Positions 1 through 64,000 are shown, counted from the first letter of the stretch. The stretch is DNA of 64,000 bases from an uncultured Clostridia bacterium (GCA_944332185.1 CALVJJ010000005.1:438-64437); one strand, 5' to 3'. Numbers and translations are program-made. Notes: a model not told the origin generated them from the letters alone.

Positions 1-183
1 GATGAAGATAAAAAACGTATTTTAAAAGCGATCTACATGATTAGTCAAAAACGTACTGTTATATTTTTTACTCACGATGCATCTTACGTTCCTTTAGCAA
101 AAGTAGTTTACCGTGTAGAAAACGGCAAGATCATTGCTATTAAAATCAATGACACCATCGATACATCTTTACTTGAAAAATAA
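1..183 (+). CDS. C-terminal fragment of an ABC-transporter ATP-binding domain (5' end outside the window)
   Basis: Frame +1 is open from base 1 to TAA at 181-183. The translation ...QKRTVIFFTHDASYVPLAKVVYRVENGKIIAI... matches the H-loop/switch region and C-terminal strands of ABC ATPases. A hairpin terminator follows directly. Confidence 0.55.
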   Translation, partial: DEDKKRILKAIYMISQKRTVIFFTHDASYVPLAKVVYRVENGKIIAIKINDTIDTSLLEK

Positions 184-212
184 AAAACTCTTTCCCCTTG
201 AAAGAGTTTTTT
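184..212. terminator. Rho-independent terminator (usable in both directions)
   Basis: Stem AAAACTCTTTC (184-194) pairs with GAAAGAGTTTT (200-210) around a 5-nt loop. An A-run lies before it and a T-run after it. Confidence 0.6.
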
Positions 213-232
213 CATGTGCTTATTTTATGATT

Positions 233-319
233 TGGTGCAGATGACAGGACTTGAACCTGCATGATGTTGCCATCACTAGAACCTGAATCTAGCGCGTCTG
301 CCAATTTCGCCACATCTGC
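233..319 (-). tRNA. tRNA-Leu (anticodon CAG)
   Basis: The reverse complement reads GCAGATGTGGCGAAATTGGCAGACGCGCTAGATTCAGGTTCTAGTGATGGCAACATCATGCAGGTTCAAGTCCTGTCATCTGCACCA. Acceptor stem is GCAGATG/CATCTGC. Anticodon stem is CTAGA/TCTAG with loop TTCAGGT. It has a long variable arm, a T-loop TTCAAGT and an encoded CCA, 87 nt in total. Confidence 0.9.
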
Positions 320-382
320 AAAATACTATTTTAGTATAAAACTTTTTGCCTATTTTTTCAAGTAAAATTCAAAAATTATGAC

Positions 383-418
383 AAGAAAAAAAGAAAACAT
401 GGTTATTCCATGTTTTCT
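383..418 (-). terminator. Rho-independent terminator of the rnj-trmR-U32 operon
   Basis: Stem AGAAAACATGG (392-402) pairs with CCATGTTTTCT (408-418). The U32 stop codon lies in the loop. A T-run follows on the minus strand (complement of 383-391). Confidence 0.55.
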
Positions 419-1632
419 TCTATTTTCTTTCGCAAAATATCTCCTGCATGAAGTGGAATATTCGTTTTGATATGTAATCGTTGCTGTACCTTGTTGGCAA
501 CGACAACTTCTTCTTGTTGATCATCTGTCATATACTCAACTGGTAATTGCATATTCAAAGTTTCTGTTGGAGATAAGACCTCTAGAATATCTCCTTTTTG
601 AAATTTGTTCCTTTGCTCCACCGTTACCATGCCATGACTTGTATCTTCTACTACAATAGCCATAAATTCGTACGACTGAATCGGTTTGCTACTTTGTAAA
701 TATTCCTTATTATCAGCATGCAAATAAAATCCTGTTGTATATCTTCTATGACTTGTTTTTTCCAATTCTTCTAGCAAATAGGCTGGACACTGATACTTAT
801 CTTTTTCTTTTATAGCAAGATCTAAAGCTCGTCTATAAGCATTGACCACTGTTGCCACATAATAAGGAGATTTCATTCTGCCTTCAATTTTAAAACTGGT
901 CACACCGATCTCAATCAATTTTGATAAATATTCGATCATGCATAAGTCTTTACTATTGAGAATATATGTTCCTCTACTATCTTCTTGAATTTCATACTCT
1001 TCTTGTCTAGACTGTTCTTTTATGGTATAACACCAGCGACAAGCTTGCACACAAGCTCCACGATTGCTATCTCTACCTGTCATATAATTAGACAAAAGAC
1101 ATCTGCCAGAGTAAGAGATACACATTGCTCCATGTACAAAAGTTTCGATTTCAATATCTTTTGGAATAGCTTCACGAATTTCTTTGATTTCTTCAAAAGA
1201 TAGTTCTCTTGCTAGTATTAACCTTTTGACACCCATTTTGACAAAAAATTGTGCTGCATATTTATTGGTAATATTAGCTTGTGTACTAACATGTATGTCC
1301 AAATTTGGTGCAATTTGGCGTACAAGTTCTATAATTCCTACATCAGAAACAATCACTGCATCTGCTCCAATTTTGTCAAGATACTCAATGTATGCTTTCA
1401 TACCTTCAAAATCTTCATTATGTGCCAAAATATTGAGTGTAATGTATGCTTTTTTATGTAACTTATGTGCATATTCTATTGATTTTGCTAGTTCTTCATC
1501 TTCAAAATTATCAGAAAAAGCTCTAAGTCCATATTTTTTACCTGCAAAATAACAAGCATCTGCTCCATAGTAAAAAGCTGTCTTTAATTTTTCCATATTC
1601 CCTGCAGGTGCTAATAGTTCAAGATTTGCCAT
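403..1632 (-). CDS. Peptidase U32 family protein (YrrO/YrrN, TrhP-type; tRNA 5-hydroxyuridine formation)
   Basis: 409 aa. The N-terminus LELLAPAGNMEKLKTAFYYGADACYFAG and the Cys-rich core FVHGAMCISYSGRCLLSNYMTGRDSNRGACVQACRW are characteristic of U32 peptidases. AAGGAG lies 7 nt upstream of the ATG. The gene sits directly downstream of a YrrM-like methyltransferase, as in Bacillus. Confidence 0.85.
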   Translation of the reverse strand: MANLELLAPAGNMEKLKTAFYYGADACYFAGKKYGLRAFSDNFEDEELAKSIEYAHKLHKKAYITLNILAHNEDFEGMKAYIEYLDKIGADAVIVSDVGIIELVRQIAPNLDIHVSTQANITNKYAAQFFVKMGVKRLILARELSFEEIKEIREAIPKDIEIETFVHGAMCISYSGRCLLSNYMTGRDSNRGACVQACRWCYTIKEQSRQEEYEIQEDSRGTYILNSKDLCMIEYLSKLIEIGVTSFKIEGRMKSPYYVATVVNAYRRALDLAIKEKDKYQCPAYLLEELEKTSHRRYTTGFYLHADNKEYLQSSKPIQSYEFMAIVVEDTSHGMVTVEQRNKFQKGDILEVLSPTETLNMQLPVEYMTDDQQEEVVVANKVQQRLHIKTNIPLHAGDILRKKIEENME

Positions 1633-1635
1633 AAT

Positions 1636-2274
1636 TTACTCCTTTATCTTTTGACTAACTGCCACCCCATCACCAATCGCATAGATATGAGATTGCCATG
1701 TTGGTTGTGTTACGATTTCGTTGAGATATTTTCTTAAGTTGACAACAATCGTTCTTTTTTTATGTGGTACAAACTCTGGTCCATCTACCATATGTTTAAA
1801 CAATACGTTATCAGCAAAAAGTATACCACCTTTTTTCAGTAATTTTTCTAGCAATGGTAAATATTTGATATATTGTCCTTTTGGTCCATCTAAAAAGATA
1901 AAATCAAATTTTTTTTGTTGTTGTGCCAACTGTTGTAAAACGATATAGGCATCGCCTAGATATTGGTGCACTTTATCTAATACTCCAAATTCTTGAAAAT
2001 GCTGTTTTGCAATATCATAACTATCTTGTTCTAATTCCATCGTGGTTAATGTTGCTGTAGGACAAGTTTGTAACATAATCGTACCAGAATACCCAATGGC
2101 TGTACCTATTTCTAAAATAGATTGTGGATTGTACTGTTTTAGGCAATGTATTAAAAAATTGGCAGTATCTTCTAATAAGACAGGAATAAACCTATCCCTA
2201 GCATACCTTTCGATATGCTCTAGGATAGGTGTTTTCCATGTATATTTTGGTAAAGTAATTGTTTCAATATTCAT
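1636..2274 (-). CDS. trmR: SAM-dependent O-methyltransferase, YrrM/TrmR-like (tRNA ho5U to mo5U methyltransferase)
   Basis: 212 aa. SAM motif ILEIGTAIGYSG and FDFIFLDGPKGQY fit the caffeoyl-CoA-OMT-like (Methyltransf_3) class. Its ATG overlaps the rnj stop by 1 nt (TAATG), and a U32 gene follows. Confidence 0.7.
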   Translation of the reverse strand: MNIETITLPKYTWKTPILEHIERYARDRFIPVLLEDTANFLIHCLKQYNPQSILEIGTAIGYSGTIMLQTCPTATLTTMELEQDSYDIAKQHFQEFGVLDKVHQYLGDAYIVLQQLAQQQKKFDFIFLDGPKGQYIKYLPLLEKLLKKGGILFADNVLFKHMVDGPEFVPHKKRTIVVNLRKYLNEIVTQPTWQSHIYAIGDGVAVSQKIKE

Positions 2275-4100
2275 TAGTTCTCCAAGATAATTGGCAAAAC
2301 AAGTGGTCTACGTTTTGCTTTCTTTGCAAAGAAATTAGTTACACTCTTTCTAATATTCGTTTTGATGAGCCCCCAATCTCCTGTTTTGAAATTTTCTTTT
2401 CCCAAAGCATTGATGACAACATCTTTTGCTTCTTCTAGCATATTATCTTCCCCTTGTTTGTAACTAAATCCACGAGTGATAATATCTGGTTTTGCATTGA
2501 GAGCTCCTGTGCTAGAAGAAATAGACACAATAACAACGCACACTCCTTCTTCAGCAAGTTGCATACGATCACGTAGAATCATACTCCCTACATCACCCAC
2601 GCCAAGACCATCGACAAGTCTAGATCCAGATGGGACAGTCCCTACTAATTTCATCGAGTTTTTGGTAATGGCAAATTGATTGCCTAGATCTGGAATCATA
2701 ATATTACGTTTTTCCATACCAAGATCTTGTGCCAAATTAGCATGAGCTCGCAAGTGTCTATATTCCCCATGACATGGAATAAAGAATTTTGGTTTCATCA
2801 AACTATGCAACACTTTCAGTTCATCACGATAAGCATGTCCACTTACGTGCACTTCTGCCAAACTTTCGTAAATGACTTCTGCTCCTTTTCTGTATAATTG
2901 ATTGATGACATCATTGATAGTTTTTTCATTCCCTGGAATAGAAGAACTAGAGAATATCACAAGATCGTTTTCTCCAATTTGCACTTTTTGGAATTCATCA
3001 TTAGCCATACGAGATAGCGCACTAGCAGGTTCTCCTTGTGTACCTGTGGTAATGATAACCAATTCATTGTCAGGATAACGATCGATGTTGCTAATGTCTA
3101 TGATATTATCCTTATTAAATCTAAGTTCACCAATTTTACTTGCTGTCTCACAAATATTGATCATAGATCTACCTGTAAAAGTGACCTTTCTTCCATATTT
3201 TTCAGCAATATCTAGTATTTGTTGTACACGATGCACATTGCTGGCAAATGTTGCAATAATAATACGTTTTACTTTTTGTGTCGCAAAGATATTATCAAGA
3301 GTTTTGCCTACATTCTTTTCACTCATACTAAACCCATTACGTTCTGCGTTCGTACTATCGGCAGTCATTAAAAGCACACCTTTTTGTGCTATTTCTCCCA
3401 AATGGGCCAGATCCATTGCTTCCCCATCAATTGGAGTTAGATCAAGTTTAAAGTCACCTGTATGGAAATAGACTCCAACTGGTGTTGTGATGACGAATCC
3501 AAAACTTCCACTAATAGAGTGTGTCACTTTTACGAATTCAATCGTAAATGGTCCAATTTTGACTTTTTGTCTATTCTTGACAGCAATGCCCTTGAATTTT
3601 ATTTTTTTATGTTCTCTTAATTTGTTCTCAATCAAAGCCAATGTGAGTCTACTTCCATAGACAGGAGCATTGATTTCATTAAACACGTATGGAACTGCAC
3701 CAATATGGTCTTCGTGTCCATGTGTAATAATGAATGCACGAATTTTGTCTTTGTTTTCATTCAAATACGTAATATCTGGTACCACAATATCAATACCTGG
3801 CATATCATCACTAGGGAAAGTAAGTCCACAATCGATCACAATCATATCATTGCCATATTCCAAAGCAATCATGTTCTTGCCGATTTCTCCTACCCCACCT
3901 AAAAATGTCAATTTTAGTGCATTGCCTTTGCTCATAACCTTATTTTTTACTTTTTGTGTTTTGCTAGATTCTGCAATATTGGTAAGGTTGTTTTGGTCTT
4001 TTACTGTATTTTGTCTTTTCGTAAAAGTACGTCTTTGTGTATGATGAAATTTTTGCTCACTTACCGGTTGCAAAACCTCATTTTGATTTTGTTCATTCAT
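2274..4100 (-). CDS. rnj: Ribonuclease J (metallo-beta-lactamase/beta-CASP RNase)
   Basis: Contains LGGVGEIGKNMIALEY, the HGHEDHIG zinc motif and a beta-CASP region. The start is set at MNEQ (ATG 4098-4100) because GGAG lies 8 nt upstream. This leaves a basic, Q/N/K-rich N-terminal extension of about 56 aa before the catalytic domain. An alternative start at MSKGNALK cannot be excluded. Confidence 0.9.
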   Translation of the reverse strand: MNEQNQNEVLQPVSEQKFHHTQRRTFTKRQNTVKDQNNLTNIAESSKTQKVKNKVMSKGNALKLTFLGGVGEIGKNMIALEYGNDMIVIDCGLTFPSDDMPGIDIVVPDITYLNENKDKIRAFIITHGHEDHIGAVPYVFNEINAPVYGSRLTLALIENKLREHKKIKFKGIAVKNRQKVKIGPFTIEFVKVTHSISGSFGFVITTPVGVYFHTGDFKLDLTPIDGEAMDLAHLGEIAQKGVLLMTADSTNAERNGFSMSEKNVGKTLDNIFATQKVKRIIIATFASNVHRVQQILDIAEKYGRKVTFTGRSMINICETASKIGELRFNKDNIIDISNIDRYPDNELVIITTGTQGEPASALSRMANDEFQKVQIGENDLVIFSSSSIPGNEKTINDVINQLYRKGAEVIYESLAEVHVSGHAYRDELKVLHSLMKPKFFIPCHGEYRHLRAHANLAQDLGMEKRNIMIPDLGNQFAITKNSMKLVGTVPSGSRLVDGLGVGDVGSMILRDRMQLAEEGVCVVIVSISSSTGALNAKPDIITRGFSYKQGEDNMLEEAKDVVINALGKENFKTGDWGLIKTNIRKSVTNFFAKKAKRRPLVLPIILEN

Positions 4101-4462
4101 ATTTTTTTCTCCTTTTTTCATAAAAGGGACAGCATTCTCTATAATAAAATTTTCCACAATAAAACACAGTTGTCTTTATGCACAACTTATTTATTCAAGT
4201 ACTGTTGTTTACACAAAAAACTCCTTTACAACCACAAAAAATCTTGTGTCCACACACATGATGAGTTTTTTTGCCAACATATAAAATTGTAATTATTTAT
4301 CTACATAGGCGAATGCTATTCACCCAATATTTCCTATTTTAAGTATCTGCAGTATATCACAAATAGTCTGATTAGTCAACAAAAATTAAAAAGTATATCT
4401 TTATCTTATCTTTTAGTTGTTTCCCTTTTCTAGTATACTTATACAACTTGACTTTTTCGCAC

Positions 4463-4493
4463 AAAAAAAAGAGGCATTGGCTGCCTCTTTTTT
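4463..4493. terminator. Bidirectional rho-independent terminator at the holin end of the phage-derived module
   Basis: Stem GAGGCA (4471-4476) pairs with TGCCTC (4482-4487) around a 5-nt loop. An A8 run precedes it and a T6 run follows. Confidence 0.65.
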
Positions 4494-4503
4494 AAAAACA
4501 TCA

Positions 4504-4767
4504 TCATTGGTTGGTATTATGAGTATCATTGGTATCATCATCTGTGTCAGATTGATGGTCTTGATCACTTTCACTATCCATAGAATCATTGTCGCTAGGT
4601 TTTATGATAATGCCTAATATAACTAATATGCCACAGATTGCTGTCACAAGTTCACTAATAAACTGTTCATTGATGGCAAAACCGAATTGTTTTCCTATCA
4701 CTTGCAATAGCAATATTACTGCCCCTGTTAAGCTGATCCAAAACCCGTATTGTCTTAATTTACTCAT
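4504..4767 (-). CDS. Phage holin (phi LC3-like, two-TM type) with an acidic C-terminal tail
   Basis: 87 aa from ATG 4765-4767, with GGAG upstream. The sequence SKLRQYGFWISLTGAVILLLQVIG...LVTAICGILVILGIII gives two TM helices. The tail is D/S/T/N-rich. It is the last gene of the module. Confidence 0.6.
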   Translation of the reverse strand: MSKLRQYGFWISLTGAVILLLQVIGKQFGFAINEQFISELVTAICGILVILGIIIKPSDNDSMDSESDQDHQSDTDDDTNDTHNTNQ

Positions 4768-4993
4768 TTTCCTTTTCTCCTTGTACATGTGACTGAATGG
4801 TTGTTTTTATTTCCTGTATATCTTCTTTTATGTTTTCGACAATAGATAAAGATGCATTCAAAGATGCAATCGTTTCTTGATACTTGATTTCTCTACGTCT
4901 ACTATCTTTTAAAACATACACCAACAGCATTAAAAACAACACTGCCCATAGCCCATTGCTTATAGCCAAATTCAATATTTCTTCAAATACCAT
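4760..4993 (-). CDS. BhlA/UviB-family holin-like peptide
   Basis: 77 aa. One N-terminal TM (GLWAVLFLMLLVYVL) is followed by KDSRRRE and an amphipathic coiled tail, the architecture of BhlA/UviB peptides. A TAATG overlap links it to the upstream ORF. Confidence 0.55.
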   Translation of the reverse strand: MVFEEILNLAISNGLWAVLFLMLLVYVLKDSRRREIKYQETIASLNASLSIVENIKEDIQEIKTTIQSHVQGEKENE

Positions 4994-5637
4994 TAGTATA
5001 GATATTCCTTTTTCAAAATACTAAAATATGGTCCAAGTACAGATTCTAGCCTATTTTCTTTTTCTAAAACAGCACGAATTTGAGAAGGAGAAAAAGACTG
5101 AAAAATGGTTTTTAGACGTTCATATATTGTTTTTTCAAAATTATTTTCTTTTTCTTGCATACTTTTTTGTTGTTCTTCTTGCTGTGCTTGATGAATATGA
5201 TTGGCTTTCTCTTTTTCTTTTTTTAATTGCTCTTGAAGAACTGCAATTTTTTGCTCCACATTTTCCACGTTAAAAAGATTCAGTTCCTTGAGATCTGTTT
5301 CTTTTGCTGATTCCAATCCTTCTAACTCAAATTCCAACATCGTAATATTCTGTTGAACTGATTTTGCTTGTTGTTGCAAGTCAAGATTGCTATTTTGATG
5401 ATCTTTTAATGTATCTTGTGGCAATGATTCTGTGCTATTGTTCTCCACTGACTTATCTTGTTGCGATACTTCTAGATTAGAATTGCCAACATAATTTTGA
5501 TTGATGTTTTCTTGTTGCTCATAAGCTGTATTTTGTAATTTTTCTATTTCCTTCCCTACAAGATAGATGGCTTCTTGTTGGCTCGTTTGGTCCATCATAT
5601 TTTCTGTCCAATGTTGATCAAATTTGTATGTGTACAT
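4993..5637 (-). CDS. Q/E/N-rich coiled-coil protein of the phage-derived module (function unknown)
   Basis: The start is set at MYTYKFDQHW (ATG 5635-5637) because AGGAGG lies 6 nt upstream. The longer ORF-track start would overlap the upstream gene by 92 nt. The 214-aa product is low-complexity and heptad-like. Confidence 0.55.
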   Translation of the reverse strand: MYTYKFDQHWTENMMDQTSQQEAIYLVGKEIEKLQNTAYEQQENINQNYVGNSNLEVSQQDKSVENNSTESLPQDTLKDHQNSNLDLQQQAKSVQQNITMLEFELEGLESAKETDLKELNLFNVENVEQKIAVLQEQLKKEKEKANHIHQAQQEEQQKSMQEKENNFEKTIYERLKTIFQSFSPSQIRAVLEKENRLESVLGPYFSILKKEYLY

Positions 5638-5704
5638 ACCTATCCTCCTATCTTTTTGTAATTGTAACATGGCTCGCCTTTGTATCGTATTGCCGATCAT
5701 CATA

Positions 5705-6916
5705 TTATACCTTACTTTCGTATAGTTGATCTTCATAGACAATATAGGTTTTATTTTGCAAGTACATAATTTCTTGTGCATTAGGATAAGTGGCAAGACT
5801 CGTTAATTTTACTCTACCGTTGATGGTTGTCAACAAGTATTCTTGTATATATCCATGATATTTTGCTAATAAATGTATACCATCTTCTTTTTCCACCCCT
5901 GTCAGTTCTAATGGTGACTTAATATTCAAACAGAATGGATATAATATATCATCATCAAGAAAACGAGTAGACAACATAAAATAAAGAATCTTACCATCAA
6001 TGCTTTGTGCTAAAAATCCATTTTCACCAACTAACCCTTGCATACTTGTCACACCTTGTAATTTTTTAAAATTCGTAGAGATCAGTAATTGATCTAGTCT
6101 AGTACAAGTATAAGATGGCGCTAAAGTAAAATCTAGTTGTACTCCTGTCAAAATCCATTGATCCCCATCTTTATATAACACAATGATAGGAGACAATCCT
6201 GAAGAACTACTAAGCACACTACAGATACTAGGTTTTGCTAAAGGAATCTGTAAGATAGCATTTGTAAATAGATTTTGAATTATGATAGCTGTGTCTGTCT
6301 GATAGATGACACACATCATAGCAGTAGTGTCATTTATTTTTGCTACTGCAAAATCACAAACATTCTTAACTGCTTGTGCTGTCTTACCAAAGGTTATCAA
6401 CTTGGGATCTTCTTCCAAACTATATTGACTTAAATAATATTCATCATCAAGTAAAGATAATATGTATGCACCTTTTTGTGTATAACATATTTTTGTACTA
6501 GGTTGTTCAAAATCTAATATGATAGATTTTCCCCTTGATGAGCAATGTATCAACATAGTTTCTGTCTCTATATTATTATTTATTGTCAGTAACATTGTAG
6601 ATTTTGGTGTTAGATATACACTTGTTGATAATTTCAAACAATTATTATATTGTGTAAAAGAAGCTATAAAAACGTTGTCAATATATAAAAAACACTGTCT
6701 TTCATTAGCATTTTGAAACACCAGAGACAAACAAAGATCTATTTTTTCTACCTCTGTCACATGAAATAATTGCAATGGAATTTGGTGTGTACTAGGAATA
6801 GTCAGTCTTCTAAATTGTTCTTTCCATTCTCGTTCTAAACTTGAAAATTGATCTACCATTGAGGATTGCAAAACACCTAATTGCTCATAAGCTTCTTTAC
6901 CATAACTTTTATTCAT
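5705..6916 (-). CDS. Hypothetical phage-module protein (403 aa; candidate tail/baseplate component)
   Basis: Long ORF with an ATGA overlap to the upstream gene. I recognise no family motif. The position downstream of the head genes suggests a structural role. Confidence 0.6.
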   Translation of the reverse strand: MNKSYGKEAYEQLGVLQSSMVDQFSSLEREWKEQFRRLTIPSTHQIPLQLFHVTEVEKIDLCLSLVFQNANERQCFLYIDNVFIASFTQYNNCLKLSTSVYLTPKSTMLLTINNNIETETMLIHCSSRGKSIILDFEQPSTKICYTQKGAYILSLLDDEYYLSQYSLEEDPKLITFGKTAQAVKNVCDFAVAKINDTTAMMCVIYQTDTAIIIQNLFTNAILQIPLAKPSICSVLSSSSGLSPIIVLYKDGDQWILTGVQLDFTLAPSYTCTRLDQLLISTNFKKLQGVTSMQGLVGENGFLAQSIDGKILYFMLSTRFLDDDILYPFCLNIKSPLELTGVEKEDGIHLLAKYHGYIQEYLLTTINGRVKLTSLATYPNAQEIMYLQNKTYIVYEDQLYESKV

Positions 6917-8397
6917 TGATAATATCCTACTAAAATAGTTGGTGCCGAAATGTATGCTTGTCTATCTTGACACTCAAAGGTAATCCCAAATATTTTTCCT
7001 TTCATATGTATTTTAATCGTTTGAGGTTTGTCTGAACCTTTGACAAAAAATTTTTTTGTTTTCTTGTCTGTACTGATCACCATTTGACAATCATAACGTG
7101 AAGTTAGATAGATCTCTTGTATCATTTTTTCTTTATCTGGAAGATCTAGATCTATCATAGGCGATACCCATTTTTTAGGTAATGGTTGATCAAAAAATTG
7201 ACCATCTTCTTCAAGTACTGTACAGACTTGCTTGCCATTATGTTTACAGACAACTAGTAGTTTTGAGAAGGTATCATCATGGCAGGCACATATACTCATG
7301 ATACCAACTCCTCTAAGTAATGCAATTTTCCCCGTTTCTAAATCATATTGTAATAATGTATTAAAATTACCTGTTTCACAAGTCATTGGATCAGGATAGT
7401 TCATATTGCAAGCTAGATAATAACAGCCGTTATGAAACACACCTTCAGCTTTTGTATTGTCTTGATTTTGTAATGCTTGCATGAGTGGAAAATCTATTTT
7501 TTCATAATTTAGTCCATCAAATCGATAGAGTCCATCTTCCATAAGCAAAATAAAACAATCCCCTGCTACCACTACACTATCTGGATAAATTCTGGAATTG
7601 GATTGATAGAGTTGTTCTGCTTCAAAACCTTGATTGGTTTTTGCTATCCTACTAATTCCATAATCCCTAAACACATAAACATAATCTTTAAAACTCATGA
7701 CTTTATTCAGTCTACCTTTTTCATCGATCATGGTAAGGAATCCTGCTTCTAGCATAGACACATTCCAATTCGTTGGATCTAGGTCATCGCTATACCATAC
7801 TTGACTTTTGTCTCCACTTAAACAAGCAAACAGTTTATCAAACTGTAGACACATACTACTAATTTTAGGTGCATCTTCTACAAAAATAGGAGCATTATTC
7901 GCATAATTAGCGTCCCAAATTATCATACCATCTTGTTTTGTACACAAGATAAAAACATCTTGACCGTTAAGTCTATAATTAACAGCTACCGGACAAGAAG
8001 ACAATGAAAATCTGGTTTCTTTGCTAGGTGTTGTATCGATGGCTTGCAAAAACACCGAATACAAGTGATGGTCTACACAATAAGCCACCACCATTGACCA
8101 ATCATTCCCCATATAATCATAATACCGATATACCCATACTTTTTCTATATCATAAGGAAATTCATCAATGATTCTTGTCAAATGTTCGGGATCATCTACA
8201 TGAGGCAGATATAAGGTTTTCAATCCCATACCTGTTGTTAATGCCCCATTATGAGCATCAAAATTATACATAGAAGTTGCCACATTCAATGGCAAGATAT
8301 TGGGATCTTTATCTGTATTAGCATTCTGTAAAAAATCTTCTATTTTCACTTTTTTATATACAATATTTTTTTTAGATCTTTGATATTGACTATACAT
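6913..8397 (-). CDS. Hypothetical phage-module protein (494 aa; beta-rich, candidate tail tube/nozzle-like component)
   Basis: The ATG at 8395-8397 overlaps the upstream stop (TAATG). Repetitive beta-strand-like segments are present (VWYSDDLDPTNWN, YVYVFRDYGISRI, LYRFDGLNYEKI). No catalytic motif was recognised. Confidence 0.6.
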   Translation of the reverse strand: MYSQYQRSKKNIVYKKVKIEDFLQNANTDKDPNILPLNVATSMYNFDAHNGALTTGMGLKTLYLPHVDDPEHLTRIIDEFPYDIEKVWVYRYYDYMGNDWSMVVAYCVDHHLYSVFLQAIDTTPSKETRFSLSSCPVAVNYRLNGQDVFILCTKQDGMIIWDANYANNAPIFVEDAPKISSMCLQFDKLFACLSGDKSQVWYSDDLDPTNWNVSMLEAGFLTMIDEKGRLNKVMSFKDYVYVFRDYGISRIAKTNQGFEAEQLYQSNSRIYPDSVVVAGDCFILLMEDGLYRFDGLNYEKIDFPLMQALQNQDNTKAEGVFHNGCYYLACNMNYPDPMTCETGNFNTLLQYDLETGKIALLRGVGIMSICACHDDTFSKLLVVCKHNGKQVCTVLEEDGQFFDQPLPKKWVSPMIDLDLPDKEKMIQEIYLTSRYDCQMVISTDKKTKKFFVKGSDKPQTIKIHMKGKIFGITFECQDRQAYISAPTILVGYYQ

Positions 8398-8966
8398 TAT
8401 ACCCACCTTCTAGGTTTGATATAAATTTCTGATTTTTTACGAGCAATATTCGCAATAGCTTTTTGGAATTCTTCATCATATCGATTCATTTCTTCTTCAA
8501 AACCTTTGATAAAATAGTAATCACTTACGACACTTAAGGCTACAATTTGTTCATGAATATCTTCAGCATAATAGGTTATATCTTCTCCAAAGGCAACTTC
8601 TTTTGGGTAATAAGAATACTTAATCACCACCTGTCCTACATTTGGACACAAGATTTTGTCTTCTTGGATACTATACTCTACACTTGCTCCTGCAAGTGTT
8701 TTTACAGATAAAATGTTATGAATGATATGTTCTGTATGCTCACGCATTGCTATTGGTTCACTGGTGGATACTGTCATAGAAGAAACTAAAGGTTTGTAAT
8801 GCGTTACCAATTTTATCATAGTATAATTGACACATTTTAATAGCAGTGTTAATTCTTTTTTTCTTTCTTCATCGCTATCTTCTTGCCCCAGTAAGATGGG
8901 ACTACCCATCAAATCTTCTTTGTCCAACATGACACAAGCATATTCGATAATTTTATTTACTTTCAT
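8397..8966 (-). CDS. Hypothetical phage-module protein (189 aa; candidate head-tail connector/adaptor)
   Basis: The start is set at MKVNKIIEY (ATG 8964-8966), with AAGGAG 4 nt upstream. The function is inferred only from its position after the capsid gene. Confidence 0.5.
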   Translation of the reverse strand: MKVNKIIEYACVMLDKEDLMGSPILLGQEDSDEERKKELTLLLKCVNYTMIKLVTHYKPLVSSMTVSTSEPIAMREHTEHIIHNILSVKTLAGASVEYSIQEDKILCPNVGQVVIKYSYYPKEVAFGEDITYYAEDIHEQIVALSVVSDYYFIKGFEEEMNRYDEEFQKAIANIARKKSEIYIKPRRWV

Positions 8967-8974
8967 ATTTCTCC

Positions 8975-9352
8975 TTAGTACCATTGATCTTGATATGCAC
9001 CATCTAAACAATCATGCATCATAAGATATTGATACATTTTTTGTAATTGATATTTGGTTTGATCTAGCAGTGTTTGTTCTTGTTTTTCTTTTCTTTTTTG
9101 ATTGTCTTTTTCTAATTGATAAAATATTTTTTTACTATGATAAGGATTGGTTCTTGTTTGGTATACTTTTTGGATTACCCTTTGGTCTAATACAGCAAAA
9201 GAAAATTGATAACTATGTTTACCATACCCATAATGCAATTCATATTGTCTGTTTTTTGTCCATATAACCGAGTATTGTGGATCTATTTGGTACAATTCTT
9301 GCAAAATATCAAAAACGTCACTTGTTACTCTATATTGTTTTTGTCGTATCAT
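8975..9352 (-). CDS. Hypothetical phage-module protein (125 aa)
   Basis: An ORF between the capsid gene and the connector-like gene, on the same strand as the operon. No family was recognised. Confidence 0.5.
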   Translation of the reverse strand: MIRQKQYRVTSDVFDILQELYQIDPQYSVIWTKNRQYELHYGYGKHSYQFSFAVLDQRVIQKVYQTRTNPYHSKKIFYQLEKDNQKRKEKQEQTLLDQTKYQLQKMYQYLMMHDCLDGAYQDQWY

Positions 9353-9410
9353 AAAAAACTAACAATATTGGAAGATCTACTCTTCCAATATTGTCCCCAT
9401 TGTTTATTTT

Positions 9411-10586
9411 TTAAGCTTCAGTGATTCCTGTTAGTTTTGCTTGTCCAGCAGGTTTGTCACAAATCATTTCAGCATATTTGACTAATGTTGCTGTATAGGT
9501 TGGATAGTTGTCACTCATTTTTAGAATTCTACCATTAGCAGTTTCTAACCATTGCCAATCGCAGAGTTGATGCATACAGAATTCCTTGGTGTTGAGTAAG
9601 TACATATCTTGCTCACCTGCGAATCTATCAGCAATAACTGGAATACCATTAAAACTAATAGCTTTATGACCACCAGCAAGTTCCAACACATCAACATTGC
9701 GTCTATATGTAGCGAGATATGCTTGATACAATCTTCTTACTTTGCTAGAACAAGTAATAAAGTCAATCGTGCTACCATGATATTCTTCTAGATAATCAAC
9801 TGCTTCTTGAATTTTGTCATCACTAATTGCCCCAACACTTGTTTTTACATAAGGATTAAGCCATGGATTTTCTTCTTTGGATACGCCATAAATTGTTGGT
9901 GTATCAGTATTGAATAATGCTTCTAAACCAGTAATTTCGTTTTGATAAGAACCTTGTACCACCATAATATGATTGGTCGTTAGTTCTTTTAAAATTGGTG
10001 TAGAAATTGTAAGTGTATTAGTATTTCTATCAATAGCAAGAATATTGAGTCTTTGCAAAGTTTTAGTACCATTGGTCGTATCAATCACATCTACCAACAT
10101 TCCTTCCATCAAATTCTTACAACTGTCTACAACAATATGGGTATTATCTGATGACGAAAAGGAAGATACAGTACATAGTTTTCCGCTACCATCACCATAA
10201 AGCATACGGCTTAAATTGAATGCACTAGATTTGATTAAGTTTTCCATTTCATTATTGAGTAAATTCACAAATGCTCCAGCACTATTAGAACTTGCGCGCA
10301 ATGCTTTGTCTGTAATTTTTAAAGATCCATACAAGTTTTTCAGTGTAGAAACAAATTGTACAGCACCCATTGCTTTTGCTGTTGGAAGTGTTCCATCTTC
10401 AATACCAGCTCCAATACCTCCACTGATACCGAATGGAGCCATTTTTCTTACTTCTTTACCCCAGACATCTTTGGTAGATTGTTCGATTTTGCCAAGTAAT
10501 GGATTGGCATTGATATTTAGTTGGTTAGATACTACTCCCAAATATACTGTTTTTAGAGCGTTTTCCGCTGTTTCAAAATTGATCAT
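9411..10586 (-). CDS. Phage major capsid protein (HK97-fold type)
   Basis: 391 aa, immediately after a scaffold gene. The C-terminal block IDFITCSSKVRRLYQAYL...LELAGGHKAISFNGIPVIADRF...MYLLNTKEF...WQWLE...TATLVKYAEMICDKPAGQAKLTGI resembles capsid proteins of Firmicutes phages. Confidence 0.7.
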   Translation of the reverse strand: MINFETAENALKTVYLGVVSNQLNINANPLLGKIEQSTKDVWGKEVRKMAPFGISGGIGAGIEDGTLPTAKAMGAVQFVSTLKNLYGSLKITDKALRASSNSAGAFVNLLNNEMENLIKSSAFNLSRMLYGDGSGKLCTVSSFSSSDNTHIVVDSCKNLMEGMLVDVIDTTNGTKTLQRLNILAIDRNTNTLTISTPILKELTTNHIMVVQGSYQNEITGLEALFNTDTPTIYGVSKEENPWLNPYVKTSVGAISDDKIQEAVDYLEEYHGSTIDFITCSSKVRRLYQAYLATYRRNVDVLELAGGHKAISFNGIPVIADRFAGEQDMYLLNTKEFCMHQLCDWQWLETANGRILKMSDNYPTYTATLVKYAEMICDKPAGQAKLTGITEA

Positions 10587-10597
10587 GTTCCCCTCTT

Positions 10598-11239
10598 TTA
10601 CTTAAACATACGTGCCACAACATCTCTTGCTTCTTTTAAAGTAGTTGGTTTTGGTTGTTGTTCCACTTGGTACCCACTTAACTTATTACTTTTTATGAGA
10701 GGTGGGACATCATGTTGTTGGACACGTTCTAAGTATTCTTTTATGATTTTATCTTTTATTTCTTGATTATCCCGAATATATTTTTCATAAAATTCCGGAT
10801 CTTGTCCCACAAGGCTTTTATCTACAAAATTGGTTTTCATAATTTGATTCCAAGCAAGTTCTAGGGAGTTTGGCTGACTTGCCAATACTTTATCCTTCAA
10901 AAGCAAGGATCCAATTTGTGCAGAATATCGTTTTGCTTCTTGGTTATTTTCCATAAAAGCAGAAAGTTTTTCTTTCCAATGCTCTTTTTGATACTCAGGT
11001 ACATTATCCAATGTATTATCTTTTTTCTCTAGTTCACTTAATCTTTGGCACTTTTTCGTGAATTCACTTTGTAGATTTTTATATGCCTCAGCTAGTGACT
11101 TTGCATCTTTAAACTTTCCTAATGTAGAGTCCATAGAACTTCTATCTTCCTCTACCACTTCTTCCAATTTTGTATTCTCTACAACGGGGCTGGAAATAGA
11201 TTGTTCTATTGATTGTTCTACTATATTTTTTTCTTCCAT
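10598..11239 (-). CDS. Phage scaffolding protein
   Basis: 213 aa, acidic and helical. The motif GKFKDAKSLAEAYKNLQSEFTKK is typical of scaffold proteins. It sits between the portal and capsid genes, with AAGGAG 7 nt upstream. Confidence 0.65.
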   Translation of the reverse strand: MEEKNIVEQSIEQSISSPVVENTKLEEVVEEDRSSMDSTLGKFKDAKSLAEAYKNLQSEFTKKCQRLSELEKKDNTLDNVPEYQKEHWKEKLSAFMENNQEAKRYSAQIGSLLLKDKVLASQPNSLELAWNQIMKTNFVDKSLVGQDPEFYEKYIRDNQEIKDKIIKEYLERVQQHDVPPLIKSNKLSGYQVEQQPKPTTLKEARDVVARMFK

Positions 11240-11259
11240 TGATTACTCCTTTTGTATAT

Positions 11260-13143
11260 TTAATTTTTTACTTCTTGTTCTGCAAGTTTTTGTTCTTTTA
11301 GTTTTGTTTTGTGCTCTGCAATATGTTTTAATAGTTTTTCTTCCCATTCAGGGTGTTTTTGACATCGTTTTTCAAACTCATCACCAAGTAAGAAAACTGT
11401 ATGTTTTGTGATATGAATTTCATGATCATCGACTTCTTTGACTTCCAAATCTTTTCCTTCTAACAATTCGTAGTTTTCTTTGTCTGCTCTTTTACTATGT
11501 ACCATGGTCACATCTTGCGACATATCCCAAACACCAAACCCTAGTTGATCCAAAATTTTATAACGAACAGTATTACTTAATTTGCCATTTTCATCATGTA
11601 AAAGTCCGGCATTATAAATTTCAAAAATCATACTCCTTTTTTGTGCTACTGTTTCATTCATTTCATTTTGTGTTTCAAAAACAACATCATCACTACCAAT
11701 ATCCGAAGAATTCCAATAAAACATTTCAATAGCACCATTTTCTTCTAAAAGTCTAGTAGAATGCATGCAATCGGCAAATTGTTTGTATAGTCTTAGTACC
11801 TGCTTTGCAATTTCTTTGGTAGCATTACGAATTTCTTCTGCAGAATTGATGAGTTTTGACTCATCTTGTTCAATGAGTAATTGCAACGTCACCCCACTAA
11901 TATTGGCGTATTGAGAGGCTTGATTACTAAGGTCGCTAACGCCACTAACGGTAATCATTTCATTCAACAATTTTTCTTCTTCTTCCTTAAAATCAGCAGG
12001 CACACTATCTCCTGTCAACATTTTTGGAGGAGTAGCACCTTGTCTATATACCAAGACTTTCCCCGGACTCATACCTTCTTCTTCTAGATTTTCTGTATCT
12101 ACCGATCCATCTTCTACGGTAAGTACCCCCATGGTTAATCGGTTGATGTATTCATGTTTTCTGTTCTTTATGGTATTGTATGCCCTTTGCAGTGGAATAC
12201 ATCTTTCAATCATGGACACTCCCCAGAAGCAACCAGGAATCGCATAGCTACATTGTTTGATAAATGGATACCCGCGTAATTGATTTTCTTGATTGATATA
12301 AGGTAAAGGTCCTTGATAGACTAAAGTCTTACCAGCAACGATTGTGAGTCTGCCATCTGGGAATTGACTGGTAGGTGCTTCATACTTTTCAATCACTAAT
12401 GCATGATCATTTTGTGCAATAGAAGTAGTTTGGATAGAACAAGCATTGTACCCCAGTCCACCAATATTCGCAATCGTATCCATACCCAGAATAGACACAT
12501 TGTCTTTTTCTACTTCCACATGATACAATCTTTTAATCTCATCTATATGATAAGCTTTTGCATGAATAATACTCTTACAGTCTTGAATATTGGCATAATG
12601 ATTATTGTCTGGAAAGATCTCAAAAGGACTAATGACACTTACTTCTACTTCTCCACTTCGTACTTCTTTTCCCTTTTGATCTACAGCTATCAAATCTCCC
12701 AATTCTGGATTCCATGTTACTTTATAAAAAGCAGTCCCAGTGAGTTCACTCCATCGAGTGCCTTCTGCTAAAATTGCACTCAAATTTTTAGCATTACAGA
12801 ATGCTTTTAGAATGTTTTTACTTACTTTTGCTTGGTATATATCTTTATCGTTGTCACTAAAAGGATTGACAGTCATACTTGGTCTAACTCGACTCAGTTT
12901 TGTAAGTCTCAAATCCACTAATGGTGCAATATGGTTAAATACTTCTCTTTCCTGCCAAAAGTATTGTCTTTGAAAATCTTCTATATTCCCATTATGATCT
13001 AAAGAACAATATTGATTACCCAAATAATAATTGATATTAAGCATCCATGTTTTTTCAAAATTTCTACGTTGTTTTTGTCTATCTTGATACTCTTTGATGA
13101 TAGCACGAACAATATTTTCTTTTTCCACCTGTTGTTTTTTCAT
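11260..13143 (-). CDS. Phage portal protein
   Basis: 627 aa. The position between terminase and scaffold fits a portal. The N-terminal region ...RRNFEKTWMLNINYYLGNQY... and the acidic C-terminal helical tail are portal-like. Confidence 0.7.
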   Translation of the reverse strand: MKKQQVEKENIVRAIIKEYQDRQKQRRNFEKTWMLNINYYLGNQYCSLDHNGNIEDFQRQYFWQEREVFNHIAPLVDLRLTKLSRVRPSMTVNPFSDNDKDIYQAKVSKNILKAFCNAKNLSAILAEGTRWSELTGTAFYKVTWNPELGDLIAVDQKGKEVRSGEVEVSVISPFEIFPDNNHYANIQDCKSIIHAKAYHIDEIKRLYHVEVEKDNVSILGMDTIANIGGLGYNACSIQTTSIAQNDHALVIEKYEAPTSQFPDGRLTIVAGKTLVYQGPLPYINQENQLRGYPFIKQCSYAIPGCFWGVSMIERCIPLQRAYNTIKNRKHEYINRLTMGVLTVEDGSVDTENLEEEGMSPGKVLVYRQGATPPKMLTGDSVPADFKEEEEKLLNEMITVSGVSDLSNQASQYANISGVTLQLLIEQDESKLINSAEEIRNATKEIAKQVLRLYKQFADCMHSTRLLEENGAIEMFYWNSSDIGSDDVVFETQNEMNETVAQKRSMIFEIYNAGLLHDENGKLSNTVRYKILDQLGFGVWDMSQDVTMVHSKRADKENYELLEGKDLEVKEVDDHEIHITKHTVFLLGDEFEKRCQKHPEWEEKLLKHIAEHKTKLKEQKLAEQEVKN

Positions 13144-13145
13144 TT

Positions 13146-13349
13146 TTATTTTTCCTTTTTAAACATATTTTTTGGACTTTTTGGTACTATAACGCTCCCT
13201 ATTGATTTATATAGTTCGCTAAGACATTCTTTGCAAAAATACATATTCGTAGCAATAATGCCTTTTTTCTTTTGTATGACATAATCTGCAAGATTTTTAC
13301 AACCATGTGTATCACATTTTATATCAATTTTGACTGGTTTTATTTCCAT
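13146..13349 (-). CDS. Small zinc-ribbon-like protein (67 aa)
   Basis: Two Cys pairs, CDTHGC...CKEC. GGAGG lies 6 nt upstream of the ATG. The gene overlaps the upstream ORF by 26 nt. Confidence 0.45.
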   Translation of the reverse strand: MEIKPVKIDIKCDTHGCKNLADYVIQKKKGIIATNMYFCKECLSELYKSIGSVIVPKSPKNMFKKEK

Positions 13350-13620
13350 GATATTCCTCCAACTTTTCTAATAATTTTATTTTTTCTTCCATCAGTTCTT
13401 CCTTGCTCATGGACTGATACGTTTTCGTAATTGGATCTTTGATATACTCCATCATCCATTTGATTGCTGTTAGATCTGGAGGTATATGTTTGACGGTCAC
13501 TTTTCTTTTGTTTAACCGTATCTCCTGATCATCAGTTGCATATTCTTCCACAACTTCTTCAGTATCATACCCTAGAGCTTTTTTCATAATGGCATCTTTT
13601 AATTGGTCGATTTTTTTCAC
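13324..13620 (-). CDS. Small phage-module protein (98 aa; possible small-terminase-like or DNA-binding factor)
   Basis: GTG start with GGAGG upstream. The segment KKALGYDTEEVVEEY...KRKVTVKHIPPDLTAIKWMMEY resembles a motif seen in small terminase subunits of Firmicutes phages. However, the gene lies downstream, not upstream, of TerL. Confidence 0.35.
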   Translation of the reverse strand: MKKIDQLKDAIMKKALGYDTEEVVEEYATDDQEIRLNKRKVTVKHIPPDLTAIKWMMEYIKDPITKTYQSMSKEELMEEKIKLLEKLEEYHGNKTSQN

Positions 13621-13627
13621 ATTTTTG

Positions 13628-15073
13628 CTACCTCCACGGTTGCCTTCTTAGTTGTCTATACAGTCTTTCTTTGTCTTTTTGTATGATTGACTTTTGAGGT
13701 TTGATAGGTTTAGGTTCTGGCTTTGTCATGATATAATATCGTAATTCGTCCATAGCATGATCATCTTTTTTGATAGGGATATCCTTATCTGACCAAAAGT
13801 AAGATTTGATCTCCCGAATCATATTGGTACAAGTGCGAAAAATAAACAATTTTGAATGTCCATTGGCATCTTTGATATATTGTTTTACACGACTAATTCC
13901 ACTAAACATATCTTTATTTACATGGGTATTCACATTCAGTCCCAACTCATAAAACAACTCGCTAACACTTTTTGTGCTAGCGAGTGTTTTTTGATTGGAG
14001 GCACTGTCAATTAAAGCATCATACTTTCCATTAAAACCTTTTGGCCACCCCAATTTTACACAAATATTCTTGATACATTCTGCATGATGCACAATATCTT
14101 TTTGTGCTTCATAATGTTCTGCAATGACATAGATATTTCCATCATAATCCATAGCATACCAATGACAACTTAAAGGATTGTGTAAACCCGGATCAATACT
14201 TATCATATCATACCATTCTTTAGGAACAGTAAAAGGATCTATCACATTGACTTGTTCATCAAAATTAGCATAAACTAATCCCCCATAACTTGTAAAATTC
14301 CCATACTTTCTTGTCTCCAATTCTTCTTTACTCATGGTACTAGATAGATATTGAATTTCTTGTTCATTCAAAAACGGATTATCTTCCCAACTCATATGAA
14401 TATACCAATTTTCTGGATCGTTTTGTTCGTTTAGATAAATATCTGAATACACCCATGTCAAACCTTTTAGTGGAGTCATCGTTCCAAAAATTTCGCCACA
14501 TTTATCTATAACACGCATTTTACATTCTTGATAAATATCTTGTGGTGGTTCTTCATCAAACCACACAAAATCCAAACTTGTCCCTTGGAATTTTTCTCTG
14601 CCTTGGTCACAACTTTTAAAGCCAATCGTACTGATTTGTCCACTGACATTTTTAATTTTAATTAAATCAATGACACCATTTTCTGGACTATCTTTTCTTC
14701 CCTGTGCCATTACAATGTCTTCAATCCATTCGGGATTTAGGTAATGTAAAATCTTTTTTTGTGCAACATCACGCTGCACCTGTGTAGATAGACTTACTAC
14801 CCACCCACTGACAGACTCTTTATTGTTTTTATATGGGTGAATACCTCTTGCTAGCCATATACACTCGACAGCTCCACATTCTGTTTTGCCTGTTCTATTG
14901 CCTCCAAATACCCATCGGTTTCTTTTTGTAGACTTATGAAAAGCTATTTGTTTTTTGTGTATCTTTTCTCCTTTGTTATATTGATCCAATGGACAAACAT
15001 AAGACTTAAGTTGCAATATTTGATCAATAAGTTGTAGTCTTCTTTCTATTTCTTGTTTTGATTGTTTTGACAT
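13628..15073 (-). CDS. terL: Phage terminase large subunit
   Basis: 481 aa. Walker A is GGNRTGKTE and Walker B is LDFVWFDEE. The C-terminal nuclease region is typical of TerL (...DDHAMDELRY). Confidence 0.9.
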   Translation of the reverse strand: MSKQSKQEIERRLQLIDQILQLKSYVCPLDQYNKGEKIHKKQIAFHKSTKRNRWVFGGNRTGKTECGAVECIWLARGIHPYKNNKESVSGWVVSLSTQVQRDVAQKKILHYLNPEWIEDIVMAQGRKDSPENGVIDLIKIKNVSGQISTIGFKSCDQGREKFQGTSLDFVWFDEEPPQDIYQECKMRVIDKCGEIFGTMTPLKGLTWVYSDIYLNEQNDPENWYIHMSWEDNPFLNEQEIQYLSSTMSKEELETRKYGNFTSYGGLVYANFDEQVNVIDPFTVPKEWYDMISIDPGLHNPLSCHWYAMDYDGNIYVIAEHYEAQKDIVHHAECIKNICVKLGWPKGFNGKYDALIDSASNQKTLASTKSVSELFYELGLNVNTHVNKDMFSGISRVKQYIKDANGHSKLFIFRTCTNMIREIKSYFWSDKDIPIKKDDHAMDELRYYIMTKPEPKPIKPQKSIIQKDKERLYRQLRRQPWR

Positions 15074-15136
15074 AATAGGACATATTCCTTATGAATTCGT
15101 GATTTCTTTTCTTCTATTTTGTGATACAGTAAAAAT

Positions 15137-15826
15137 ATGAAATGGATTCTTATATTCTTACTACTATTCCAGCCCTTATTCCCTAAACCTAACACATGGG
15201 TAGAGGCAACTGATCAATATGCACGTCTTACACATAACGCACCTTTATATAAAACCAGCTCTGCAGATCAAAACAATTATGGTATATGGTGCGAAATGGA
15301 AGCTACATATTTTGTACAGATTATTTTAGATTTTAATGAGTCGTTATACAAAGTTAGATATGCCAATATGACAGGATATGTAGAAAAAGATGCCGTTACA
15401 CTTGTCTATTCTACACCACAAAATCCATATCCTAGTAACATCATCATCACCATTGCATCATCTTGCTATTTGCGTTCTACCCCAACCATTCAAGCATCGA
15501 ATACACTTACCACCTTATTCAAAGGCACAACTGTCACTTTTATTGGCAAAGTAGATAGCGAAACCATTATGGATTTTAATGGTCCAACATGGTATCTCGT
15601 CTCTTATCAAGATTTGATTGGTTACGTATATTGTGGCTATACAGAAAAAGTAGGTACGATCATGCCCAATATCGAACAAGTCACTGTGGCAAAACCCAAT
15701 ACTTCCGAAGTTGGTATCACACCGTTTAGCAATATCCAAAGTATGTGGTTGGTCTTACTGGCTTTAATCCCTACTATTGCAATTTTATATTTTATTTATA
15801 AACCAAATAAAAAGACATCTAAATAG
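15137..15826 (+). CDS. Secreted, C-terminally membrane-anchored protein with two SH3b-like domains
   Basis: 229 aa. It has a signal peptide MKWILIFLLLFQPLF and two SH3b-like units (…YKVRYANMTGYVEKDAV; …WYLVSYQDLIGYVYCGY). A C-terminal TM (MWLVLLALIPTIAILYFIY) is followed by KPNKKTSK. Its 3' end overlaps the convergent regulator gene by 8 nt. Confidence 0.7.
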   Translation: MKWILIFLLLFQPLFPKPNTWVEATDQYARLTHNAPLYKTSSADQNNYGIWCEMEATYFVQIILDFNESLYKVRYANMTGYVEKDAVTLVYSTPQNPYPSNIIITIASSCYLRSTPTIQASNTLTTLFKGTTVTFIGKVDSETIMDFNGPTWYLVSYQDLIGYVYCGYTEKVGTIMPNIEQVTVAKPNTSEVGITPFSNIQSMWLVLLALIPTIAILYFIYKPNKKTSK

Positions 15827-16346
15827 TTTTTAGTTCTTGGCGAAAATTTTTGAGTAAATATAATTTTTGCAATGCATCAAATTCTGTATCTTTTTCTATA
15901 TTTGCCTGATACTGCCCCATAAGCCATTTTTCATCTTTATATTCTTTTAGCCACCACGACAATGTATAAGAAGATTTTTCCATAATGCTCAATAGTTCAA
16001 CTAGAGCATTATTTTTTCGTCTAAAAAAGGTCCTTGTACTAAGATGTAGTAGTTCTGTCACTTCTGCACTTTTTAATCCATCAAAATAATATAAAACCAG
16101 TATTTTTTGATCTATTGGATTTTTTAATTTTACAATAGCATTTTCTATAATGACTTTGATATTGATAATTTTTCTTTTTCTTTCGTTCAGTTCCATCAAT
16201 GTTTCTACACTATCCATGGTTGTTCGATAGGTAGAAGAAAAAGATCTTTGCACTTCTTCTTGAGCCATTTCATCAATCGTATTGGCAATGAGTTCCAAAT
16301 GTCTATAAATTTCTAATAACGTTTTGATCCAAGCTTTATCTTTCAT
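15819..16346 (-). CDS. ArpU/sigma-70-region-4-like transcription regulator (candidate late-gene activator)
   Basis: 175 aa. The segment IDQKILVLYYFDGLKSAEVTELLHLSTRTFFRRKNNALVELL matches the region-4/ArpU-type HTH pattern (LxxxERxxLxLxY...S..EIA..L..S..T). A C-terminal extension of about 50 aa follows. Confidence 0.5.
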   Translation of the reverse strand: MKDKAWIKTLLEIYRHLELIANTIDEMAQEEVQRSFSSTYRTTMDSVETLMELNERKRKIINIKVIIENAIVKLKNPIDQKILVLYYFDGLKSAEVTELLHLSTRTFFRRKNNALVELLSIMEKSSYTLSWWLKEYKDEKWLMGQYQANIEKDTEFDALQKLYLLKNFRQELKTI

Positions 16347-16701
16347 ATTTCCCCCATGTTTCCATTTTATGTAGGCATAAAAAGCATAAAAATAGCATTT
16401 TTGATTTGCTATTTTTGTCGATTTTTATCCATCACGCTAATAGTATAAATGACAAAAAGTAGCAATGTCAAAGTTCTATGCCAAATTTTGTAAAATATTT
16501 TTCAAAAATCAAATATTATTTTACAAAAATATAAAATTTTGCTTTTTATCAAACATTTGTTCGATTATAGCACCCTATTCTTGCCAACAGTCTGTCAACA
16601 ATAAGAATATTTTTATATTTTTTTGCATTTTTATGTTTTTGTTTTATTTTCTGTAGAATAAAAATGGTAATGGTGTTCTTATTTTTATTTTTATATTTAC
16701 T

Positions 16702-16730
16702 TTTACTATTCAAAAAAAATATGGTATACT
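16702..16730 (+). promoter_or_regulatory. Putative sigma-A promoter of the 841-aa surface protein gene
   Basis: An extended -10, TGGTATACT, lies at 16722-16730. A weak -35, TTTACT, lies at 16702-16707 with a 17-nt spacer. The site is about 40 nt upstream of the ATG at 16771. Confidence 0.4.
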
Positions 16731-16770
16731 CTATGTAAGATAAAATATTTGAAAAATATAAGGATACTAT

Positions 16771-19296
16771 ATGAGAAAATATATATTATTTTTGCTTTTA
16801 GCATTGGTGATGGTATTGCCATTTACTATGAGTTCTCCAGTTATATACGCCCAACAGCAAGAATCTTCACAAGAAGCCATTCTATATTTAGACAACTACC
16901 CTAATAGTCACTATTATCATATTGGAGAAGTGATGAATTTTGCAAAACATGGCACGACGGTATATTACACCAATGAAAGTATGACAGTAGATGCGTATGA
17001 TTTGACCACGAATACGTTACAATCTTTACCAATCAGTGCAGTCCAGTTTATTAGACCCTATCACAATGGAATACTATATATATCGGAAGGATTTTTATAT
17101 CAATATGATGGAACAACTTCTAAAAAGTTAGCTACAGCCGATCAGTTTGATTACTATGAAAGCGACACAAACAATATGTTATGTTATACTGTTCAAGACC
17201 AACTCTATCTTGCTTCCTTGGATACGACCAATTACAATCAATTACAGTCTCTATCTTCTGTCAATCTTACAGAAACGTATGGTATTTCTATATCAACCAT
17301 AAAATCTATTACGGCTACGGAAAAAGGTTGTATTGTCCTGACTGAAACTGCTGGACCTACGATCGAACTGTATCATATCTTACCTAATGGCAATTTTCAT
17401 ACTACCATTTCCAATACCTTAATGGATTGCTCTATGGTAAAATATGCAAAAGTAAATAACCAAGGTGTACTAGCTATCCTATATCGCAATCAAATTGCAT
17501 TGATTACCATTACAGATGAATTGGAATGGAATTTGAGTCCTATCAATCTTGATTCGACCAATCAAAGTATCTATACCCCAACCTATATAGATTTTATAGA
17601 CAATCAATTATTGGTCAGTGATACTACCAAGAAAAATATCAAAATTTTTGAATTTGATCATTTTGATGCTATACAAGATATGACAATGACTACCTTGCTA
17701 GGCAGTAATGGATCTAACATTGATCAATATGATCGTGTGACAGATATCTATTGTAAAACAAATGATGATATTTTAGTCAACGATACAGGCAATCATCGTA
17801 TCAAACGTATTCAAAATGGAAGCACGTATGCAAGCGATATTTTTGAATACGATAGCGACCTTACCATTCAACGCATAAAAGTGAATGCACACAATCAAAC
17901 AGTTATTCTTTCTTATTCTACAAGTCAACAGACTTCTTATATCCAATTCTATCAAGATAGAGATCTTGCTTCTCCTATCCAAACAATTACTTTATCTAGC
18001 TTGGTATACGACTTTTGGATCGATGATGAAAATAAAGTATATTATTGTAAAAATGATGGGATCTATCTAGATGATACCAAAATAATTTCTTATGCCTTAC
18101 AGAATCCTACCTTGTATTACCTTCCCGACACAGACACATTCTTATGTATTGATGGCAGTATGGTACTAGATATAGATCTTATACAAGCAACTATTGTAGA
18201 TTCATGGGATTTTGAATTGGATTATATAGATAAAACCATGGATTATCATGGCAACTTGTATCTTTTACAAGATACTACCCTTACCAAATATCAACTACAA
18301 AATCAATCTCTTATACAACAAGATCAAGTTGTTTTACAAAGAAAATATGAAAAAATGGCTCTAGATCAGGAAAGTGGAAAGTTTTATTTGTTTGATACAG
18401 TCAATTCTTGTATCTATACTTATGAGAATACAGCATTTTGTGATGGTATGCAATCTTACCAAGATATCTCCAAGGAAGTGGTTAGATCTTACGATCAGTT
18501 AGCAAGCTTATCTACATTCACCACTTCTAATGTGTATATCTCCCCTTACCCAAATGCCATTGGTCAGCTTACAGAATTATCTGCTACTTTACCAAATAAA
18601 GAATATAAAATGGCAGTCGTTACATTAGAAACGGTAGGAAAATATGCACATATTGTCTATTTTGATGAAGACTCTATGTTACAAGATGGATATATTGCAA
18701 GTTATTATTTGCAATCTAAAAATATACAAACTTCTCCAAAATCCTATTATGTCATTAGTAAAACTGCTAATGTCTATTACTTACCAACACAAGTTGCGAC
18801 CACTAATACAATATTAGAAAGCAACACCCAAGTACAAGTCATATCCAAGAATGTCACAGATATAGTAGGCTCTCCTGTGGAATTTTTAGCTATAGAACTA
18901 AATGGAACGGTTGCTTATGTATTACAAAATGATCTACTTCCTAGTAGTATGCAAGCCCCTACAACGAATACCGTGCAAAATGCAACCATTATCACAAAAG
19001 ATGACTATGTTACTGTCTATACTTCCCCTGATAAAACAAGTGAAGTACTTACCACTCTCCTAAATGGCACTAGAGTGTATCTAGTAGACTATCAAGAGGA
19101 TAGTGAATTCACAAAAATAAAATATTTGAATGCCAATCATGAAGAAGTAGAAGGCTATGTGCTTACCACAGTCATACAACCTGATAAAATGAGTAATATC
19201 ATTCTCATTTGTATTGTATTAAGTATCGTTGCCATCGTCATTTTAGTTGTTGTGATATATAATATTGTCAAACTAAAACAAAAATATATGAAATAA
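16771..19296 (+). CDS. Large secreted protein: beta-propeller/NHL-like repeats + three SH3b-like domains + C-terminal TM anchor
   Basis: 841 aa. It has a signal peptide and NHL-like motifs (ILVNDTGNHRIKRIQNG; LLVSDTTKKNIKIFEF). SH3b-like units occupy the last 250 aa. A TM (IILICIVLSIVAIVILVVVIY) is followed by a basic tail. Confidence 0.75.
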   Translation: MRKYILFLLLALVMVLPFTMSSPVIYAQQQESSQEAILYLDNYPNSHYYHIGEVMNFAKHGTTVYYTNESMTVDAYDLTTNTLQSLPISAVQFIRPYHNGILYISEGFLYQYDGTTSKKLATADQFDYYESDTNNMLCYTVQDQLYLASLDTTNYNQLQSLSSVNLTETYGISISTIKSITATEKGCIVLTETAGPTIELYHILPNGNFHTTISNTLMDCSMVKYAKVNNQGVLAILYRNQIALITITDELEWNLSPINLDSTNQSIYTPTYIDFIDNQLLVSDTTKKNIKIFEFDHFDAIQDMTMTTLLGSNGSNIDQYDRVTDIYCKTNDDILVNDTGNHRIKRIQNGSTYASDIFEYDSDLTIQRIKVNAHNQTVILSYSTSQQTSYIQFYQDRDLASPIQTITLSSLVYDFWIDDENKVYYCKNDGIYLDDTKIISYALQNPTLYYLPDTDTFLCIDGSMVLDIDLIQATIVDSWDFELDYIDKTMDYHGNLYLLQDTTLTKYQLQNQSLIQQDQVVLQRKYEKMALDQESGKFYLFDTVNSCIYTYENTAFCDGMQSYQDISKEVVRSYDQLASLSTFTTSNVYISPYPNAIGQLTELSATLPNKEYKMAVVTLETVGKYAHIVYFDEDSMLQDGYIASYYLQSKNIQTSPKSYYVISKTANVYYLPTQVATTNTILESNTQVQVISKNVTDIVGSPVEFLAIELNGTVAYVLQNDLLPSSMQAPTTNTVQNATIITKDDYVTVYTSPDKTSEVLTTLLNGTRVYLVDYQEDSEFTKIKYLNANHEEVEGYVLTTVIQPDKMSNIILICIVLSIVAIVILVVVIYNIVKLKQKYMK

Positions 19297-19384
19297 AGAG
19301 GTATGGCTTTCATCTTATCATATACCATATCATACCCAACAGAATTAGAATTGTACTTGCCTATCACAACCATCGTAACAATAT

Positions 19385-19417
19385 AAAAAAATCTAAGGAC
19401 TTCCCTTAGATTTTTTT
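19385..19417. terminator. Bidirectional rho-independent terminator
   Basis: Stem ATCTAAGG (19391-19398) pairs with CCTTAGAT (19404-19411). It is flanked by an A-run and a T-run, between convergent genes. Confidence 0.65.
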
Positions 19418-19424
19418 ATAGTAC

Positions 19425-20108
19425 TTATATATTCATAGCGAAATAATTATCAACTTGACCAATCGACGTTGGCATTTGTGCTAATTTTATTTCTTCCTCT
19501 TTTACTAATTGCAAAGAATTAAGGCTCAATTCATAAGCAGTTTTGATTTGTATATCTCCATTTTCCAATTTCTTTTGATATACTCTACTTTGGATTCTAC
19601 CTTCAATTTTTACTTTATCACCAATCATGAAGTTTCTAGCATATCTAGCATTTCTCCCCCAAGCAATACATGGCAAATAATCACTTTTATTATAACTTCT
19701 ATTCACAGCAATGAGAATATCACATATTTCTCTTTTGAATGGTGTAGTTCGGTACACAGGTTCTTTACAAAGATACCCTACTACTTCTACATCATTTTTA
19801 TATTCTCCACAGAAAGGTACGACATTTCTTACAAACATGGTAAGCATCAATTTGCTTTTATTATCTTCCACCTTGTTGTAGCTTCTAAATTGGCCACTAA
19901 ATTCATAAGATTGCCCGATGGCAAAATCTAAATTTTGCATGAGTTTTTCAGATATTGTAATAGGAATCATATCACTACTATCACTCAATCTTTTGACTTC
20001 CAACTGGAATTCATAAAATTTTTCTCCAAAAATTTCATGACTGACTTGTGGCACACTTACAATTTTACCTGCCACTACTGCTTTGTTATTCATCTCTATG
20101 TAATTCAT
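19425..20108 (-). CDS. Tandem OB-fold, SSB-like protein
   Basis: 227 aa. Two repeats have an SSB-like pattern (NKAVVAGKIVSVPQVSHE...; VEVVGYLCKEPVYRTTPFKREICDILIAVNR...CIAWGRNARYA...GDKVKIEGRIQSR). GGGAG lies upstream of the start. Confidence 0.5.
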   Translation of the reverse strand: MNYIEMNNKAVVAGKIVSVPQVSHEIFGEKFYEFQLEVKRLSDSSDMIPITISEKLMQNLDFAIGQSYEFSGQFRSYNKVEDNKSKLMLTMFVRNVVPFCGEYKNDVEVVGYLCKEPVYRTTPFKREICDILIAVNRSYNKSDYLPCIAWGRNARYARNFMIGDKVKIEGRIQSRVYQKKLENGDIQIKTAYELSLNSLQLVKEEEIKLAQMPTSIGQVDNYFAMNI

Positions 20109-20122
20109 ATTTTTCTCCCTTT

Positions 20123-20890
20123 TTAAACATTTGGTCTTTGTACACCAGCATGGTCAATATAATAGTTGTCTTGTAAAATCAAGTCTCCAACACTCGTAAT
20201 CGTATAGCCTTTATTCTTTAGTGCAGATAATAGTAATGGCAAAGCATCAAGTATGTGGTCAGAATTGTTATGACAAAGTATAATAGAACCGTTTTTTACC
20301 TTGGACAATACACGATTGGTAATTTCTGCACCAGATAATCCTTTCCAATCTAAAGTATCTACGTCCCATTGAATTGTTTTTAGCCCTAGACTTTCTGCGA
20401 CTTCCATAGATGCATTGTTATATGAACCATACGGCGAGCGAAACAAATTCACATCTTTTCCTGTAAGATTCTTAATGGTTTCTATAGAAGTAGTCAATTC
20501 CTGTTCCATTTGCACTTTAGATAACGTAGCAAAATCAGCATGAGTATTGGAATGAGTGCCTATTTCTACTCCTTGCTCTGCAATGGCTTTTACCATGTCA
20601 GGATATTCTTCTGCCCAAAATCCTACAATAAAAAATGTTGCATTTGCTCCATATTCTTTCAAATTTTCCAGAATACGAAGGGTTTTGTCTGCTCCCCACG
20701 CCGAATCAAAAGTAATGGCTACTTTCTTTTCTTCTGTTTCTACATTATAGATGGGCACCTTCCTCGTTGTATACCCAAAGTATACGTTTGCTGCACTTGT
20801 CGTACCCAAATTGACAGACAATAGAATCATGGTTAATATCAAAACCACTACGAATAAGACTTGTTTTTTCTTAAGCACGAAACATTTCAT
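20123..20890 (-). CDS. Polysaccharide deacetylase (NodB homology domain; PdaA/PdaB-like), membrane-anchored or secreted
   Basis: 255 aa. It has an N-terminal TM/signal segment. NodB motifs are present: AITFDSAWG, GTHSNTHADF, LFRSPYGSYN, WDVDTLDW and ILCHNN. Confidence 0.85.
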   Translation of the reverse strand: MKCFVLKKKQVLFVVVLILTMILLSVNLGTTSAANVYFGYTTRKVPIYNVETEEKKVAITFDSAWGADKTLRILENLKEYGANATFFIVGFWAEEYPDMVKAIAEQGVEIGTHSNTHADFATLSKVQMEQELTTSIETIKNLTGKDVNLFRSPYGSYNNASMEVAESLGLKTIQWDVDTLDWKGLSGAEITNRVLSKVKNGSIILCHNNSDHILDALPLLLSALKNKGYTITSVGDLILQDNYYIDHAGVQRPNV

Positions 20891-21150
20891 GTTAACCTCT
20901 TATATAGTACGCATTTTTTTTATAAAATCCAAAACAATGCTTTTTCCTTTTTTGGAAAAGACTGTCGAAAGAAAGATAATTGTAGATTATTTTATAAGAC
21001 AACCTCTTTTCATACTACAATATATGAAAAACAAGCAATATAGTAGAACTTATTTTTATTTTTTGCCAACAATTTTTTAAAAATGACTATCTTTTAAAAC
21101 TTTATAATGATAATCATCTTGATCGATATACTATTACATTCTAGTAATGT

Positions 21151-21180
21151 AAAAAAAAATACAAGGCAGTTTGCCTTGTA
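21151..21180 (-). terminator. Rho-independent terminator after parC
   Basis: Stem TACAAGGCA (21160-21168) pairs with TGCCTTGTA (21172-21180). A T9 run follows on the minus strand. Confidence 0.6.
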
Positions 21181-21194
21181 TGATAAATAATATT

Positions 21195-23645
21195 TTAAAT
21201 ATTTTTAAAAGGATAAGCATGAAGACAAGTAATTTCTGATTTCAATCCTTTAAAATTTAGTCCAACTTGTGTTCTCGAACATAATTTTACATCTTTGATA
21301 AAGAATTGATGAAGATGTTTTCCTTGGTCTTCCACTACATAACTATTTTTGCCAACTTCATCAACAAGCAACAATTTTGCTTTATTGGTTTTTCCATTCG
21401 CAAAAGTCAATCCTTTTCTATTCCTTGGCAATACAGGAAGATCACTAGAACGGATTTGTCGTACATATCCATCATTTGCAATGGTCACCATGACCGTGTC
21501 TTTACTGAATTGTATAGCTCCCACTACATCATCATTTTCATTGAGAGCTATTCCTTTAACACCCATACTCATTCTACCACTGATCGCAATATCGTGTGTT
21601 TCAATGGCTACACCCATATTGTTACTCGTAAATAAAGCCAAACGTTTTTCCAAAGCATGAATACCAACATAGACTAGTTCGTCGTTGTCCTTTAGTTTGA
21701 TCGCGCCTGTTGATTGTGTTTTGACAAAATACTCTTTTACATTACTTAATTTTACCATGCCTTGCTTGGTGACAAATAGCAAATTAGATTCTGCATCATG
21801 ATCATTTAATTCCAGCATACCTACAACAGTTTCTTTTTCTTCGAATTTCTTAATAAGTGTATTGAGTTTAAAACCTTTGTCTCTAAATTTGCCGACTTCT
21901 ATGTCTTCGACTTTTAGTGTATGACAATTTCCTAAATTGGTAAACAAATACAATGTTTTATCTGTTGTTGTTTGCATAATATGTTTACAAATTTCAAATT
22001 TGTTTGGGCTAGCACTCAATTCTTTTGCTGCCATATTATAATTTTTAAGTAGCATGGATTTGATGGTGTTTTCTGGAGTAACCACGACACATACATCATT
22101 GACAAGGGTATTCGATTGAATCACTTCTTCAATTTCATCGTCTTGTTCATCGATAAAATGTGTACGTCTTGGATTGCCATAATCTTCTTTGATCTTTAGC
22201 ATTTCTTCTTTGACAATTTGCATTTGCAACACTGGACTTTTAATAATAGCCTGATATTTTTTAATCAACATTTTTAATCTTTCTAATTCAAAGATCAGTT
22301 TGTTGACTTCAATCGTTGTCAATTTTGCAAGTCTCATATCCAGTATAGCTTGAGCTTGTGCATCTGACAAATAGAAAGTAGACATTAAAGATTTTTTTGC
22401 TTCTTGTGTAGATTTGCTAGTTTTAATAATTCTAATCACATCATCAATATTATTGACTGCAATGAGCAATCCTTCAAGTATGTGTGCTTTCTTTTCACAA
22501 GCATCAAGATCGAATTTTGTACGACGTAATATTACTTTTTGCTGATAATTAACGTAATAACTAATAATATCTTTTAAGTTCATAAGTTTTGGTTTATTGT
22601 CAGCAATAGCTACCATATTGACATTAAAAGAACATTGTAAGTCTGTATTCTTATATAGTATTGCCAAAATAGCCTTAATATTAGCATCTTTTTTGCATCG
22701 TATTGCAATACGCATACCACTTCGATCTGATTCTTCTACAATTTCTTGTATAAAAGCCAAATGTCCTGTATCGTCAGCTTCTTTTACTTTTTGTATTTTT
22801 TGTAATAAGTTTGCTTTGTTTACTTGATAAGGAATTTCGGTAAAGACAAGGACTTTTTTCCCATTGTCTCCATTCTCGATATGGTGTTTTGCACGCATAA
22901 TAATCTTGCCTTTCCCTGTGGTATATGCTTGCAAAATTTCACTAGAATTTAAGATATATGCTCCTGTTGGAAAATCTGGACCTGGCATAATCTTTAACAA
23001 TTCTTCGATACTAATTTTTTCATTATCAATATATGCCACACAGGCATCAATAGCCTCTCCCAAATTATGTGTTGGAATATTCGTAGCCAATCCTACAGCA
23101 ATACCCATACACCCGTTGACTAACAAATTTGGGAATCTACCCGGTAACATATCTGGTTCTTTATCTGCATCATCAAACGTAAATGACCAATCTACTGTAT
23201 CTTTATCAATATCTCTTAGTAATTCTAGAGATATAGGAGAAAGTCTTGCTTCTGTGTAACGCATAGCCGCAGCACTATCTCCATCTACACTACCAAAGTT
23301 ACCATGACCATCGATCAAAACTTCTCGCATATTAAAATTTTGTGCCATTCTCACCATGGTTTCGTAAATACTAGAGTCGCCATGTGGGTGATATTTTCCC
23401 ATACAATCTCCCACCGTTTTTGCACTCTTTTTATAAGCACGATCTGGCAAATTACCCAACTCATACATAGAGTACAACACTCTACGTTGTACAGGTTTCA
23501 ATCCATCTTCCACACGAGGAAGAGCTCTATCCATAATGACAAATTCACTATAAGGCATCATACTTTCATGCATGACTTGTTCTATACTTTTGACAACAAT
23601 GTTATGATTTTGTAATGTTATACTAGAATGATGTTCTCTTGCCAT
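21195..23645 (-). CDS. parC: Type IIA topoisomerase subunit A, topoisomerase IV ParC-like
   Basis: 816 aa. It contains [11 protein letters not shown] (Q as in ParC; GyrA usually has H), [10 protein letters not shown] and [11 protein letters not shown]. No GyrA-box (QRRGGKG-like) is visible in the C-terminal domain. It is coupled to the upstream B subunit by a TAATG overlap. Confidence 0.7.
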
Positions 23646-25609
23646 TATTTACCTCCTCTTTGATCAAAGATGTCTTTTTTATTAAAATTCGCATATTCGG
23701 TAATATATTGTTTTCTGGCTTCAATGTTATCGCCCATAAGAGTGGTGACAATTCGTTCTGCTTCTGCAATATTTTCCAAACTAATTTGTAATAGCACCCT
23801 ATGTTCAGGATCCATTGTTGTTGTCCAAAGTTGTTCAGGGTCCATTTCTCCAAGTCCTTTGTATCTTTGTACTTGATACCCTTCTCCTACTTCGGCAATG
23901 GCCGCTTCATAATCAGCCTCATCATAAACATAGATTTCTTTATTTTTCTTATATACTTTATATAAAGGAGCTATGGCTACATATACGTGCCCTTCTGTAA
24001 TCAATTCTCGCATATAACGATAAAAGAAAGTAATCAAAATAGATCGAATATGAGCACCATCTTGGTCAGCATCTGCCATGATGATAATTTTATCAAATTT
24101 CAAATTATTGATATTAAAATCTGATTCGATTCCTGTACCGATTGCGGCAATAATACTTCTTATTTCTTGGTTTTCAAGTATTTGATTGATTCTCTTTTTT
24201 TCTACATTGAGTGGTTTTCCTCTTAAAGGTAAAATAGCTTGAAAACTTCTATCTCTAGCTTGTTTTGCACTACCACCAGCACTATCGCCTTCCACTATAA
24301 ACATTTCGTTTAGTTGTGGATTCCTCCCTGTACATGGACTGAATTTTCCTGTCAAGGATTCACTTGCCAGACTGTTTTTCTGTCTTGCCACTTCTTTTGC
24401 TTTTTTTGCAGATTCTCTTACTCTTGCTGCCCCTTTTGCTTTTTCTATAATAGCAGACAAAATTGTTTTGGAAGATTTTGCTTGACAAAATTTCATCAAA
24501 GCATCGTACACAATATTTTCCACTTCGGTACGAGCTTCAGGATTGCCCAATTTGGTTTTTGTCTGTCCTTCGAATTGTACATTCTTCATTTTGATCGCAA
24601 GTACACCAATAATACCTTCTCGGTAGTCGTCACCCAATAAGTTAGCATCTTTGTCTTTTAGCAAGCTCATTGCTCTTGCACTATCATTGAATGCTCTAGT
24701 TATAGCACTTTTAAAACCTGTTTCGTGTGTACCACCTTCTCCGGTCGGAATATTATTAACAAAACTATATACCACTTCATTATAGTCATTGGTATACTGA
24801 ATGGCAGCCACCAATTCGACTACATCACTATGTCCTTCAATATAAATTGGATCTTTGAATAACAATGATTTTCCTTCATTAAGGTATAGAATAAAATCTT
24901 TTAATCCATTTTCATAATGATACACATTGGTCTTAAATCCATCTTGTTCTTCCACATTTTCATCAATTAACGTGATCTTGACTCCCTTATTTAGGAATGC
25001 AAGTTCTTTCAATCTTTTCGCAATAGTGGTAAAATCAAACTTAAGATTCCCAAAAATACGACTGTCTGGTAAAAAAGTGATTTTTGTCCCTCTTTTTTTC
25101 GTTTTTCCAATTTCTTTTAAAGGAGCAACTGGCACTCCTCCAGATACTTTATTCTTGGCTTTTTCTACTGTATGGAATTCCATATAATATTCACTACCAT
25201 CGTGAAATACTGATACTTTTAGCCAATCTGATAAAGCATTCGTAACACTTGCACCTACTCCATGCAAACCTCCGGAATAGGCATACGTATCATTATTAAA
25301 TTTTCCACCAGCATGCAGTTGTGTGAATACAACTTCTACCCCACTAACTTTAAGTGTTGGGTGTTTGTCTACAGGAATCCCTCGACCATCATCTTCTACC
25401 GTAATGGAATTATCTTTGTGCATCGTCACAATGATATGTTTACCAAATTTGTTACTTACCTCGTCCATTGCATTATCTACAATTTCCCAGAGTAAATGAT
25501 GCATTCCTTTGCTTCCTGTCGTTCCAATATACATACCAGGTCTCAATCTAACAGCATCTAATCCTTGCAACACAACGATATTAGAACTGGTATATTCCTT
25601 ACTTGCCAT
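23645..25609 (-). CDS. parE: Type IIA topoisomerase subunit B, ParE-like
   Basis: 654 aa from MASKEY (ATG 25607-25609, GGAGG upstream). It contains [28 protein letters not shown] and the Toprim segment [16 protein letters not shown]. The call is ParE rather than GyrB only because of its ParC-like partner. Confidence 0.7.
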
Positions 25610-25823
25610 AAATCCTCCAAAATACCCTAAAATATTCACTTTTCTTAAAGAGTATACCACAAAGAATCAAAAAATAAAAATAACTTTTAAAATTTCGCAA
25701 AATTTTTCATTTTTGTTTTTTTCAAAAAATAGTACCATTGATTTGTATATTTATACTTATTGTTGCATTTTTATAATACAATAATTTTCACAAAAAATCA
25801 TATACTATCTATGAGGTGAAATT

Positions 25824-26891
25824 ATGAAACGAATTGTCTTTACCGGAGGTGGTACAGCTGGACATATTGTACCAAATTTAAGTTTAGCTACCATATTACA
25901 TCAAAAAGGCTATGATATCCATTATATAGGTAGTGAAAATGGTATGGAAAAGAATATGGTAGCTTTATATCCCTATATTACCTACCATAGTATACCCTGT
26001 GTCAAACTGATTCGTAGTCTAACATGGGAAAATTTAAAAATACCATTTGTATTATGTAAAAGCATCAAACAAGCTAAAAAAGTATTACAAAATATACAAC
26101 CCGATGTCATTTTTTCAAAAGGTGGATATGTAAGTTTACCTACAGTGCTCGCTGCCAAGGATATACCTATCATTGCCCACGAAAGTGATATGAGTCTTGG
26201 CCTTGCCAACAAGATCATCTATCAAAATGCAAAAAAAATGTGTTTTACTTTCCCCAATATTCCCAAAAAATATATAAAAAAAGGTGTTTTTACCGGTCCT
26301 ATCATTCACCCAAAATTTTATAAAACAAATGCAAGTATTATCAAAAAACAATATCAATTTTCTAGTTCAAAACCAAATTTACTTGTTGTTGGAGGAAGTC
26401 TTGGTGCACAGAGTATCAACCAAATGATACAAGATCATTTGTCTTTACTAACATCTAGATACAACATCATACATATCGTAGGGAAAGGAAAACAGAATAA
26501 AAAAATACATCAAAAATATTATGTTCAAGTGGAATTTGTACAAGATATAGAAAATTATTATGCATGGGCAGATTTGATCATAACCCGTGGAGGAAGTAAT
26601 GCCATTCATGAAATTTTATTTATGCAAAAACCTATGCTCATTATTCCTTTATCAAAAAAATCATCACGTGGAGATCAAATAGACAATGCCCTATCTTTTT
26701 CTAAACGAGGAATCGCTCATGTATTATTGGAAGAAAACATGACTATCTTTACCCTATTAGAATCATTAAAAGAAGTGTATAAATATACAAATATAATTCA
26801 AGACAATATGAAAAAAGAAAAAAACATCAACGGAACTCAAAAAATTATTTCCCTGATAGAAGATTATGCTTGTCCAAAAACTAAAAAATAA
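25824..26891 (+). CDS. murG: UDP-GlcNAc:lipid I N-acetylglucosaminyltransferase MurG
   Basis: 355 aa. KRIVFTGGGTAGHIVPNLSL, FSKGGYVSLPTVLAA, AHESDMSLGLANKI and ITRGGSNAIHEIL...SRGDQIDNA match streptococcal/clostridial MurG closely. A GAGGTG Shine-Dalgarno sequence precedes the start. Confidence 0.88.
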   Translation: MKRIVFTGGGTAGHIVPNLSLATILHQKGYDIHYIGSENGMEKNMVALYPYITYHSIPCVKLIRSLTWENLKIPFVLCKSIKQAKKVLQNIQPDVIFSKGGYVSLPTVLAAKDIPIIAHESDMSLGLANKIIYQNAKKMCFTFPNIPKKYIKKGVFTGPIIHPKFYKTNASIIKKQYQFSSSKPNLLVVGGSLGAQSINQMIQDHLSLLTSRYNIIHIVGKGKQNKKIHQKYYVQVEFVQDIENYYAWADLIITRGGSNAIHEILFMQKPMLIIPLSKKSSRGDQIDNALSFSKRGIAHVLLEENMTIFTLLESLKEVYKYTNIIQDNMKKEKNINGTQKIISLIEDYACPKTKK

Positions 26892-26978
26892 GTAAAATGT
26901 CGAACAAATGTTTGATTTTATGGTAAAATATGGTATAATACCTATAATAAAACATAAAAAGTATAATTGAGGTTCAAG

Positions 26979-27287
26979 ATGAAAATTGATGTTTTGTTTG
27001 AAATGACACTAATATTACTGAATAAAAAAGTTTCTGCAAAATACCTTGCCAATTATTTTTGTATCTCTACCCGATCGGTCTATCGATATTTGAGTATTCT
27101 AGACACATCAGGAATACCTATTGTAGCAAAACCCGGACGTAATGGTGGAATTAGTATATTAGGATCATTTAAATTAGGTGGCTTGTATTTTACCCCAGCT
27201 GAAAAAATGACTTTACTATCTTTAATGCAATTTGTTCCTACCCGGTTTATGAAAGAGAATTTAACAAAAAAGATTACTTTATTATAG
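26979..27287 (+). CDS. Small HTH regulator (DeoR/YafY-type N-terminal HTH only, no effector domain)
   Basis: 102 aa from the ATG at 26979, with GAGG upstream. VSAKYLANYFCISTRSVYRYLSILDTSGIPI is an HTH_11-like motif. A hairpin terminator overlaps the stop. Confidence 0.55.
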   Translation: MKIDVLFEMTLILLNKKVSAKYLANYFCISTRSVYRYLSILDTSGIPIVAKPGRNGGISILGSFKLGGLYFTPAEKMTLLSLMQFVPTRFMKENLTKKITLL

Positions 27288-27327
27288 TAATCTTTTTTGC
27301 ATATTTATAATTTGTTATGTATATTTA

Positions 27328-28455
27328 TTATTTTGTTAATTTCCCTATTTTTCCATTTTTATATTGTTGTAATACTACAAAACGTACATTTTTTTGTAAC
27401 CTATTTTGCTGCCTATAATGTGCTTCTATTTGCAATCTTCTCATAAGTTCTGCAAATTCAATATCAAATAAGTAATAAGCTAATGATCCCGGAATATTAT
27501 TGATTTCATTTAGATATACTTTCTCTGTATCTATATCTAGTAAAAAATCAATTCTCACCACCCCTGATAAAGATAATTTTTCATATACTTCTTTTGCAAT
27601 CCATTCAATTTGTTTTTTCTGTTGTTTTGTTAGATCTGGATCCATAATACGCACCGCTTGTGCCATACCTTCTTTATCCCCTTGTTGATATTTGTCAGCA
27701 AAAGACAAAATGTTCTCTTTTTTTATAGGTTCTTCCATACGTGATAGGTATATTTCATTTTGATACCGATACAAAGCAATGTTAATTTCTTTTGCATTGG
27801 TAATATATTGTTGCACAAGCAATTCTTCATCATACTGAAAGCAAAATTGCACAGCACTTTCTAATTGTTGTTGGTCATAAACAACTTTAATACCAATACT
27901 ACTTCCTAACATACTAGGTTTGATAATCATGGGGAAAGACAATGTTTGTAATATCTTTTTTATTGTTTTTGTTGGATTTTCATAATAGGTAGATTTTTGA
28001 ATAGCAAAATATGGCAATCTATCTATATGCATACCCTGTAAAACGTATTCTGATTTTACCTTGCTTTGTACAATACTACTACCCACGATAGAACTGGAGG
28101 TGTAGGCAATATGGTTTAATTCCAATAAACCAGCCACTGCTCCACCTTCCAGCACATCACCATGTAAGACACAAACAACATCTTCTATTTCAATCCAAGG
28201 TTTCCATTTTTTCCTTTTTTTTACATACAAACGTTGATCATTAGGCAAAATTGTCACTTTTTTATTTTTAACATAATCATGATTTTGATAGGTTTTTATA
28301 TTTTTTAAATTCTCCCCAGTATACCAATTCCCATCAAGAGCAATATATACTGGAATACAATGTTCTATTTGATTCATGACTTGAATGGCTGAAATAATAC
28401 TTATTTCATGTTCAAAACTATCGCCCCCAAATAGTACAATATGTTGTTTATTCAT
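27328..28455 (-). CDS. ddl: D-alanine--D-alanine ligase family (ATP-grasp)
   Basis: 375 aa. The N-terminus HIVLFGGDSFEHEISIISA and the ATP-grasp core (IIKPSMLGSSIGI..., RIDFLLD...VYLNEINNIPGSLAY) fit Ddl. AAGGAG lies upstream. It follows a MurF-like gene, as in many Firmicutes. Confidence 0.75.
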   Translation of the reverse strand: MNKQHIVLFGGDSFEHEISIISAIQVMNQIEHCIPVYIALDGNWYTGENLKNIKTYQNHDYVKNKKVTILPNDQRLYVKKRKKWKPWIEIEDVVCVLHGDVLEGGAVAGLLELNHIAYTSSSIVGSSIVQSKVKSEYVLQGMHIDRLPYFAIQKSTYYENPTKTIKKILQTLSFPMIIKPSMLGSSIGIKVVYDQQQLESAVQFCFQYDEELLVQQYITNAKEINIALYRYQNEIYLSRMEEPIKKENILSFADKYQQGDKEGMAQAVRIMDPDLTKQQKKQIEWIAKEVYEKLSLSGVVRIDFLLDIDTEKVYLNEINNIPGSLAYYLFDIEFAELMRRLQIEAHYRQQNRLQKNVRFVVLQQYKNGKIGKLTK

Positions 28456-28464
28456 ACTTTCTCC

Positions 28465-30114
28465 TTATTGATATTGATCTGGTAAATCATTGAGTAACAA
28501 ATATACACTTTTTGTTGGTTTTATATATTTTTTTGCTTCTTCAAAATCATGAGCATACATGACTTTTATATGAGTATTTGCGTCAATAACCCCTCTTGTA
28601 ATGGCTATTTTATTGATATCATTGACAATTACTATTGTATCAGCATTTTTTGCAATCATATTTCCCATGGTACAATTTAGTGTAAAACTTTCTTCTCCAG
28701 CCTCAACGATACCTGGTGTAATCACCACTTTTTCATAATCATGAAAAGTACGTAAAACTTCTAAAGCATTTTTTGCCCCCTCAATATTGCAATTAAAACT
28801 ATCATCAAGCACAAAACCTTCACCAAAAGGTTTTACACTTAATCTATGCTCCACGCTTTGTATTTCTTGCAGTCCTTTTACAATTAAACTATAGGATACC
28901 CCTAGATATTCTGCTACCAGAATACAGAGTCCAATATTCGTAGCTTGATGCTTTCCCAAGATCGGCACACAAAAATGATATTGGTGATTTTTTGTATAAC
29001 ACTCTATCTCTATTCCAGTCGATAAGCACTGAACATTTTTTAAATAACATACATTATCACACGCATTTTCATCGATCAAATGCTTTCTATTCTCACTAAT
29101 AACTACAGCTTTTGGAATGATTGTTTTATGTAACAAATTGAGTTCCAAATCACAATCTCCATTAAAGACAGCATATCCTTCTTTTGGAATATTCTCAATT
29201 AAAGCATATTTAGTACGGATAATTTCATAAACACTACCAAATGTTTTTAAATGCGCTTTTCCAATCGAAGTAAGTATTCCAATACTAGGTCTAACTTGAC
29301 GACATAATGTTGCAATATCTCCTTTGTGATCAGCCCCCATTTCGGCAATAAAAATTTGATGTTCGGCATTCAATTTTTGAAGAACTGTTTTAGAGATTCC
29401 CATTGGCGTATTATAACTTTTTTCTGTGGTTAGTACATTATATTTTTGTTTTAGTAACGTATCTAGTATGTTTTTTGTACTGGTTTTTCCATAACTTCCG
29501 GTTATACCTATTACCTTTAAAGCCTTTTGCTTTTGAATGGTTTTTTGAGATCTAGTATAGTAATAATGAAAAATGATTTTTTCTATAACAAAGTGCACAC
29601 CATACGCAACACAAAAAATAATAGGAAACAACAAGACATATAAAGGTATTCCCACCAAGATAATTCTTGACCAATACTGCAATCCCAAGACAAGAAAGAG
29701 TACAAAGTACACAATACTAATACTGCACAAAATTCCCATTAACCGTTTTATTCTTTTGGTATATTTTAAAGGAATTTTATACCGAGTCGTCATTTCACGA
29801 TATCCATCATTCCAAAGAAGTAAGCACCATAACAAATTACTGACATAAGCCACTATCATCCACCCACTACTTTTAATAGAAAGCAAACATAAAGACAAAC
29901 ATAAAAGTCCAAAAAATAATGCTGGAACCCAATATTTTTTTGTATATTTATACAATTTTACTTTTTGATTATTATAGGTTTCAAAAAAATGATAGCCTTC
30001 CAACTGTAATACATGCATATACCTAAGAGACAAGATCACCCCTAAAATAATACTGATACAGGACACTATTCCATACAGTACCACCCATGTAGCATGAAAT
30101 GAAAATGTATTCAT
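28465..30114 (-). CDS. MurF-like Mur ligase with an N-terminal domain of about five TM helices
   Basis: 549 aa from the ATG at 30112-30114, which forms an ATGA overlap with the hydrolase stop. The first 180 aa or so are hydrophobic helices. They are followed by the P-loop GITGSYGKTSTK, the MurF-like EMGADHKGDIATLCRQVRPSIGILTSIGKAHLKTFGS, and DDSFNCN. Confidence 0.75.
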   Translation of the reverse strand: MNTFSFHATWVVLYGIVSCISIILGVILSLRYMHVLQLEGYHFFETYNNQKVKLYKYTKKYWVPALFFGLLCLSLCLLSIKSSGWMIVAYVSNLLWCLLLWNDGYREMTTRYKIPLKYTKRIKRLMGILCSISIVYFVLFLVLGLQYWSRIILVGIPLYVLLFPIIFCVAYGVHFVIEKIIFHYYYTRSQKTIQKQKALKVIGITGSYGKTSTKNILDTLLKQKYNVLTTEKSYNTPMGISKTVLQKLNAEHQIFIAEMGADHKGDIATLCRQVRPSIGILTSIGKAHLKTFGSVYEIIRTKYALIENIPKEGYAVFNGDCDLELNLLHKTIIPKAVVISENRKHLIDENACDNVCYLKNVQCLSTGIEIECYTKNHQYHFCVPILGKHQATNIGLCILVAEYLGVSYSLIVKGLQEIQSVEHRLSVKPFGEGFVLDDSFNCNIEGAKNALEVLRTFHDYEKVVITPGIVEAGEESFTLNCTMGNMIAKNADTIVIVNDINKIAITRGVIDANTHIKVMYAHDFEEAKKYIKPTKSVYLLLNDLPDQYQ

Positions 30115-30863
30115 ACCTTCACCCCAAAAAATGATTTTATAATTCTTTGACATTGTGTTGTGTTTTCCAAATAACAAAAATGACCACTATATGGAAATAC
30201 AATAAGCCCACTGTCTTTTATTTTTTTATGTATTCTTTTTGCAAAATACAAAGGTGTGATGTTATCTTGTTTTCCCCATATGAGTAGCACAGAACATTTT
30301 ATTTTACTCAAATACTTATCTAAATAACAGGTAACCACTCGCACAAAACTCTTTTTTTCAAAAGGACTTAAAACTTGATAATCATCACTACCAAAATTAT
30401 TTAATCTTAAAGGATGCATGAGATGTAACTGAACTAATTTTTGATAGCAACGATATTTTGTTTTTAAATACCATTTTTTGAAAGAAAAATGATATTTTAG
30501 ACCAGCAATATCTAATAGAACCATTTTATCAATTTGAATATGAAAAACACTAGCAAGCAAAATCGCTACTCTTCCCCCAAAAGAATGTGCCACGATAGAA
30601 ATTTTTTGAATATTGAACTTACATAGTAAGGTAAAAACTTCACTAGCATAACAAAATATAGAATACGGTCTACCGATCTCACTTTCTATCATTTTGGGAA
30701 ATTGTACAGCAATACAACAAAAATTGTTTTCCAATGGCTGTATCAAAGATTGTAAACTTTTTTTATCTCCACCCCAACCATGTAAAAACACAACGACCTC
30801 TTTTCCTTTCCCTCTTATTTCATAAGATAACACAAACACCTCAAAACAAAAAAATCTATACAT
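30111..30863 (-). CDS. Alpha/beta hydrolase
   Basis: 250 aa. It contains VVFLHGWGGD, the nucleophile elbow AHSFGG, and a C-terminal ...GHFCYLE histidine region. The exact start is uncertain, since no clear Shine-Dalgarno sequence precedes the first ATG. Confidence 0.7.
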   Translation of the reverse strand: MYRFFCFEVFVLSYEIRGKGKEVVVFLHGWGGDKKSLQSLIQPLENNFCCIAVQFPKMIESEIGRPYSIFCYASEVFTLLCKFNIQKISIVAHSFGGRVAILLASVFHIQIDKMVLLDIAGLKYHFSFKKWYLKTKYRCYQKLVQLHLMHPLRLNNFGSDDYQVLSPFEKKSFVRVVTCYLDKYLSKIKCSVLLIWGKQDNITPLYFAKRIHKKIKDSGLIVFPYSGHFCYLENTTQCQRIIKSFFGVKV

Positions 30864-30896
30864 AAGTATAGATATGATATAAACATAAAATTGTTG

Positions 30897-31325
30897 TCAA
30901 TTCAGTACATATTGATACACAAGAGCATCTTCTGTACCATAATAATTTTTTCGAGTGTTCAGATAAACAAAACCTAATTTTTGATAAAATTCTCGAGCAG
31001 AATTGTGTTGTCTAACTTCAAGAAAAACTTTTTGTATTTTTTGATCTTTAAGATATGCAAAACCATATTTTAGAAGTGATTGTCCTATGCCTTGGTGTTG
31101 GTAATTGGGAGCAACTACAATTTGTAAAATATCAGCAGTCTCTACTGCTAGTAAAAAGCTCACAAACCCCACAATCTTTCCCTGTTTTTCATACACAAAA
31201 TACACTTTTTGATCATCTACTAGATCTGCAGCAATGACTTCTTTAGTCCATTTTTCATGTGTAAAAGCTTGTTGTTGCAATTGAAAAATAGACTCTACAT
31301 CTTGATTATTGGCTACTTTTATCAT
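30897..31325 (-). CDS. rimI: Ribosomal-protein-alanine N-acetyltransferase RimI (GNAT)
   Basis: 142 aa. The GNAT motif is IVVAPNYQHQGIGQSLL. It follows tsaE-tsaB, the conserved context. Confidence 0.75.
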   Translation of the reverse strand: MIKVANNQDVESIFQLQQQAFTHEKWTKEVIAADLVDDQKVYFVYEKQGKIVGFVSFLLAVETADILQIVVAPNYQHQGIGQSLLKYGFAYLKDQKIQKVFLEVRQHNSAREFYQKLGFVYLNTRKNYYGTEDALVYQYVLN

Positions 31326-31932
31326 CTTGTTTTTTATTCCACTCTCTTTCTGCTTGTGATAATTGTAAATAATATGGTTCTACTTCTATAATAGAATCAA
31401 ATTCTTTGTTCTTTATTCTTTTTTCAACATATTGCATCATAAGATCATCGATATGATGAATAAGGATTACATCACTTGGCATATCTTGTTTTTCTTCCTC
31501 CAATGCATAATATGGAAAACTTGCTTCTTGCTTTTGAATTACTTTTGCCTCTACTACTTTATGTTGATCTATTTTCCCCATATAATAGGTACTATGCGTA
31601 GAAGATAACAACATCATACCAGTCTCTATATTATCTTTTACCACATCGAACATAGAAAAAGCTACTACTTTTTTGTTTTGCCCAAAACAAAATGCTTTGA
31701 CAGTGCTTAACCCCACACGTATTCCTGTAAAAGATCCCGGGCCAGTCACCACAGCCAAACAATCAACATCTTGTAAAGATACATTGGCTTGTGCCAAAAT
31801 TTCATCTATAGCAGGCAAAAGATTTTCACTATGTTTTTCATTTTCACCCAACATAATTTTATAAGGCAATTTATTGATTTTTGCTAAAATATGAGCAATT
31901 TTTTTTGTTGTATCTATGATTAAATAATTCAT
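31306..31932 (-). CDS. tsaB: tRNA t6A37 biosynthesis protein TsaB (YeaZ)
   Basis: 208 aa. It contains LIIDTT... and AVVTGPGSFTGIRVGLSTVKAF. An ATGA overlap links it to tsaE. Confidence 0.8.
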   Translation of the reverse strand: MNYLIIDTTKKIAHILAKINKLPYKIMLGENEKHSENLLPAIDEILAQANVSLQDVDCLAVVTGPGSFTGIRVGLSTVKAFCFGQNKKVVAFSMFDVVKDNIETGMMLLSSTHSTYYMGKIDQHKVVEAKVIQKQEASFPYYALEEEKQDMPSDVILIHHIDDLMMQYVEKRIKNKEFDSIIEVEPYYLQLSQAEREWNKKQDDKSSQ

Positions 31933-32369
31933 ACATTTCCTCTTTTTGTTAAAGTCACTAATCTTTCTGTTTCTCCTAATTTTGTGATTTGTAATTCATA
32001 ACAATCTGGATAGACAAAATCTGGCAAATTATATGGCCATTCGATCAAGACAATATCTTTTTTTTTAGGTGCATATACATAGTCTTCGAATCCAAATTCT
32101 TGTACTTCTTCAGTTTGTTCAATACGATATAGGTCAAAATGAATAATATGGAAAGGTTTGCCTTGATATTCTCTCATGATGGTAAACGTAGGACTTGTTA
32201 CTTCCTCTTTGACTTTACCTGCTTTACAAAAATATTTTGTGAAAGTTGTTTTTCCAGCTCCCAAATCACCATTTAATAAAATAATTTCTCCACCATGTAA
32301 AGTTTTATAAAATTTTTTTGCAAACTTTTCCATTTCTTTGACAGATCGAACAGTAATTTTGATTTCCAT
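31929..32369 (-). CDS. tsaE: tRNA t6A37 biosynthesis ATPase TsaE (YjeE)
   Basis: 146 aa. It contains LNGDLGAGKTTFTK and SPTFTIMREY...HFDLYR. Confidence 0.85.
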   Translation of the reverse strand: MEIKITVRSVKEMEKFAKKFYKTLHGGEIILLNGDLGAGKTTFTKYFCKAGKVKEEVTSPTFTIMREYQGKPFHIIHFDLYRIEQTEEVQEFGFEDYVYAPKKKDIVLIEWPYNLPDFVYPDCYELQITKLGETERLVTLTKRGNV

Positions 32370-33655
32370 TATTCAATCACCTTCTCAATCAATTTTTTCT
32401 CTTTTGTTTTTGTTTTTTTGATTTCAAATGCACTCTCTAATTCCTGCAACATACTATCTAGTCCACTCTTACTATTCGTATGAATATAACAAAGCACTTG
32501 TCCATGTCTGACATAACTATTGATCTCTACATTGAGTCTAATCCCTTGCGTTGGTTTTAACTCGTTGGCAATATTCATATTCTTCAAATGTTGTACCACT
32601 TTTGCAATTTTATAAGCATCAATATGGTGAACATACCCAGAGGTCTTACTTACAAATTCTACTGTATATTTTGATTTTGGAAGCAGTTCTGGTTTCATGA
32701 CGTATGTACTGTTGCCTCCATGTCTTTCAATCATTTCGGCTAACTTTTCTTTTGCCATGCCACTTTGCATAATTTCTTCGATTTTTTGTCCAATATTTTT
32801 ATCTTTCACATTGGTGTACTTTTCATACAAAAACTTCACAATGGCTTTGGATAAAATAGCTAGTTTTGAAGTAGATCGACCGGACAAGACATCCAGAGCA
32901 CATCGCACTTCATCGACACAACCAATTCCTCGATCAAGTGGAACATTCATATTGGTTACGAAAGCATATACTTCTTTGCCGTCCATTTTTCCAATCTTCA
33001 CCATCAGTTTTGCAAGAGTGATGGCATCTTTTTTTGTCTTCATAAAAGCACCGCTACCATATTTTACATCTAATAGAATAATAGATGCACCACTAGCAAG
33101 TTTTTTACTCATGACAGAACTTGCAATCAACGGTATACTATCTACTGTAGCCGTTTGATCTCGTAACTGATATATTTTTTTATCTGCTGGTGCTAGTTCT
33201 ACCGATTGACTAACAATACTACACCCGACCTCTTTCAAAATATTCTCAAATTCTTTGACATCCAGATCAGCTTGATACCCAGAAAAAACTTCTAACTTAT
33301 CAATCGTTCCTCCTGTAAACCCCAACGAACGACCACTCATTTTTGCTACTTTTACATTCAAACAAGCAAGAATTGGTGCAATAATCAAAGTCGTTGTGTC
33401 ACTAACTCCACCAGTACTATGTTTATCCACAGCTTTTATGCCCAAATCAATGGTTTCTCCACTGTTTTTCATGCATTTTGTCAAATAATATGTTTCCTTA
33501 TCTGTCATAGAATGAATGGTAACAGCCATTAGAAAACTACTCATTTGAGCATCAGTAATTTGACCCAAATTATACCCATTGACGACAAAAGATATTTCTT
33601 CTTTTGTTAGTTCTTTTCCATATCTTTTTTTCTCAATAATATCATACATGATCAT
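32369..33655 (-). CDS. pdp: Pyrimidine-nucleoside (thymidine) phosphorylase
   Basis: 428 aa. MIMYDIIEKKRYGKELTKEEISFVVNGY... and DKHSTGGVSDTTTL...KMSGRSLGFTGGTIDKLE align along the whole N-terminus with Bacillus Pdp. Confidence 0.9.
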   Translation of the reverse strand: MIMYDIIEKKRYGKELTKEEISFVVNGYNLGQITDAQMSSFLMAVTIHSMTDKETYYLTKCMKNSGETIDLGIKAVDKHSTGGVSDTTTLIIAPILACLNVKVAKMSGRSLGFTGGTIDKLEVFSGYQADLDVKEFENILKEVGCSIVSQSVELAPADKKIYQLRDQTATVDSIPLIASSVMSKKLASGASIILLDVKYGSGAFMKTKKDAITLAKLMVKIGKMDGKEVYAFVTNMNVPLDRGIGCVDEVRCALDVLSGRSTSKLAILSKAIVKFLYEKYTNVKDKNIGQKIEEIMQSGMAKEKLAEMIERHGGNSTYVMKPELLPKSKYTVEFVSKTSGYVHHIDAYKIAKVVQHLKNMNIANELKPTQGIRLNVEINSYVRHGQVLCYIHTNSKSGLDSMLQELESAFEIKKTKTKEKKLIEKVIE

Positions 33656-34556
33656 GATTTTTCCCTTCTTTATCCAACATTTTAAACACCCATGGTAAGA
33701 GTATGGTGCTCATAAAAGAACCTAGCACACATACCAAATAGGTAGACCAATCATTAGGAATCAAACATTTGATTAGAATATAAACAACCAGCAGAACAAA
33801 GACACCTACAACCGCTCTGATCAAAGATTTTTTAGCATGAGTAGATGGTTGATAGTGAATATATCTATCTTCAAGAAAGTACCCAACAATTAGACAAATA
33901 GCAATCAAAAGATATTTATACACACTCACCGAATCCACCTTCATCAATGCAAGTACAAGGATCGCAAGCAATCCAAATATGGCTCCACAAACAAGCATTA
34001 TCACAATAGTTTTTTTAGACATTTTCTTTTCTATGCTTAAAAAAACCATTTCGCAAAGATATGCGACTGCAAAGCCAATGAGTAATCCAGCTATTGTATC
34101 TGTCAAATAATGTTGTCCCAAATACATACGACTAAGTGCCACCAAACACCCACCAAGTATCAATACGATGTCAATGGTAATTCGAAAACTTTTTGAACCA
34201 TGATGATATTTGTGATTTTCCAATGACGTTGTCGTAGCAAGTAATGCATAACTTTGACTATGACCACTAGGAAAACTTGTGCCATAAGCAGGTTTTTTAT
34301 TGATAATAGAACTATCTGCCACATAAGGTCTAGGCCTACTAATTAAAGCCTTTAAAACAAAATTCACACCTGCACTAATCATGTAAAAAACACTCAACTT
34401 TAAAGCTGATTTTTTACTATAACACCAGTAAAATATAGAAAACAATACAAAAAAGAAAATTTCTTCTCCTAATCTAGTACACAATAAAAAGAATGTATCA
34501 AAAAAGGCATTGCTGATCGATTGAATTGCTTTTATGATATTGATTTCCATATACAC
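33642..34556 (-). CDS. PAP2-family lipid phosphatase with extra C-terminal TM helices
   Basis: 304 aa. PAP2 motifs KALISRPRP, SFPSGHS and SRMYLGQHYLTD are present. About four additional TM helices follow the catalytic core. Confidence 0.75.
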   Translation of the reverse strand: MYMEINIIKAIQSISNAFFDTFFLLCTRLGEEIFFFVLFSIFYWCYSKKSALKLSVFYMISAGVNFVLKALISRPRPYVADSSIINKKPAYGTSFPSGHSQSYALLATTTSLENHKYHHGSKSFRITIDIVLILGGCLVALSRMYLGQHYLTDTIAGLLIGFAVAYLCEMVFLSIEKKMSKKTIVIMLVCGAIFGLLAILVLALMKVDSVSVYKYLLIAICLIVGYFLEDRYIHYQPSTHAKKSLIRAVVGVFVLLVVYILIKCLIPNDWSTYLVCVLGSFMSTILLPWVFKMLDKEGKNHDHV

Positions 34557-34662
34557 CCCTTATGTTTTTGTACATTATTTATTGTAGCCAATATGATCAA
34601 AAAAGTAAAGTAAAAAGAATAATAAGCCTATATTTTGTCCATGATTACATAGGAGAAGTATC

Positions 34663-35397
34663 ATGAAACATATTACCAATCTTATTAGACATACACTTAC
34701 CTTTTTTATTTTCTTTTTCTTATCTTTTATGTGGATTCAGTATTATCAAAGGCAATATATACAAAGTCTACTACTGGCTATCTTCATCAGTATAACACTC
34801 ACGATTTTCATTAGTCTATTACAAAATAAAAAATCAAAAAAATATCGACAACTAAAAATAAAAGAAAATGAGGTAGAGCAATTTGGAAAAAATTTACTAT
34901 TATGCTCTGATGAAGAAATTATCAAAATATGTGAACCACTTGCACAAGGAAGTGATCACTACGAATATGCTTTTCATACTTTTTCTGTGACACCAAACGA
35001 TATACTATTCATTCTACATCAACACCATACCCAACAAAAAATCACTATTTTTTGCTATCAGTATGACAAAACTATTCTGGATTTTGTCAAACATATTGCC
35101 AATAAAACTATTATACTCTATCACTATCAAGATATTTATACTTTACTATGCAACCTACAAAAATTGCCTACATTACCGACATATTATCAACCCGAAAAAC
35201 ATACTACCATCAAGCAAATTTTATCTACTGCTTGCAAAAAAGAGAAAGCAAAATCTTATTTTTTAAGTGGTTTATTTTTTGGGATTGGCAGTCTTTTTAT
35301 TCGGTATAATATTTATTATATGGTGATGAGTACTCTTTTATTTTTGCTGGCTTTATATGCTCTATGTAATAAAAAATATAATGATACAAAACCATAA
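34663..35397 (+). CDS. Membrane protein of unknown function (2 TM, soluble domain of about 120 aa, 2 TM)
   Basis: 244 aa. GGAG lies upstream of the ATG and a hairpin terminator lies downstream (about 35417-35443). No family was recognised. Confidence 0.55.
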   Translation: MKHITNLIRHTLTFFIFFFLSFMWIQYYQRQYIQSLLLAIFISITLTIFISLLQNKKSKKYRQLKIKENEVEQFGKNLLLCSDEEIIKICEPLAQGSDHYEYAFHTFSVTPNDILFILHQHHTQQKITIFCYQYDKTILDFVKHIANKTIILYHYQDIYTLLCNLQKLPTLPTYYQPEKHTTIKQILSTACKKEKAKSYFLSGLFFGIGSLFIRYNIYYMVMSTLLFLLALYALCNKKYNDTKP

Positions 35398-35502
35398 ACA
35401 CCTATTCTTATATAAAAAATAGCACCAATGTGCTATTTTTTATGTCTATATATAGTTTTTACAGATCCTTTACCTACCTAAAAAGTCTGTCACACAATAG
35501 AA

Positions 35503-35793
35503 TTATAATACATGATGGATTTTTGATTTGTTGGAATATTTGTATAAAACAATTTTACTTCCAATCACACATACGATTTCACTTTCTGTCTGCTTCATCA
35601 GTTGATCAGCAATGTCTTTCACTGTATCCATCGCCCCTTTTTGCACCTTTATTTTTACTAATTCATGTGCCAACAAATTGTCTTTTACTTGTTCAATCAC
35701 CGTGTTTGTCACGCCGTTTTGTCCCACATATACTAGATCTGGAGCAGTACTTGCTAAGCCTCTTAATTTTGCTCTATCTTTTGGTTGTAACAT
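35503..35793 (-). CDS. yhbY: Ribosome-assembly RNA-binding protein YhbY (CRM domain)
   Basis: 96 aa. LRGLASTAPDLVYVGQNGVTNTVIEQVKDNLLAHELVKIKV is the CRS1/YhbY signature. The gene is downstream of obg. Confidence 0.8.
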   Translation of the reverse strand: MLQPKDRAKLRGLASTAPDLVYVGQNGVTNTVIEQVKDNLLAHELVKIKVQKGAMDTVKDIADQLMKQTESEIVCVIGSKIVLYKYSNKSKIHHVL

Positions 35794-35801
35794 GTTTCCT
35801 C

Positions 35802-37073
35802 CTATTCTACATATTCGAATTCAATATCGCACACTTTGACGGTATCTCCTTCTACCATTCCCATCTCTTTTAGTTTATCAATAATGCCTTCATCTTTTAA
35901 TCTTTTTTGGAAATAAGCAAAACTACTCATATCATCAATCATCACACCATAGGCAATGGTATCAATGAGTTCGCCTTGCAATTCAAAATAATGTTCTGCT
36001 TGACGAATAATTTGATATTCTTTGTGATTTCGTTTGTCCATATCTGTTTCTTCAATTTCAACTGGTTGTCTTTTTGCAATGGTATTAAGTTTTGCAACAA
36101 TACATTTTAAAAGTGGATCAAAACCTTGATAACTAATAGCACTGAGTGTAAAGATATCATGACTATCTCCAACTTTTTCTTTAAATTTTGCAATGACTTC
36201 TTCTTGGTTTTCTCCCAACAAATCCACTTTGTTAAGAACAATAATTTGAGGCAAATTCTTTACATCATCACTGTATTTTTGTAATTCTTGGTTGATAACA
36301 CAGTAATCATGGTAAGGATCTCTTCCTTCTGATCCAGCTATATCAATGACGTGTAAAAGGAGTCTTGTCCTTTCAATATGTTTTAAAAAATCTAGTCCAA
36401 GTCCTAATCCTTCACTAGCCCCTTCAATGAGTCCCGGTATATCTGCCATCACAAAACTTGTATCATATACTTTCACTACACCAATATTGGGAGCAAGTGT
36501 GGTAAAATGATAATTGGCTATTTTTGGTTTTGCATTAGATACTACAGATAAAATAGTGGATTTCCCTACATTTGGAAAACCTATTAAGCCCACATCAGCA
36601 ATGGTTTTTAATTCTAGTAGTAATTCAAATTCTTTGGTAATCCCACCCATTTCGGAGAATCGTGGAGCTTGTCTCGTTGGAGTACAAAAATGTTTATTTC
36701 CCCTACCACCTTTACCACCTTTTAGCAAGATTACTTCTTGATTAGGATAATACATATCTGCCACTACTTTACCAGTAGCTAGATTACGAACAACTGTTCC
36801 TTGCGGAACTTCAACAATGACATCTTCTCCACTTTTTCCCGTTTGTAGTTTTTTACTGCCATCTTGTCCATTCTTTGCAAAAAACTTTTTCTTGTATCGA
36901 AAATCTGCTAAATTGGTAAGATTGTTGACCACCTTAAAGACTACATTTCCCCCTTTTCCACCATCGCCACCATCTGGGCCACCACTTGGGTTTTTCGCAT
37001 CTCTAAAGAAACTGACACAACCATTCCCACCATTACCGGCTTTACATACAATTTTGACTTTATCTAAAAACAT
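35802..37073 (-). CDS. obg: GTPase Obg/CgtA
   Basis: 423 aa. It has the glycine-rich Obg fold (GGNGCVSFFR...GGPDGGDGGKGG) and G motifs GFPNVGKST, DIPGLIEGA and NKVD. A C-terminal OCT domain is present. Confidence 0.93.
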   Translation of the reverse strand: MFLDKVKIVCKAGNGGNGCVSFFRDAKNPSGGPDGGDGGKGGNVVFKVVNNLTNLADFRYKKKFFAKNGQDGSKKLQTGKSGEDVIVEVPQGTVVRNLATGKVVADMYYPNQEVILLKGGKGGRGNKHFCTPTRQAPRFSEMGGITKEFELLLELKTIADVGLIGFPNVGKSTILSVVSNAKPKIANYHFTTLAPNIGVVKVYDTSFVMADIPGLIEGASEGLGLGLDFLKHIERTRLLLHVIDIAGSEGRDPYHDYCVINQELQKYSDDVKNLPQIIVLNKVDLLGENQEEVIAKFKEKVGDSHDIFTLSAISYQGFDPLLKCIVAKLNTIAKRQPVEIEETDMDKRNHKEYQIIRQAEHYFELQGELIDTIAYGVMIDDMSSFAYFQKRLKDEGIIDKLKEMGMVEGDTVKVCDIEFEYVE

Positions 37074-37082
37074 AATACCCTC

Positions 37083-37721
37083 TTATTTTTTATTTTGATT
37101 ATATTCGCATAACTTTTGCAACACACAAGTTGCACATTGTGGATTACGAGCCTTACAACAATATCTACCATGTAACAGTAACAGATGATGTAATTGTTCC
37201 CATTGCTGTTTTGGATACAGTTGTTTTAAAACATTCTCGGTGTCTACAACATTAGTAGTATGACACAAACCAATTCGATTACTCACTCTTTGTACATGTG
37301 TATCTACTGCAATAGCAGGAATATGGTATCCTACAGCAAGCACTACACTGGCTGTTTTTCTTCCTACACCATCAAGTGTCAACAATTCTTCCATCGTAGA
37401 AGGAACTTGTCCAGCATATTGACTCACAATCATTTTACAAGCATTTTGAATGTGTTTTGCTTTGACTTGATAAAATCCACATGGTTTTATAGCTTGCTCT
37501 AGTTCTTGCGTATCACAACTAGCAAAATCTTCTGGAGTTGCCCAACGCTGAAACAAATCTTTCGTGACCATATTGACTCTTTTATCTGTACATTGTGCTG
37601 ATAAAATCACAGCAATCAACAACTCAAATACTGAAGTAAAATGCAGTTCACTTTGTGCATTAGGAATAACTTGTTGTAAGTGTAAAAACACTTGTTTTGC
37701 TTTTGTATCTTGTTTCATCAT
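37083..37721 (-). CDS. nth: Endonuclease III (Nth)
   Basis: 212 aa. It contains the HhH-GPD segment (LTLDGVGRKTASVVL) and the Fe-S cluster loop CKARNPQCATCVLQKLC. Confidence 0.9.
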   Translation of the reverse strand: MMKQDTKAKQVFLHLQQVIPNAQSELHFTSVFELLIAVILSAQCTDKRVNMVTKDLFQRWATPEDFASCDTQELEQAIKPCGFYQVKAKHIQNACKMIVSQYAGQVPSTMEELLTLDGVGRKTASVVLAVGYHIPAIAVDTHVQRVSNRIGLCHTTNVVDTENVLKQLYPKQQWEQLHHLLLLHGRYCCKARNPQCATCVLQKLCEYNQNKK

Positions 37722-37807
37722 GATCCTTGTACTCTTGTAGTATATTATAGCAAAAAAGTTAGGAGATTTAAAGTGTTTTTATCAAAATTGTCTAGCAATT
37801 ATACAAC

Positions 37808-38086
37808 TTATCTCCAAAATGGTTTTTGGCTAGGATACACACTATACTTTTTTGTCTGCCCATAATGAATCTCGTAAAAGTTTTGAAAACTACTATAATT
37901 ACCCCTTTTTAAGACATATAATGCCTTGTCATACTGTAGTAGATCTGTTTTGACACTTAGTCCACAAGAAACACCAAGTTCTCTAGGAGTAGGTACTACT
38001 TCACATTTTACGCCCATGTTTTTTAACATTTTTTGATAAGTCAATGTATGCGTCCTATTCCCGAATACAATTAGCATTTCTTTCAT
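37808..38086 (-). CDS. DUF3343-type small protein (putative S/Se carrier-like)
   Basis: 92 aa. The pattern MLIVFGNRTHTLTYQKMLKNMGVKCEVVPTPRELGVSCGLSV fits this family. It is divergent from a class-V aminotransferase gene. Confidence 0.55.
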   Translation of the reverse strand: MKEMLIVFGNRTHTLTYQKMLKNMGVKCEVVPTPRELGVSCGLSVKTDLLQYDKALYVLKRGNYSSFQNFYEIHYGQTKKYSVYPSQKPFWR

Positions 38087-38165
38087 CGTTTTCTCCTTAG
38101 AACAATTTATCTATTTACTACATACTATTATATAGTGACATCTATTTGTGACAAAAGGAGTAAGT

Positions 38166-39308
38166 ATGATTTATTTAGATAATTCTAGCAGTACATTTCA
38201 AAAACCTTTTTGCGTCAAGCATAGCATCAAAAAAACACTTAACAAATATGCTGCCAATCCTGGCAGAAGTGGGCATAAGTTAAGTCTATTAGCAGGCGAA
38301 AAAGTGTTAGAAGCAAGAATGACTTTAGCCAATCATTTTGGATTAAAAGATTTTACCAATGTCATCTTTACTGCAAGTTGTACCGAAGCATTGAATTTGG
38401 CGCTACAAGGTTCAGTCCAACCTCATGGACATATTATTGCTACTATTTATGAACATAATAGTGTGCTACGAACACTGGAATATTTGAAAAAGACTTATCA
38501 CATCACCTATACCCTCGTCACACCCAATGCCAATGGCATCATTACTCCAGATCGTATCTTGTCAGCAAAACAACCCAATACTTACCTAGTTGTTGTCAAT
38601 CATACGAGCAACGTAACTGGACACACACAACCTATCCATGAAATTGGTGCAGTTTGTCATGAACACAACTTATTATTTTTAGTAGATACAGCACAAAGTG
38701 GTGGTCATGAAAGACTAAACATGGAAAAAGACCATATTAGTATGCTGGCAGTTGCTGGACATAAAGGATTCCATAGCATACAATGCGGTGCACTGCTTAT
38801 TCAAGATTGCAAAATCAAACCATTAAAATATGGTGGAACTGGTACCAACAGTATCTCCCTTACCCAACCAACTGATTATCCTGAAGGTTTAGAAAGTGGG
38901 ACAGATAGTATTGTCAATATTATAGCCCTTGCTACCGGGGTGAAATTTGTAGAAAGAAAATGGAATGATATTCATCAAAAAATAACAAACTTGACACAAT
39001 ATACCCTTACCCACCTATCAAAAATTCCTAATTGTATTGTATATTCCACCAATGCCAATAGTGGTGTAATAAGCTTTTGTATCAAGGGATATACCAGCAC
39101 AGAAATTGCAAGTTATCTCAATCAAAAACATATAGCTGTTCGATCAGGTCTACATTGTGCTCCTAAAATACATGAATATTTGGGAACAACAAAAAATGGA
39201 TTAGTACGTGTCAGTCTATCTTATTTTACGCACAAAACTGATCTAATGTATTTGATTCATTGTCTAAAAACTTTATCTAAAAAAACCCTCTTATTTCAAA
39301 AAAATTAG
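38166..39308 (+). CDS. Cysteine desulfurase family, class-V aminotransferase
   Basis: 380 aa from the ATG at 38166, with AAGGAG 5 nt upstream. It contains IYLDNSSST and HTSNVTG, the PLP-lysine region AVAGHKGF, and the C-terminal VRSGLHCAP. Confidence 0.8.
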   Translation: MIYLDNSSSTFQKPFCVKHSIKKTLNKYAANPGRSGHKLSLLAGEKVLEARMTLANHFGLKDFTNVIFTASCTEALNLALQGSVQPHGHIIATIYEHNSVLRTLEYLKKTYHITYTLVTPNANGIITPDRILSAKQPNTYLVVVNHTSNVTGHTQPIHEIGAVCHEHNLLFLVDTAQSGGHERLNMEKDHISMLAVAGHKGFHSIQCGALLIQDCKIKPLKYGGTGTNSISLTQPTDYPEGLESGTDSIVNIIALATGVKFVERKWNDIHQKITNLTQYTLTHLSKIPNCIVYSTNANSGVISFCIKGYTSTEIASYLNQKHIAVRSGLHCAPKIHEYLGTTKNGLVRVSLSYFTHKTDLMYLIHCLKTLSKKTLLFQKN

Positions 39309-39362
39309 CATTGACAGTACACCCTTTGTGTGTTATACTATGAATAACTTAGAGGTGGGATT

Positions 39363-39986
39363 ATGAAATTTGTTGCAAAATTAAATGATAAAAATACGGT
39401 AGAAGCATTTGGCTTAGAATATGGTAATAATTTAAGAAAATTGACCATGGACAATTCCAGTTATCTTGTCTTCTTTAATGATGATCGTGACTGTATTGGA
39501 ATTCTTCCAATTCCAACCAATGAAGAAAAGAAACAATTACTTCATTCTTTACAACAACAAGCAGTAGATATTGTAAAAACTAAAGATGTGAATAAAATCA
39601 TGCAAATCTATCTTTCATACTTACAAGATTATTCTTTATATATTGCAGGAGATAAAAAATTACCTCCTATTGATAACAAATATAAAGAATATATGAAAAC
39701 TGTCCTAAACGAATACTATGGGAATATTGATAGAATTCATAAATATCTAGTATCTTTTCAACAAAAACCAAATATGCAAGATGCTAATTATGTCACTCGT
39801 AGTTTTAAAGAATTTTTCTATAACGATCATACCAATAAAACACTAGATATATCCCAATTATCACAATTTATTATGGGTACGAGAAAATACGAAGACTTAA
39901 GAAAACAATTTGAAACTTTCTATAAAGGTCAATTATTAAAAACCAATGCTATTAGTAAAGAAGAAGATAAATCTAATTCTTTATAA
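39363..39986 (+). CDS. Hypothetical protein (207 aa)
   Basis: GAGGTGG precedes the ATG and a terminator follows. No family was recognised. Confidence 0.55.
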   Translation: MKFVAKLNDKNTVEAFGLEYGNNLRKLTMDNSSYLVFFNDDRDCIGILPIPTNEEKKQLLHSLQQQAVDIVKTKDVNKIMQIYLSYLQDYSLYIAGDKKLPPIDNKYKEYMKTVLNEYYGNIDRIHKYLVSFQQKPNMQDANYVTRSFKEFFYNDHTNKTLDISQLSQFIMGTRKYEDLRKQFETFYKGQLLKTNAISKEEDKSNSL

Positions 39987-40006
39987 AACTTTAAGACAAT
40001 AAAAAT

Positions 40007-40035
40007 AAAAAGAGTGGAAAACACTCTTTTTTTTA
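40007..40035 (+). terminator. Rho-independent terminator
   Basis: Stem AGAGTG (40011-40016) pairs with CACTCT (40022-40027), followed by a T8 run. Confidence 0.6.
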
Positions 40036-40052
40036 TTTTTACCTTGATTTTT

Positions 40053-40080
40053 TGCTAAAAAAAAGAGCAAATGCTCTCTT
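40053..40080 (-). terminator. Putative terminator downstream of tRNA-Leu(CAA)
   Basis: A short GAGC/GCTC-centred hairpin is followed by a T8 run on the minus strand. The stem is weak. Confidence 0.35.
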
Positions 40081-40082
40081 TT

Positions 40083-40169
40083 TGGTGCCGATGGCCGGAG
40101 TCGAACCGGCACGAGGTCGCCCTCGCTGGATTTTGAGTCCAGTGCGTCTGCCAATTTCACCACATCGGC
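40083..40169 (-). tRNA. tRNA-Leu (anticodon CAA)
   Basis: The reverse complement reads GCCGATGTGGTGAAATTGGCAGACGCACTGGACTCAAAATCCAGCGAGGGCGACCTCGTGCCGGTTCGACTCCGGCCATCGGCACCA. Acceptor stem is GCCGATG/CATCGGC. Anticodon stem is CTGGA/TCCAG with loop CTCAAAA. It has a long variable arm, a T arm GCCGG-TTCGACT-CCGGC and an encoded CCA. Confidence 0.9.
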
Positions 40170-40220
40170 ATATATGCATATAAATCATAACATAATTTTG
40201 GTTTATATGCAACTATATTT

Positions 40221-41738
40221 TTATAAAATTTCTAAAGATTTTTGGAAGGCTTTTTTAAAATCACCAGCAAACAATTTTGCATACTTTAATTCCAAACTAA
40301 TATCTTCTTCATTCTCTGTAATAGTTTTGATAATAACGCTATCCCCTAGCACATCACATGTAATATCTTTGATATAGCCAAAGGCTGTTACATCTAATGC
40401 CATAGCTATTTTTAAGATCACAGCCAATTTTTTGACAGCCAATAGATCTTCTTCTGTGACAAGATCTTTATATTTTAACCATTCAGCCATATTAAAATTG
40501 TCTGGTTCTACCATCATAGCCGTAAAAGCAGCAAGAATTAACTCTGTATGTGTCAATCCATAAATATCACTACCTAAAATCACATGGAAGGAATTACGTG
40601 CTATATCTAAAGAATTCATTCTTCTACCAGAATTGTATAGATAACTAGCAGTACGCAATACTCTCACATACGTTCTTGGTAGCTTATGTAATACTTTAAG
40701 TTGTTTAAAAATAATCATGCTGAGATTGTATACTTGTTCGGTATTATTTGGTTGTATATTGTAATAATCACTAAGAACTTGCAAACTATATCCCAAATTA
40801 TCTGTCATAGGTTTTTCTAATGTAATTGGTAGTGCATAATTAAGAACATATCCATCAATTACACCAAATTTACTAATAGAAAAGTTGTCTTTATTGCATA
40901 GACTCATAATAGCTCTAGCTATACAAGCCCCAGAATACAAAATGGAGGTATTTTCTAGACTTACACCTTTTACTTTTGATGTTGTGCTAAACCCAACTGC
41001 AGAAAGTGCTTGATATACTTTTTCAAGGTCTTGTTTTGACATTTCATAATTGTGTTCCACTTCTAATGGGTACTTTTTCGCTTTTCTGCTCACTACACCC
41101 AAATCTCTAGAGGTTTGTCCAGCACATACTACATCGAATTCATCTTCTAAAGAACCAAGGAATGTCTTTTCTCCTAGTTTTTCTGTGATCAATTTTTGTA
41201 TATGTTCAGCCACAAGGTTTTGATCAGTCAAATGGTCAAATTGATCTAATATATTCCTACTTCCGTATGGCAAACAAATGGTATCTAAAATATTTCTACG
41301 GTTGTAATAGACAATTTCAGTAGAAGTTGTACCAATGTTGATAATGACTCCTTTTGGTCTATTGAAAGTATTGATGACTGCAGTATAAACATAACTTGCT
41401 TTTTCTTCGCTAGTCAAAACTTTAAATTCAAAACCAGTCTTTGAAAAAATTTCGTTCAAAAAGCCATTACTATTCTTAGCAAATCTTACGAATTCATCAG
41501 CAATAGCTACCACTTCTGTAATATTTTGGCTATCAATAATTTTCTTAAAATGCATCAAGATATCCACGACTTCCTTTACAATCAAAGGTTTGATAATCTC
41601 TTCTTTAGGAATTCCTTGATACACATCAATTGGCATGTGAAGTTGATTATATGGTACATAACTTTTGTTCTTGACCATATCTGCTAAATATAATTCTATA
41701 CAATTTGTACGCAGTACAATGAGAGCAATTTTTTCCAA
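40221..41738 (-). CDS. Ppx/GppA-family phosphatase (exopolyphosphatase / pppGpp phosphohydrolase-like)
   Basis: 505 aa. It has an ASKHA-type N-terminal half (…GVIINIGTTSTEIVYY…) and a helical HD-like C-terminal half. Confidence 0.7.
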   Translation of the reverse strand: MEKIALIVLRTNCIELYLADMVKNKSYVPYNQLHMPIDVYQGIPKEEIIKPLIVKEVVDILMHFKKIIDSQNITEVVAIADEFVRFAKNSNGFLNEIFSKTGFEFKVLTSEEKASYVYTAVINTFNRPKGVIINIGTTSTEIVYYNRRNILDTICLPYGSRNILDQFDHLTDQNLVAEHIQKLITEKLGEKTFLGSLEDEFDVVCAGQTSRDLGVVSRKAKKYPLEVEHNYEMSKQDLEKVYQALSAVGFSTTSKVKGVSLENTSILYSGACIARAIMSLCNKDNFSISKFGVIDGYVLNYALPITLEKPMTDNLGYSLQVLSDYYNIQPNNTEQVYNLSMIIFKQLKVLHKLPRTYVRVLRTASYLYNSGRRMNSLDIARNSFHVILGSDIYGLTHTELILAAFTAMMVEPDNFNMAEWLKYKDLVTEEDLLAVKKLAVILKIAMALDVTAFGYIKDITCDVLGDSVIIKTITENEEDISLELKYAKLFAGDFKKAFQKSLEIL

Positions 41739-41814
41739 TGTAATCTCCTTTCGTGTTTATTAAAAAGTATAGCACAAAAAAAACCATTTGTACATACTAA
41801 AACTAAAATTTTTC

Positions 41815-41982
41815 TTAATAATTGATTTCTATTGCATTCATTGGACAAATACTTTCACAAGTTCCACATTTTATGCATTTTTTTGGATCAATGACAGCTT
41901 TTCCGTTTTCCAAACGGATTGCCCCTACTGGACAATTACGCACACAAGATCCACAACCAATACAAGCATCTTGTTTAACCAT
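41815..41982 (-). CDS. 2x[4Fe-4S] ferredoxin
   Basis: 55 aa from MVKQD (ATG 41980-41982, GGAG 7 nt upstream). It has two CxxCxxCxxxCP motifs, [12 protein letters not shown] and [12 protein letters not shown]. Confidence 0.85.
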
Positions 41983-42228
41983 AAATGTACTCCTTTTTTT
42001 AGATACCGTCACATTGGTATCCATGGTATTATAACAAAATAAAAGGAAATTGTACACTAAAATAGCATCAATTTCCCCTAAAACTTCTAAAATCGCGTAT
42101 CTTTAATTTTATTTATCAATTAAAATTCATCTTCATAATTTTTACTTTCTGTATTTGCCTAAACCTCTACTATGCAATTCCATATTTTATCCTATATTTT
42201 CACTATTTTTACTACTTGCATAGTATCG

Positions 42229-42672
42229 TTATTTTTTTGTCAAATCATGATGAGTACCGATTACAATATGATAAGATTGTAATTGTATTTTTTCTTTTTT
42301 TTGCTTGTATTTTTGATATACCATCGTGCTGATTTGAAAGACACCAATGAGTAGTAAAAATACACCAAATAAGACTCGCAAAATATGATTATTTAGTTTC
42401 GTTGCAAGTAAAGAACCAATGACACTAAAGACCACCCCACTTAAAACAACAGCTAGTCCTTTTTTAAAATCTACAAGCTTGTTTTTGATATGAATCAGTA
42501 AAGAAACAAACGCCGTAGGTAAAAAAGCAAACAAATTGATACCCTGTGCTATTTGTTGTTGTGTTCCAAAAAAGATAGTCAAAACAGGAATTAGTACTGT
42601 TCCTCCTCCCATTCCCATACCAGCCACAACCCCACTACTAATGCTGGCAATCAAAACCCAAATATATTTCAT
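42229..42672 (-). CDS. Half-size TSUP (TauE/SafE) family membrane transporter subunit, downstream half
   Basis: 147 aa with about 4 TM helices. The glycine-rich first helix is GVVAGMGMGGGTVLIPVL. It has its own GAGGGG Shine-Dalgarno sequence and ATG, 29 nt after the stop of the preceding half-size gene. Confidence 0.7.
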   Translation of the reverse strand: MKYIWVLIASISSGVVAGMGMGGGTVLIPVLTIFFGTQQQIAQGINLFAFLPTAFVSLLIHIKNKLVDFKKGLAVVLSGVVFSVIGSLLATKLNNHILRVLFGVFLLLIGVFQISTMVYQKYKQKKEKIQLQSYHIVIGTHHDLTKK

Positions 42673-42701
42673 ATACCCCTCTACTAAACTTCACTTTTTT
42701 G

Positions 42702-43103
42702 CTACATGACCAAACGTATTCCTCCTGCAATAATGACCAAAGCAAATACAAACTGCAAAATGGTATTGTTGATTTTCTTTAAACAGATGGCTCCCAGAAC
42801 TCCTCCTGCTACAAACCCTGCTGTAATCACCCACATATTCGTATCAAATGTCACAAATCCTTTTACGTAATAAATAATAAAACTGGCTAGACAAAGTGGT
42901 AGCATGACAAAAATAGTAGTTGCATGCGCTTTTTTATCTGGCAATTTGGAAAGCCATGCGAGTGCTGGCACACACAGCATACCACCTCCACCTCCCCAAA
43001 ACCCATTGACGAATCCAATCAATGCACCAAGAATGACAGCAAACCAATGGCTACTATACCATGTTTTTTTCTCTTTTTGTTTTGTGTTTTCCAATGTTAT
43101 CAT
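42702..43103 (-). CDS. Half-size TSUP (TauE/SafE) family membrane transporter subunit, upstream half
   Basis: 133 aa with about 4 TM helices. The motif is GFVNGFWGGGGGMLCVPAL. Confidence 0.7.
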   Translation of the reverse strand: MITLENTKQKEKKTWYSSHWFAVILGALIGFVNGFWGGGGGMLCVPALAWLSKLPDKKAHATTIFVMLPLCLASFIIYYVKGFVTFDTNMWVITAGFVAGGVLGAICLKKINNTILQFVFALVIIAGGIRLVM

Positions 43104-43394
43104 ACCTCAATAGTTGCCATTTTAAAAAAATGTATACTTCTTTTATTTTGTTGTATACTAAACAAAATACCATTATTTACCAATTTGCAATGAAGTAGAG
43201 GAATCAATATGTATCAAGAAAAAACGTGAAACTACTGTGTTTTGTTTGCCAAATCTATGAAAATACTATATAATTATTTTGTTATGATATGTAAAAGAAA
43301 TTTGTTTGATCATTATGATATTTTGATACCCATATATCTGCTATCATGATCCAATCAAATAAAGAACAATGAATAAAAAGAAAAGGTGGCATTT

Positions 43395-46300
43395 ATGATA
43401 AAATACGCAAAACTAAAACAACTTAACAAAACTCTTGTTAGCACAAGTCTAGCAACCGGTCTTTTTGCCAGCGCATTTGTTGGATATTCTTATCTTCCAA
43501 GGTTTCAAACAGAAATACACGCTGATTCTTATCTTTGGGAAGATGTATCAAGTGAGATGTGCTCCAACTACAATTTTGCAAGCTCTGGAGTAGATGATGT
43601 ATGGAGTCCAAGTAATTTTACAGCCATTGATCCCAATAATATTGGCAATAATACTGACCTACTCATTGCCGGTGTCATTGACTGTACAGCCAATGATATA
43701 GAAGACTATCAAAAAACCTATGGTCTTAGCGAACAAGAAATTTTGAACACGAATTTGGGAACAAGCACAACAGATTCTGGTATCTCTCATCACCTTATGA
43801 TCAATGGTATGAACAATAATACCAAATATGGTTACAAAACAGCAGATTTTACATTGGAAGCCAATTCCTATTATGAAATCTCCGTCTATGCAAAAGTGAC
43901 CAGTGACAATGGTGGTTTTGGTACCATTGTTCTTGATGGACTTTCTAATGAGAATCAATCTAGCTCCATACGTATTACCAATACCAGTTGGGATACGTAT
44001 ACCTTCTTTGTTGCTACTGGTGCCAACAAAACAGAAACTGTCAATCTACAACTATGGTTAGGTAGCGAAACAGAAACAAGTACTGATGCGATTTTCTACA
44101 ACAAAATCAATATGAAAAGATATAGTCAAAGTGCATTTGAAAACAATCCTAACAAAGACACCTCTAATAAAACTTTGTATATTGATCTTGAACAATATGA
44201 AGAAGTAGCATTATTTGATAATCAAGACTTTTCCAAAGATCTTTCTATTGGTTGGAATCCAATTTTGACAGATACCACCTCTTCAGCTAATACCATCTGT
44301 CAAGTCTATGAAGTCAAAAACGATTACGATAAGACTTTGGAACAATTAGGGATTGAAAAACCTTTTACCATTAACAATAATGATCAAAATACCACTGCCC
44401 TATTGATGTACAATGCAGAAAGTACAACACAAGGTATTGAAAGCGATGATTTTTATGTAGAAAGAGATAAAGTATATCGTCTTAGTGTGTGGGCAAAATC
44501 AAATTGTGGTACCGAACAAGGAGCAACGATCAATATCGTGGAACAAAATGCTACAGAAGGAGAACCATTAGTTGTATCTCAAACTGTTGCTACTTCTGTT
44601 ACAACGAATGATTCTTTTAGTGATTGGACACAATACAATTTTTATATCAAAGGCAATCCATATCACAATTCTGTTTTAAAAATTCAATTATTACTAGGCA
44701 CAAGCGAAACTCCAACAAATGGATATGTTTGGTTTGATGAAATTACCATGCAACAAGTCACCTATACCGAATATAATGCTCCATTAGGGACATACCAAAC
44801 CGTAAACCTAGATAAAAATGCCACAGACACGATCCTTAACGGAAACTTCTCTTCTGTCAATAATGATACCACGAGTAATGTTGGTCCATTAGATCCTGCT
44901 AATTGGACATTGTCTACAGTAGATACTGATTTTGATTTAGAAGATTCCATGAGTGGTGTAATTGCTACAAGATCAGATTTGTTCTTATCTACTGTCACCA
45001 ACCTTTCCACAAAACCAGGATTCACCACGATCAACAACCCGGGGCTTACCCCTACTGATAGTGTATCTACCATCAATACAACAAAGAATAAAGTCTTAAT
45101 GATTGGAAATGGTTCCAACAAAATGACACAAACTTATACCAGTGATGAATTTACTTTGGAGTCTGGAAAATTCTATCGTATGAGTTTTCTTGTGCAGACA
45201 CAAGGTGTCATCAACGGAGAAGATAGTGGCGTCACCTTAAAAGTAAAATCTGGAGAAAAGACAATTTATCAATATAGTGGTATTGCTAGTGAAAGCACTT
45301 GGGATAGTTATGCTCTATACCTATCTACACAAGGAGAATCTGCAACATATACCATTGAACTTACCTTAGAGAATACGACTGGATATGCTTTCTTCGATAA
45401 TGTCTATTTGAATACTTTTGATGATAGTACAAAACTTGATCTTGACTATGACAACAACGATACCTACTTACACAAATACAAAGTAGACCAAACAAAAAAT
45501 ACCTTCGACAACTATGTCCAAAATGATACTATATCTGATGGATATTATGATCCATTCGATTGGACACTTAAAGTAGAAGAAGATCCTGAAGAAGCAACTA
45601 TACAAGCAGGAGTCACCAAGAAAAATGATGAAAATGTATTAGCCATCGAAGCCAATCGTGATGTCTATGCCACATACACGTATGACAATGCATATTCTTT
45701 TTCTTCTGGTTCTTTCTACAAATTATCTATTACATTGCGTACAGAAGGATTGGGTCAATTAGAAGGCCTAACAGAATATGATGAAGATCACAATGCCTAT
45801 CCTTATGGCATCTATGTGACCTTAAGTGATATTGGTACATTTGAAGCGATCAATACACAAAACGAAATTGGCAACGGATACAAAACATATACATTCTATG
45901 TTGCTACAAAAGATACAACAAGTTCTACCTTAAGCATTGCAATGGGTAGTGAACATGCCCTAACCTACGGGAATGTGTATGTCCAATCTATTGAATTAGA
46001 AACTATCGCTGATCAAGATACCTTTGAAAGTGAAACAAACAATCTAGACTCCAATTATAATATTGTAGTTAATACTGCTGAAGCCAAAGATGACACAGAA
46101 GATACTACTGATACAACGAATACTGGCAATAATGATATGCGTCTAGATCTTGTGATCCCATCAGTCCTTCTTGCCCTAGCAGTGTTAATTGCCCTGATCG
46201 GTACACTTCTTAGAAGAATGAAGTTGCATAGAAAACCAAAAGTACAGACAACGTATGACAGAAGAAAAACGATTGAATTGCAAATGAATAAGCAAGAACG

Positions 46301-47018
46301 TATCAACTTAAGAAAAACTATTATTGAAGATCTCAATACCGAACTTTTATCTATTGATCAAGAAATTGAACAATTAAAGAAAGAATTTGATCTTCTTACT
46401 AACCAATCACGAGAAGAACATACTCGTTTGATCGAATCCTTTAGAGTAGAAAAAGAAAGTCTACAAGAACAACATCAAGATCTTGTCAAAGAGTATAAAG
46501 AAAAATTAAAATCTTTAGATAATGAAGAAGATAGAGCAAAAGCAGAAAAACAATTTGCAAAATATGTACGCAAATTGCAAGATCGTGAAGAAATCTTAAG
46601 TAAAAAGATGGAAATCAAAGATGAAAAGACTGCTTTGTTAACACAAAAACGTGATGCACAACTTAAAAAACATTTAGAAAGAAAATTGCTTATTGAACAA
46701 GAAATCCAACAAGTAGAATTAGAAATCGAAGCCATTGCTCGTGAAGAAGAAGAGATGTGGAGTGAATATCGTAAAGCAAAAGAACAAGAAAAACAAGAAA
46801 AATTGCTTTATGTTGCAGAAAAACGTAAATACAAACAACGTAAAAAATTAGAACGTCAAAAAGCAAAAAACACTCTACTAACCAATAAAGAAGACACAAC
46901 TGACACGCAATCAACTACGACTGCAGATCATGAAAAAGAAGATAATGATCAACCAGTTGAAAAAAAGACTAAAACACAAAGCAAAGGAAAAGATGATTCT
47001 TCTACAACAAAAAAATAA
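43395..47018 (+). CDS. Very large type-I membrane protein: signal peptide, four jelly-roll/CBM-like repeats, one TM, K/E-rich cytoplasmic coiled coil of about 270 aa
   Basis: 1207 aa from the ATG at 43395, with AAAGGTGG upstream. A module recurs four times (…F.LE....Y..S...K…W..Y.F…). The TM helix VIPSVLLALAVLIALIGTLL lies at about 46150-46210. A heptad-rich tail follows. Confidence 0.75.
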   Translation: MIKYAKLKQLNKTLVSTSLATGLFASAFVGYSYLPRFQTEIHADSYLWEDVSSEMCSNYNFASSGVDDVWSPSNFTAIDPNNIGNNTDLLIAGVIDCTANDIEDYQKTYGLSEQEILNTNLGTSTTDSGISHHLMINGMNNNTKYGYKTADFTLEANSYYEISVYAKVTSDNGGFGTIVLDGLSNENQSSSIRITNTSWDTYTFFVATGANKTETVNLQLWLGSETETSTDAIFYNKINMKRYSQSAFENNPNKDTSNKTLYIDLEQYEEVALFDNQDFSKDLSIGWNPILTDTTSSANTICQVYEVKNDYDKTLEQLGIEKPFTINNNDQNTTALLMYNAESTTQGIESDDFYVERDKVYRLSVWAKSNCGTEQGATINIVEQNATEGEPLVVSQTVATSVTTNDSFSDWTQYNFYIKGNPYHNSVLKIQLLLGTSETPTNGYVWFDEITMQQVTYTEYNAPLGTYQTVNLDKNATDTILNGNFSSVNNDTTSNVGPLDPANWTLSTVDTDFDLEDSMSGVIATRSDLFLSTVTNLSTKPGFTTINNPGLTPTDSVSTINTTKNKVLMIGNGSNKMTQTYTSDEFTLESGKFYRMSFLVQTQGVINGEDSGVTLKVKSGEKTIYQYSGIASESTWDSYALYLSTQGESATYTIELTLENTTGYAFFDNVYLNTFDDSTKLDLDYDNNDTYLHKYKVDQTKNTFDNYVQNDTISDGYYDPFDWTLKVEEDPEEATIQAGVTKKNDENVLAIEANRDVYATYTYDNAYSFSSGSFYKLSITLRTEGLGQLEGLTEYDEDHNAYPYGIYVTLSDIGTFEAINTQNEIGNGYKTYTFYVATKDTTSSTLSIAMGSEHALTYGNVYVQSIELETIADQDTFESETNNLDSNYNIVVNTAEAKDDTEDTTDTTNTGNNDMRLDLVIPSVLLALAVLIALIGTLLRRMKLHRKPKVQTTYDRRKTIELQMNKQERINLRKTIIEDLNTELLSIDQEIEQLKKEFDLLTNQSREEHTRLIESFRVEKESLQEQHQDLVKEYKEKLKSLDNEEDRAKAEKQFAKYVRKLQDREEILSKKMEIKDEKTALLTQKRDAQLKKHLERKLLIEQEIQQVELEIEAIAREEEEMWSEYRKAKEQEKQEKLLYVAEKRKYKQRKKLERQKAKNTLLTNKEDTTDTQSTTTADHEKEDNDQPVEKKTKTQSKGKDDSSTTKK

Positions 47019-47024
47019 AATAAG

Positions 47025-47055
47025 AAAAAAGCACTATGATTTGTAGTGCTTTTTT
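47025..47055 (+). terminator. Rho-independent terminator
   Basis: Stem GCACTA (47031-47036) pairs with TAGTGC (47044-47049). An A-run precedes it and a T6 run follows. Confidence 0.6.
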
Positions 47056-47190
47056 GTTTGTCTTTCCCCTATTTTTTTAGTTTTATTCCCCAATTTATTT
47101 TAAGTATATTTTCAAAATATGTTTTACTATGTAGCATATTTTTTATATTCGTTTTTTAACAAAACAACATTCAAAAATAAAGATAACATT

Positions 47191-47535
47191 TTACGGCAAC
47201 AATAATTTTTGTCCCACAAAAAGTTTTGTGGTTTTGAGATGATTCAGCGTTACGATTTCTTGCATACTGATTTGATATTTTTGACATATTTTTGTTAGTG
47301 TATCTAAAGGCCTTACAACATAATAGGTAGCAAGAGTTTCTGGTATATATACCGATTTTCCTTCATAAACATACCCAAAGTTTCTGTCTCCAAATTGTTT
47401 TTTCAAACTTTCTATGCTATCTCCATTTTGTATGTGATATAAAAAATCTTTTTTATGATTTTCTATTAAAAATATCTTATGGTTATTTTCTTTTTTTGTC
47501 ATTGTCCCATTTTTTTGTATTGATACTATTTCCAT
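47191..47535 (-). CDS. LysM-domain protein
   Basis: 114 aa. The C-terminal YYVVRPLDTLTKICQKYQISMQEIVTLNHLKTTKLFVGQKLLLP is a canonical LysM. A degenerate LysM-like segment lies upstream (YHIQNGDSIESLKKQFG). Confidence 0.7.
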   Translation of the reverse strand: MEIVSIQKNGTMTKKENNHKIFLIENHKKDFLYHIQNGDSIESLKKQFGDRNFGYVYEGKSVYIPETLATYYVVRPLDTLTKICQKYQISMQEIVTLNHLKTTKLFVGQKLLLP

Positions 47536-47661
47536 ATTCCTGACTCCCCTATGTTATTCTTTATATATGTCTTTACGTTCCAAATTGTGCTATGTTGCTT
47601 GAAATTCTGTTCTAAAAAATTTCTTCTATAGAGTATATATAAATAATAGGAGGATTTTTCC

Positions 47662-49161
47662 ATGAACAAATTATTAAAATCTGTTGCCATCTTAAGTTTT
47701 TTTTCTGTCTTAACTAGATTATTAAGTTTTATATTCAAAATTATTTTATCTAGGTCTATTTCTACAGAAATATTAGGTATGTACACCATCAGTTTATCTA
47801 TTTTTATGGTGATGTCTACCATGGTTAGTAGTGGGTTTCCTCTTACTATTTCAAAATTAACTGCTTCCTATACCACACAACACAAAAAAGACAAGCTTTG
47901 GAAATCTCTCTCCTGTAGTATCATTCTTACCACGAGCATATCTATTGTACTGATTTTTCTTGTCATATTTGCAAAACGACTTTTCCCAATATTTGAAGAC
48001 AATATTGTCTACCAAATGGTATCTCTTTCTTTGCCTGCTGTCGTATTTAGTGCCTTATATTCTACATTTCGCGGCTATTTGTGGGGACTGGAAAAATATG
48101 TGTCTGTAAGCATTGTCGAAATCGTAGAACAAATCATTCGTATTCTTACTTTTGTAGCCTTATTTTTTACCACCAACACAATGGTTCATGCCTATATCCC
48201 TAGTATGAGTTTGTCTATTGCCTGTGTCTTAAGTACTATATTTGGAATTTATTTATTCTATCGTTGCGGTGGACGACTGTCAAAACCAACAAAAGAGTAC
48301 TCCCCTATTTTAAAATCTAGTATTCCTATCACCTCTGTCAAAACAGCTGGTAGCCTGTTGCCACCTATCATGAATATGTTGCTTCCATCTAGGCTCATGG
48401 CGAATGGATATACAAAACAACAAAGTCTTGCTCAACTTGGTATCTATATGGGTATGACCATGTCCTTGCTCAGTATCCCTAGTACCATTATTGGTTCGCT
48501 AGCCATGGCACTGATTCCCCAAATTACCATTTTACATGAAAAAGAAAATAATTTGGCCCTGACAAAACAAATTTCTAGTGCTTTACATTTTACTATTTTT
48601 TGTTCTATGATTTGTATTCCTGTTTTTTTAAGTTTAGGTACATCATTATGCAGTTTGATTTTTGATAATATGCAAGCAGGTGTGTACTTAACCCACGCAT
48701 GTTTCTTACTTGTTCCAATGGGAATTAGTATGCTTACTACTTCTATGCTCAATTCTATGGGACAAGAAATAAAAACGTTTCAATATTTCATGATTTCTAC
48801 CATCGTATCTATTGCTTTAATTTATATTTTGCCACAATACTGTGGTGTAGAAGCTATTATTTATGCTATGGGAATTAGTCAAATCCTTACTTGCGTACTG
48901 AATCTTCGCAAACTCAATAAACTACTTCATTTTTCTATTCCAATTCTAAAACCTATTCTTTACCAAAGTGGTATAGTGTGTATTGTCACTATTTGTGCAA
49001 AACTTATCAATTCCCTTTGTCTATACCTATTCCCTACTGTAATTACTATTATACTAGTAGGCATGGTATGTGCCATCAGTTATATTATGCTTGCTATTTG
49101 TTTTGGGCAATTAGATGTTGAGTATATTAAAAAAAGTTTAATCAAGAAAAAAACAGCCTAG
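47662..49161 (+). CDS. MOP-superfamily polysaccharide/lipid II flippase (SpoVB/MurJ-like)
   Basis: 499 aa with about 14 TM helices. The N-terminus KSVAILSFFSVLTRLLSFIFKIILSRSISTEILGMY is typical of the family. AGGAGG lies 8 nt upstream. Confidence 0.8.
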   Translation: MNKLLKSVAILSFFSVLTRLLSFIFKIILSRSISTEILGMYTISLSIFMVMSTMVSSGFPLTISKLTASYTTQHKKDKLWKSLSCSIILTTSISIVLIFLVIFAKRLFPIFEDNIVYQMVSLSLPAVVFSALYSTFRGYLWGLEKYVSVSIVEIVEQIIRILTFVALFFTTNTMVHAYIPSMSLSIACVLSTIFGIYLFYRCGGRLSKPTKEYSPILKSSIPITSVKTAGSLLPPIMNMLLPSRLMANGYTKQQSLAQLGIYMGMTMSLLSIPSTIIGSLAMALIPQITILHEKENNLALTKQISSALHFTIFCSMICIPVFLSLGTSLCSLIFDNMQAGVYLTHACFLLVPMGISMLTTSMLNSMGQEIKTFQYFMISTIVSIALIYILPQYCGVEAIIYAMGISQILTCVLNLRKLNKLLHFSIPILKPILYQSGIVCIVTICAKLINSLCLYLFPTVITIILVGMVCAISYIMLAICFGQLDVEYIKKSLIKKKTA

Positions 49162-49216
49162 TTTATTTAGGTTGTTTTTTTGTATAATTGTTTTGATAAT
49201 TGTCTATAGTATACCC

Positions 49217-49939
49217 ATGACATACACAATTATTGTTCGTAGTATCATTATATACTGCATTGTATTATTTTTATTAAGAGTTATGGGCAAAAGGCAGTTA
49301 GGCGAAATGCAACCGTATGAATTCGTCATCACGATGATTATCGCTGATTTGGCTACTATTCCTATGTCTGACACAGCACTGCCTTTGCTTCATGGTATTA
49401 TTCCTATTTGTACACTTGCTTTACTACATTTTTTCTTTTCTTTCTTAAGTCGAAAAAGCAAATATTTGCGAAAAATTTTAAATGGAAAACCTGTCATCGT
49501 CATTACCCCTGATGGTATTGATTATACTGCTCTACAACTGCTCAATATGACCTTCAATGACCTTATGGAATCCTTACGAACGTCAGGCTATTTTCATATA
49601 GAAGAAGTTTTATATGCCATCATGCAGACCAATGGTTCCTTAAGTGTCATGCCTAGATCAGCCTACTCCCCTTTAACACCACAAGATATGCATCTAAAAA
49701 AAGAAGAATCTAGTTTGCCTATTATTGTGTTGACAGAAGGCAAAATTGATGAAAGCAATCTCAATATGGCCCAAATTAGCGAACAATTCTTAAAACAAGA
49801 ATTACAATCTCTAGGATTTTCTAATATCAAAGAAATTGTGTTAGTTACGATTGATCAACAAGGGTGTATGTATATAAAACCAAAAATAGGAAAATTCATT
49901 ACCCACAAAATAGAATATAATGGCAAAAGACATTGGTAG
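49217..49939 (+). CDS. DUF421 (YetF-like) membrane protein
   Basis: 240 aa from the ATG at 49217. The sequence LLRVMGKRQLGEMQPYEFVITMIIADLA is the DUF421 signature. A DUF4363-like gene follows. Confidence 0.75.
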   Translation: MTYTIIVRSIIIYCIVLFLLRVMGKRQLGEMQPYEFVITMIIADLATIPMSDTALPLLHGIIPICTLALLHFFFSFLSRKSKYLRKILNGKPVIVITPDGIDYTALQLLNMTFNDLMESLRTSGYFHIEEVLYAIMQTNGSLSVMPRSAYSPLTPQDMHLKKEESSLPIIVLTEGKIDESNLNMAQISEQFLKQELQSLGFSNIKEIVLVTIDQQGCMYIKPKIGKFITHKIEYNGKRHW

Positions 49940-49945
49940 GTGCTT

Positions 49946-50332
49946 ATGACTAGAAGAATTGCTCTTATTGTGATATTGGTATTTTTAGTCACTCTCGGGA
50001 CTTATGAAATCATTGCTGTCAATATGTTCCTAGATCACATGGAAAAAGCTGTCGATCAGTTGCAAACCGAAATTACACTCCACCAAGACGATCTTACCGT
50101 TCTAGTAGAGTATGTGAATCAAGAAAAAGCTTATTGGGAAAAGAGAGAAAAAAATTTGAATCTTATGTTCAATCATAAGGATTTAAAAAATGTTTGTGAC
50201 ACAATGAATAGAGTGCAAACTTATATTGCACAAAATGACTATGAGAATGCTCTTGTCGAAATGAATGTACTTGTAGAAACAGTGCACGAATTACGTTCTG
50301 TTATGTGTTTTAATTATGATAATATTCTATGA
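49946..50332 (+). CDS. DUF4363-like small membrane-anchored protein
   Basis: About 128 aa (ATG 49946; an upstream GTG at 49940 is also possible). It has one N-terminal TM followed by a helical domain. It is the conserved partner of DUF421 genes. Confidence 0.55.
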   Translation: MTRRIALIVILVFLVTLGTYEIIAVNMFLDHMEKAVDQLQTEITLHQDDLTVLVEYVNQEKAYWEKREKNLNLMFNHKDLKNVCDTMNRVQTYIAQNDYENALVEMNVLVETVHELRSVMCFNYDNIL

Positions 50333-50656
50333 TACTAAAATATTTTTACTAAACTGGTATACATACTAGGTTTTTATGTTCTTACGTATAAGATATATCA
50401 TGTGATGGTAAACAAATAGTCTTTTTTAATACCAAAATATTTAAGATTTTTATTTTTATATTGACTCATTTTTACTAGTGATAAAATTGTCTATCATAAT
50501 GAATTTTTGATCTTATTTCCAAAAGGTACGGTATGGCTTATCATACCTTTTCTTACTTAGGTTCATTTTCAAAATATTCATAAAAAAATAAAAGATAGAG
50601 TTCTCTACCTTTTATTTTTTTAATAAGTTATGCTTGTATTGTATCAGTGATAAGTC

Positions 50657-53464
50657 TTATTTTTTAGCTAACCATTTTTTAAGATATTTTCCCGTATAAC
50701 TTTCTTTGCAGTCTGCCACCTCTTCTGGAGTACCGTGTGCAATCATCGTGCCTCCTTTTTCTCCCCCTTCTGGTCCCAAATCAATAATATAATCAGCAAC
50801 TTTGATCACATCTAGATTGTGTTCTATGACAACAACGGTATTCCCTTTGCCGACTAATTGATTGAGAATATGAATAAGTTTGTCCACATCATACATATGC
50901 AGTCCAGTCGTTGGTTCATCTAGAATATACAGTGTTTTACCTGTACTACGTTTTGATAATTCTGTAGCAAGTTTTACTCTTTGTGCTTCGCCACCACTAA
51001 GCTCTGTGGCCGGTTGTCCCAACTTAATGTATCCAAGTCCTACATCTACCATTGTTTTTAATTTGTTCCTAAGTCTTGGCAAACTTTCAAAAAAGTCGTA
51101 TGCTTCTCCAATCGTCATATCTAACACATCAAATATTGACTTGCCTTTATATTTTACTTCCAAGGTTTCACGATTGTATCTTTTTCCCCCACAAACTTCA
51201 CAAGGGACATAGACATCTGGCAAAAAGAACATTTCAATGGTATTGATCCCTGCACCACCACAGTGTTCACATCTACCCCCACTGATATTAAAACTAAATC
51301 TACTAGCTGTATAGCCTCTTTCTTTTGCTCCTTCTGTACTTGCGAATAGTTCTCTAATATCTGTGAATAGTCCTGTATAAGTAGCCGGATTGCTTCGTGG
51401 AGTCCTTCCTATTGGACTTTGATCAATATTGATCACTTTATCGAATTTGTCTAGCCCAATAATTTCTTTATATTTTCCTTCTTGTAAGTTGGATCCATTG
51501 AAATAATTTGCGGCAGCTGGATATAAGATTTCATTGATCAAACTACTCTTTCCACTTCCACTTACCCCAGTAATACAAGTCATCACACCAGTAGGAATAT
51601 CTACTCTAATATTTTTCAAATTGTTCTGTTTTGCTCCCACAATGCTTAAGAATCCTGTTGGTGTTCGGCGTATTGGTGGTACTGCGATCTTCAATTCACC
51701 ACTTAAATATTTTCCTGTCAAACTATGTGGATTCTTCATCAATTCTTCTGCAGTACCTGTTGCGACAATCTCGCCTCCAAATTTTCCAGCAAATGGACCA
51801 ATATCAATAATATGATCGGCACAACGCATAGTGTCTTCATCATGTTCTACCACAATGACCGTATTACCCAAATCTCGTAATTGCGTTAGAGTTGCTAGCA
51901 ATTTGTCATTATCTCTTTGATGCAACCCAATACTAGGTTCATCTAGAATATACATAACACCTGTCAGTCCACTACCAATTTGTGTAGCAAGACGGATTCT
52001 CTGTGACTCTCCACCACTCAATGTCCCTGCCATTCTTGATAGTGTCAAATACTCTAATCCCACATTGATCAAAAAATTGAGTCTTGATTTTATTTCTTTT
52101 AGAATTGGTTCTGCAATTTTTTGTTGTGTCTGTGTTAGTTTTAATTTGTTTAAAAACTCGTGAATTTTAGCAACGGACAAATCCGTCAGTTCAATAATAT
52201 CTAACCCACCAATTTTGACATTTAAGGAAGATTGTTTTAGTCTTTTCCCATGACAAGTATTGCAAGGGACTTCTACCATCATTTTCCCAATTTCATTTTT
52301 GATATATTCACTTGTGGTTTCTTTATATCTTTTTTCTAGATTTGGTACAATTCCTTCAAAGGCAACTTCCCCTTGTTTTTTAAGCCAACTCATATAACAA
52401 GGTATTTTTTCTCCCTTTGTTCCGTACAAAATCATATCTTGCATAGCACTAGGCAGATCTTGAAAAGGTGTTTTTAAATCTTGGCCAAAATACTCTGCTA
52501 CTGCTTTATAAAACATCTTAGCCATACCCGAATCATAGGTCCACCCGGTAATATTCAATGCTTTTTTAACAGGTTGTGTTGGATCTTTTACAATTTTATC
52601 TCTTGCAATACATTGGCGAAATCCAAGTCCACTACATTCTGGACAAGCGCCATAAGGATTGTTAAAACTAAAAATTCTTGGAGCAACTTCTTCCATAGAA
52701 TACCCACAAGTTGGACAAGCATGATTGATAGAATAGATATCTTCTTGATCATCATGAGTAATAAGAACTAAGCCCTTACTTTCCTTTAATGCTGTCTCTA
52801 CACTCTCCGTTAGTCTAGAACGTATATCAGGACGCATCACAAGTCTGTCGACCACAATAGAAATGGTGTGTTTAATATTTTTTTCTAGATGGATTTCCTC
52901 TTCTAAAAGATACTCTTCTCCATCTATTGTCACACGTACATACCCATCTTTTTTAAAATCTTCTAGTTCTTTAGCAAAAGTTCCTTTTTTCCCTTTAATT
53001 ACAGGACTTAAAACTTTAAATTTTGTACCTTCTTCTAGATTCATGATTTGATCAATGATATTGTCAATCGTTTGTGTAGAAATTTCTTTATGACAATTTG
53101 GACAATATACTTTGCCAATATGAGCATACAAAAGTCTCAAATAATCATAAATTTCTGTCACTGTACCTACTGTACTTCTAGGATTGTTGCTTGTGGTCTT
53201 TTGATCAATAGCAATGCTTGGACTTAAACCTTCAATACTATCTACATCAGGTTTGTGCATCTGTCCTAAAAATTGTCTTGCATACGAACTAAGGGATTCC
53301 ATATATCTTCTTTGTCCTTCTGCAAAAATGGTATCGAATGCTAGTGTACTCTTTCCACTACCACTCACACCCGTCAGTACTACTAATTTGTTCCTAGGGA
53401 TCACAACATCTATATTTTTAAGATTGTTTTCTCGTGCTCCTTTGATTACTATATCTTTTACCAT
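50657..53464 (-). CDS. uvrA: Excinuclease ABC subunit A
   Basis: 935 aa. It has two ABC modules (GVSGSGKSTL x2, LSGGE.QR), zinc-finger Cys clusters, and the N-terminus IVIKGARENNLKNI. Confidence 0.96.
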   Translation of the reverse strand: MVKDIVIKGARENNLKNIDVVIPRNKLVVLTGVSGSGKSTLAFDTIFAEGQRRYMESLSSYARQFLGQMHKPDVDSIEGLSPSIAIDQKTTSNNPRSTVGTVTEIYDYLRLLYAHIGKVYCPNCHKEISTQTIDNIIDQIMNLEEGTKFKVLSPVIKGKKGTFAKELEDFKKDGYVRVTIDGEEYLLEEEIHLEKNIKHTISIVVDRLVMRPDIRSRLTESVETALKESKGLVLITHDDQEDIYSINHACPTCGYSMEEVAPRIFSFNNPYGACPECSGLGFRQCIARDKIVKDPTQPVKKALNITGWTYDSGMAKMFYKAVAEYFGQDLKTPFQDLPSAMQDMILYGTKGEKIPCYMSWLKKQGEVAFEGIVPNLEKRYKETTSEYIKNEIGKMMVEVPCNTCHGKRLKQSSLNVKIGGLDIIELTDLSVAKIHEFLNKLKLTQTQQKIAEPILKEIKSRLNFLINVGLEYLTLSRMAGTLSGGESQRIRLATQIGSGLTGVMYILDEPSIGLHQRDNDKLLATLTQLRDLGNTVIVVEHDEDTMRCADHIIDIGPFAGKFGGEIVATGTAEELMKNPHSLTGKYLSGELKIAVPPIRRTPTGFLSIVGAKQNNLKNIRVDIPTGVMTCITGVSGSGKSSLINEILYPAAANYFNGSNLQEGKYKEIIGLDKFDKVINIDQSPIGRTPRSNPATYTGLFTDIRELFASTEGAKERGYTASRFSFNISGGRCEHCGGAGINTIEMFFLPDVYVPCEVCGGKRYNRETLEVKYKGKSIFDVLDMTIGEAYDFFESLPRLRNKLKTMVDVGLGYIKLGQPATELSGGEAQRVKLATELSKRSTGKTLYILDEPTTGLHMYDVDKLIHILNQLVGKGNTVVVIEHNLDVIKVADYIIDLGPEGGEKGGTMIAHGTPEEVADCKESYTGKYLKKWLAKK

Positions 53465-53465
53465 A

Positions 53466-55421
53466 TTACTTTTTCCTACTCTTTTTTAATTCTGCTAATT
53501 CTTCTCTAAGCTGTATAGCTGTTTCAAAATCCAATCGATCGGCAGCAAGTTTCATTAGACTTTGAATCTTTTCTATTTCTTCTTGTAATTCTTTGTTGTT
53601 TTTATATTGTTTTTTACTTTCTTTCTTACTAATCTGCAATGTATTTTTTACAGGTTTTATGATGGTTTTTGGTGTAATGCCATGCTCTAGATTGTATTGC
53701 TGTTGAATAGTACGACGTCTTTTTGTTTCTGTAATTGCTTTTTCCATACTTTCTGTAATATGGTTTGCATACAGAATGACTCTGGCTTCAGCATTACGAG
53801 CCGCTCTACCAATAGTTTGGATCAATGCCCATTCGCTTCGTAAGAAACCTTCTTTGTCTGCATCTAGAATTGCAACCAATTTTACTTCTGGTATATCCAA
53901 TCCTTCTCGTAAAAGATTGATGCCAATGAGTACATCGAATTTGTCTAAACGCAAATCGTTGATAATATCTACACGCTCTAAAGTATCAATATCGCTATGC
54001 AAGTATCTAACCCTAATACCATGTTCGGTCAAAAAGCTGGTTAGACTTTCTGCCATTTTTTTCGTAAGTGTAGTTACTAATACTTTGCCATTGGTATGCA
54101 AAACAGTGTGAATTTCTCCAATTAAATCATCAATTTGGCCATCGATTGGACGTACTTCAATGGTAGGATCTAATAGTCCTGTTGGTCTAATGATCTGTTC
54201 TACCACTTGATCACTATGTTCTAGTTCATATTTTGCTGGTGTAGCTGATACGAATACTACTTGTGGGATTCTAGCCTCGAATTCTTCAAAGTTGAGTGGC
54301 CTATTATCATAAGCGGCAGGCAATCTAAAACCATACTCTACTAGATTCTTTTTACGTGCAAAGTCTCCAGCAAACATACCTCGTACTTGTGGAATAGTCA
54401 TGTGGCTTTCATCAATAAACATAATAAAATCTTTTGGAAAATAATCTAGCAACGTATATGGAGCTTCGCCCGGTTGTCTACCATCAAAATATCTAGAATA
54501 ATTCTCAATTCCACTGCAGTACCCTACTTCTTTCATCATTTCTAGATCATAATATACTCTTTGTTTGATACGTTCTGCTTCAATATATTTGCCTTGTTCC
54601 TCGAATTCTTTTACTCTATCTAGACAATCTTGTTCAATTTGAGCAAAAGCTTTTTCCATTTGTGCTTTTCCCACAGCATAGTGTGTGGCAGGCAAAATAA
54701 ACGCATGAGAAAGTGTAGACAATCTTTTCCCTGTTAAAACATCTATTTCACTAATTTGGTCTATTTCATCGCCAAAAAATTCAATACGAAGAGCTACTTC
54801 GCTACGGTTGGCTGGAATAATATCCAGAATATCTCCTTTAGATCGAAAGGTACTTCTTTGAAAATCAACATCATTCCTTTGATATTGTAAAGATACAAGA
54901 CGTTTTATAACATCTTGTTTTGACATTTTATCATTTGGTCTTAAAGACAAACACATAGAAGAATATGTTTCTGGTGCTCCTAATCCATAGATACAACTGA
55001 CACTTGCCACCACGATAACATCTCTTCTTTCAAAAAGTGAACAAGTTGCAGAATGTCTCAATTTGTCTATTTCTTCATTGATACTCATATCTTTATCAAT
55101 GTACGTATCAGAACTCACAATATAGGCTTCTGGCTGGTAATAATCATAATAAGACACAAAATATTCTACACGATTATTTGGAAAAAATTCTCGAAACTCA
55201 TTACACAACTGTGCAGCAAGTGTTTTATTATGGGCAAGGACAAGGGTTGGTCTATTGACTCTTGCAATAACATTGGCCATGGTAAATGTTTTACCACTTC
55301 CCGTAACACCCAGCAGTGTTTGTCCACGAAGTCCATCTTCAATCCCTTCTACCAATTTTTCAATAGCCTGAGGTTGATCTCCTGTTGGCTGATATTTGCT
55401 TACTAATTCAAATCTTTCCAT
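53466..55421 (-). CDS. uvrB: Excinuclease ABC subunit B
   Basis: 651 aa from [20 protein letters not shown] (ATG 55419-55421). It has the helicase motif GVTGSGKTF and a C-terminal UVR domain. The ORF-track start 6 codons upstream has no Shine-Dalgarno sequence. Confidence 0.95.
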
Positions 55422-55551
55422 ACTATCATTATACCACATTTTGAAGAAAAATAAAGATATTTTTCTTTTCTCTTCTTTCTCTATTTTTGTCTATCATTTT
55501 TTAGGAGTCATACCCTACAATATACCATACCTTATGTGTTTGGTATTGCCA

Positions 55552-55580
55552 TAAAAAAATGTTGGTACTCCCAACATTTT
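55552..55580 (-). terminator. Rho-independent terminator after the wHTH-TM gene pair
   Basis: Stem ATGTTGG (55559-55565) pairs with CCAACAT (55571-55577). A T7 run follows on the minus strand, immediately after the stop codon. Confidence 0.6.
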
Positions 55581-55941
55581 AACCACCAAAAATTGCTTTT
55601 AATATGACACCCACAATAAAAGATAGAATTGCAAGTAAAACTGTTCTTACAATCAGGACTGTAGCAGTTTTTTTAGCAGAGGTTCTTTCTCTTAGATAAG
55701 ATTCTCCTTTTTGTTTTAATTTGACACAATACACCATTCTTCCTTTATTATCGCTCGTCACTGCCTCAATATAATCATCAAGTACAAGTGCATTGATAAT
55801 TTGATCTATTTCTATGGAATTTAATTCATACTTTGGCATAAGTGCTGTGGTAATCTGTTGTGGGCTAATCAGTGTCGATTCTTTGTCAACACACTCTCCA
55901 AACAGATATTCCATCACGGCATGTTCTTTTTTAGACAACAT
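55579..55941 (-). CDS. Small winged-helix-like protein with a C-terminal TM anchor (paralog 2)
   Basis: 120 aa. A soluble alpha/beta N-domain of about 85 aa is followed by the TM helix VLIVRTVLLAILSFIVGVILKAIF. It has the same length and architecture as the upstream gene. Confidence 0.6.
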   Translation of the reverse strand: MLSKKEHAVMEYLFGECVDKESTLISPQQITTALMPKYELNSIEIDQIINALVLDDYIEAVTSDNKGRMVYCVKLKQKGESYLRERTSAKKTATVLIVRTVLLAILSFIVGVILKAIFGG

Positions 55942-55949
55942 AATGATCC

Positions 55950-56312
55950 CTACCTAAAACATAAAATTGCTATCATTGCTCCTAAAAAAGCAGATAATCC
56001 ACTACATATCATCGAAGCAATGAATAATTTTCTAAAATTACGTGATACTTTGTATTGTTCAACTTCATTTTCAAAATACAATCTAGATTTTGGCAAAACA
56101 GCCAAACAATAAATATCACCTTCTTTGTATTTCACATCGATAAAATTTCTTTCATGTAGATAATCCATACACTGATTGATACTTTCTTGATCAAAAGCAT
56201 ATTTTTTAGGTAATGTCTGTAATAGATCTTCAATTTCAATTACTTTGTACCCATTATCTCCACAAAGATTTACGATGGTTTTTAAAAAACTTGCTGTTTG
56301 TTTATCTAACAT
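55950..56312 (-). CDS. Small winged-helix-like protein with a C-terminal TM anchor (paralog 1)
   Basis: 120 aa. The N-domain (…IEIEDLLQTLPKKYAFDQESINQCMDYLHERNFIDVKYKEGDIYCLAVLPKSRLYFE) is followed by the TM helix LFIASMICSGLSAFLGAMIAILCF. Confidence 0.6.
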   Translation of the reverse strand: MLDKQTASFLKTIVNLCGDNGYKVIEIEDLLQTLPKKYAFDQESINQCMDYLHERNFIDVKYKEGDIYCLAVLPKSRLYFENEVEQYKVSRNFRKLFIASMICSGLSAFLGAMIAILCFR

Positions 56313-56551
56313 AATTCTACCCTATATTTTGTATTTTATCAAAATCAATATAAAAAGGCAACTGACAACCTACAATTATCGTAATTTATTTTTAAGTTTT
56401 TTGATTTTAAATATTTTATTTTGCAGATTTTTCTTGCTTTTATACTACTATGCAATATATGATTTTACTATCAATATAGCCATATTTTTTTGTTTGCATA
56501 ATACGAATATAGTTTTGATACCAAGACAAAACAAAAAGACGACATAACGAC

Positions 56552-56578
56552 AAAAAAATGGGATTACTCCCATTTTTT
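56552..56578. terminator. Rho-independent terminator after the 1189-aa surface protein gene
   Basis: Stem AAATGGG pairs with CCCATTT around a 6-nt loop (56563-56568). It is flanked by an A7 run and a T6 run. Confidence 0.6.
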
Positions 56579-56586
56579 ATGCATCA

Positions 56587-59500
56587 TTATTTTTTTGATG
56601 TTTTAGATTTTTTTGAAGATTTTTTACCTTTTTTACCAGTGACTGCAAAGTAAATAATGACACCTGCAAGTAGTCCTAAAGATAGAACGATTAAGACTGT
56701 ACCTACTACAGTACCTACGACATTCACATTGCCTTCTGTATCTTCTGTACAGTTGATGGTATAGGTGTATTGTTTGCTATTGCCCACTTCATCTTTAACT
56801 GTTAACGTAAGTGTATAAGTTCCTACTTTATCTAGTGTATAACTATATTTGTTCTTCACAGTAACATCGGAAGCACTATTTTCACTTTCTAATTCGTTTG
56901 TCAAAGAGGTATTACTGCTATTTCTCAAGACTGCAGTTACTTTGATATTTTCTGCATCTGTTCGATTATCATACAAGAATTGTACCAAATCTGCTGTATC
57001 TAATGTGAATTTTTCGTTAAGTTTTACAGTGCTTGGAATGTATTTTTCTTGTGTTTTTGTATCTGTAAAAGTCAAAGTTGGATCTTCATAATCCCCAATA
57101 TAAATTGTAAGTTTTACAGTTTCTGCAGCATTACCATTGGTATCCTTTGCATTGTAAGAGACGGTATAACTATCATCTTTTGTTGCGAAGAAATAATAAC
57201 TACCATCTTCTGCTTGTGTGACTTCAAAATTGTCTCCATCAGAATTGACAACTGTTACTTTTTTAGAAGCTACCAAAGAATCATAATCTTGTTCGTATGG
57301 ATCGGTAACTGTGAATCCAGGAAGTTCGATCTTCATAGTGTCTTTTTCATCATCAGCTTTAAAAGCATTGTAGTATTCTTGATATCCACTATCTAATGTA
57401 ATAGTTGGAACAGATTTGTCTTCTGCTTTGACACTGACAATCTTTGTTACTTTTTCACTATCTGCACTACGTTGTCCAGTGTATTCAATATAGTATACCC
57501 CTGACTCTTTTGGAATGAATCCAGCAGGAGTTCCATCTTCACCCATGATCAAAGTATAAGTTAGTACCTTATTAGCTTGTTCCCAATTAGATACTGCTTG
57601 ATCATATTCAGCTTGATATTGATCTAGATTGCTACTAGTTCCATAAACTTCTTGTACATAGTTAGCTAAACTGGTCAAATATTCTGGTTTTTGAGCTTGA
57701 TAGATAGCCCAAGATGTTGTAGCTTGTGAAGAATCATCTTCTCCCTTTAATGGAATATCTACCCCATCTTCACTAAGTCTTGCTTTTTCTGGATAGTAAG
57801 CTTGGTTGACTTGAATACTTGTACTTAAACTATCAATATTGGAAAGTACCAATTCTGGTAATTGTGTATTATTGATAGTTACTTTGTAAGATTTTGCCAA
57901 ATAATTACCATTATTTTTTGCAATATAAGTAATAGTATACTCCCCTGCATACGTTGCCTTAAAGTAAGCGCCTTCTAGCATTGTTACTTTTGTCACGCCA
58001 TCATTAGAAGAAGCACTATATCCATTGAATACAGTTGTGATATTGTTGTTTTTATCTCTTACAACAATCTCTAAACTTAAGTTGTTGCCAAGAGTATCTT
58101 CTACAGTCATTGCTGGAAGTTTTACGTTTTGACCTTGATCAATTCCATCACTTTCTGTAGTATTGTTTAAAGTATACAAATTATCAAGATAAGAATTAGC
58201 TGTAGTTAGATCAAATCCTAATTCATTGCCTGCATTTTGACCATTAAGCACATTGATGACACGTTTTACAGTCTTGGTATTGCCTTGATCGTTGGTAGCA
58301 TTCACAACTACAGTTACTTTTCTAGCTGTTGCTAAAACATCTTTTTCGATCACATATTGTCCATCTGTATTGACTGTTAGTTCTCTTTGTGTTGGATCAT
58401 CGTTAAGCAAATAGTAAGTTTCTAGTTTTACTCTTGCATCATAACTATCTTTTGCAGTAGGTTTATCAAAGACTAGATCAGCATTGGCATCAATATAGTC
58501 TTTAGACAAAGTAAGACTAACAGAAGGAGTAGCTTTTTGTACTTTATCTGTATACTCACTATCACCAGCTTGATATACTTGCACAGTAAAAGATCTTTCT
58601 GTTACATTACCATTTTGATCTTCCACAGAATAAATAATGGTATATTCCCCTGCTTCTTTGATCTCATTGAATGCTAATGTTTCATTATACTTGTGAGCAC
58701 TTTCTGTGTTAGTAGAATTAAAGATGGTCTTTCTAGTATTGTTGCTAGATTTTCTATAATCAATCTTATAGATAAGTTCTGAAGAATTGGTCATATTATC
58801 TCTTGCATAGATAGCTGGCAAAGTAATATTAGCAGCATTACTTTCTCCATCTAATACGACAGTGCTAGGAATATCATATTCTACTTGAGTCAACAATTCA
58901 TCAATTTCTTCATCTGTAAGATGTTCATATTGATCTTTGTTTGCTTCATTTAGAGTATATCCACTTACCACATACAATTCTGGTTTTTTATTATCTGTTA
59001 CGTTATCAATACGGAAAGAATTGGTCACTGGTTCCAATCCAAACAAATCAAGATTTACGGTATACGTAATACGATAATCTCCTGCATTGGTAAATAGATC
59101 GGTATCAAAAGTATCAATGGTTCCTAGTGTTGTATACCCACTGGCATTACGTTCTTTGTAATCAATCTTGATTGTCGTATAGGCATTCATGGTAGAACCA
59201 CTTGTTTTATCTTTTACCGTTACAGTTGGTAAGGTATTTTCTTCACCCAATACAATGCTTGTAGCTGTTGGTAAAGAACTATTATAAGACATTTGAAGTT
59301 GGATCTTATCTGTATCCAAATTATTGCTGGTTGTGAATCGTGTTGTTTCTGTATCTTTAATGACACGAGTATCACTATCTTTCCCTTCATAGTACTTATA
59401 GTGAATAATGTAAGTACCTTGTTTTACAAGAAGTGAAGATGGCACTGCTACATAGAATTTGCCATTAGCATCTACTTCTGGTTTAGAGGTAGCAGAGTCT

Positions 59501-60156
59501 AATAATGGTGTCTTCTCTCCATCTTTATCTTCCAACACAATTTCAAGGCTGGTATCAGCACTAGCATTTGCTACAACTTCTCCTTCTTCGACTGTAAACA
59601 AAGTTTGTTCTTCATCTCCTTTCTTTACAGTAGGAACTTCAATTTTCAAATTTTCTTGGTTCACATGAATGGTAGAAGGAATGACATATTGTGTATTAGT
59701 TGGTTTTACAATTTCATAGCTACTAGAAGTTACATTGATAGTAAGTTGTTCACTATTGGTGGTCATTCCTTGGCTATTCTTTGCCGTATAGTACAAGGTA
59801 TAAACCCCTGAATATTGTAATTGTAATTTCCCTTGTTCATTACCTGTATATCCATTCGTACCACTAGTAATAACAGCATCTTTTACTTCATAGACACCAC
59901 GTGGATTTAGGACATTTAATGTAATGGTAGTACCACCATTCCCTGCTGTAGCAGTAGGCAAAGTATATTCTTCACCGACTTCTGCATTAGATACAAAACC
60001 AGCAAGTTTTAGATCATCACCCATGGTTGCACTAACAGATGTTGTTTGGTAAGCAGCTTCTACAAAAACATCTCTTACATAAGATTCAGAAGCAATAGCT
60101 CCTGTCCCTAAAACAGATGCAAGTAATACAGGTATCAAAATTTTTTTAGTCTTCAT
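56587..60156 (-). CDS. Giant surface protein with about nine Ig-like (DUF5011/HYR-type) repeats, C-terminal TM anchor and polybasic tail
   Basis: 1189 aa. It has a signal peptide MKTKKILIPVLLASVLGTGAIA. The repeat signature G.Y.I.Y.A.D..GN....V.V recurs (for example GEYTIIYSVEDQNGNVTERSFTVQV and DSYTVSYNAKDTNGNAAETVKLTIYI). A TM helix VVGTVLIVLSLGLLAGVIIYFAV is followed by GKKGKKSSKKSKTSKK. Confidence 0.8.
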   Translation of the reverse strand: MKTKKILIPVLLASVLGTGAIASESYVRDVFVEAAYQTTSVSATMGDDLKLAGFVSNAEVGEEYTLPTATAGNGGTTITLNVLNPRGVYEVKDAVITSGTNGYTGNEQGKLQLQYSGVYTLYYTAKNSQGMTTNSEQLTINVTSSSYEIVKPTNTQYVIPSTIHVNQENLKIEVPTVKKGDEEQTLFTVEEGEVVANASADTSLEIVLEDKDGEKTPLLDSATSKPEVDANGKFYVAVPSSLLVKQGTYIIHYKYYEGKDSDTRVIKDTETTRFTTSNNLDTDKIQLQMSYNSSLPTATSIVLGEENTLPTVTVKDKTSGSTMNAYTTIKIDYKERNASGYTTLGTIDTFDTDLFTNAGDYRITYTVNLDLFGLEPVTNSFRIDNVTDNKKPELYVVSGYTLNEANKDQYEHLTDEEIDELLTQVEYDIPSTVVLDGESNAANITLPAIYARDNMTNSSELIYKIDYRKSSNNTRKTIFNSTNTESAHKYNETLAFNEIKEAGEYTIIYSVEDQNGNVTERSFTVQVYQAGDSEYTDKVQKATPSVSLTLSKDYIDANADLVFDKPTAKDSYDARVKLETYYLLNDDPTQRELTVNTDGQYVIEKDVLATARKVTVVVNATNDQGNTKTVKRVINVLNGQNAGNELGFDLTTANSYLDNLYTLNNTTESDGIDQGQNVKLPAMTVEDTLGNNLSLEIVVRDKNNNITTVFNGYSASSNDGVTKVTMLEGAYFKATYAGEYTITYIAKNNGNYLAKSYKVTINNTQLPELVLSNIDSLSTSIQVNQAYYPEKARLSEDGVDIPLKGEDDSSQATTSWAIYQAQKPEYLTSLANYVQEVYGTSSNLDQYQAEYDQAVSNWEQANKVLTYTLIMGEDGTPAGFIPKESGVYYIEYTGQRSADSEKVTKIVSVKAEDKSVPTITLDSGYQEYYNAFKADDEKDTMKIELPGFTVTDPYEQDYDSLVASKKVTVVNSDGDNFEVTQAEDGSYYFFATKDDSYTVSYNAKDTNGNAAETVKLTIYIGDYEDPTLTFTDTKTQEKYIPSTVKLNEKFTLDTADLVQFLYDNRTDAENIKVTAVLRNSSNTSLTNELESENSASDVTVKNKYSYTLDKVGTYTLTLTVKDEVGNSKQYTYTINCTEDTEGNVNVVGTVVGTVLIVLSLGLLAGVIIYFAVTGKKGKKSSKKSKTSKK

Positions 60157-60420
60157 AAAAACATCGTACTCCCTTTATATTGATAAAATTGATTGCTCAA
60201 TTCTTCTGCAAAATTAGAAAAATAATCTAACTACGCATATTTGACAAATTCATTGTATAATAATGAAATATTTTTGTCAACAAAATAGCATAGTTTTCTA
60301 GATTTTCAACAACTTTTTGCAGATAGGTTCAAGAGTACTTTACCCAAAAATTTCCAATATATGTAAATTTTTTTACCAAATTTTTACAAATTTTGAAACC
60401 AAATAGACTTTACTTGCATA

Positions 60421-60448
60421 TAAAAAGAACAAGGGGTTGCCTTGTTCT
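60421..60448 (-). terminator. Rho-independent terminator of the Cys-rich peptide gene
   Basis: Stem GAACAAGG (60427-60434) pairs with CCTTGTTC (60440-60447). A T5 run follows on the minus strand. Confidence 0.65.
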
Positions 60449-60465
60449 AAATAGTAGTGCTAATT

Positions 60466-60660
60466 TTAATGGCAATGGTTATCACCGCAACCACAACCAA
60501 AGCATTGCAATAATAATAGTAACCAAATGATGTCGCAGCAGTTGTTACCCATATTTAAGCCACAGCCACCATTACAAAGTAATAATAATAAGATAATTAA
60601 GCAGCAATTATCATTTCCTTGCATAATGCCACCATTGCAGTTGTTATTTCCGAAAAACAT
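60466..60660 (-). CDS. 64-aa cysteine-rich peptide with two poly-Leu hydrophobic cores (YjcZ-like tiny sporulation peptide theme)
   Basis: An ATG at 60658-60660 has a perfect AGGAGG 9 nt upstream. The gene has its own terminator. The product MFFGNNNCNGGIMQGNDNCCLIILLLLLCNGGCGLNMGNNCCDIIWLLLLLQCFGCGCGDNHCH has 11 Cys and an internal two-fold repeat. Confidence 0.65.
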   Translation of the reverse strand: MFFGNNNCNGGIMQGNDNCCLIILLLLLCNGGCGLNMGNNCCDIIWLLLLLQCFGCGCGDNHCH

Positions 60661-60758
60661 TGACAACTACCTCCTATATGTAGTATTTTCAGTCTAATTT
60701 CTCGCCGAAATAAAATTAGGCTGTTATACTTCATACTATTAAGGAAGAAGCAAAAATG

Positions 60759-62360
60759 TTACTTTTTTGATGTATTTTGATAAAAATGTAAAGCATCAAT
60801 CGATGTAACAATTTTTTCTTTTAACTGATCAATACCTGTGCCATTTTTTGCCGAAATATAAATGGCATCTTTTTGTTTTTCATATTCTTTTACTTTATCG
60901 ATTTTATTAAAAATTCGAATAATTGGGGCTTTTGCACCAATGGAATGCAACACATTCAGTACCACTTCTTCTTGTTTTTGTTGATCTGGATTGCTTAGGT
61001 CCATGACGTGCAACAAAACATCTGCATAGACTGTTTCTTCCAAAGTACTAGAAAAAGCATCAATGAATTCATGAGGAAGTTTGTGAATAAATCCAACGGT
61101 ATCGACAAGTAATATTTCATGATCTTTGTCAATATAAAATTGTCTTGTGGTCGTGTCCAGTGTCGCAAACAATTCATCTTTTGCATATACATTAGCTTTG
61201 GTCAACAAATTGAGTAATGTGCTTTTTCCACTATTCGTATACCCTACAATAGCCACTGTAATCTTTTGATTTTTTTGACGTTGACTGCGTGTCAATTCTC
61301 TCTGTTTTTTGACTTTAGCCAGTTCTAACGTCTTCTTTTGAATATTTTTTTCAATAACACGTCTATCCAGTTCGAGTTTTGTTTCCCCGGGACCACGCAT
61401 ACCTACACCCCCACCAAAACGGCCACTTGTCCCAACAATTCCAGATAGTCTTGGTAAGGTGTATTTTAGTTGTGCCAACTCTACTTGTAGTTTTCCTTCG
61501 CTTGTTCTCGCTCTACCTGCAAATATATCTAGGATCAATCGACTTCGATCAATAACTTTGACACCCAAATAGGTTTCCAATGCATTTTGTTTGCTACCAG
61601 ATAGTTCGTTATCGAATATCACAATATCAGCACGATGATTTTGTACGGATTGTTTGATTTCTTCTACCTTTCCTTCTCCAATAAAATATTTTGCATCAGG
61701 TTTTGCCCTTTTTTGCCATAAAATATCTACGGTTTTAATATGATTGGTTTCTGCTAAACTTTTTAATTCTTCCAAAGACTTTACAATATCATCTTTTCCC
61801 AGTTCCACACCTACCAAAACAGCTCTACTTTCTGCTTCTTCTTGGTATGTAAAACGATCCACACTGTCTTTGTATAATTGATCATAATAATATAGTTTTT
61901 CCATGATGCCGTATTTGTTCAAAAATCTTGCATCATCAACTTTCATTCTTTCTTCCCCTTCTCCATGAATAAAGGCAACTTCAGCTTGATTGACACCAAG
62001 TTTGTCCACAGAGATAGCAATGATACAATCTAACAAATTACGATGCAAACAAGATAGATCCAAACTACTTAACGTACAACTTGTATTAGGGTGCGTATGA
62101 ATAAGCCTAATGCCAGACAAACGATCTTTTGTTTCTATTGCTGGCACAATAGCCGAATGATCATCTCCTAATTCAATATCTACCACTTGCCCTTTTCTAT
62201 TGATTAGAACAACTATTTCTTTATCGATCGCATAACTAATCTTACCGATTGTCATCAAAAGACTTTCTTCAATCACTTTGTCTTTATCAAAAATTTGACT
62301 AATATACTTTTCTAATTCCAGTTTGTATTCTTTTTTAATTTCCCAATTTTTTTGCAACAT
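60759..62360 (-). CDS. hflX: GTPase HflX with an N-terminal JAB/MPN-like domain
   Basis: 533 aa. From about residue 176 it shows the canonical HflX N-domain (RAVLVGV..., LILDIFAGRARTSEGKLQVELAQLKYTLPRL). G motifs are GYTNSGKSTL, DTVGF and NKID. Residues 1-170 are an extra domain containing HTHPNTSCTLSSLD. AGGTGA lies upstream of the first ATG. Confidence 0.88.
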   Translation of the reverse strand: MLQKNWEIKKEYKLELEKYISQIFDKDKVIEESLLMTIGKISYAIDKEIVVLINRKGQVVDIELGDDHSAIVPAIETKDRLSGIRLIHTHPNTSCTLSSLDLSCLHRNLLDCIIAISVDKLGVNQAEVAFIHGEGEERMKVDDARFLNKYGIMEKLYYYDQLYKDSVDRFTYQEEAESRAVLVGVELGKDDIVKSLEELKSLAETNHIKTVDILWQKRAKPDAKYFIGEGKVEEIKQSVQNHRADIVIFDNELSGSKQNALETYLGVKVIDRSRLILDIFAGRARTSEGKLQVELAQLKYTLPRLSGIVGTSGRFGGGVGMRGPGETKLELDRRVIEKNIQKKTLELAKVKKQRELTRSQRQKNQKITVAIVGYTNSGKSTLLNLLTKANVYAKDELFATLDTTTRQFYIDKDHEILLVDTVGFIHKLPHEFIDAFSSTLEETVYADVLLHVMDLSNPDQQKQEEVVLNVLHSIGAKAPIIRIFNKIDKVKEYEKQKDAIYISAKNGTGIDQLKEKIVTSIDALHFYQNTSKK

Positions 62361-62449
62361 ATTCTCACCTTATTTGATGTTTGTAGTACTTCTTACCACA
62401 CATAAGATCTTCCTTATTATACCACAAACCATAAAAAAAAGCACGCAAT

Positions 62450-63124
62450 TTAATTGCTTGCTACAATTTCTCCTGTCGAATAATCTAATAAATACGCCAA
62501 TCGATTTTGTTTTGTATCAATGATAGAAACATACCAATAATACCCCTGATTTTGTGTTTCAATATCTTTGGTCATTTTGATATATATCTCAGCTTGCAAT
62601 GTTCCATTTTTCAACATACTATCAAAATCCTTTTTCTTTTCTTTTGCGACAATCTTTAGTGCTTCTTCAGCCTGAATGGTCCAATTCTGTGTCACACATT
62701 GCAAAGTCACTTCTTTTTGTATGTCGCCGACAATAATTTTTGCAATCAATTTTTGATCTGGATCTACTTGTTGTTTTATATCAGCCACAAATGTTTGATC
62801 AAACGGATTATATGTCAAATTCCCATCTGTCCTTCTTGTCCCAATAATTAAAATATACTGTGCCTCATCTTCGGCAGTAAAGGATTGTAATTCAAAATCA
62901 AAAGATAACACACCAAAATCTACCAATTCTGTATTTTTTCCATCTACTACGTAGTCTTTTTCTCTTTGCCCGCTTAGGAATTGTACGGTAATTTCTTCAT
63001 CTTGATATAAAAATAATTGTTTTCTTATTTCACTAATATGTTTTGTCATTTCTACATACGTTGTGTCCTCACACCCACATAATAAAAAACAACAGCAACA
63101 TAACACAAAAAAAATTCTTTTCAT
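62450..63124 (-). CDS. Putative lipoprotein (unknown function)
   Basis: 224 aa. The signal MKRIFFVLCCCCFLLCGC has a lipobox-like LCGC. Confidence 0.55.
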   Translation of the reverse strand: MKRIFFVLCCCCFLLCGCEDTTYVEMTKHISEIRKQLFLYQDEEITVQFLSGQREKDYVVDGKNTELVDFGVLSFDFELQSFTAEDEAQYILIIGTRRTDGNLTYNPFDQTFVADIKQQVDPDQKLIAKIIVGDIQKEVTLQCVTQNWTIQAEEALKIVAKEKKKDFDSMLKNGTLQAEIYIKMTKDIETQNQGYYWYVSIIDTKQNRLAYLLDYSTGEIVASN

Positions 63125-63171
63125 ACTTTCTCCTTACCCATAACGTATGAAAAGAATATTTTATTTAGAAC

Positions 63172-63600
63172 TTATTTGCTAATTTCTTCTAATCTAGCAA
63201 TATGTCGACCACCTTCAAAATCTGTAGATAAAAAGGTGTGAATAATGCGTTTTGCTTTCCCAAATGACACATAATTAGCCGGCATCACAAGAACATTGGC
63301 ATTGTTATGTTTTCGGCCAAAATAGGCGTATTTTGGGTGATCACATAGTACTGCGCGAATGTGCTTATTGCGGTTAGCCCCCATCGCTGTTCCTAGTCCT
63401 GTTCCACACAAATAGATACCAATATTTTTTTCATTTTGTGCCACAATATCATTGGCCTTTAATGTGTAGGTTGCATAGCTATCCGTTGGATCAAACGAAT
63501 TTGCCCCTACGCTAATATATTCCAAACCCAATTTTTCAAGATATTTTTTTATTTTTTGCATTAGATCATACCCTCTATGATCAGTTGATAATACGATCAT
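63172..63600 (-). CDS. rpiB: Ribose-5-phosphate isomerase B (RpiB/LacAB family)
   Basis: 142 aa. It contains DHRGYDL, LCGTGLGTAMGANR and the C-terminal FEGGRHIARL. It follows an LMW phosphatase gene, as in the Bacillus ywlE-ywlF arrangement. Confidence 0.88.
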   Translation of the reverse strand: MIVLSTDHRGYDLMQKIKKYLEKLGLEYISVGANSFDPTDSYATYTLKANDIVAQNEKNIGIYLCGTGLGTAMGANRNKHIRAVLCDHPKYAYFGRKHNNANVLVMPANYVSFGKAKRIIHTFLSTDFEGGRHIARLEEISK

Positions 63601-63601
63601 C

Positions 63602-64000
63602 TTACCACCTCAACTTTCCTTCCTTAATATATTGCACAATTTCATCAGCAATATAATCCATTTGATCATAACATTTGCGATACACTTCTAAATCTTGTCC
63701 ATAAGGATCTAAGATATTGCACCCGTGTTCAAAATCATTTAAAGATATGACTTTTTCTACATTTTTCAAAATATGTTTATGAGTATCAGTCACCGTTAAG
63801 AGTAATGTATTATGATCTACCATATTAGATTTTATTTGTTTTGCCTTACGTTTTCCAATTCTCAACCCGTGTTCATTGATGACTTTTTTGCTATTTGGAC
63901 TAATAGTCAAACCTTCTTTGACATATACCCCGGCAGAATCTACCTTAATGTTGGTAATCGCATTGTCTTTCAATTTTTTTCGTAATATGACTTCCAACAT
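63602..64000 (-). CDS. Low-molecular-weight protein (Tyr/Arg) phosphatase, 5' end outside the window
   Basis: The ORF runs to the window edge. The product ...MLEVILRKKL...DSAGV...ILDPYG... corresponds to an LMW-PTP downstream of the CxxxxxRS P-loop. The apparent ATG at the edge is the conserved Met of CRSPMAE, so the true start is beyond base 64000. Confidence 0.7.
   Translation of the reverse strand: MLEVILRKKLKDNAITNIKVDSAGVYVKEGLTISPNSKKVINEHGLRIGKRKAKQIKSNMVDHNTLLLTVTDTHKHILKNVEKVISLNDFEHGCNILDPYGQDLEVYRKCYDQMDYIADEIVQYIKEGKLRW

Follow-up and report, generated by a model that had tools for sequence, protein, structure and literature searches.

Among the housekeeping genes of an uncultured Clostridia bacterium lies a phage-derived cluster, and its presence raises the question of whether it is a decaying prophage or a particle system that the host maintains. 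The cluster occupies positions 4504-16346 on the minus strand of the window, the 64-kb stretch of DNA analysed here. It comprises a regulator, the large terminase TerL, two small ORFs, a portal, a scaffold, a capsid protein, five further ORFs, a BhlA peptide and a holin, with all reading frames intact and tight coupling at the gene junctions. Judged from its genes and their conservation, it is probably a particle system derived from a podovirus, domesticated and passed on vertically: a "viriform" resembling gene transfer agents (GTAs). The host belongs to an uncultured low-GC lineage of gut Clostridia whose named relatives are Christensenellales.

Gene content and surroundings of the cluster

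Families were assigned using Pfam, PHROG and NCBIfam profiles. These backed the original prediction in its identification of TerL, portal, capsid, BhlA peptide, holin and regulator, and its ORF coordinates and sizes matched on re-checking. Genes are on the minus strand unless stated otherwise. TerL (481 aa, 13628..15073; Terminase_6N 7.6e-14, phrog_2 2.8e-30) is the best-conserved gene, with 66-69% identity in the syntenic loci described below; most related loci, whose GC content ranges from 25 to 67%, show 53-69%. The adjacent 87-aa protein (98 aa from an upstream GTG; 13324..13587) is a candidate small terminase (TerS): it lacks a recognisable DNA-binding domain and matches the TerS family phrog_309 weakly, in the C-terminal part (7.9e-6, profile positions 197-242 of 319). 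Its identity in the syntenic loci is 41-56%, compared to 40-46% for the 67-aa protein (13146..13349), in which a zinc-ribbon-like CX4C...CX2C motif was read from the sequence.

The portal (627 aa, 11260..13143) is of the P22/SU10 type (P22_portal 3.2e-18, phrog_156 1.1e-34; 50-57% identity in syntenic loci), and the major capsid protein (391 aa, 9411..10586) belongs to capsid_maj_Podo (NCBIfam NF033394, 4.1e-77; phrog_14242, 7.9e-51), with 55-62% identity in five deeper syntenic loci. Between the two lies a 213-aa protein (10598..11239; 34-42% identity) without a family match in Pfam, PHROG or NCBIfam. It is a candidate scaffolding protein by its position, which is the one found in podoviruses, e.g. 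Microbacterium phage Shocker. Directly 3' of the capsid gene, a consensus scan detected a terminator-like hairpin with a 15-pair stem and a T run (9361..9395), a pattern match that may represent an attenuator. The following 125-aa protein (8975..9352) has no family match in Pfam or PHROG, and its position suggests a role in head completion or decoration. Of the five deeper syntenic loci, four encode a counterpart (26-34% identity), as does the congener L018 (43%); clusters of the L015/L016 type lack the gene.

The five ORFs downstream of the capsid gene had been described as having no recognisable family, which does not hold for the 494-aa ORF (6913..8397). An AlphaFold2 model based on a 52-sequence alignment (pLDDT 88.8, pTM 0.88) predicts a beta-propeller, and a Foldseek search against the PDB returned podovirus portal-tail structures: Pa223 9nwi_Y first (E 8.8e-22, TM 0.73), followed by VP1, GP4, PhiM1, SU10, P22 and T7 gp12. 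By predicted structure, the ORF is a podovirus tail nozzle and the tail is therefore short; together with the P22-type portal, this confirms the short tail that had been proposed from the gene complement. The 189-aa protein upstream (8397..8966) yielded no sequence or profile match and a single-sequence structure model with a pLDDT of 31. Position and size make it a candidate head-to-tail adaptor, and a protein of 186-215 aa always directly precedes the nozzle gene in related loci. On the other side of the nozzle gene, the hypervariable 403-aa protein (5705..6916) has no family match in Pfam or PHROG and shares 35% identity with its counterpart in L018 (dN/dS ~0.48). Among the proteins of 185-451 aa that the deeper syntenic loci encode here, no similarity is detectable. 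From its position, it is a candidate receptor-binding fibre, spike or needle. The Q/E/K-rich coiled-coil protein of 214 aa (4993..5637), likewise counted among the ORFs without a family, sits at the DUF7934 position of orthologous clusters. The proteins of loci L006 and L003 at this position score 1e-46 and 3.5e-36 for DUF7934, and their similarity to the 214-aa protein is weak (tblastn E 0.001).

Two lysis genes complete the block: a BhlA-family holin-like peptide (77 aa, 4760..4993; PF10960 1.4e-17; 53-62% identity in syntenic loci) and a holin (94 aa, 4504..4788; Phage_holin_1 3.6e-5, phrog_297 2.7e-13). No endolysin was found in the cluster or the 64-kb window.

At the other end, the 175-aa regulator (15819..16346) is the only regulatory gene of the element. 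It is a phage late-gene activator of the sigma-70 region 4/DUF1492/ArpU-RinA type, as indicated by Pfam (DUF1492 4e-6, Sigma70_r4_2 2.6e-5), two PHROG families of transcriptional activators (phrog_36 4.5e-13, phrog_248 1e-9) and a weak RinA match in NCBIfam. Its identity across six syntenic loci is 34-38%. Upstream of the gene, the consensus scan revealed a sigma-70-type promoter-like site, TTGACA-18-TATACT (16442..16471, minus strand), a pattern match at 11 of 12 consensus positions in a region where the total of such matches is no higher than in shuffles. The regulator had been placed just upstream of the TerL block, which is correct, but an opposite-strand gene (15137..15826, plus strand) lies in between. 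It encodes a 229-aa membrane protein with a signal peptide, an SH3_3 domain (Pfam, 1.6e-9) and a C-terminal transmembrane segment, and 63 nt separate its start codon from that of TerL. An opposite-strand gene for 226-265 aa occupies this position in every syntenic locus. Counterparts also occur in clusters at other chromosomal sites (L015 and L016 by position, L116 and L151 by tblastn). Regardless of differences in chromosomal site, the SH3-protein gene, usually with the regulator, remains beside TerL.

Divergent from the regulator, and located between it and the gene for the single-stranded DNA-binding protein (SSB), is the gene of an 841-aa surface protein (16771..19296, plus strand) with a signal peptide, an NHL/beta-propeller-like region (weak NHL match), SH3_3 (Pfam, 1.8e-6) and a C-terminal membrane anchor. 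Opposite-strand genes for 600-910 aa are found in its position in L003, L006, L010, L011, L012 and L018. L015 has a counterpart at the same cluster position, but at a different chromosomal locus. Identities to the counterparts are 21-44%. The 229-aa gene accompanies the element in many other genomes, whereas the 841-aa counterpart was detected in fewer.

A profile scan identified rnj, an O-methyltransferase and a U32 peptidase on one flank and SSB on the other; pda beside SSB was recognised via Polysacc_deac_1 orthologues at the equivalent position in related loci. The claim that the block directly abuts core genes fails on the SSB side, where the 841-aa gene intervenes. By eye, the rest of the window is housekeeping (murG, ddl, murF-like, tsaB/E, obg, nth, uvrA/B, hflX). 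In agreement with the original prediction, neither profiles nor reading by eye recognised an integrase, repressor, replication gene or murein hydrolase in the 64 kb, and no att-like repeats were found flanking the cluster. As it lacks replication, integration and lysogeny functions, the cluster is unable to spread as a virus.

Conservation of the locus and related clusters

In six further assemblies of diverged low-GC Clostridia (27-37% GC), the cluster is likewise flanked by pda-SSB on one side and rnj-methyltransferase-U32 peptidase on the other, in the shared order pda-SSB-(large surface protein)-regulator-(SH3 protein)-TerL...holin-rnj-methyltransferase-U32. The module is not strain-specific, and all genomes examined at this site (seven syntenic genomes including the window) carry it intact; close and distant relatives hold the same stripped module there rather than a full-length prophage. 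In the comparison of the window with the five deeper syntenic loci, the flanking genes are 56-70% (rnj), 63-72% (U32), 55-62% (SSB) and 45-62% (methyltransferase) identical, so that TerL, portal and capsid (50-69%) are conserved about as well as the neighbouring housekeeping genes (45-72%).

Against the congener L018, 20 of 20 genes are intact with synonymous sites saturated (pS 0.58-0.80). The dN/dS check proposed with the original prediction gave dN values of 0.144 (TerL), 0.159 (portal) and 0.163 (capsid), equal to those of rnj (0.136), U32 (0.132) and SSB (0.143); with saturated synonymous sites, dN/dS of the core genes is below about 0.2. The module also matches the host in GC3 (0.240 versus 0.242) and in codon frequencies (r 0.96). 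Conserved locus, intact ORFs and host-like dN support the earlier reading of maintenance by selection. Neutral decay over such a distance would have wrecked the reading frames, yet they are intact in seven of seven syntenic genomes, with low dN/dS and tightly coupled junctions. A functionless prophage remnant that is clean in appearance only, for which the absent endolysin and the lack of TerL and regulator in some related loci could be cited, is therefore close to refuted. Locus, dN, intact genes, codon usage and the absence of att repeats favour the vertically inherited, selected GTA-like element instead. The GTA-like reading is thereby supported as a genomic inference, and those refutation tests that could be run favoured domestication.

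Distances of element and host genes are correlated (r 0.73, Mantel p 0.003), and the congruence is imperfect: window and L006 share 72% identity in host genes and 60% in the element, L010 and L011 60% and 66%. There may therefore have been some exchange of the element between lineages. In genomes and metagenomes, at least 5978 capsid homologues were found at E<=1e-5, and the best 120 of these all have at least 57% identity. Of the metagenomic loci, 28 extend far enough downstream to be assessed, and 13 of these have rnj there; this linkage is spread over the capsid tree, including a clade with 47% GC. Related clusters occur at other chromosomal sites (L014, L015, L016, L116, L151), and Maliibacterium massiliense has two copies, one of which may lie inside a larger prophage; the cluster family is therefore not purely immobile. 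In some clades, TerL, regulator and SH3 gene are missing from the locus, which could reflect split loci or decay.

The various sites, the two Maliibacterium copies and the incomplete congruence of element and host trees would suit a mobile satellite or mini-phage, comparable to a capsid-forming PICI, that targets the rnj region, with replication, excision or tail fibres supplied by a helper phage or by unrecognised genes. The fast turnover of the 403-aa and DUF7934-position proteins also resembles that of elements under host-range selection. We consider such a satellite quite improbable: an integrase, a primase or rep gene and att repeats were not found, the element does not differ from the host in codon usage and GC3, core-gene divergence follows the housekeeping genes, and the locus persists across genomes in which RNase J is only 56-70% identical. 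Furthermore, the element has its own nozzle, whereas capsid-forming PICIs are tail-less.

Proposed working and comparison with known particle systems

For the domesticated particle system, we infer every step of the working from gene content, as well as particle activity, the nature of the packaged DNA and delivery to recipients. The ArpU/RinA-type sigma-region-4 activator would be made from its own sigma-70-like promoter and turn on a single, tightly coupled operon from TerL to holin. Capsid protein and scaffold would form procapsids on the P22-type portal, into which TerL would pack DNA, possibly assisted by the 87-aa TerS-like protein without a recognisable DNA-binding domain. The particle would be closed by a minimal short tail of 189-aa adaptor, 494-aa nozzle, hypervariable 403-aa distal protein and DUF7934-like coiled-coil protein. 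The BhlA peptide and the holin would then permeabilise the membrane, and a murein hydrolase encoded elsewhere would complete release. The cargo is most likely fragments of host DNA.

That no GTA of this kind had been described in Gram-positives, as originally stated, is outdated: the podovirus-like FpGTA of Faecalibacterium prausnitzii has been published (Borodovich et al., Nat Commun 2026; preprint 2024; PMC12946183). FpGTA forms 40-nm particles with ~8.5-9 kb of host DNA and is near-ubiquitous in its host genus; the same paper reports that Christensenellaceae and other uncultured Clostridia package 4-10 kb fragments in a GTA-like manner (PMC12946183). Like the window element, FpGTA is a chromosomal cluster (~10.5 kb) of a gut Clostridia member without replication and integration genes, with a podovirus-like short tail and a candidate TerS lacking a DNA-binding domain (PMC12946183). 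Its order, TerL (RCH50852), portal (RCH50851), RCH50850, capsid (RCH50849), two ORFs, nozzle (RCH50846), one ORF and a TolA-like protein (RCH50844), matches that of the window (capsid, 125, 189, nozzle 494, 403 and coiled-coil 214 aa) position for position, as judged by consecutive accession numbers and published roles. Only two other F. prausnitzii proteins in the purified particles exceed the TolA-like protein in spectral count (PMC12946183), and position suggests its equivalence to the 214-aa protein. The capsids apparently belong to different families: that of FpGTA is annotated as "N4-gp56 family", whereas the window capsid matched NF033394, as did each of the 101 family representatives scanned with it, and none matched the N4 family; a profile comparison with N4 gp56 was negative. 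In FpGTA, a second operon ~125 kb away carries the holin, endolysin, fibre and receptor-binding genes (PMC12946183), in contrast to the two holin-type genes in the main cluster of the window, where no endolysin was found. A linked sigma-region-4 regulator and opposite-strand SH3 membrane proteins, as present in the window, are not mentioned for FpGTA in PMC12946183. FpGTA is documented by particles, proteomics and packaged DNA, the window element by its genes alone. Its resemblance to FpGTA in gene order gives the window cluster a precedent as a probable domesticated particle maker.

According to general knowledge and two sources (PMC5721377, PMC9836097), the alphaproteobacterial RcGTA is likewise a head-tail-packaging cluster without selfish modules, vertically inherited at a conserved locus at host-gene evolutionary rates, with TerL and capsid best conserved, host-like composition and a reduced TerS. 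In contrast to the podovirus-like window element with its phage-type late activator, RcGTA is siphovirus-like with tape measure and tail tube and is controlled by the host regulators CtrA and GafA. It occurs in a different phylum, and no sequence relationship to the window element is detectable.

PBSX of Bacillus is also a phage-derived chromosomal element of a Gram-positive, with structural and lysis genes and a dedicated sigma-like activator. It packages host DNA. PBSX of B. subtilis is the model for the alternative that the cluster is a domesticated killer particle or lysis device and not a gene transfer agent, packaging host DNA incidentally while competitors are killed or damaged, or a subpopulation is lysed, without productive DNA delivery. 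All comparative results fit any selected function equally well, the cluster combines a holin with a BhlA-family peptide whose PHROG family is linked to bacteriocin production or immunity (phrog_2429, 8e-14), and the FpGTA authors keep the same alternative open for their element (PMC12946183). However, PBSX-type killing needs a contractile tail. PBSX is myovirus-like (~28 kb) with sheath, tube, tape measure and endolysin, whereas the window element has a nozzle-type short tail only; its TerL scores 39 bits for the PBSX TerL family, below the cut-off of 105. Conservation is strongest in TerL, portal and the TerS-like gene, so that selection appears to act on DNA packaging itself, and we regard a killer or lysis device as unlikely compared to a GTA-like element.

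Among 50,697 phage records, the nearest capsid is 24-27% identical. For capsid and portal, the closest sequenced phages are the Actinobacteria podoviruses Shocker (Microbacterium) and Jasmine, Brad and Adat (Arthrobacter), with identities of only 21-27% and tail genes without detectable similarity to those of the window. Each is a complete lytic phage of 45 kb that encodes DNA polymerase, primase/helicase and endolysins, and the gene order shared with the window runs TerL, two small ORFs, portal, scaffold-position gene and capsid.

Gene content of the cluster and its predicted short tail

The genes listed in the original prediction are present on the minus strand between positions 4504 and 16346 of the window. 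From TerL to the holin they span 10.6 kb, or 14.8 kb if the regulator and two genes for SH3-domain proteins are included. Profile searches recognised the large terminase (Terminase_6N, phrog_2), a portal of the P22/SU10 type, the major capsid protein (phrog_14242; NCBIfam NF033394 'capsid_maj_Podo', 4e-77) and, both within the main cluster, a BhlA-family peptide together with a Phage_holin_1 holin. The 175-aa regulator has a sigma-70 region 4/DUF1492 fold and matches phage late activators of the ArpU/RinA kind. The ORF after TerL (87-98 aa) showed a weak match, restricted to the C-terminal part of the small-terminase family phrog_309 (8e-6). Between this TerS-like gene and the portal gene lies a 67-aa ORF (13146-13349, minus strand) with a zinc-ribbon-like CX4C...CX2C motif, which is 40-46% conserved in syntenic loci. 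An alignment of the short region upstream of TerL from nine loci revealed no convincing common promoter motif. Directly after the capsid gene, a terminator-like hairpin (9361-9395, minus strand; a 15-pair stem followed by a T run) may act as an internal attenuator and so determine how much head protein is made relative to tail protein.

Five ORFs had been described as belonging to no recognisable family. For the 494-aa protein this holds at the sequence level, where no family or solved structure was matched, but not at the level of structure: an AlphaFold2 model based on 52 homologues was confident (pLDDT 88.8, pTM 0.88), and its best structural matches all came from podovirus portal-tail structures (Pa223 with E 9e-22 and TM 0.73, VP1, GP4, PhiM1, SU10, P22 and T7 gp12). 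According to this model, the protein is a podovirus tail nozzle. Together with the P22-type portal, the predicted nozzle means that any tail is short, which settles the short-tail proposal of the original prediction. The 189-aa protein is always encoded immediately upstream of the nozzle gene, the place at which podoviruses carry their adaptor gene, and is a candidate adaptor by position; profile comparisons with it were negative and a single-sequence AlphaFold model was unusable (pLDDT 31). Neither sequence nor profile searches against the PDB gave a significant hit for the nozzle, the adaptor candidate or the capsid. The position of the 403-aa ORF is hypervariable, as the proteins found there in different genomes (185-451 aa) have no detectable mutual similarity, a pattern that would be expected of a receptor-binding component. 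Where the window has its 214-aa coiled-coil ORF, orthologous clusters have a DUF7934 protein, to which the ORF product is weakly similar.

Gene transfer agents (GTAs), or viriforms, are defined by chromosomal phage-derived head, tail and packaging genes without replication, integration or lysogeny functions, by vertical inheritance, and by particles that hold random host DNA in pieces too small for the whole encoding cluster and deliver it to recipients. With regard to gene content, the structural genes are present and, as originally claimed, no integrase, repressor, replication gene or murein hydrolase was recognised in the 64-kb window, of which 45 kb were read by eye. A search for direct repeats around the block gave no att candidates, only short AT-rich matches attributable to chance, and an Rfam scan of the window identified two tRNAs but no riboswitch or regulatory RNA. 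An intact temperate podovirus prophage, by comparison, has a lysogeny switch, an integrase, replication genes, an endolysin and a genome of 35-45 kb, the size seen in the nearest phages, whereas the cluster is 10.6-14.8 kb long and bounded by housekeeping genes. The main rival to a DNA-transferring function is a PBSX-like role in killing or lysis. PBSX-like defective prophages (after the element of Bacillus subtilis) carry a contractile tail module with sheath, tube, tape measure and baseplate as well as an endolysin. In contrast, Pfam, PHROG and NCBIfam scans of the cluster detected none of these families, the tail protein is a podovirus nozzle according to the model, and an endolysin was absent from every cluster examined.

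Conservation of the chromosomal locus in related genomes

In the window, the cluster is flanked by rnj and genes for an O-methyltransferase and a U32 peptidase on one side, and by SSB and pda on the other; parC and parE beyond SSB-pda are labels of the original prediction, assigned from the sequence alone. The other 45 kb appeared by eye to be ordinary chromosome (murG, ddl, tsaB/E, obg, nth, uvrA/B, hflX). A search of genome contigs with the single capsid sequence yielded two loci, and an alignment query would reach further. Whether the same locus carries the cluster in related genomes had been proposed as a check, and it came out positively: in all six other assemblies that were read around their capsid genes (27-37% GC, NCBI label 'Clostridia bacterium'; pda-SSB side read in all but L010) the order is pda, SSB, a large opposite-strand surface protein, the regulator, an opposite-strand protein of about 230-265 aa, TerL to holin, rnj, methyltransferase and U32 peptidase.

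Relative to the window, the five deeper syntenic loci showed identities of 66-69% for TerL, 55-62% for the capsid and 50-57% for the portal, next to 56-70% for rnj, 63-72% for the U32 peptidase, 55-62% for SSB and 45-62% for the methyltransferase. In the comparison with the locus of a congener (L018), all 20 genes were intact, although synonymous sites were saturated (pS 0.58-0.80). TerL, portal and capsid had the same level of non-synonymous divergence (0.144-0.163) as rnj, U32 peptidase and SSB (0.132-0.143), and the suggested dN/dS-type check likewise came out in favour of the original prediction. Distance matrices of element and host were correlated, if imperfectly (r 0.73, Mantel p 0.003). 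GC3 was 0.240 for the module and 0.242 for host genes, and codon frequencies of the two correlated at 0.96. These data argue for vertical inheritance with the host under purifying selection.

With 17-20 reading frames intact at saturated synonymous divergence, the cluster could not be explained as a neutral prophage remnant, and a decaying one is rejected on the intact genes and the dN/dS values. The single housekeeping locus, the RNase J-like pace of change, the host codon usage and the missing integrase and replication genes also do not fit a circulating phage or satellite. Capsid-forming PICIs and similar satellites have an integrase, a replication/primase module and att sites, vary in presence between strains and lack tail genes of their own. 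Here, by contrast, integrase, rep gene and att repeats are missing, a predicted nozzle is present and the locus is fixed across diverged genomes, which largely rules out a satellite. As neither a remnant nor a circulating phage or satellite fits, the best reading is that of a domesticated, vertically inherited podovirus-derived particle system; the intact frames, the conserved locus and the host-like rates and codon usage thus support the domestication by selection that had originally been suggested.

Downstream of the cluster, rnj was found in 13 of the 28 metagenomic loci with enough downstream sequence. The rnj-linked loci are scattered across the capsid tree and also occur in a clade with 47% GC, a distribution that suggests an ancestral position next to rnj and a secondary origin of the other chromosomal positions.

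In five syntenic genomes, a conserved polytopic membrane protein of 312-316 aa without a Pfam family is encoded between the holin gene and rnj (L003 16587-17537, L006 16349-17287, L010 15943-16887, L011 15730-16680, L012 16418-17368). Neither the window (4158-4503) nor L018 has this gene, which may belong to the element, with an accessory or immunity role, or may just be part of the host genome.

Relation to known gene transfer agents and the wider capsid family

The original statement that no such GTA had been described in low-GC Gram-positives is overtaken by FpGTA of Faecalibacterium prausnitzii (Borodovich et al., Nat Commun 2026, preprint 2024; PMC12946183). FpGTA is encoded by a 10.5-kb operon of ten ORFs with a TerS-like protein without a DNA-binding domain, TerL, a portal, a gene in the scaffold position and a capsid; by accession order, the nozzle follows three genes and an abundant TolA-like protein five genes after the capsid (PMC12946183). 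A second operon encodes fibre, receptor-binding protein, holin and endolysin, and the 40 nm particles contain about 8.5-9 kb of host DNA (PMC12946183). The order in the window is equal gene for gene (TerS-like, TerL, portal, scaffold-position gene, capsid, two ORFs, nozzle, one ORF, coiled-coil/TolA-like), a likeness of order and annotation, with the FpGTA order rebuilt from consecutive accession numbers using the paper's text and proteomics table.

Two differences stand against this likeness. Firstly, the FpGTA capsid RCH50849 is annotated as 'N4-gp56 family', whereas the window capsid and 101 family representatives all matched NF033394 (102/102) and none matched the N4 family; a profile comparison of the window capsid family with N4 gp56 was also negative (probability 0.1). 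Secondly, holin, endolysin and fibres of FpGTA are in the second operon, while the holin-type genes of the window are part of the main cluster. This indirect evidence points away from orthology, and the different capsid family suggests a domestication that was possibly independent of FpGTA. We would file the cluster with the podovirus-like GTA-type elements of gut Clostridia.

Public genomes and metagenomes contain at least 5978 homologues of the capsid (E<=1e-5). The best 120 all share at least 57% identity with it, and many homologues come from contigs between 100 kb and 1 Mb in length. When representatives at 50% identity were searched, 286 clusters reached E<=1e-30. Among 50,697 sequenced phages, the nearest are lytic podoviruses of Actinobacteria with 45 kb genomes and a capsid identity of only 24-27%. 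The nearest phage, Shocker, has a full replication module within its 45 kb, unlike the cluster, and profile comparison of its tail genes with the adaptor and nozzle candidates was negative. In the viral contigs L019-L081, TerL, where detected, was 53-69% identical to that of the window in nearly all cases at GC contents of 25-67%, while capsid identity dropped to about 35% over the same range; TerL evolves more slowly than any other gene of the family.

Other chromosomal sites are also used: the cluster adjoins a phosphoglucomutase gene in Candidatus Borkfalkia (L015) and yqfD-phoH-ybeY-era-recO in L016. Maliibacterium massiliense, a cultured member of the broader group, has two paralogous modules in LR026983.1 (2215459-2236634 and 978370-999548) with 46% identical capsids. 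One copy is compact, with cdaA and ybbR among the housekeeping genes around it. Tail genes are larger in the other (807 and 704 aa), which may be part of a more complete prophage. In two sub-clades (L109, L122, L128, L145, L155, L168), the locus retains genes for the TerS-like protein, portal, scaffold, capsid, adaptor and nozzle, whereas TerL, regulator and SH3 gene are missing from it; in L122, for example, the cluster (6733-13743) lies directly beside an ABC transporter. The genes may be split over several loci, or decay may have set in. A capsid of the family is annotated in Brevibacillus migulae of the class Bacilli (P0422), so the family reaches outside Clostridia, there possibly on a genuine prophage. 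Source names of the high-GC members that were picked were Maliibacterium, Candidatus Borkfalkia, a Christensenellales MAG and Brevibacillus, with none from Faecalibacterium.

SH3-domain neighbours and a putative route to particles

The block had been described as abutting core genes directly. On the SSB side, a gene for an 841-aa SH3/NHL surface protein (16771-19296, plus strand) lies between regulator and SSB. A second opposite-strand gene, encoding a 229-aa SH3_3 membrane protein (15137-15826, plus strand), is inserted between regulator and TerL, and its start codon is only 63 nt away from that of TerL. Both proteins have a signal peptide, an SH3_3 domain and a C-terminal membrane anchor, and a short stretch is similar in both genes (15211-15236 and 17721-17746); they may be paralogues. 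Because many other genomes carry the 229-aa gene together with the element, we regard it as a component associated with the cluster rather than as host flank; an 841-aa counterpart was detected in fewer. At the other chromosomal sites of L015 and L016, a membrane protein of about 230-250 aa is likewise encoded on the opposite strand beside TerL, followed by a small gene of the size of the regulator.

Based on the gene content, the 175-aa late activator would turn on one operon, procapsids would form on the portal, and TerL would package DNA, perhaps with the reduced TerS. A short tail of adaptor and nozzle would then be added, and BhlA and holin, with an unlinked hydrolase, would release the particles. 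By analogy, we infer that these carry host DNA and deliver it.

To our knowledge, the genes behind packaging of self-DNA in Clostridia have been pinned down only in Faecalibacterium. The cluster is a concrete candidate for a second and much more widespread family of such particle makers, and the same module in the cultured M. massiliense provides a usable experimental system in which the idea is directly testable. If confirmed, it would imply repeated domestication of short-tailed phages in gut anaerobes and a sizeable additional route of gene flow in the microbiome. Many Clostridia package short random stretches of their chromosome, as long-read sequencing of virus-like particles from the gut shows. 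GTA-like packaging of 4-10 kb fragments was reported in Christensenellaceae and other uncultured Clostridia, with no loci assigned there (PMC12946183). The concept of a podovirus-like GTA in gut Clostridia is already published (PMC12946183); a literature search found no description of this cluster's family, the conserved rnj locus, the linked regulator and SH3 proteins or the very wide distribution. A more far-reaching proposal, which we consider tentative and somewhat doubtful as a whole, is that of an ancient podovirus-derived GTA spread over a family or order of uncultured Clostridia from gut and anaerobic digesters (Christensenellales and relatives), domesticated independently of FpGTA and residing beside rnj since before these lineages split. 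It would travel with its own late activator and dedicated SH3 surface proteins, maybe as recipient-side receptor or immunity factors, and would be the source of the 4-10 kb host-DNA packaging in gut virus-like particles of Christensenellaceae and similar taxa.

Elsewhere in the window, two very large secreted proteins with C-terminal membrane anchors are encoded at 43386-47018 (plus strand, 1210 aa) and 56587-60156 (minus strand, 1189 aa), one of them with a long charged coiled-coil tail. Both are probably located on the cell surface and unrelated to the cluster.
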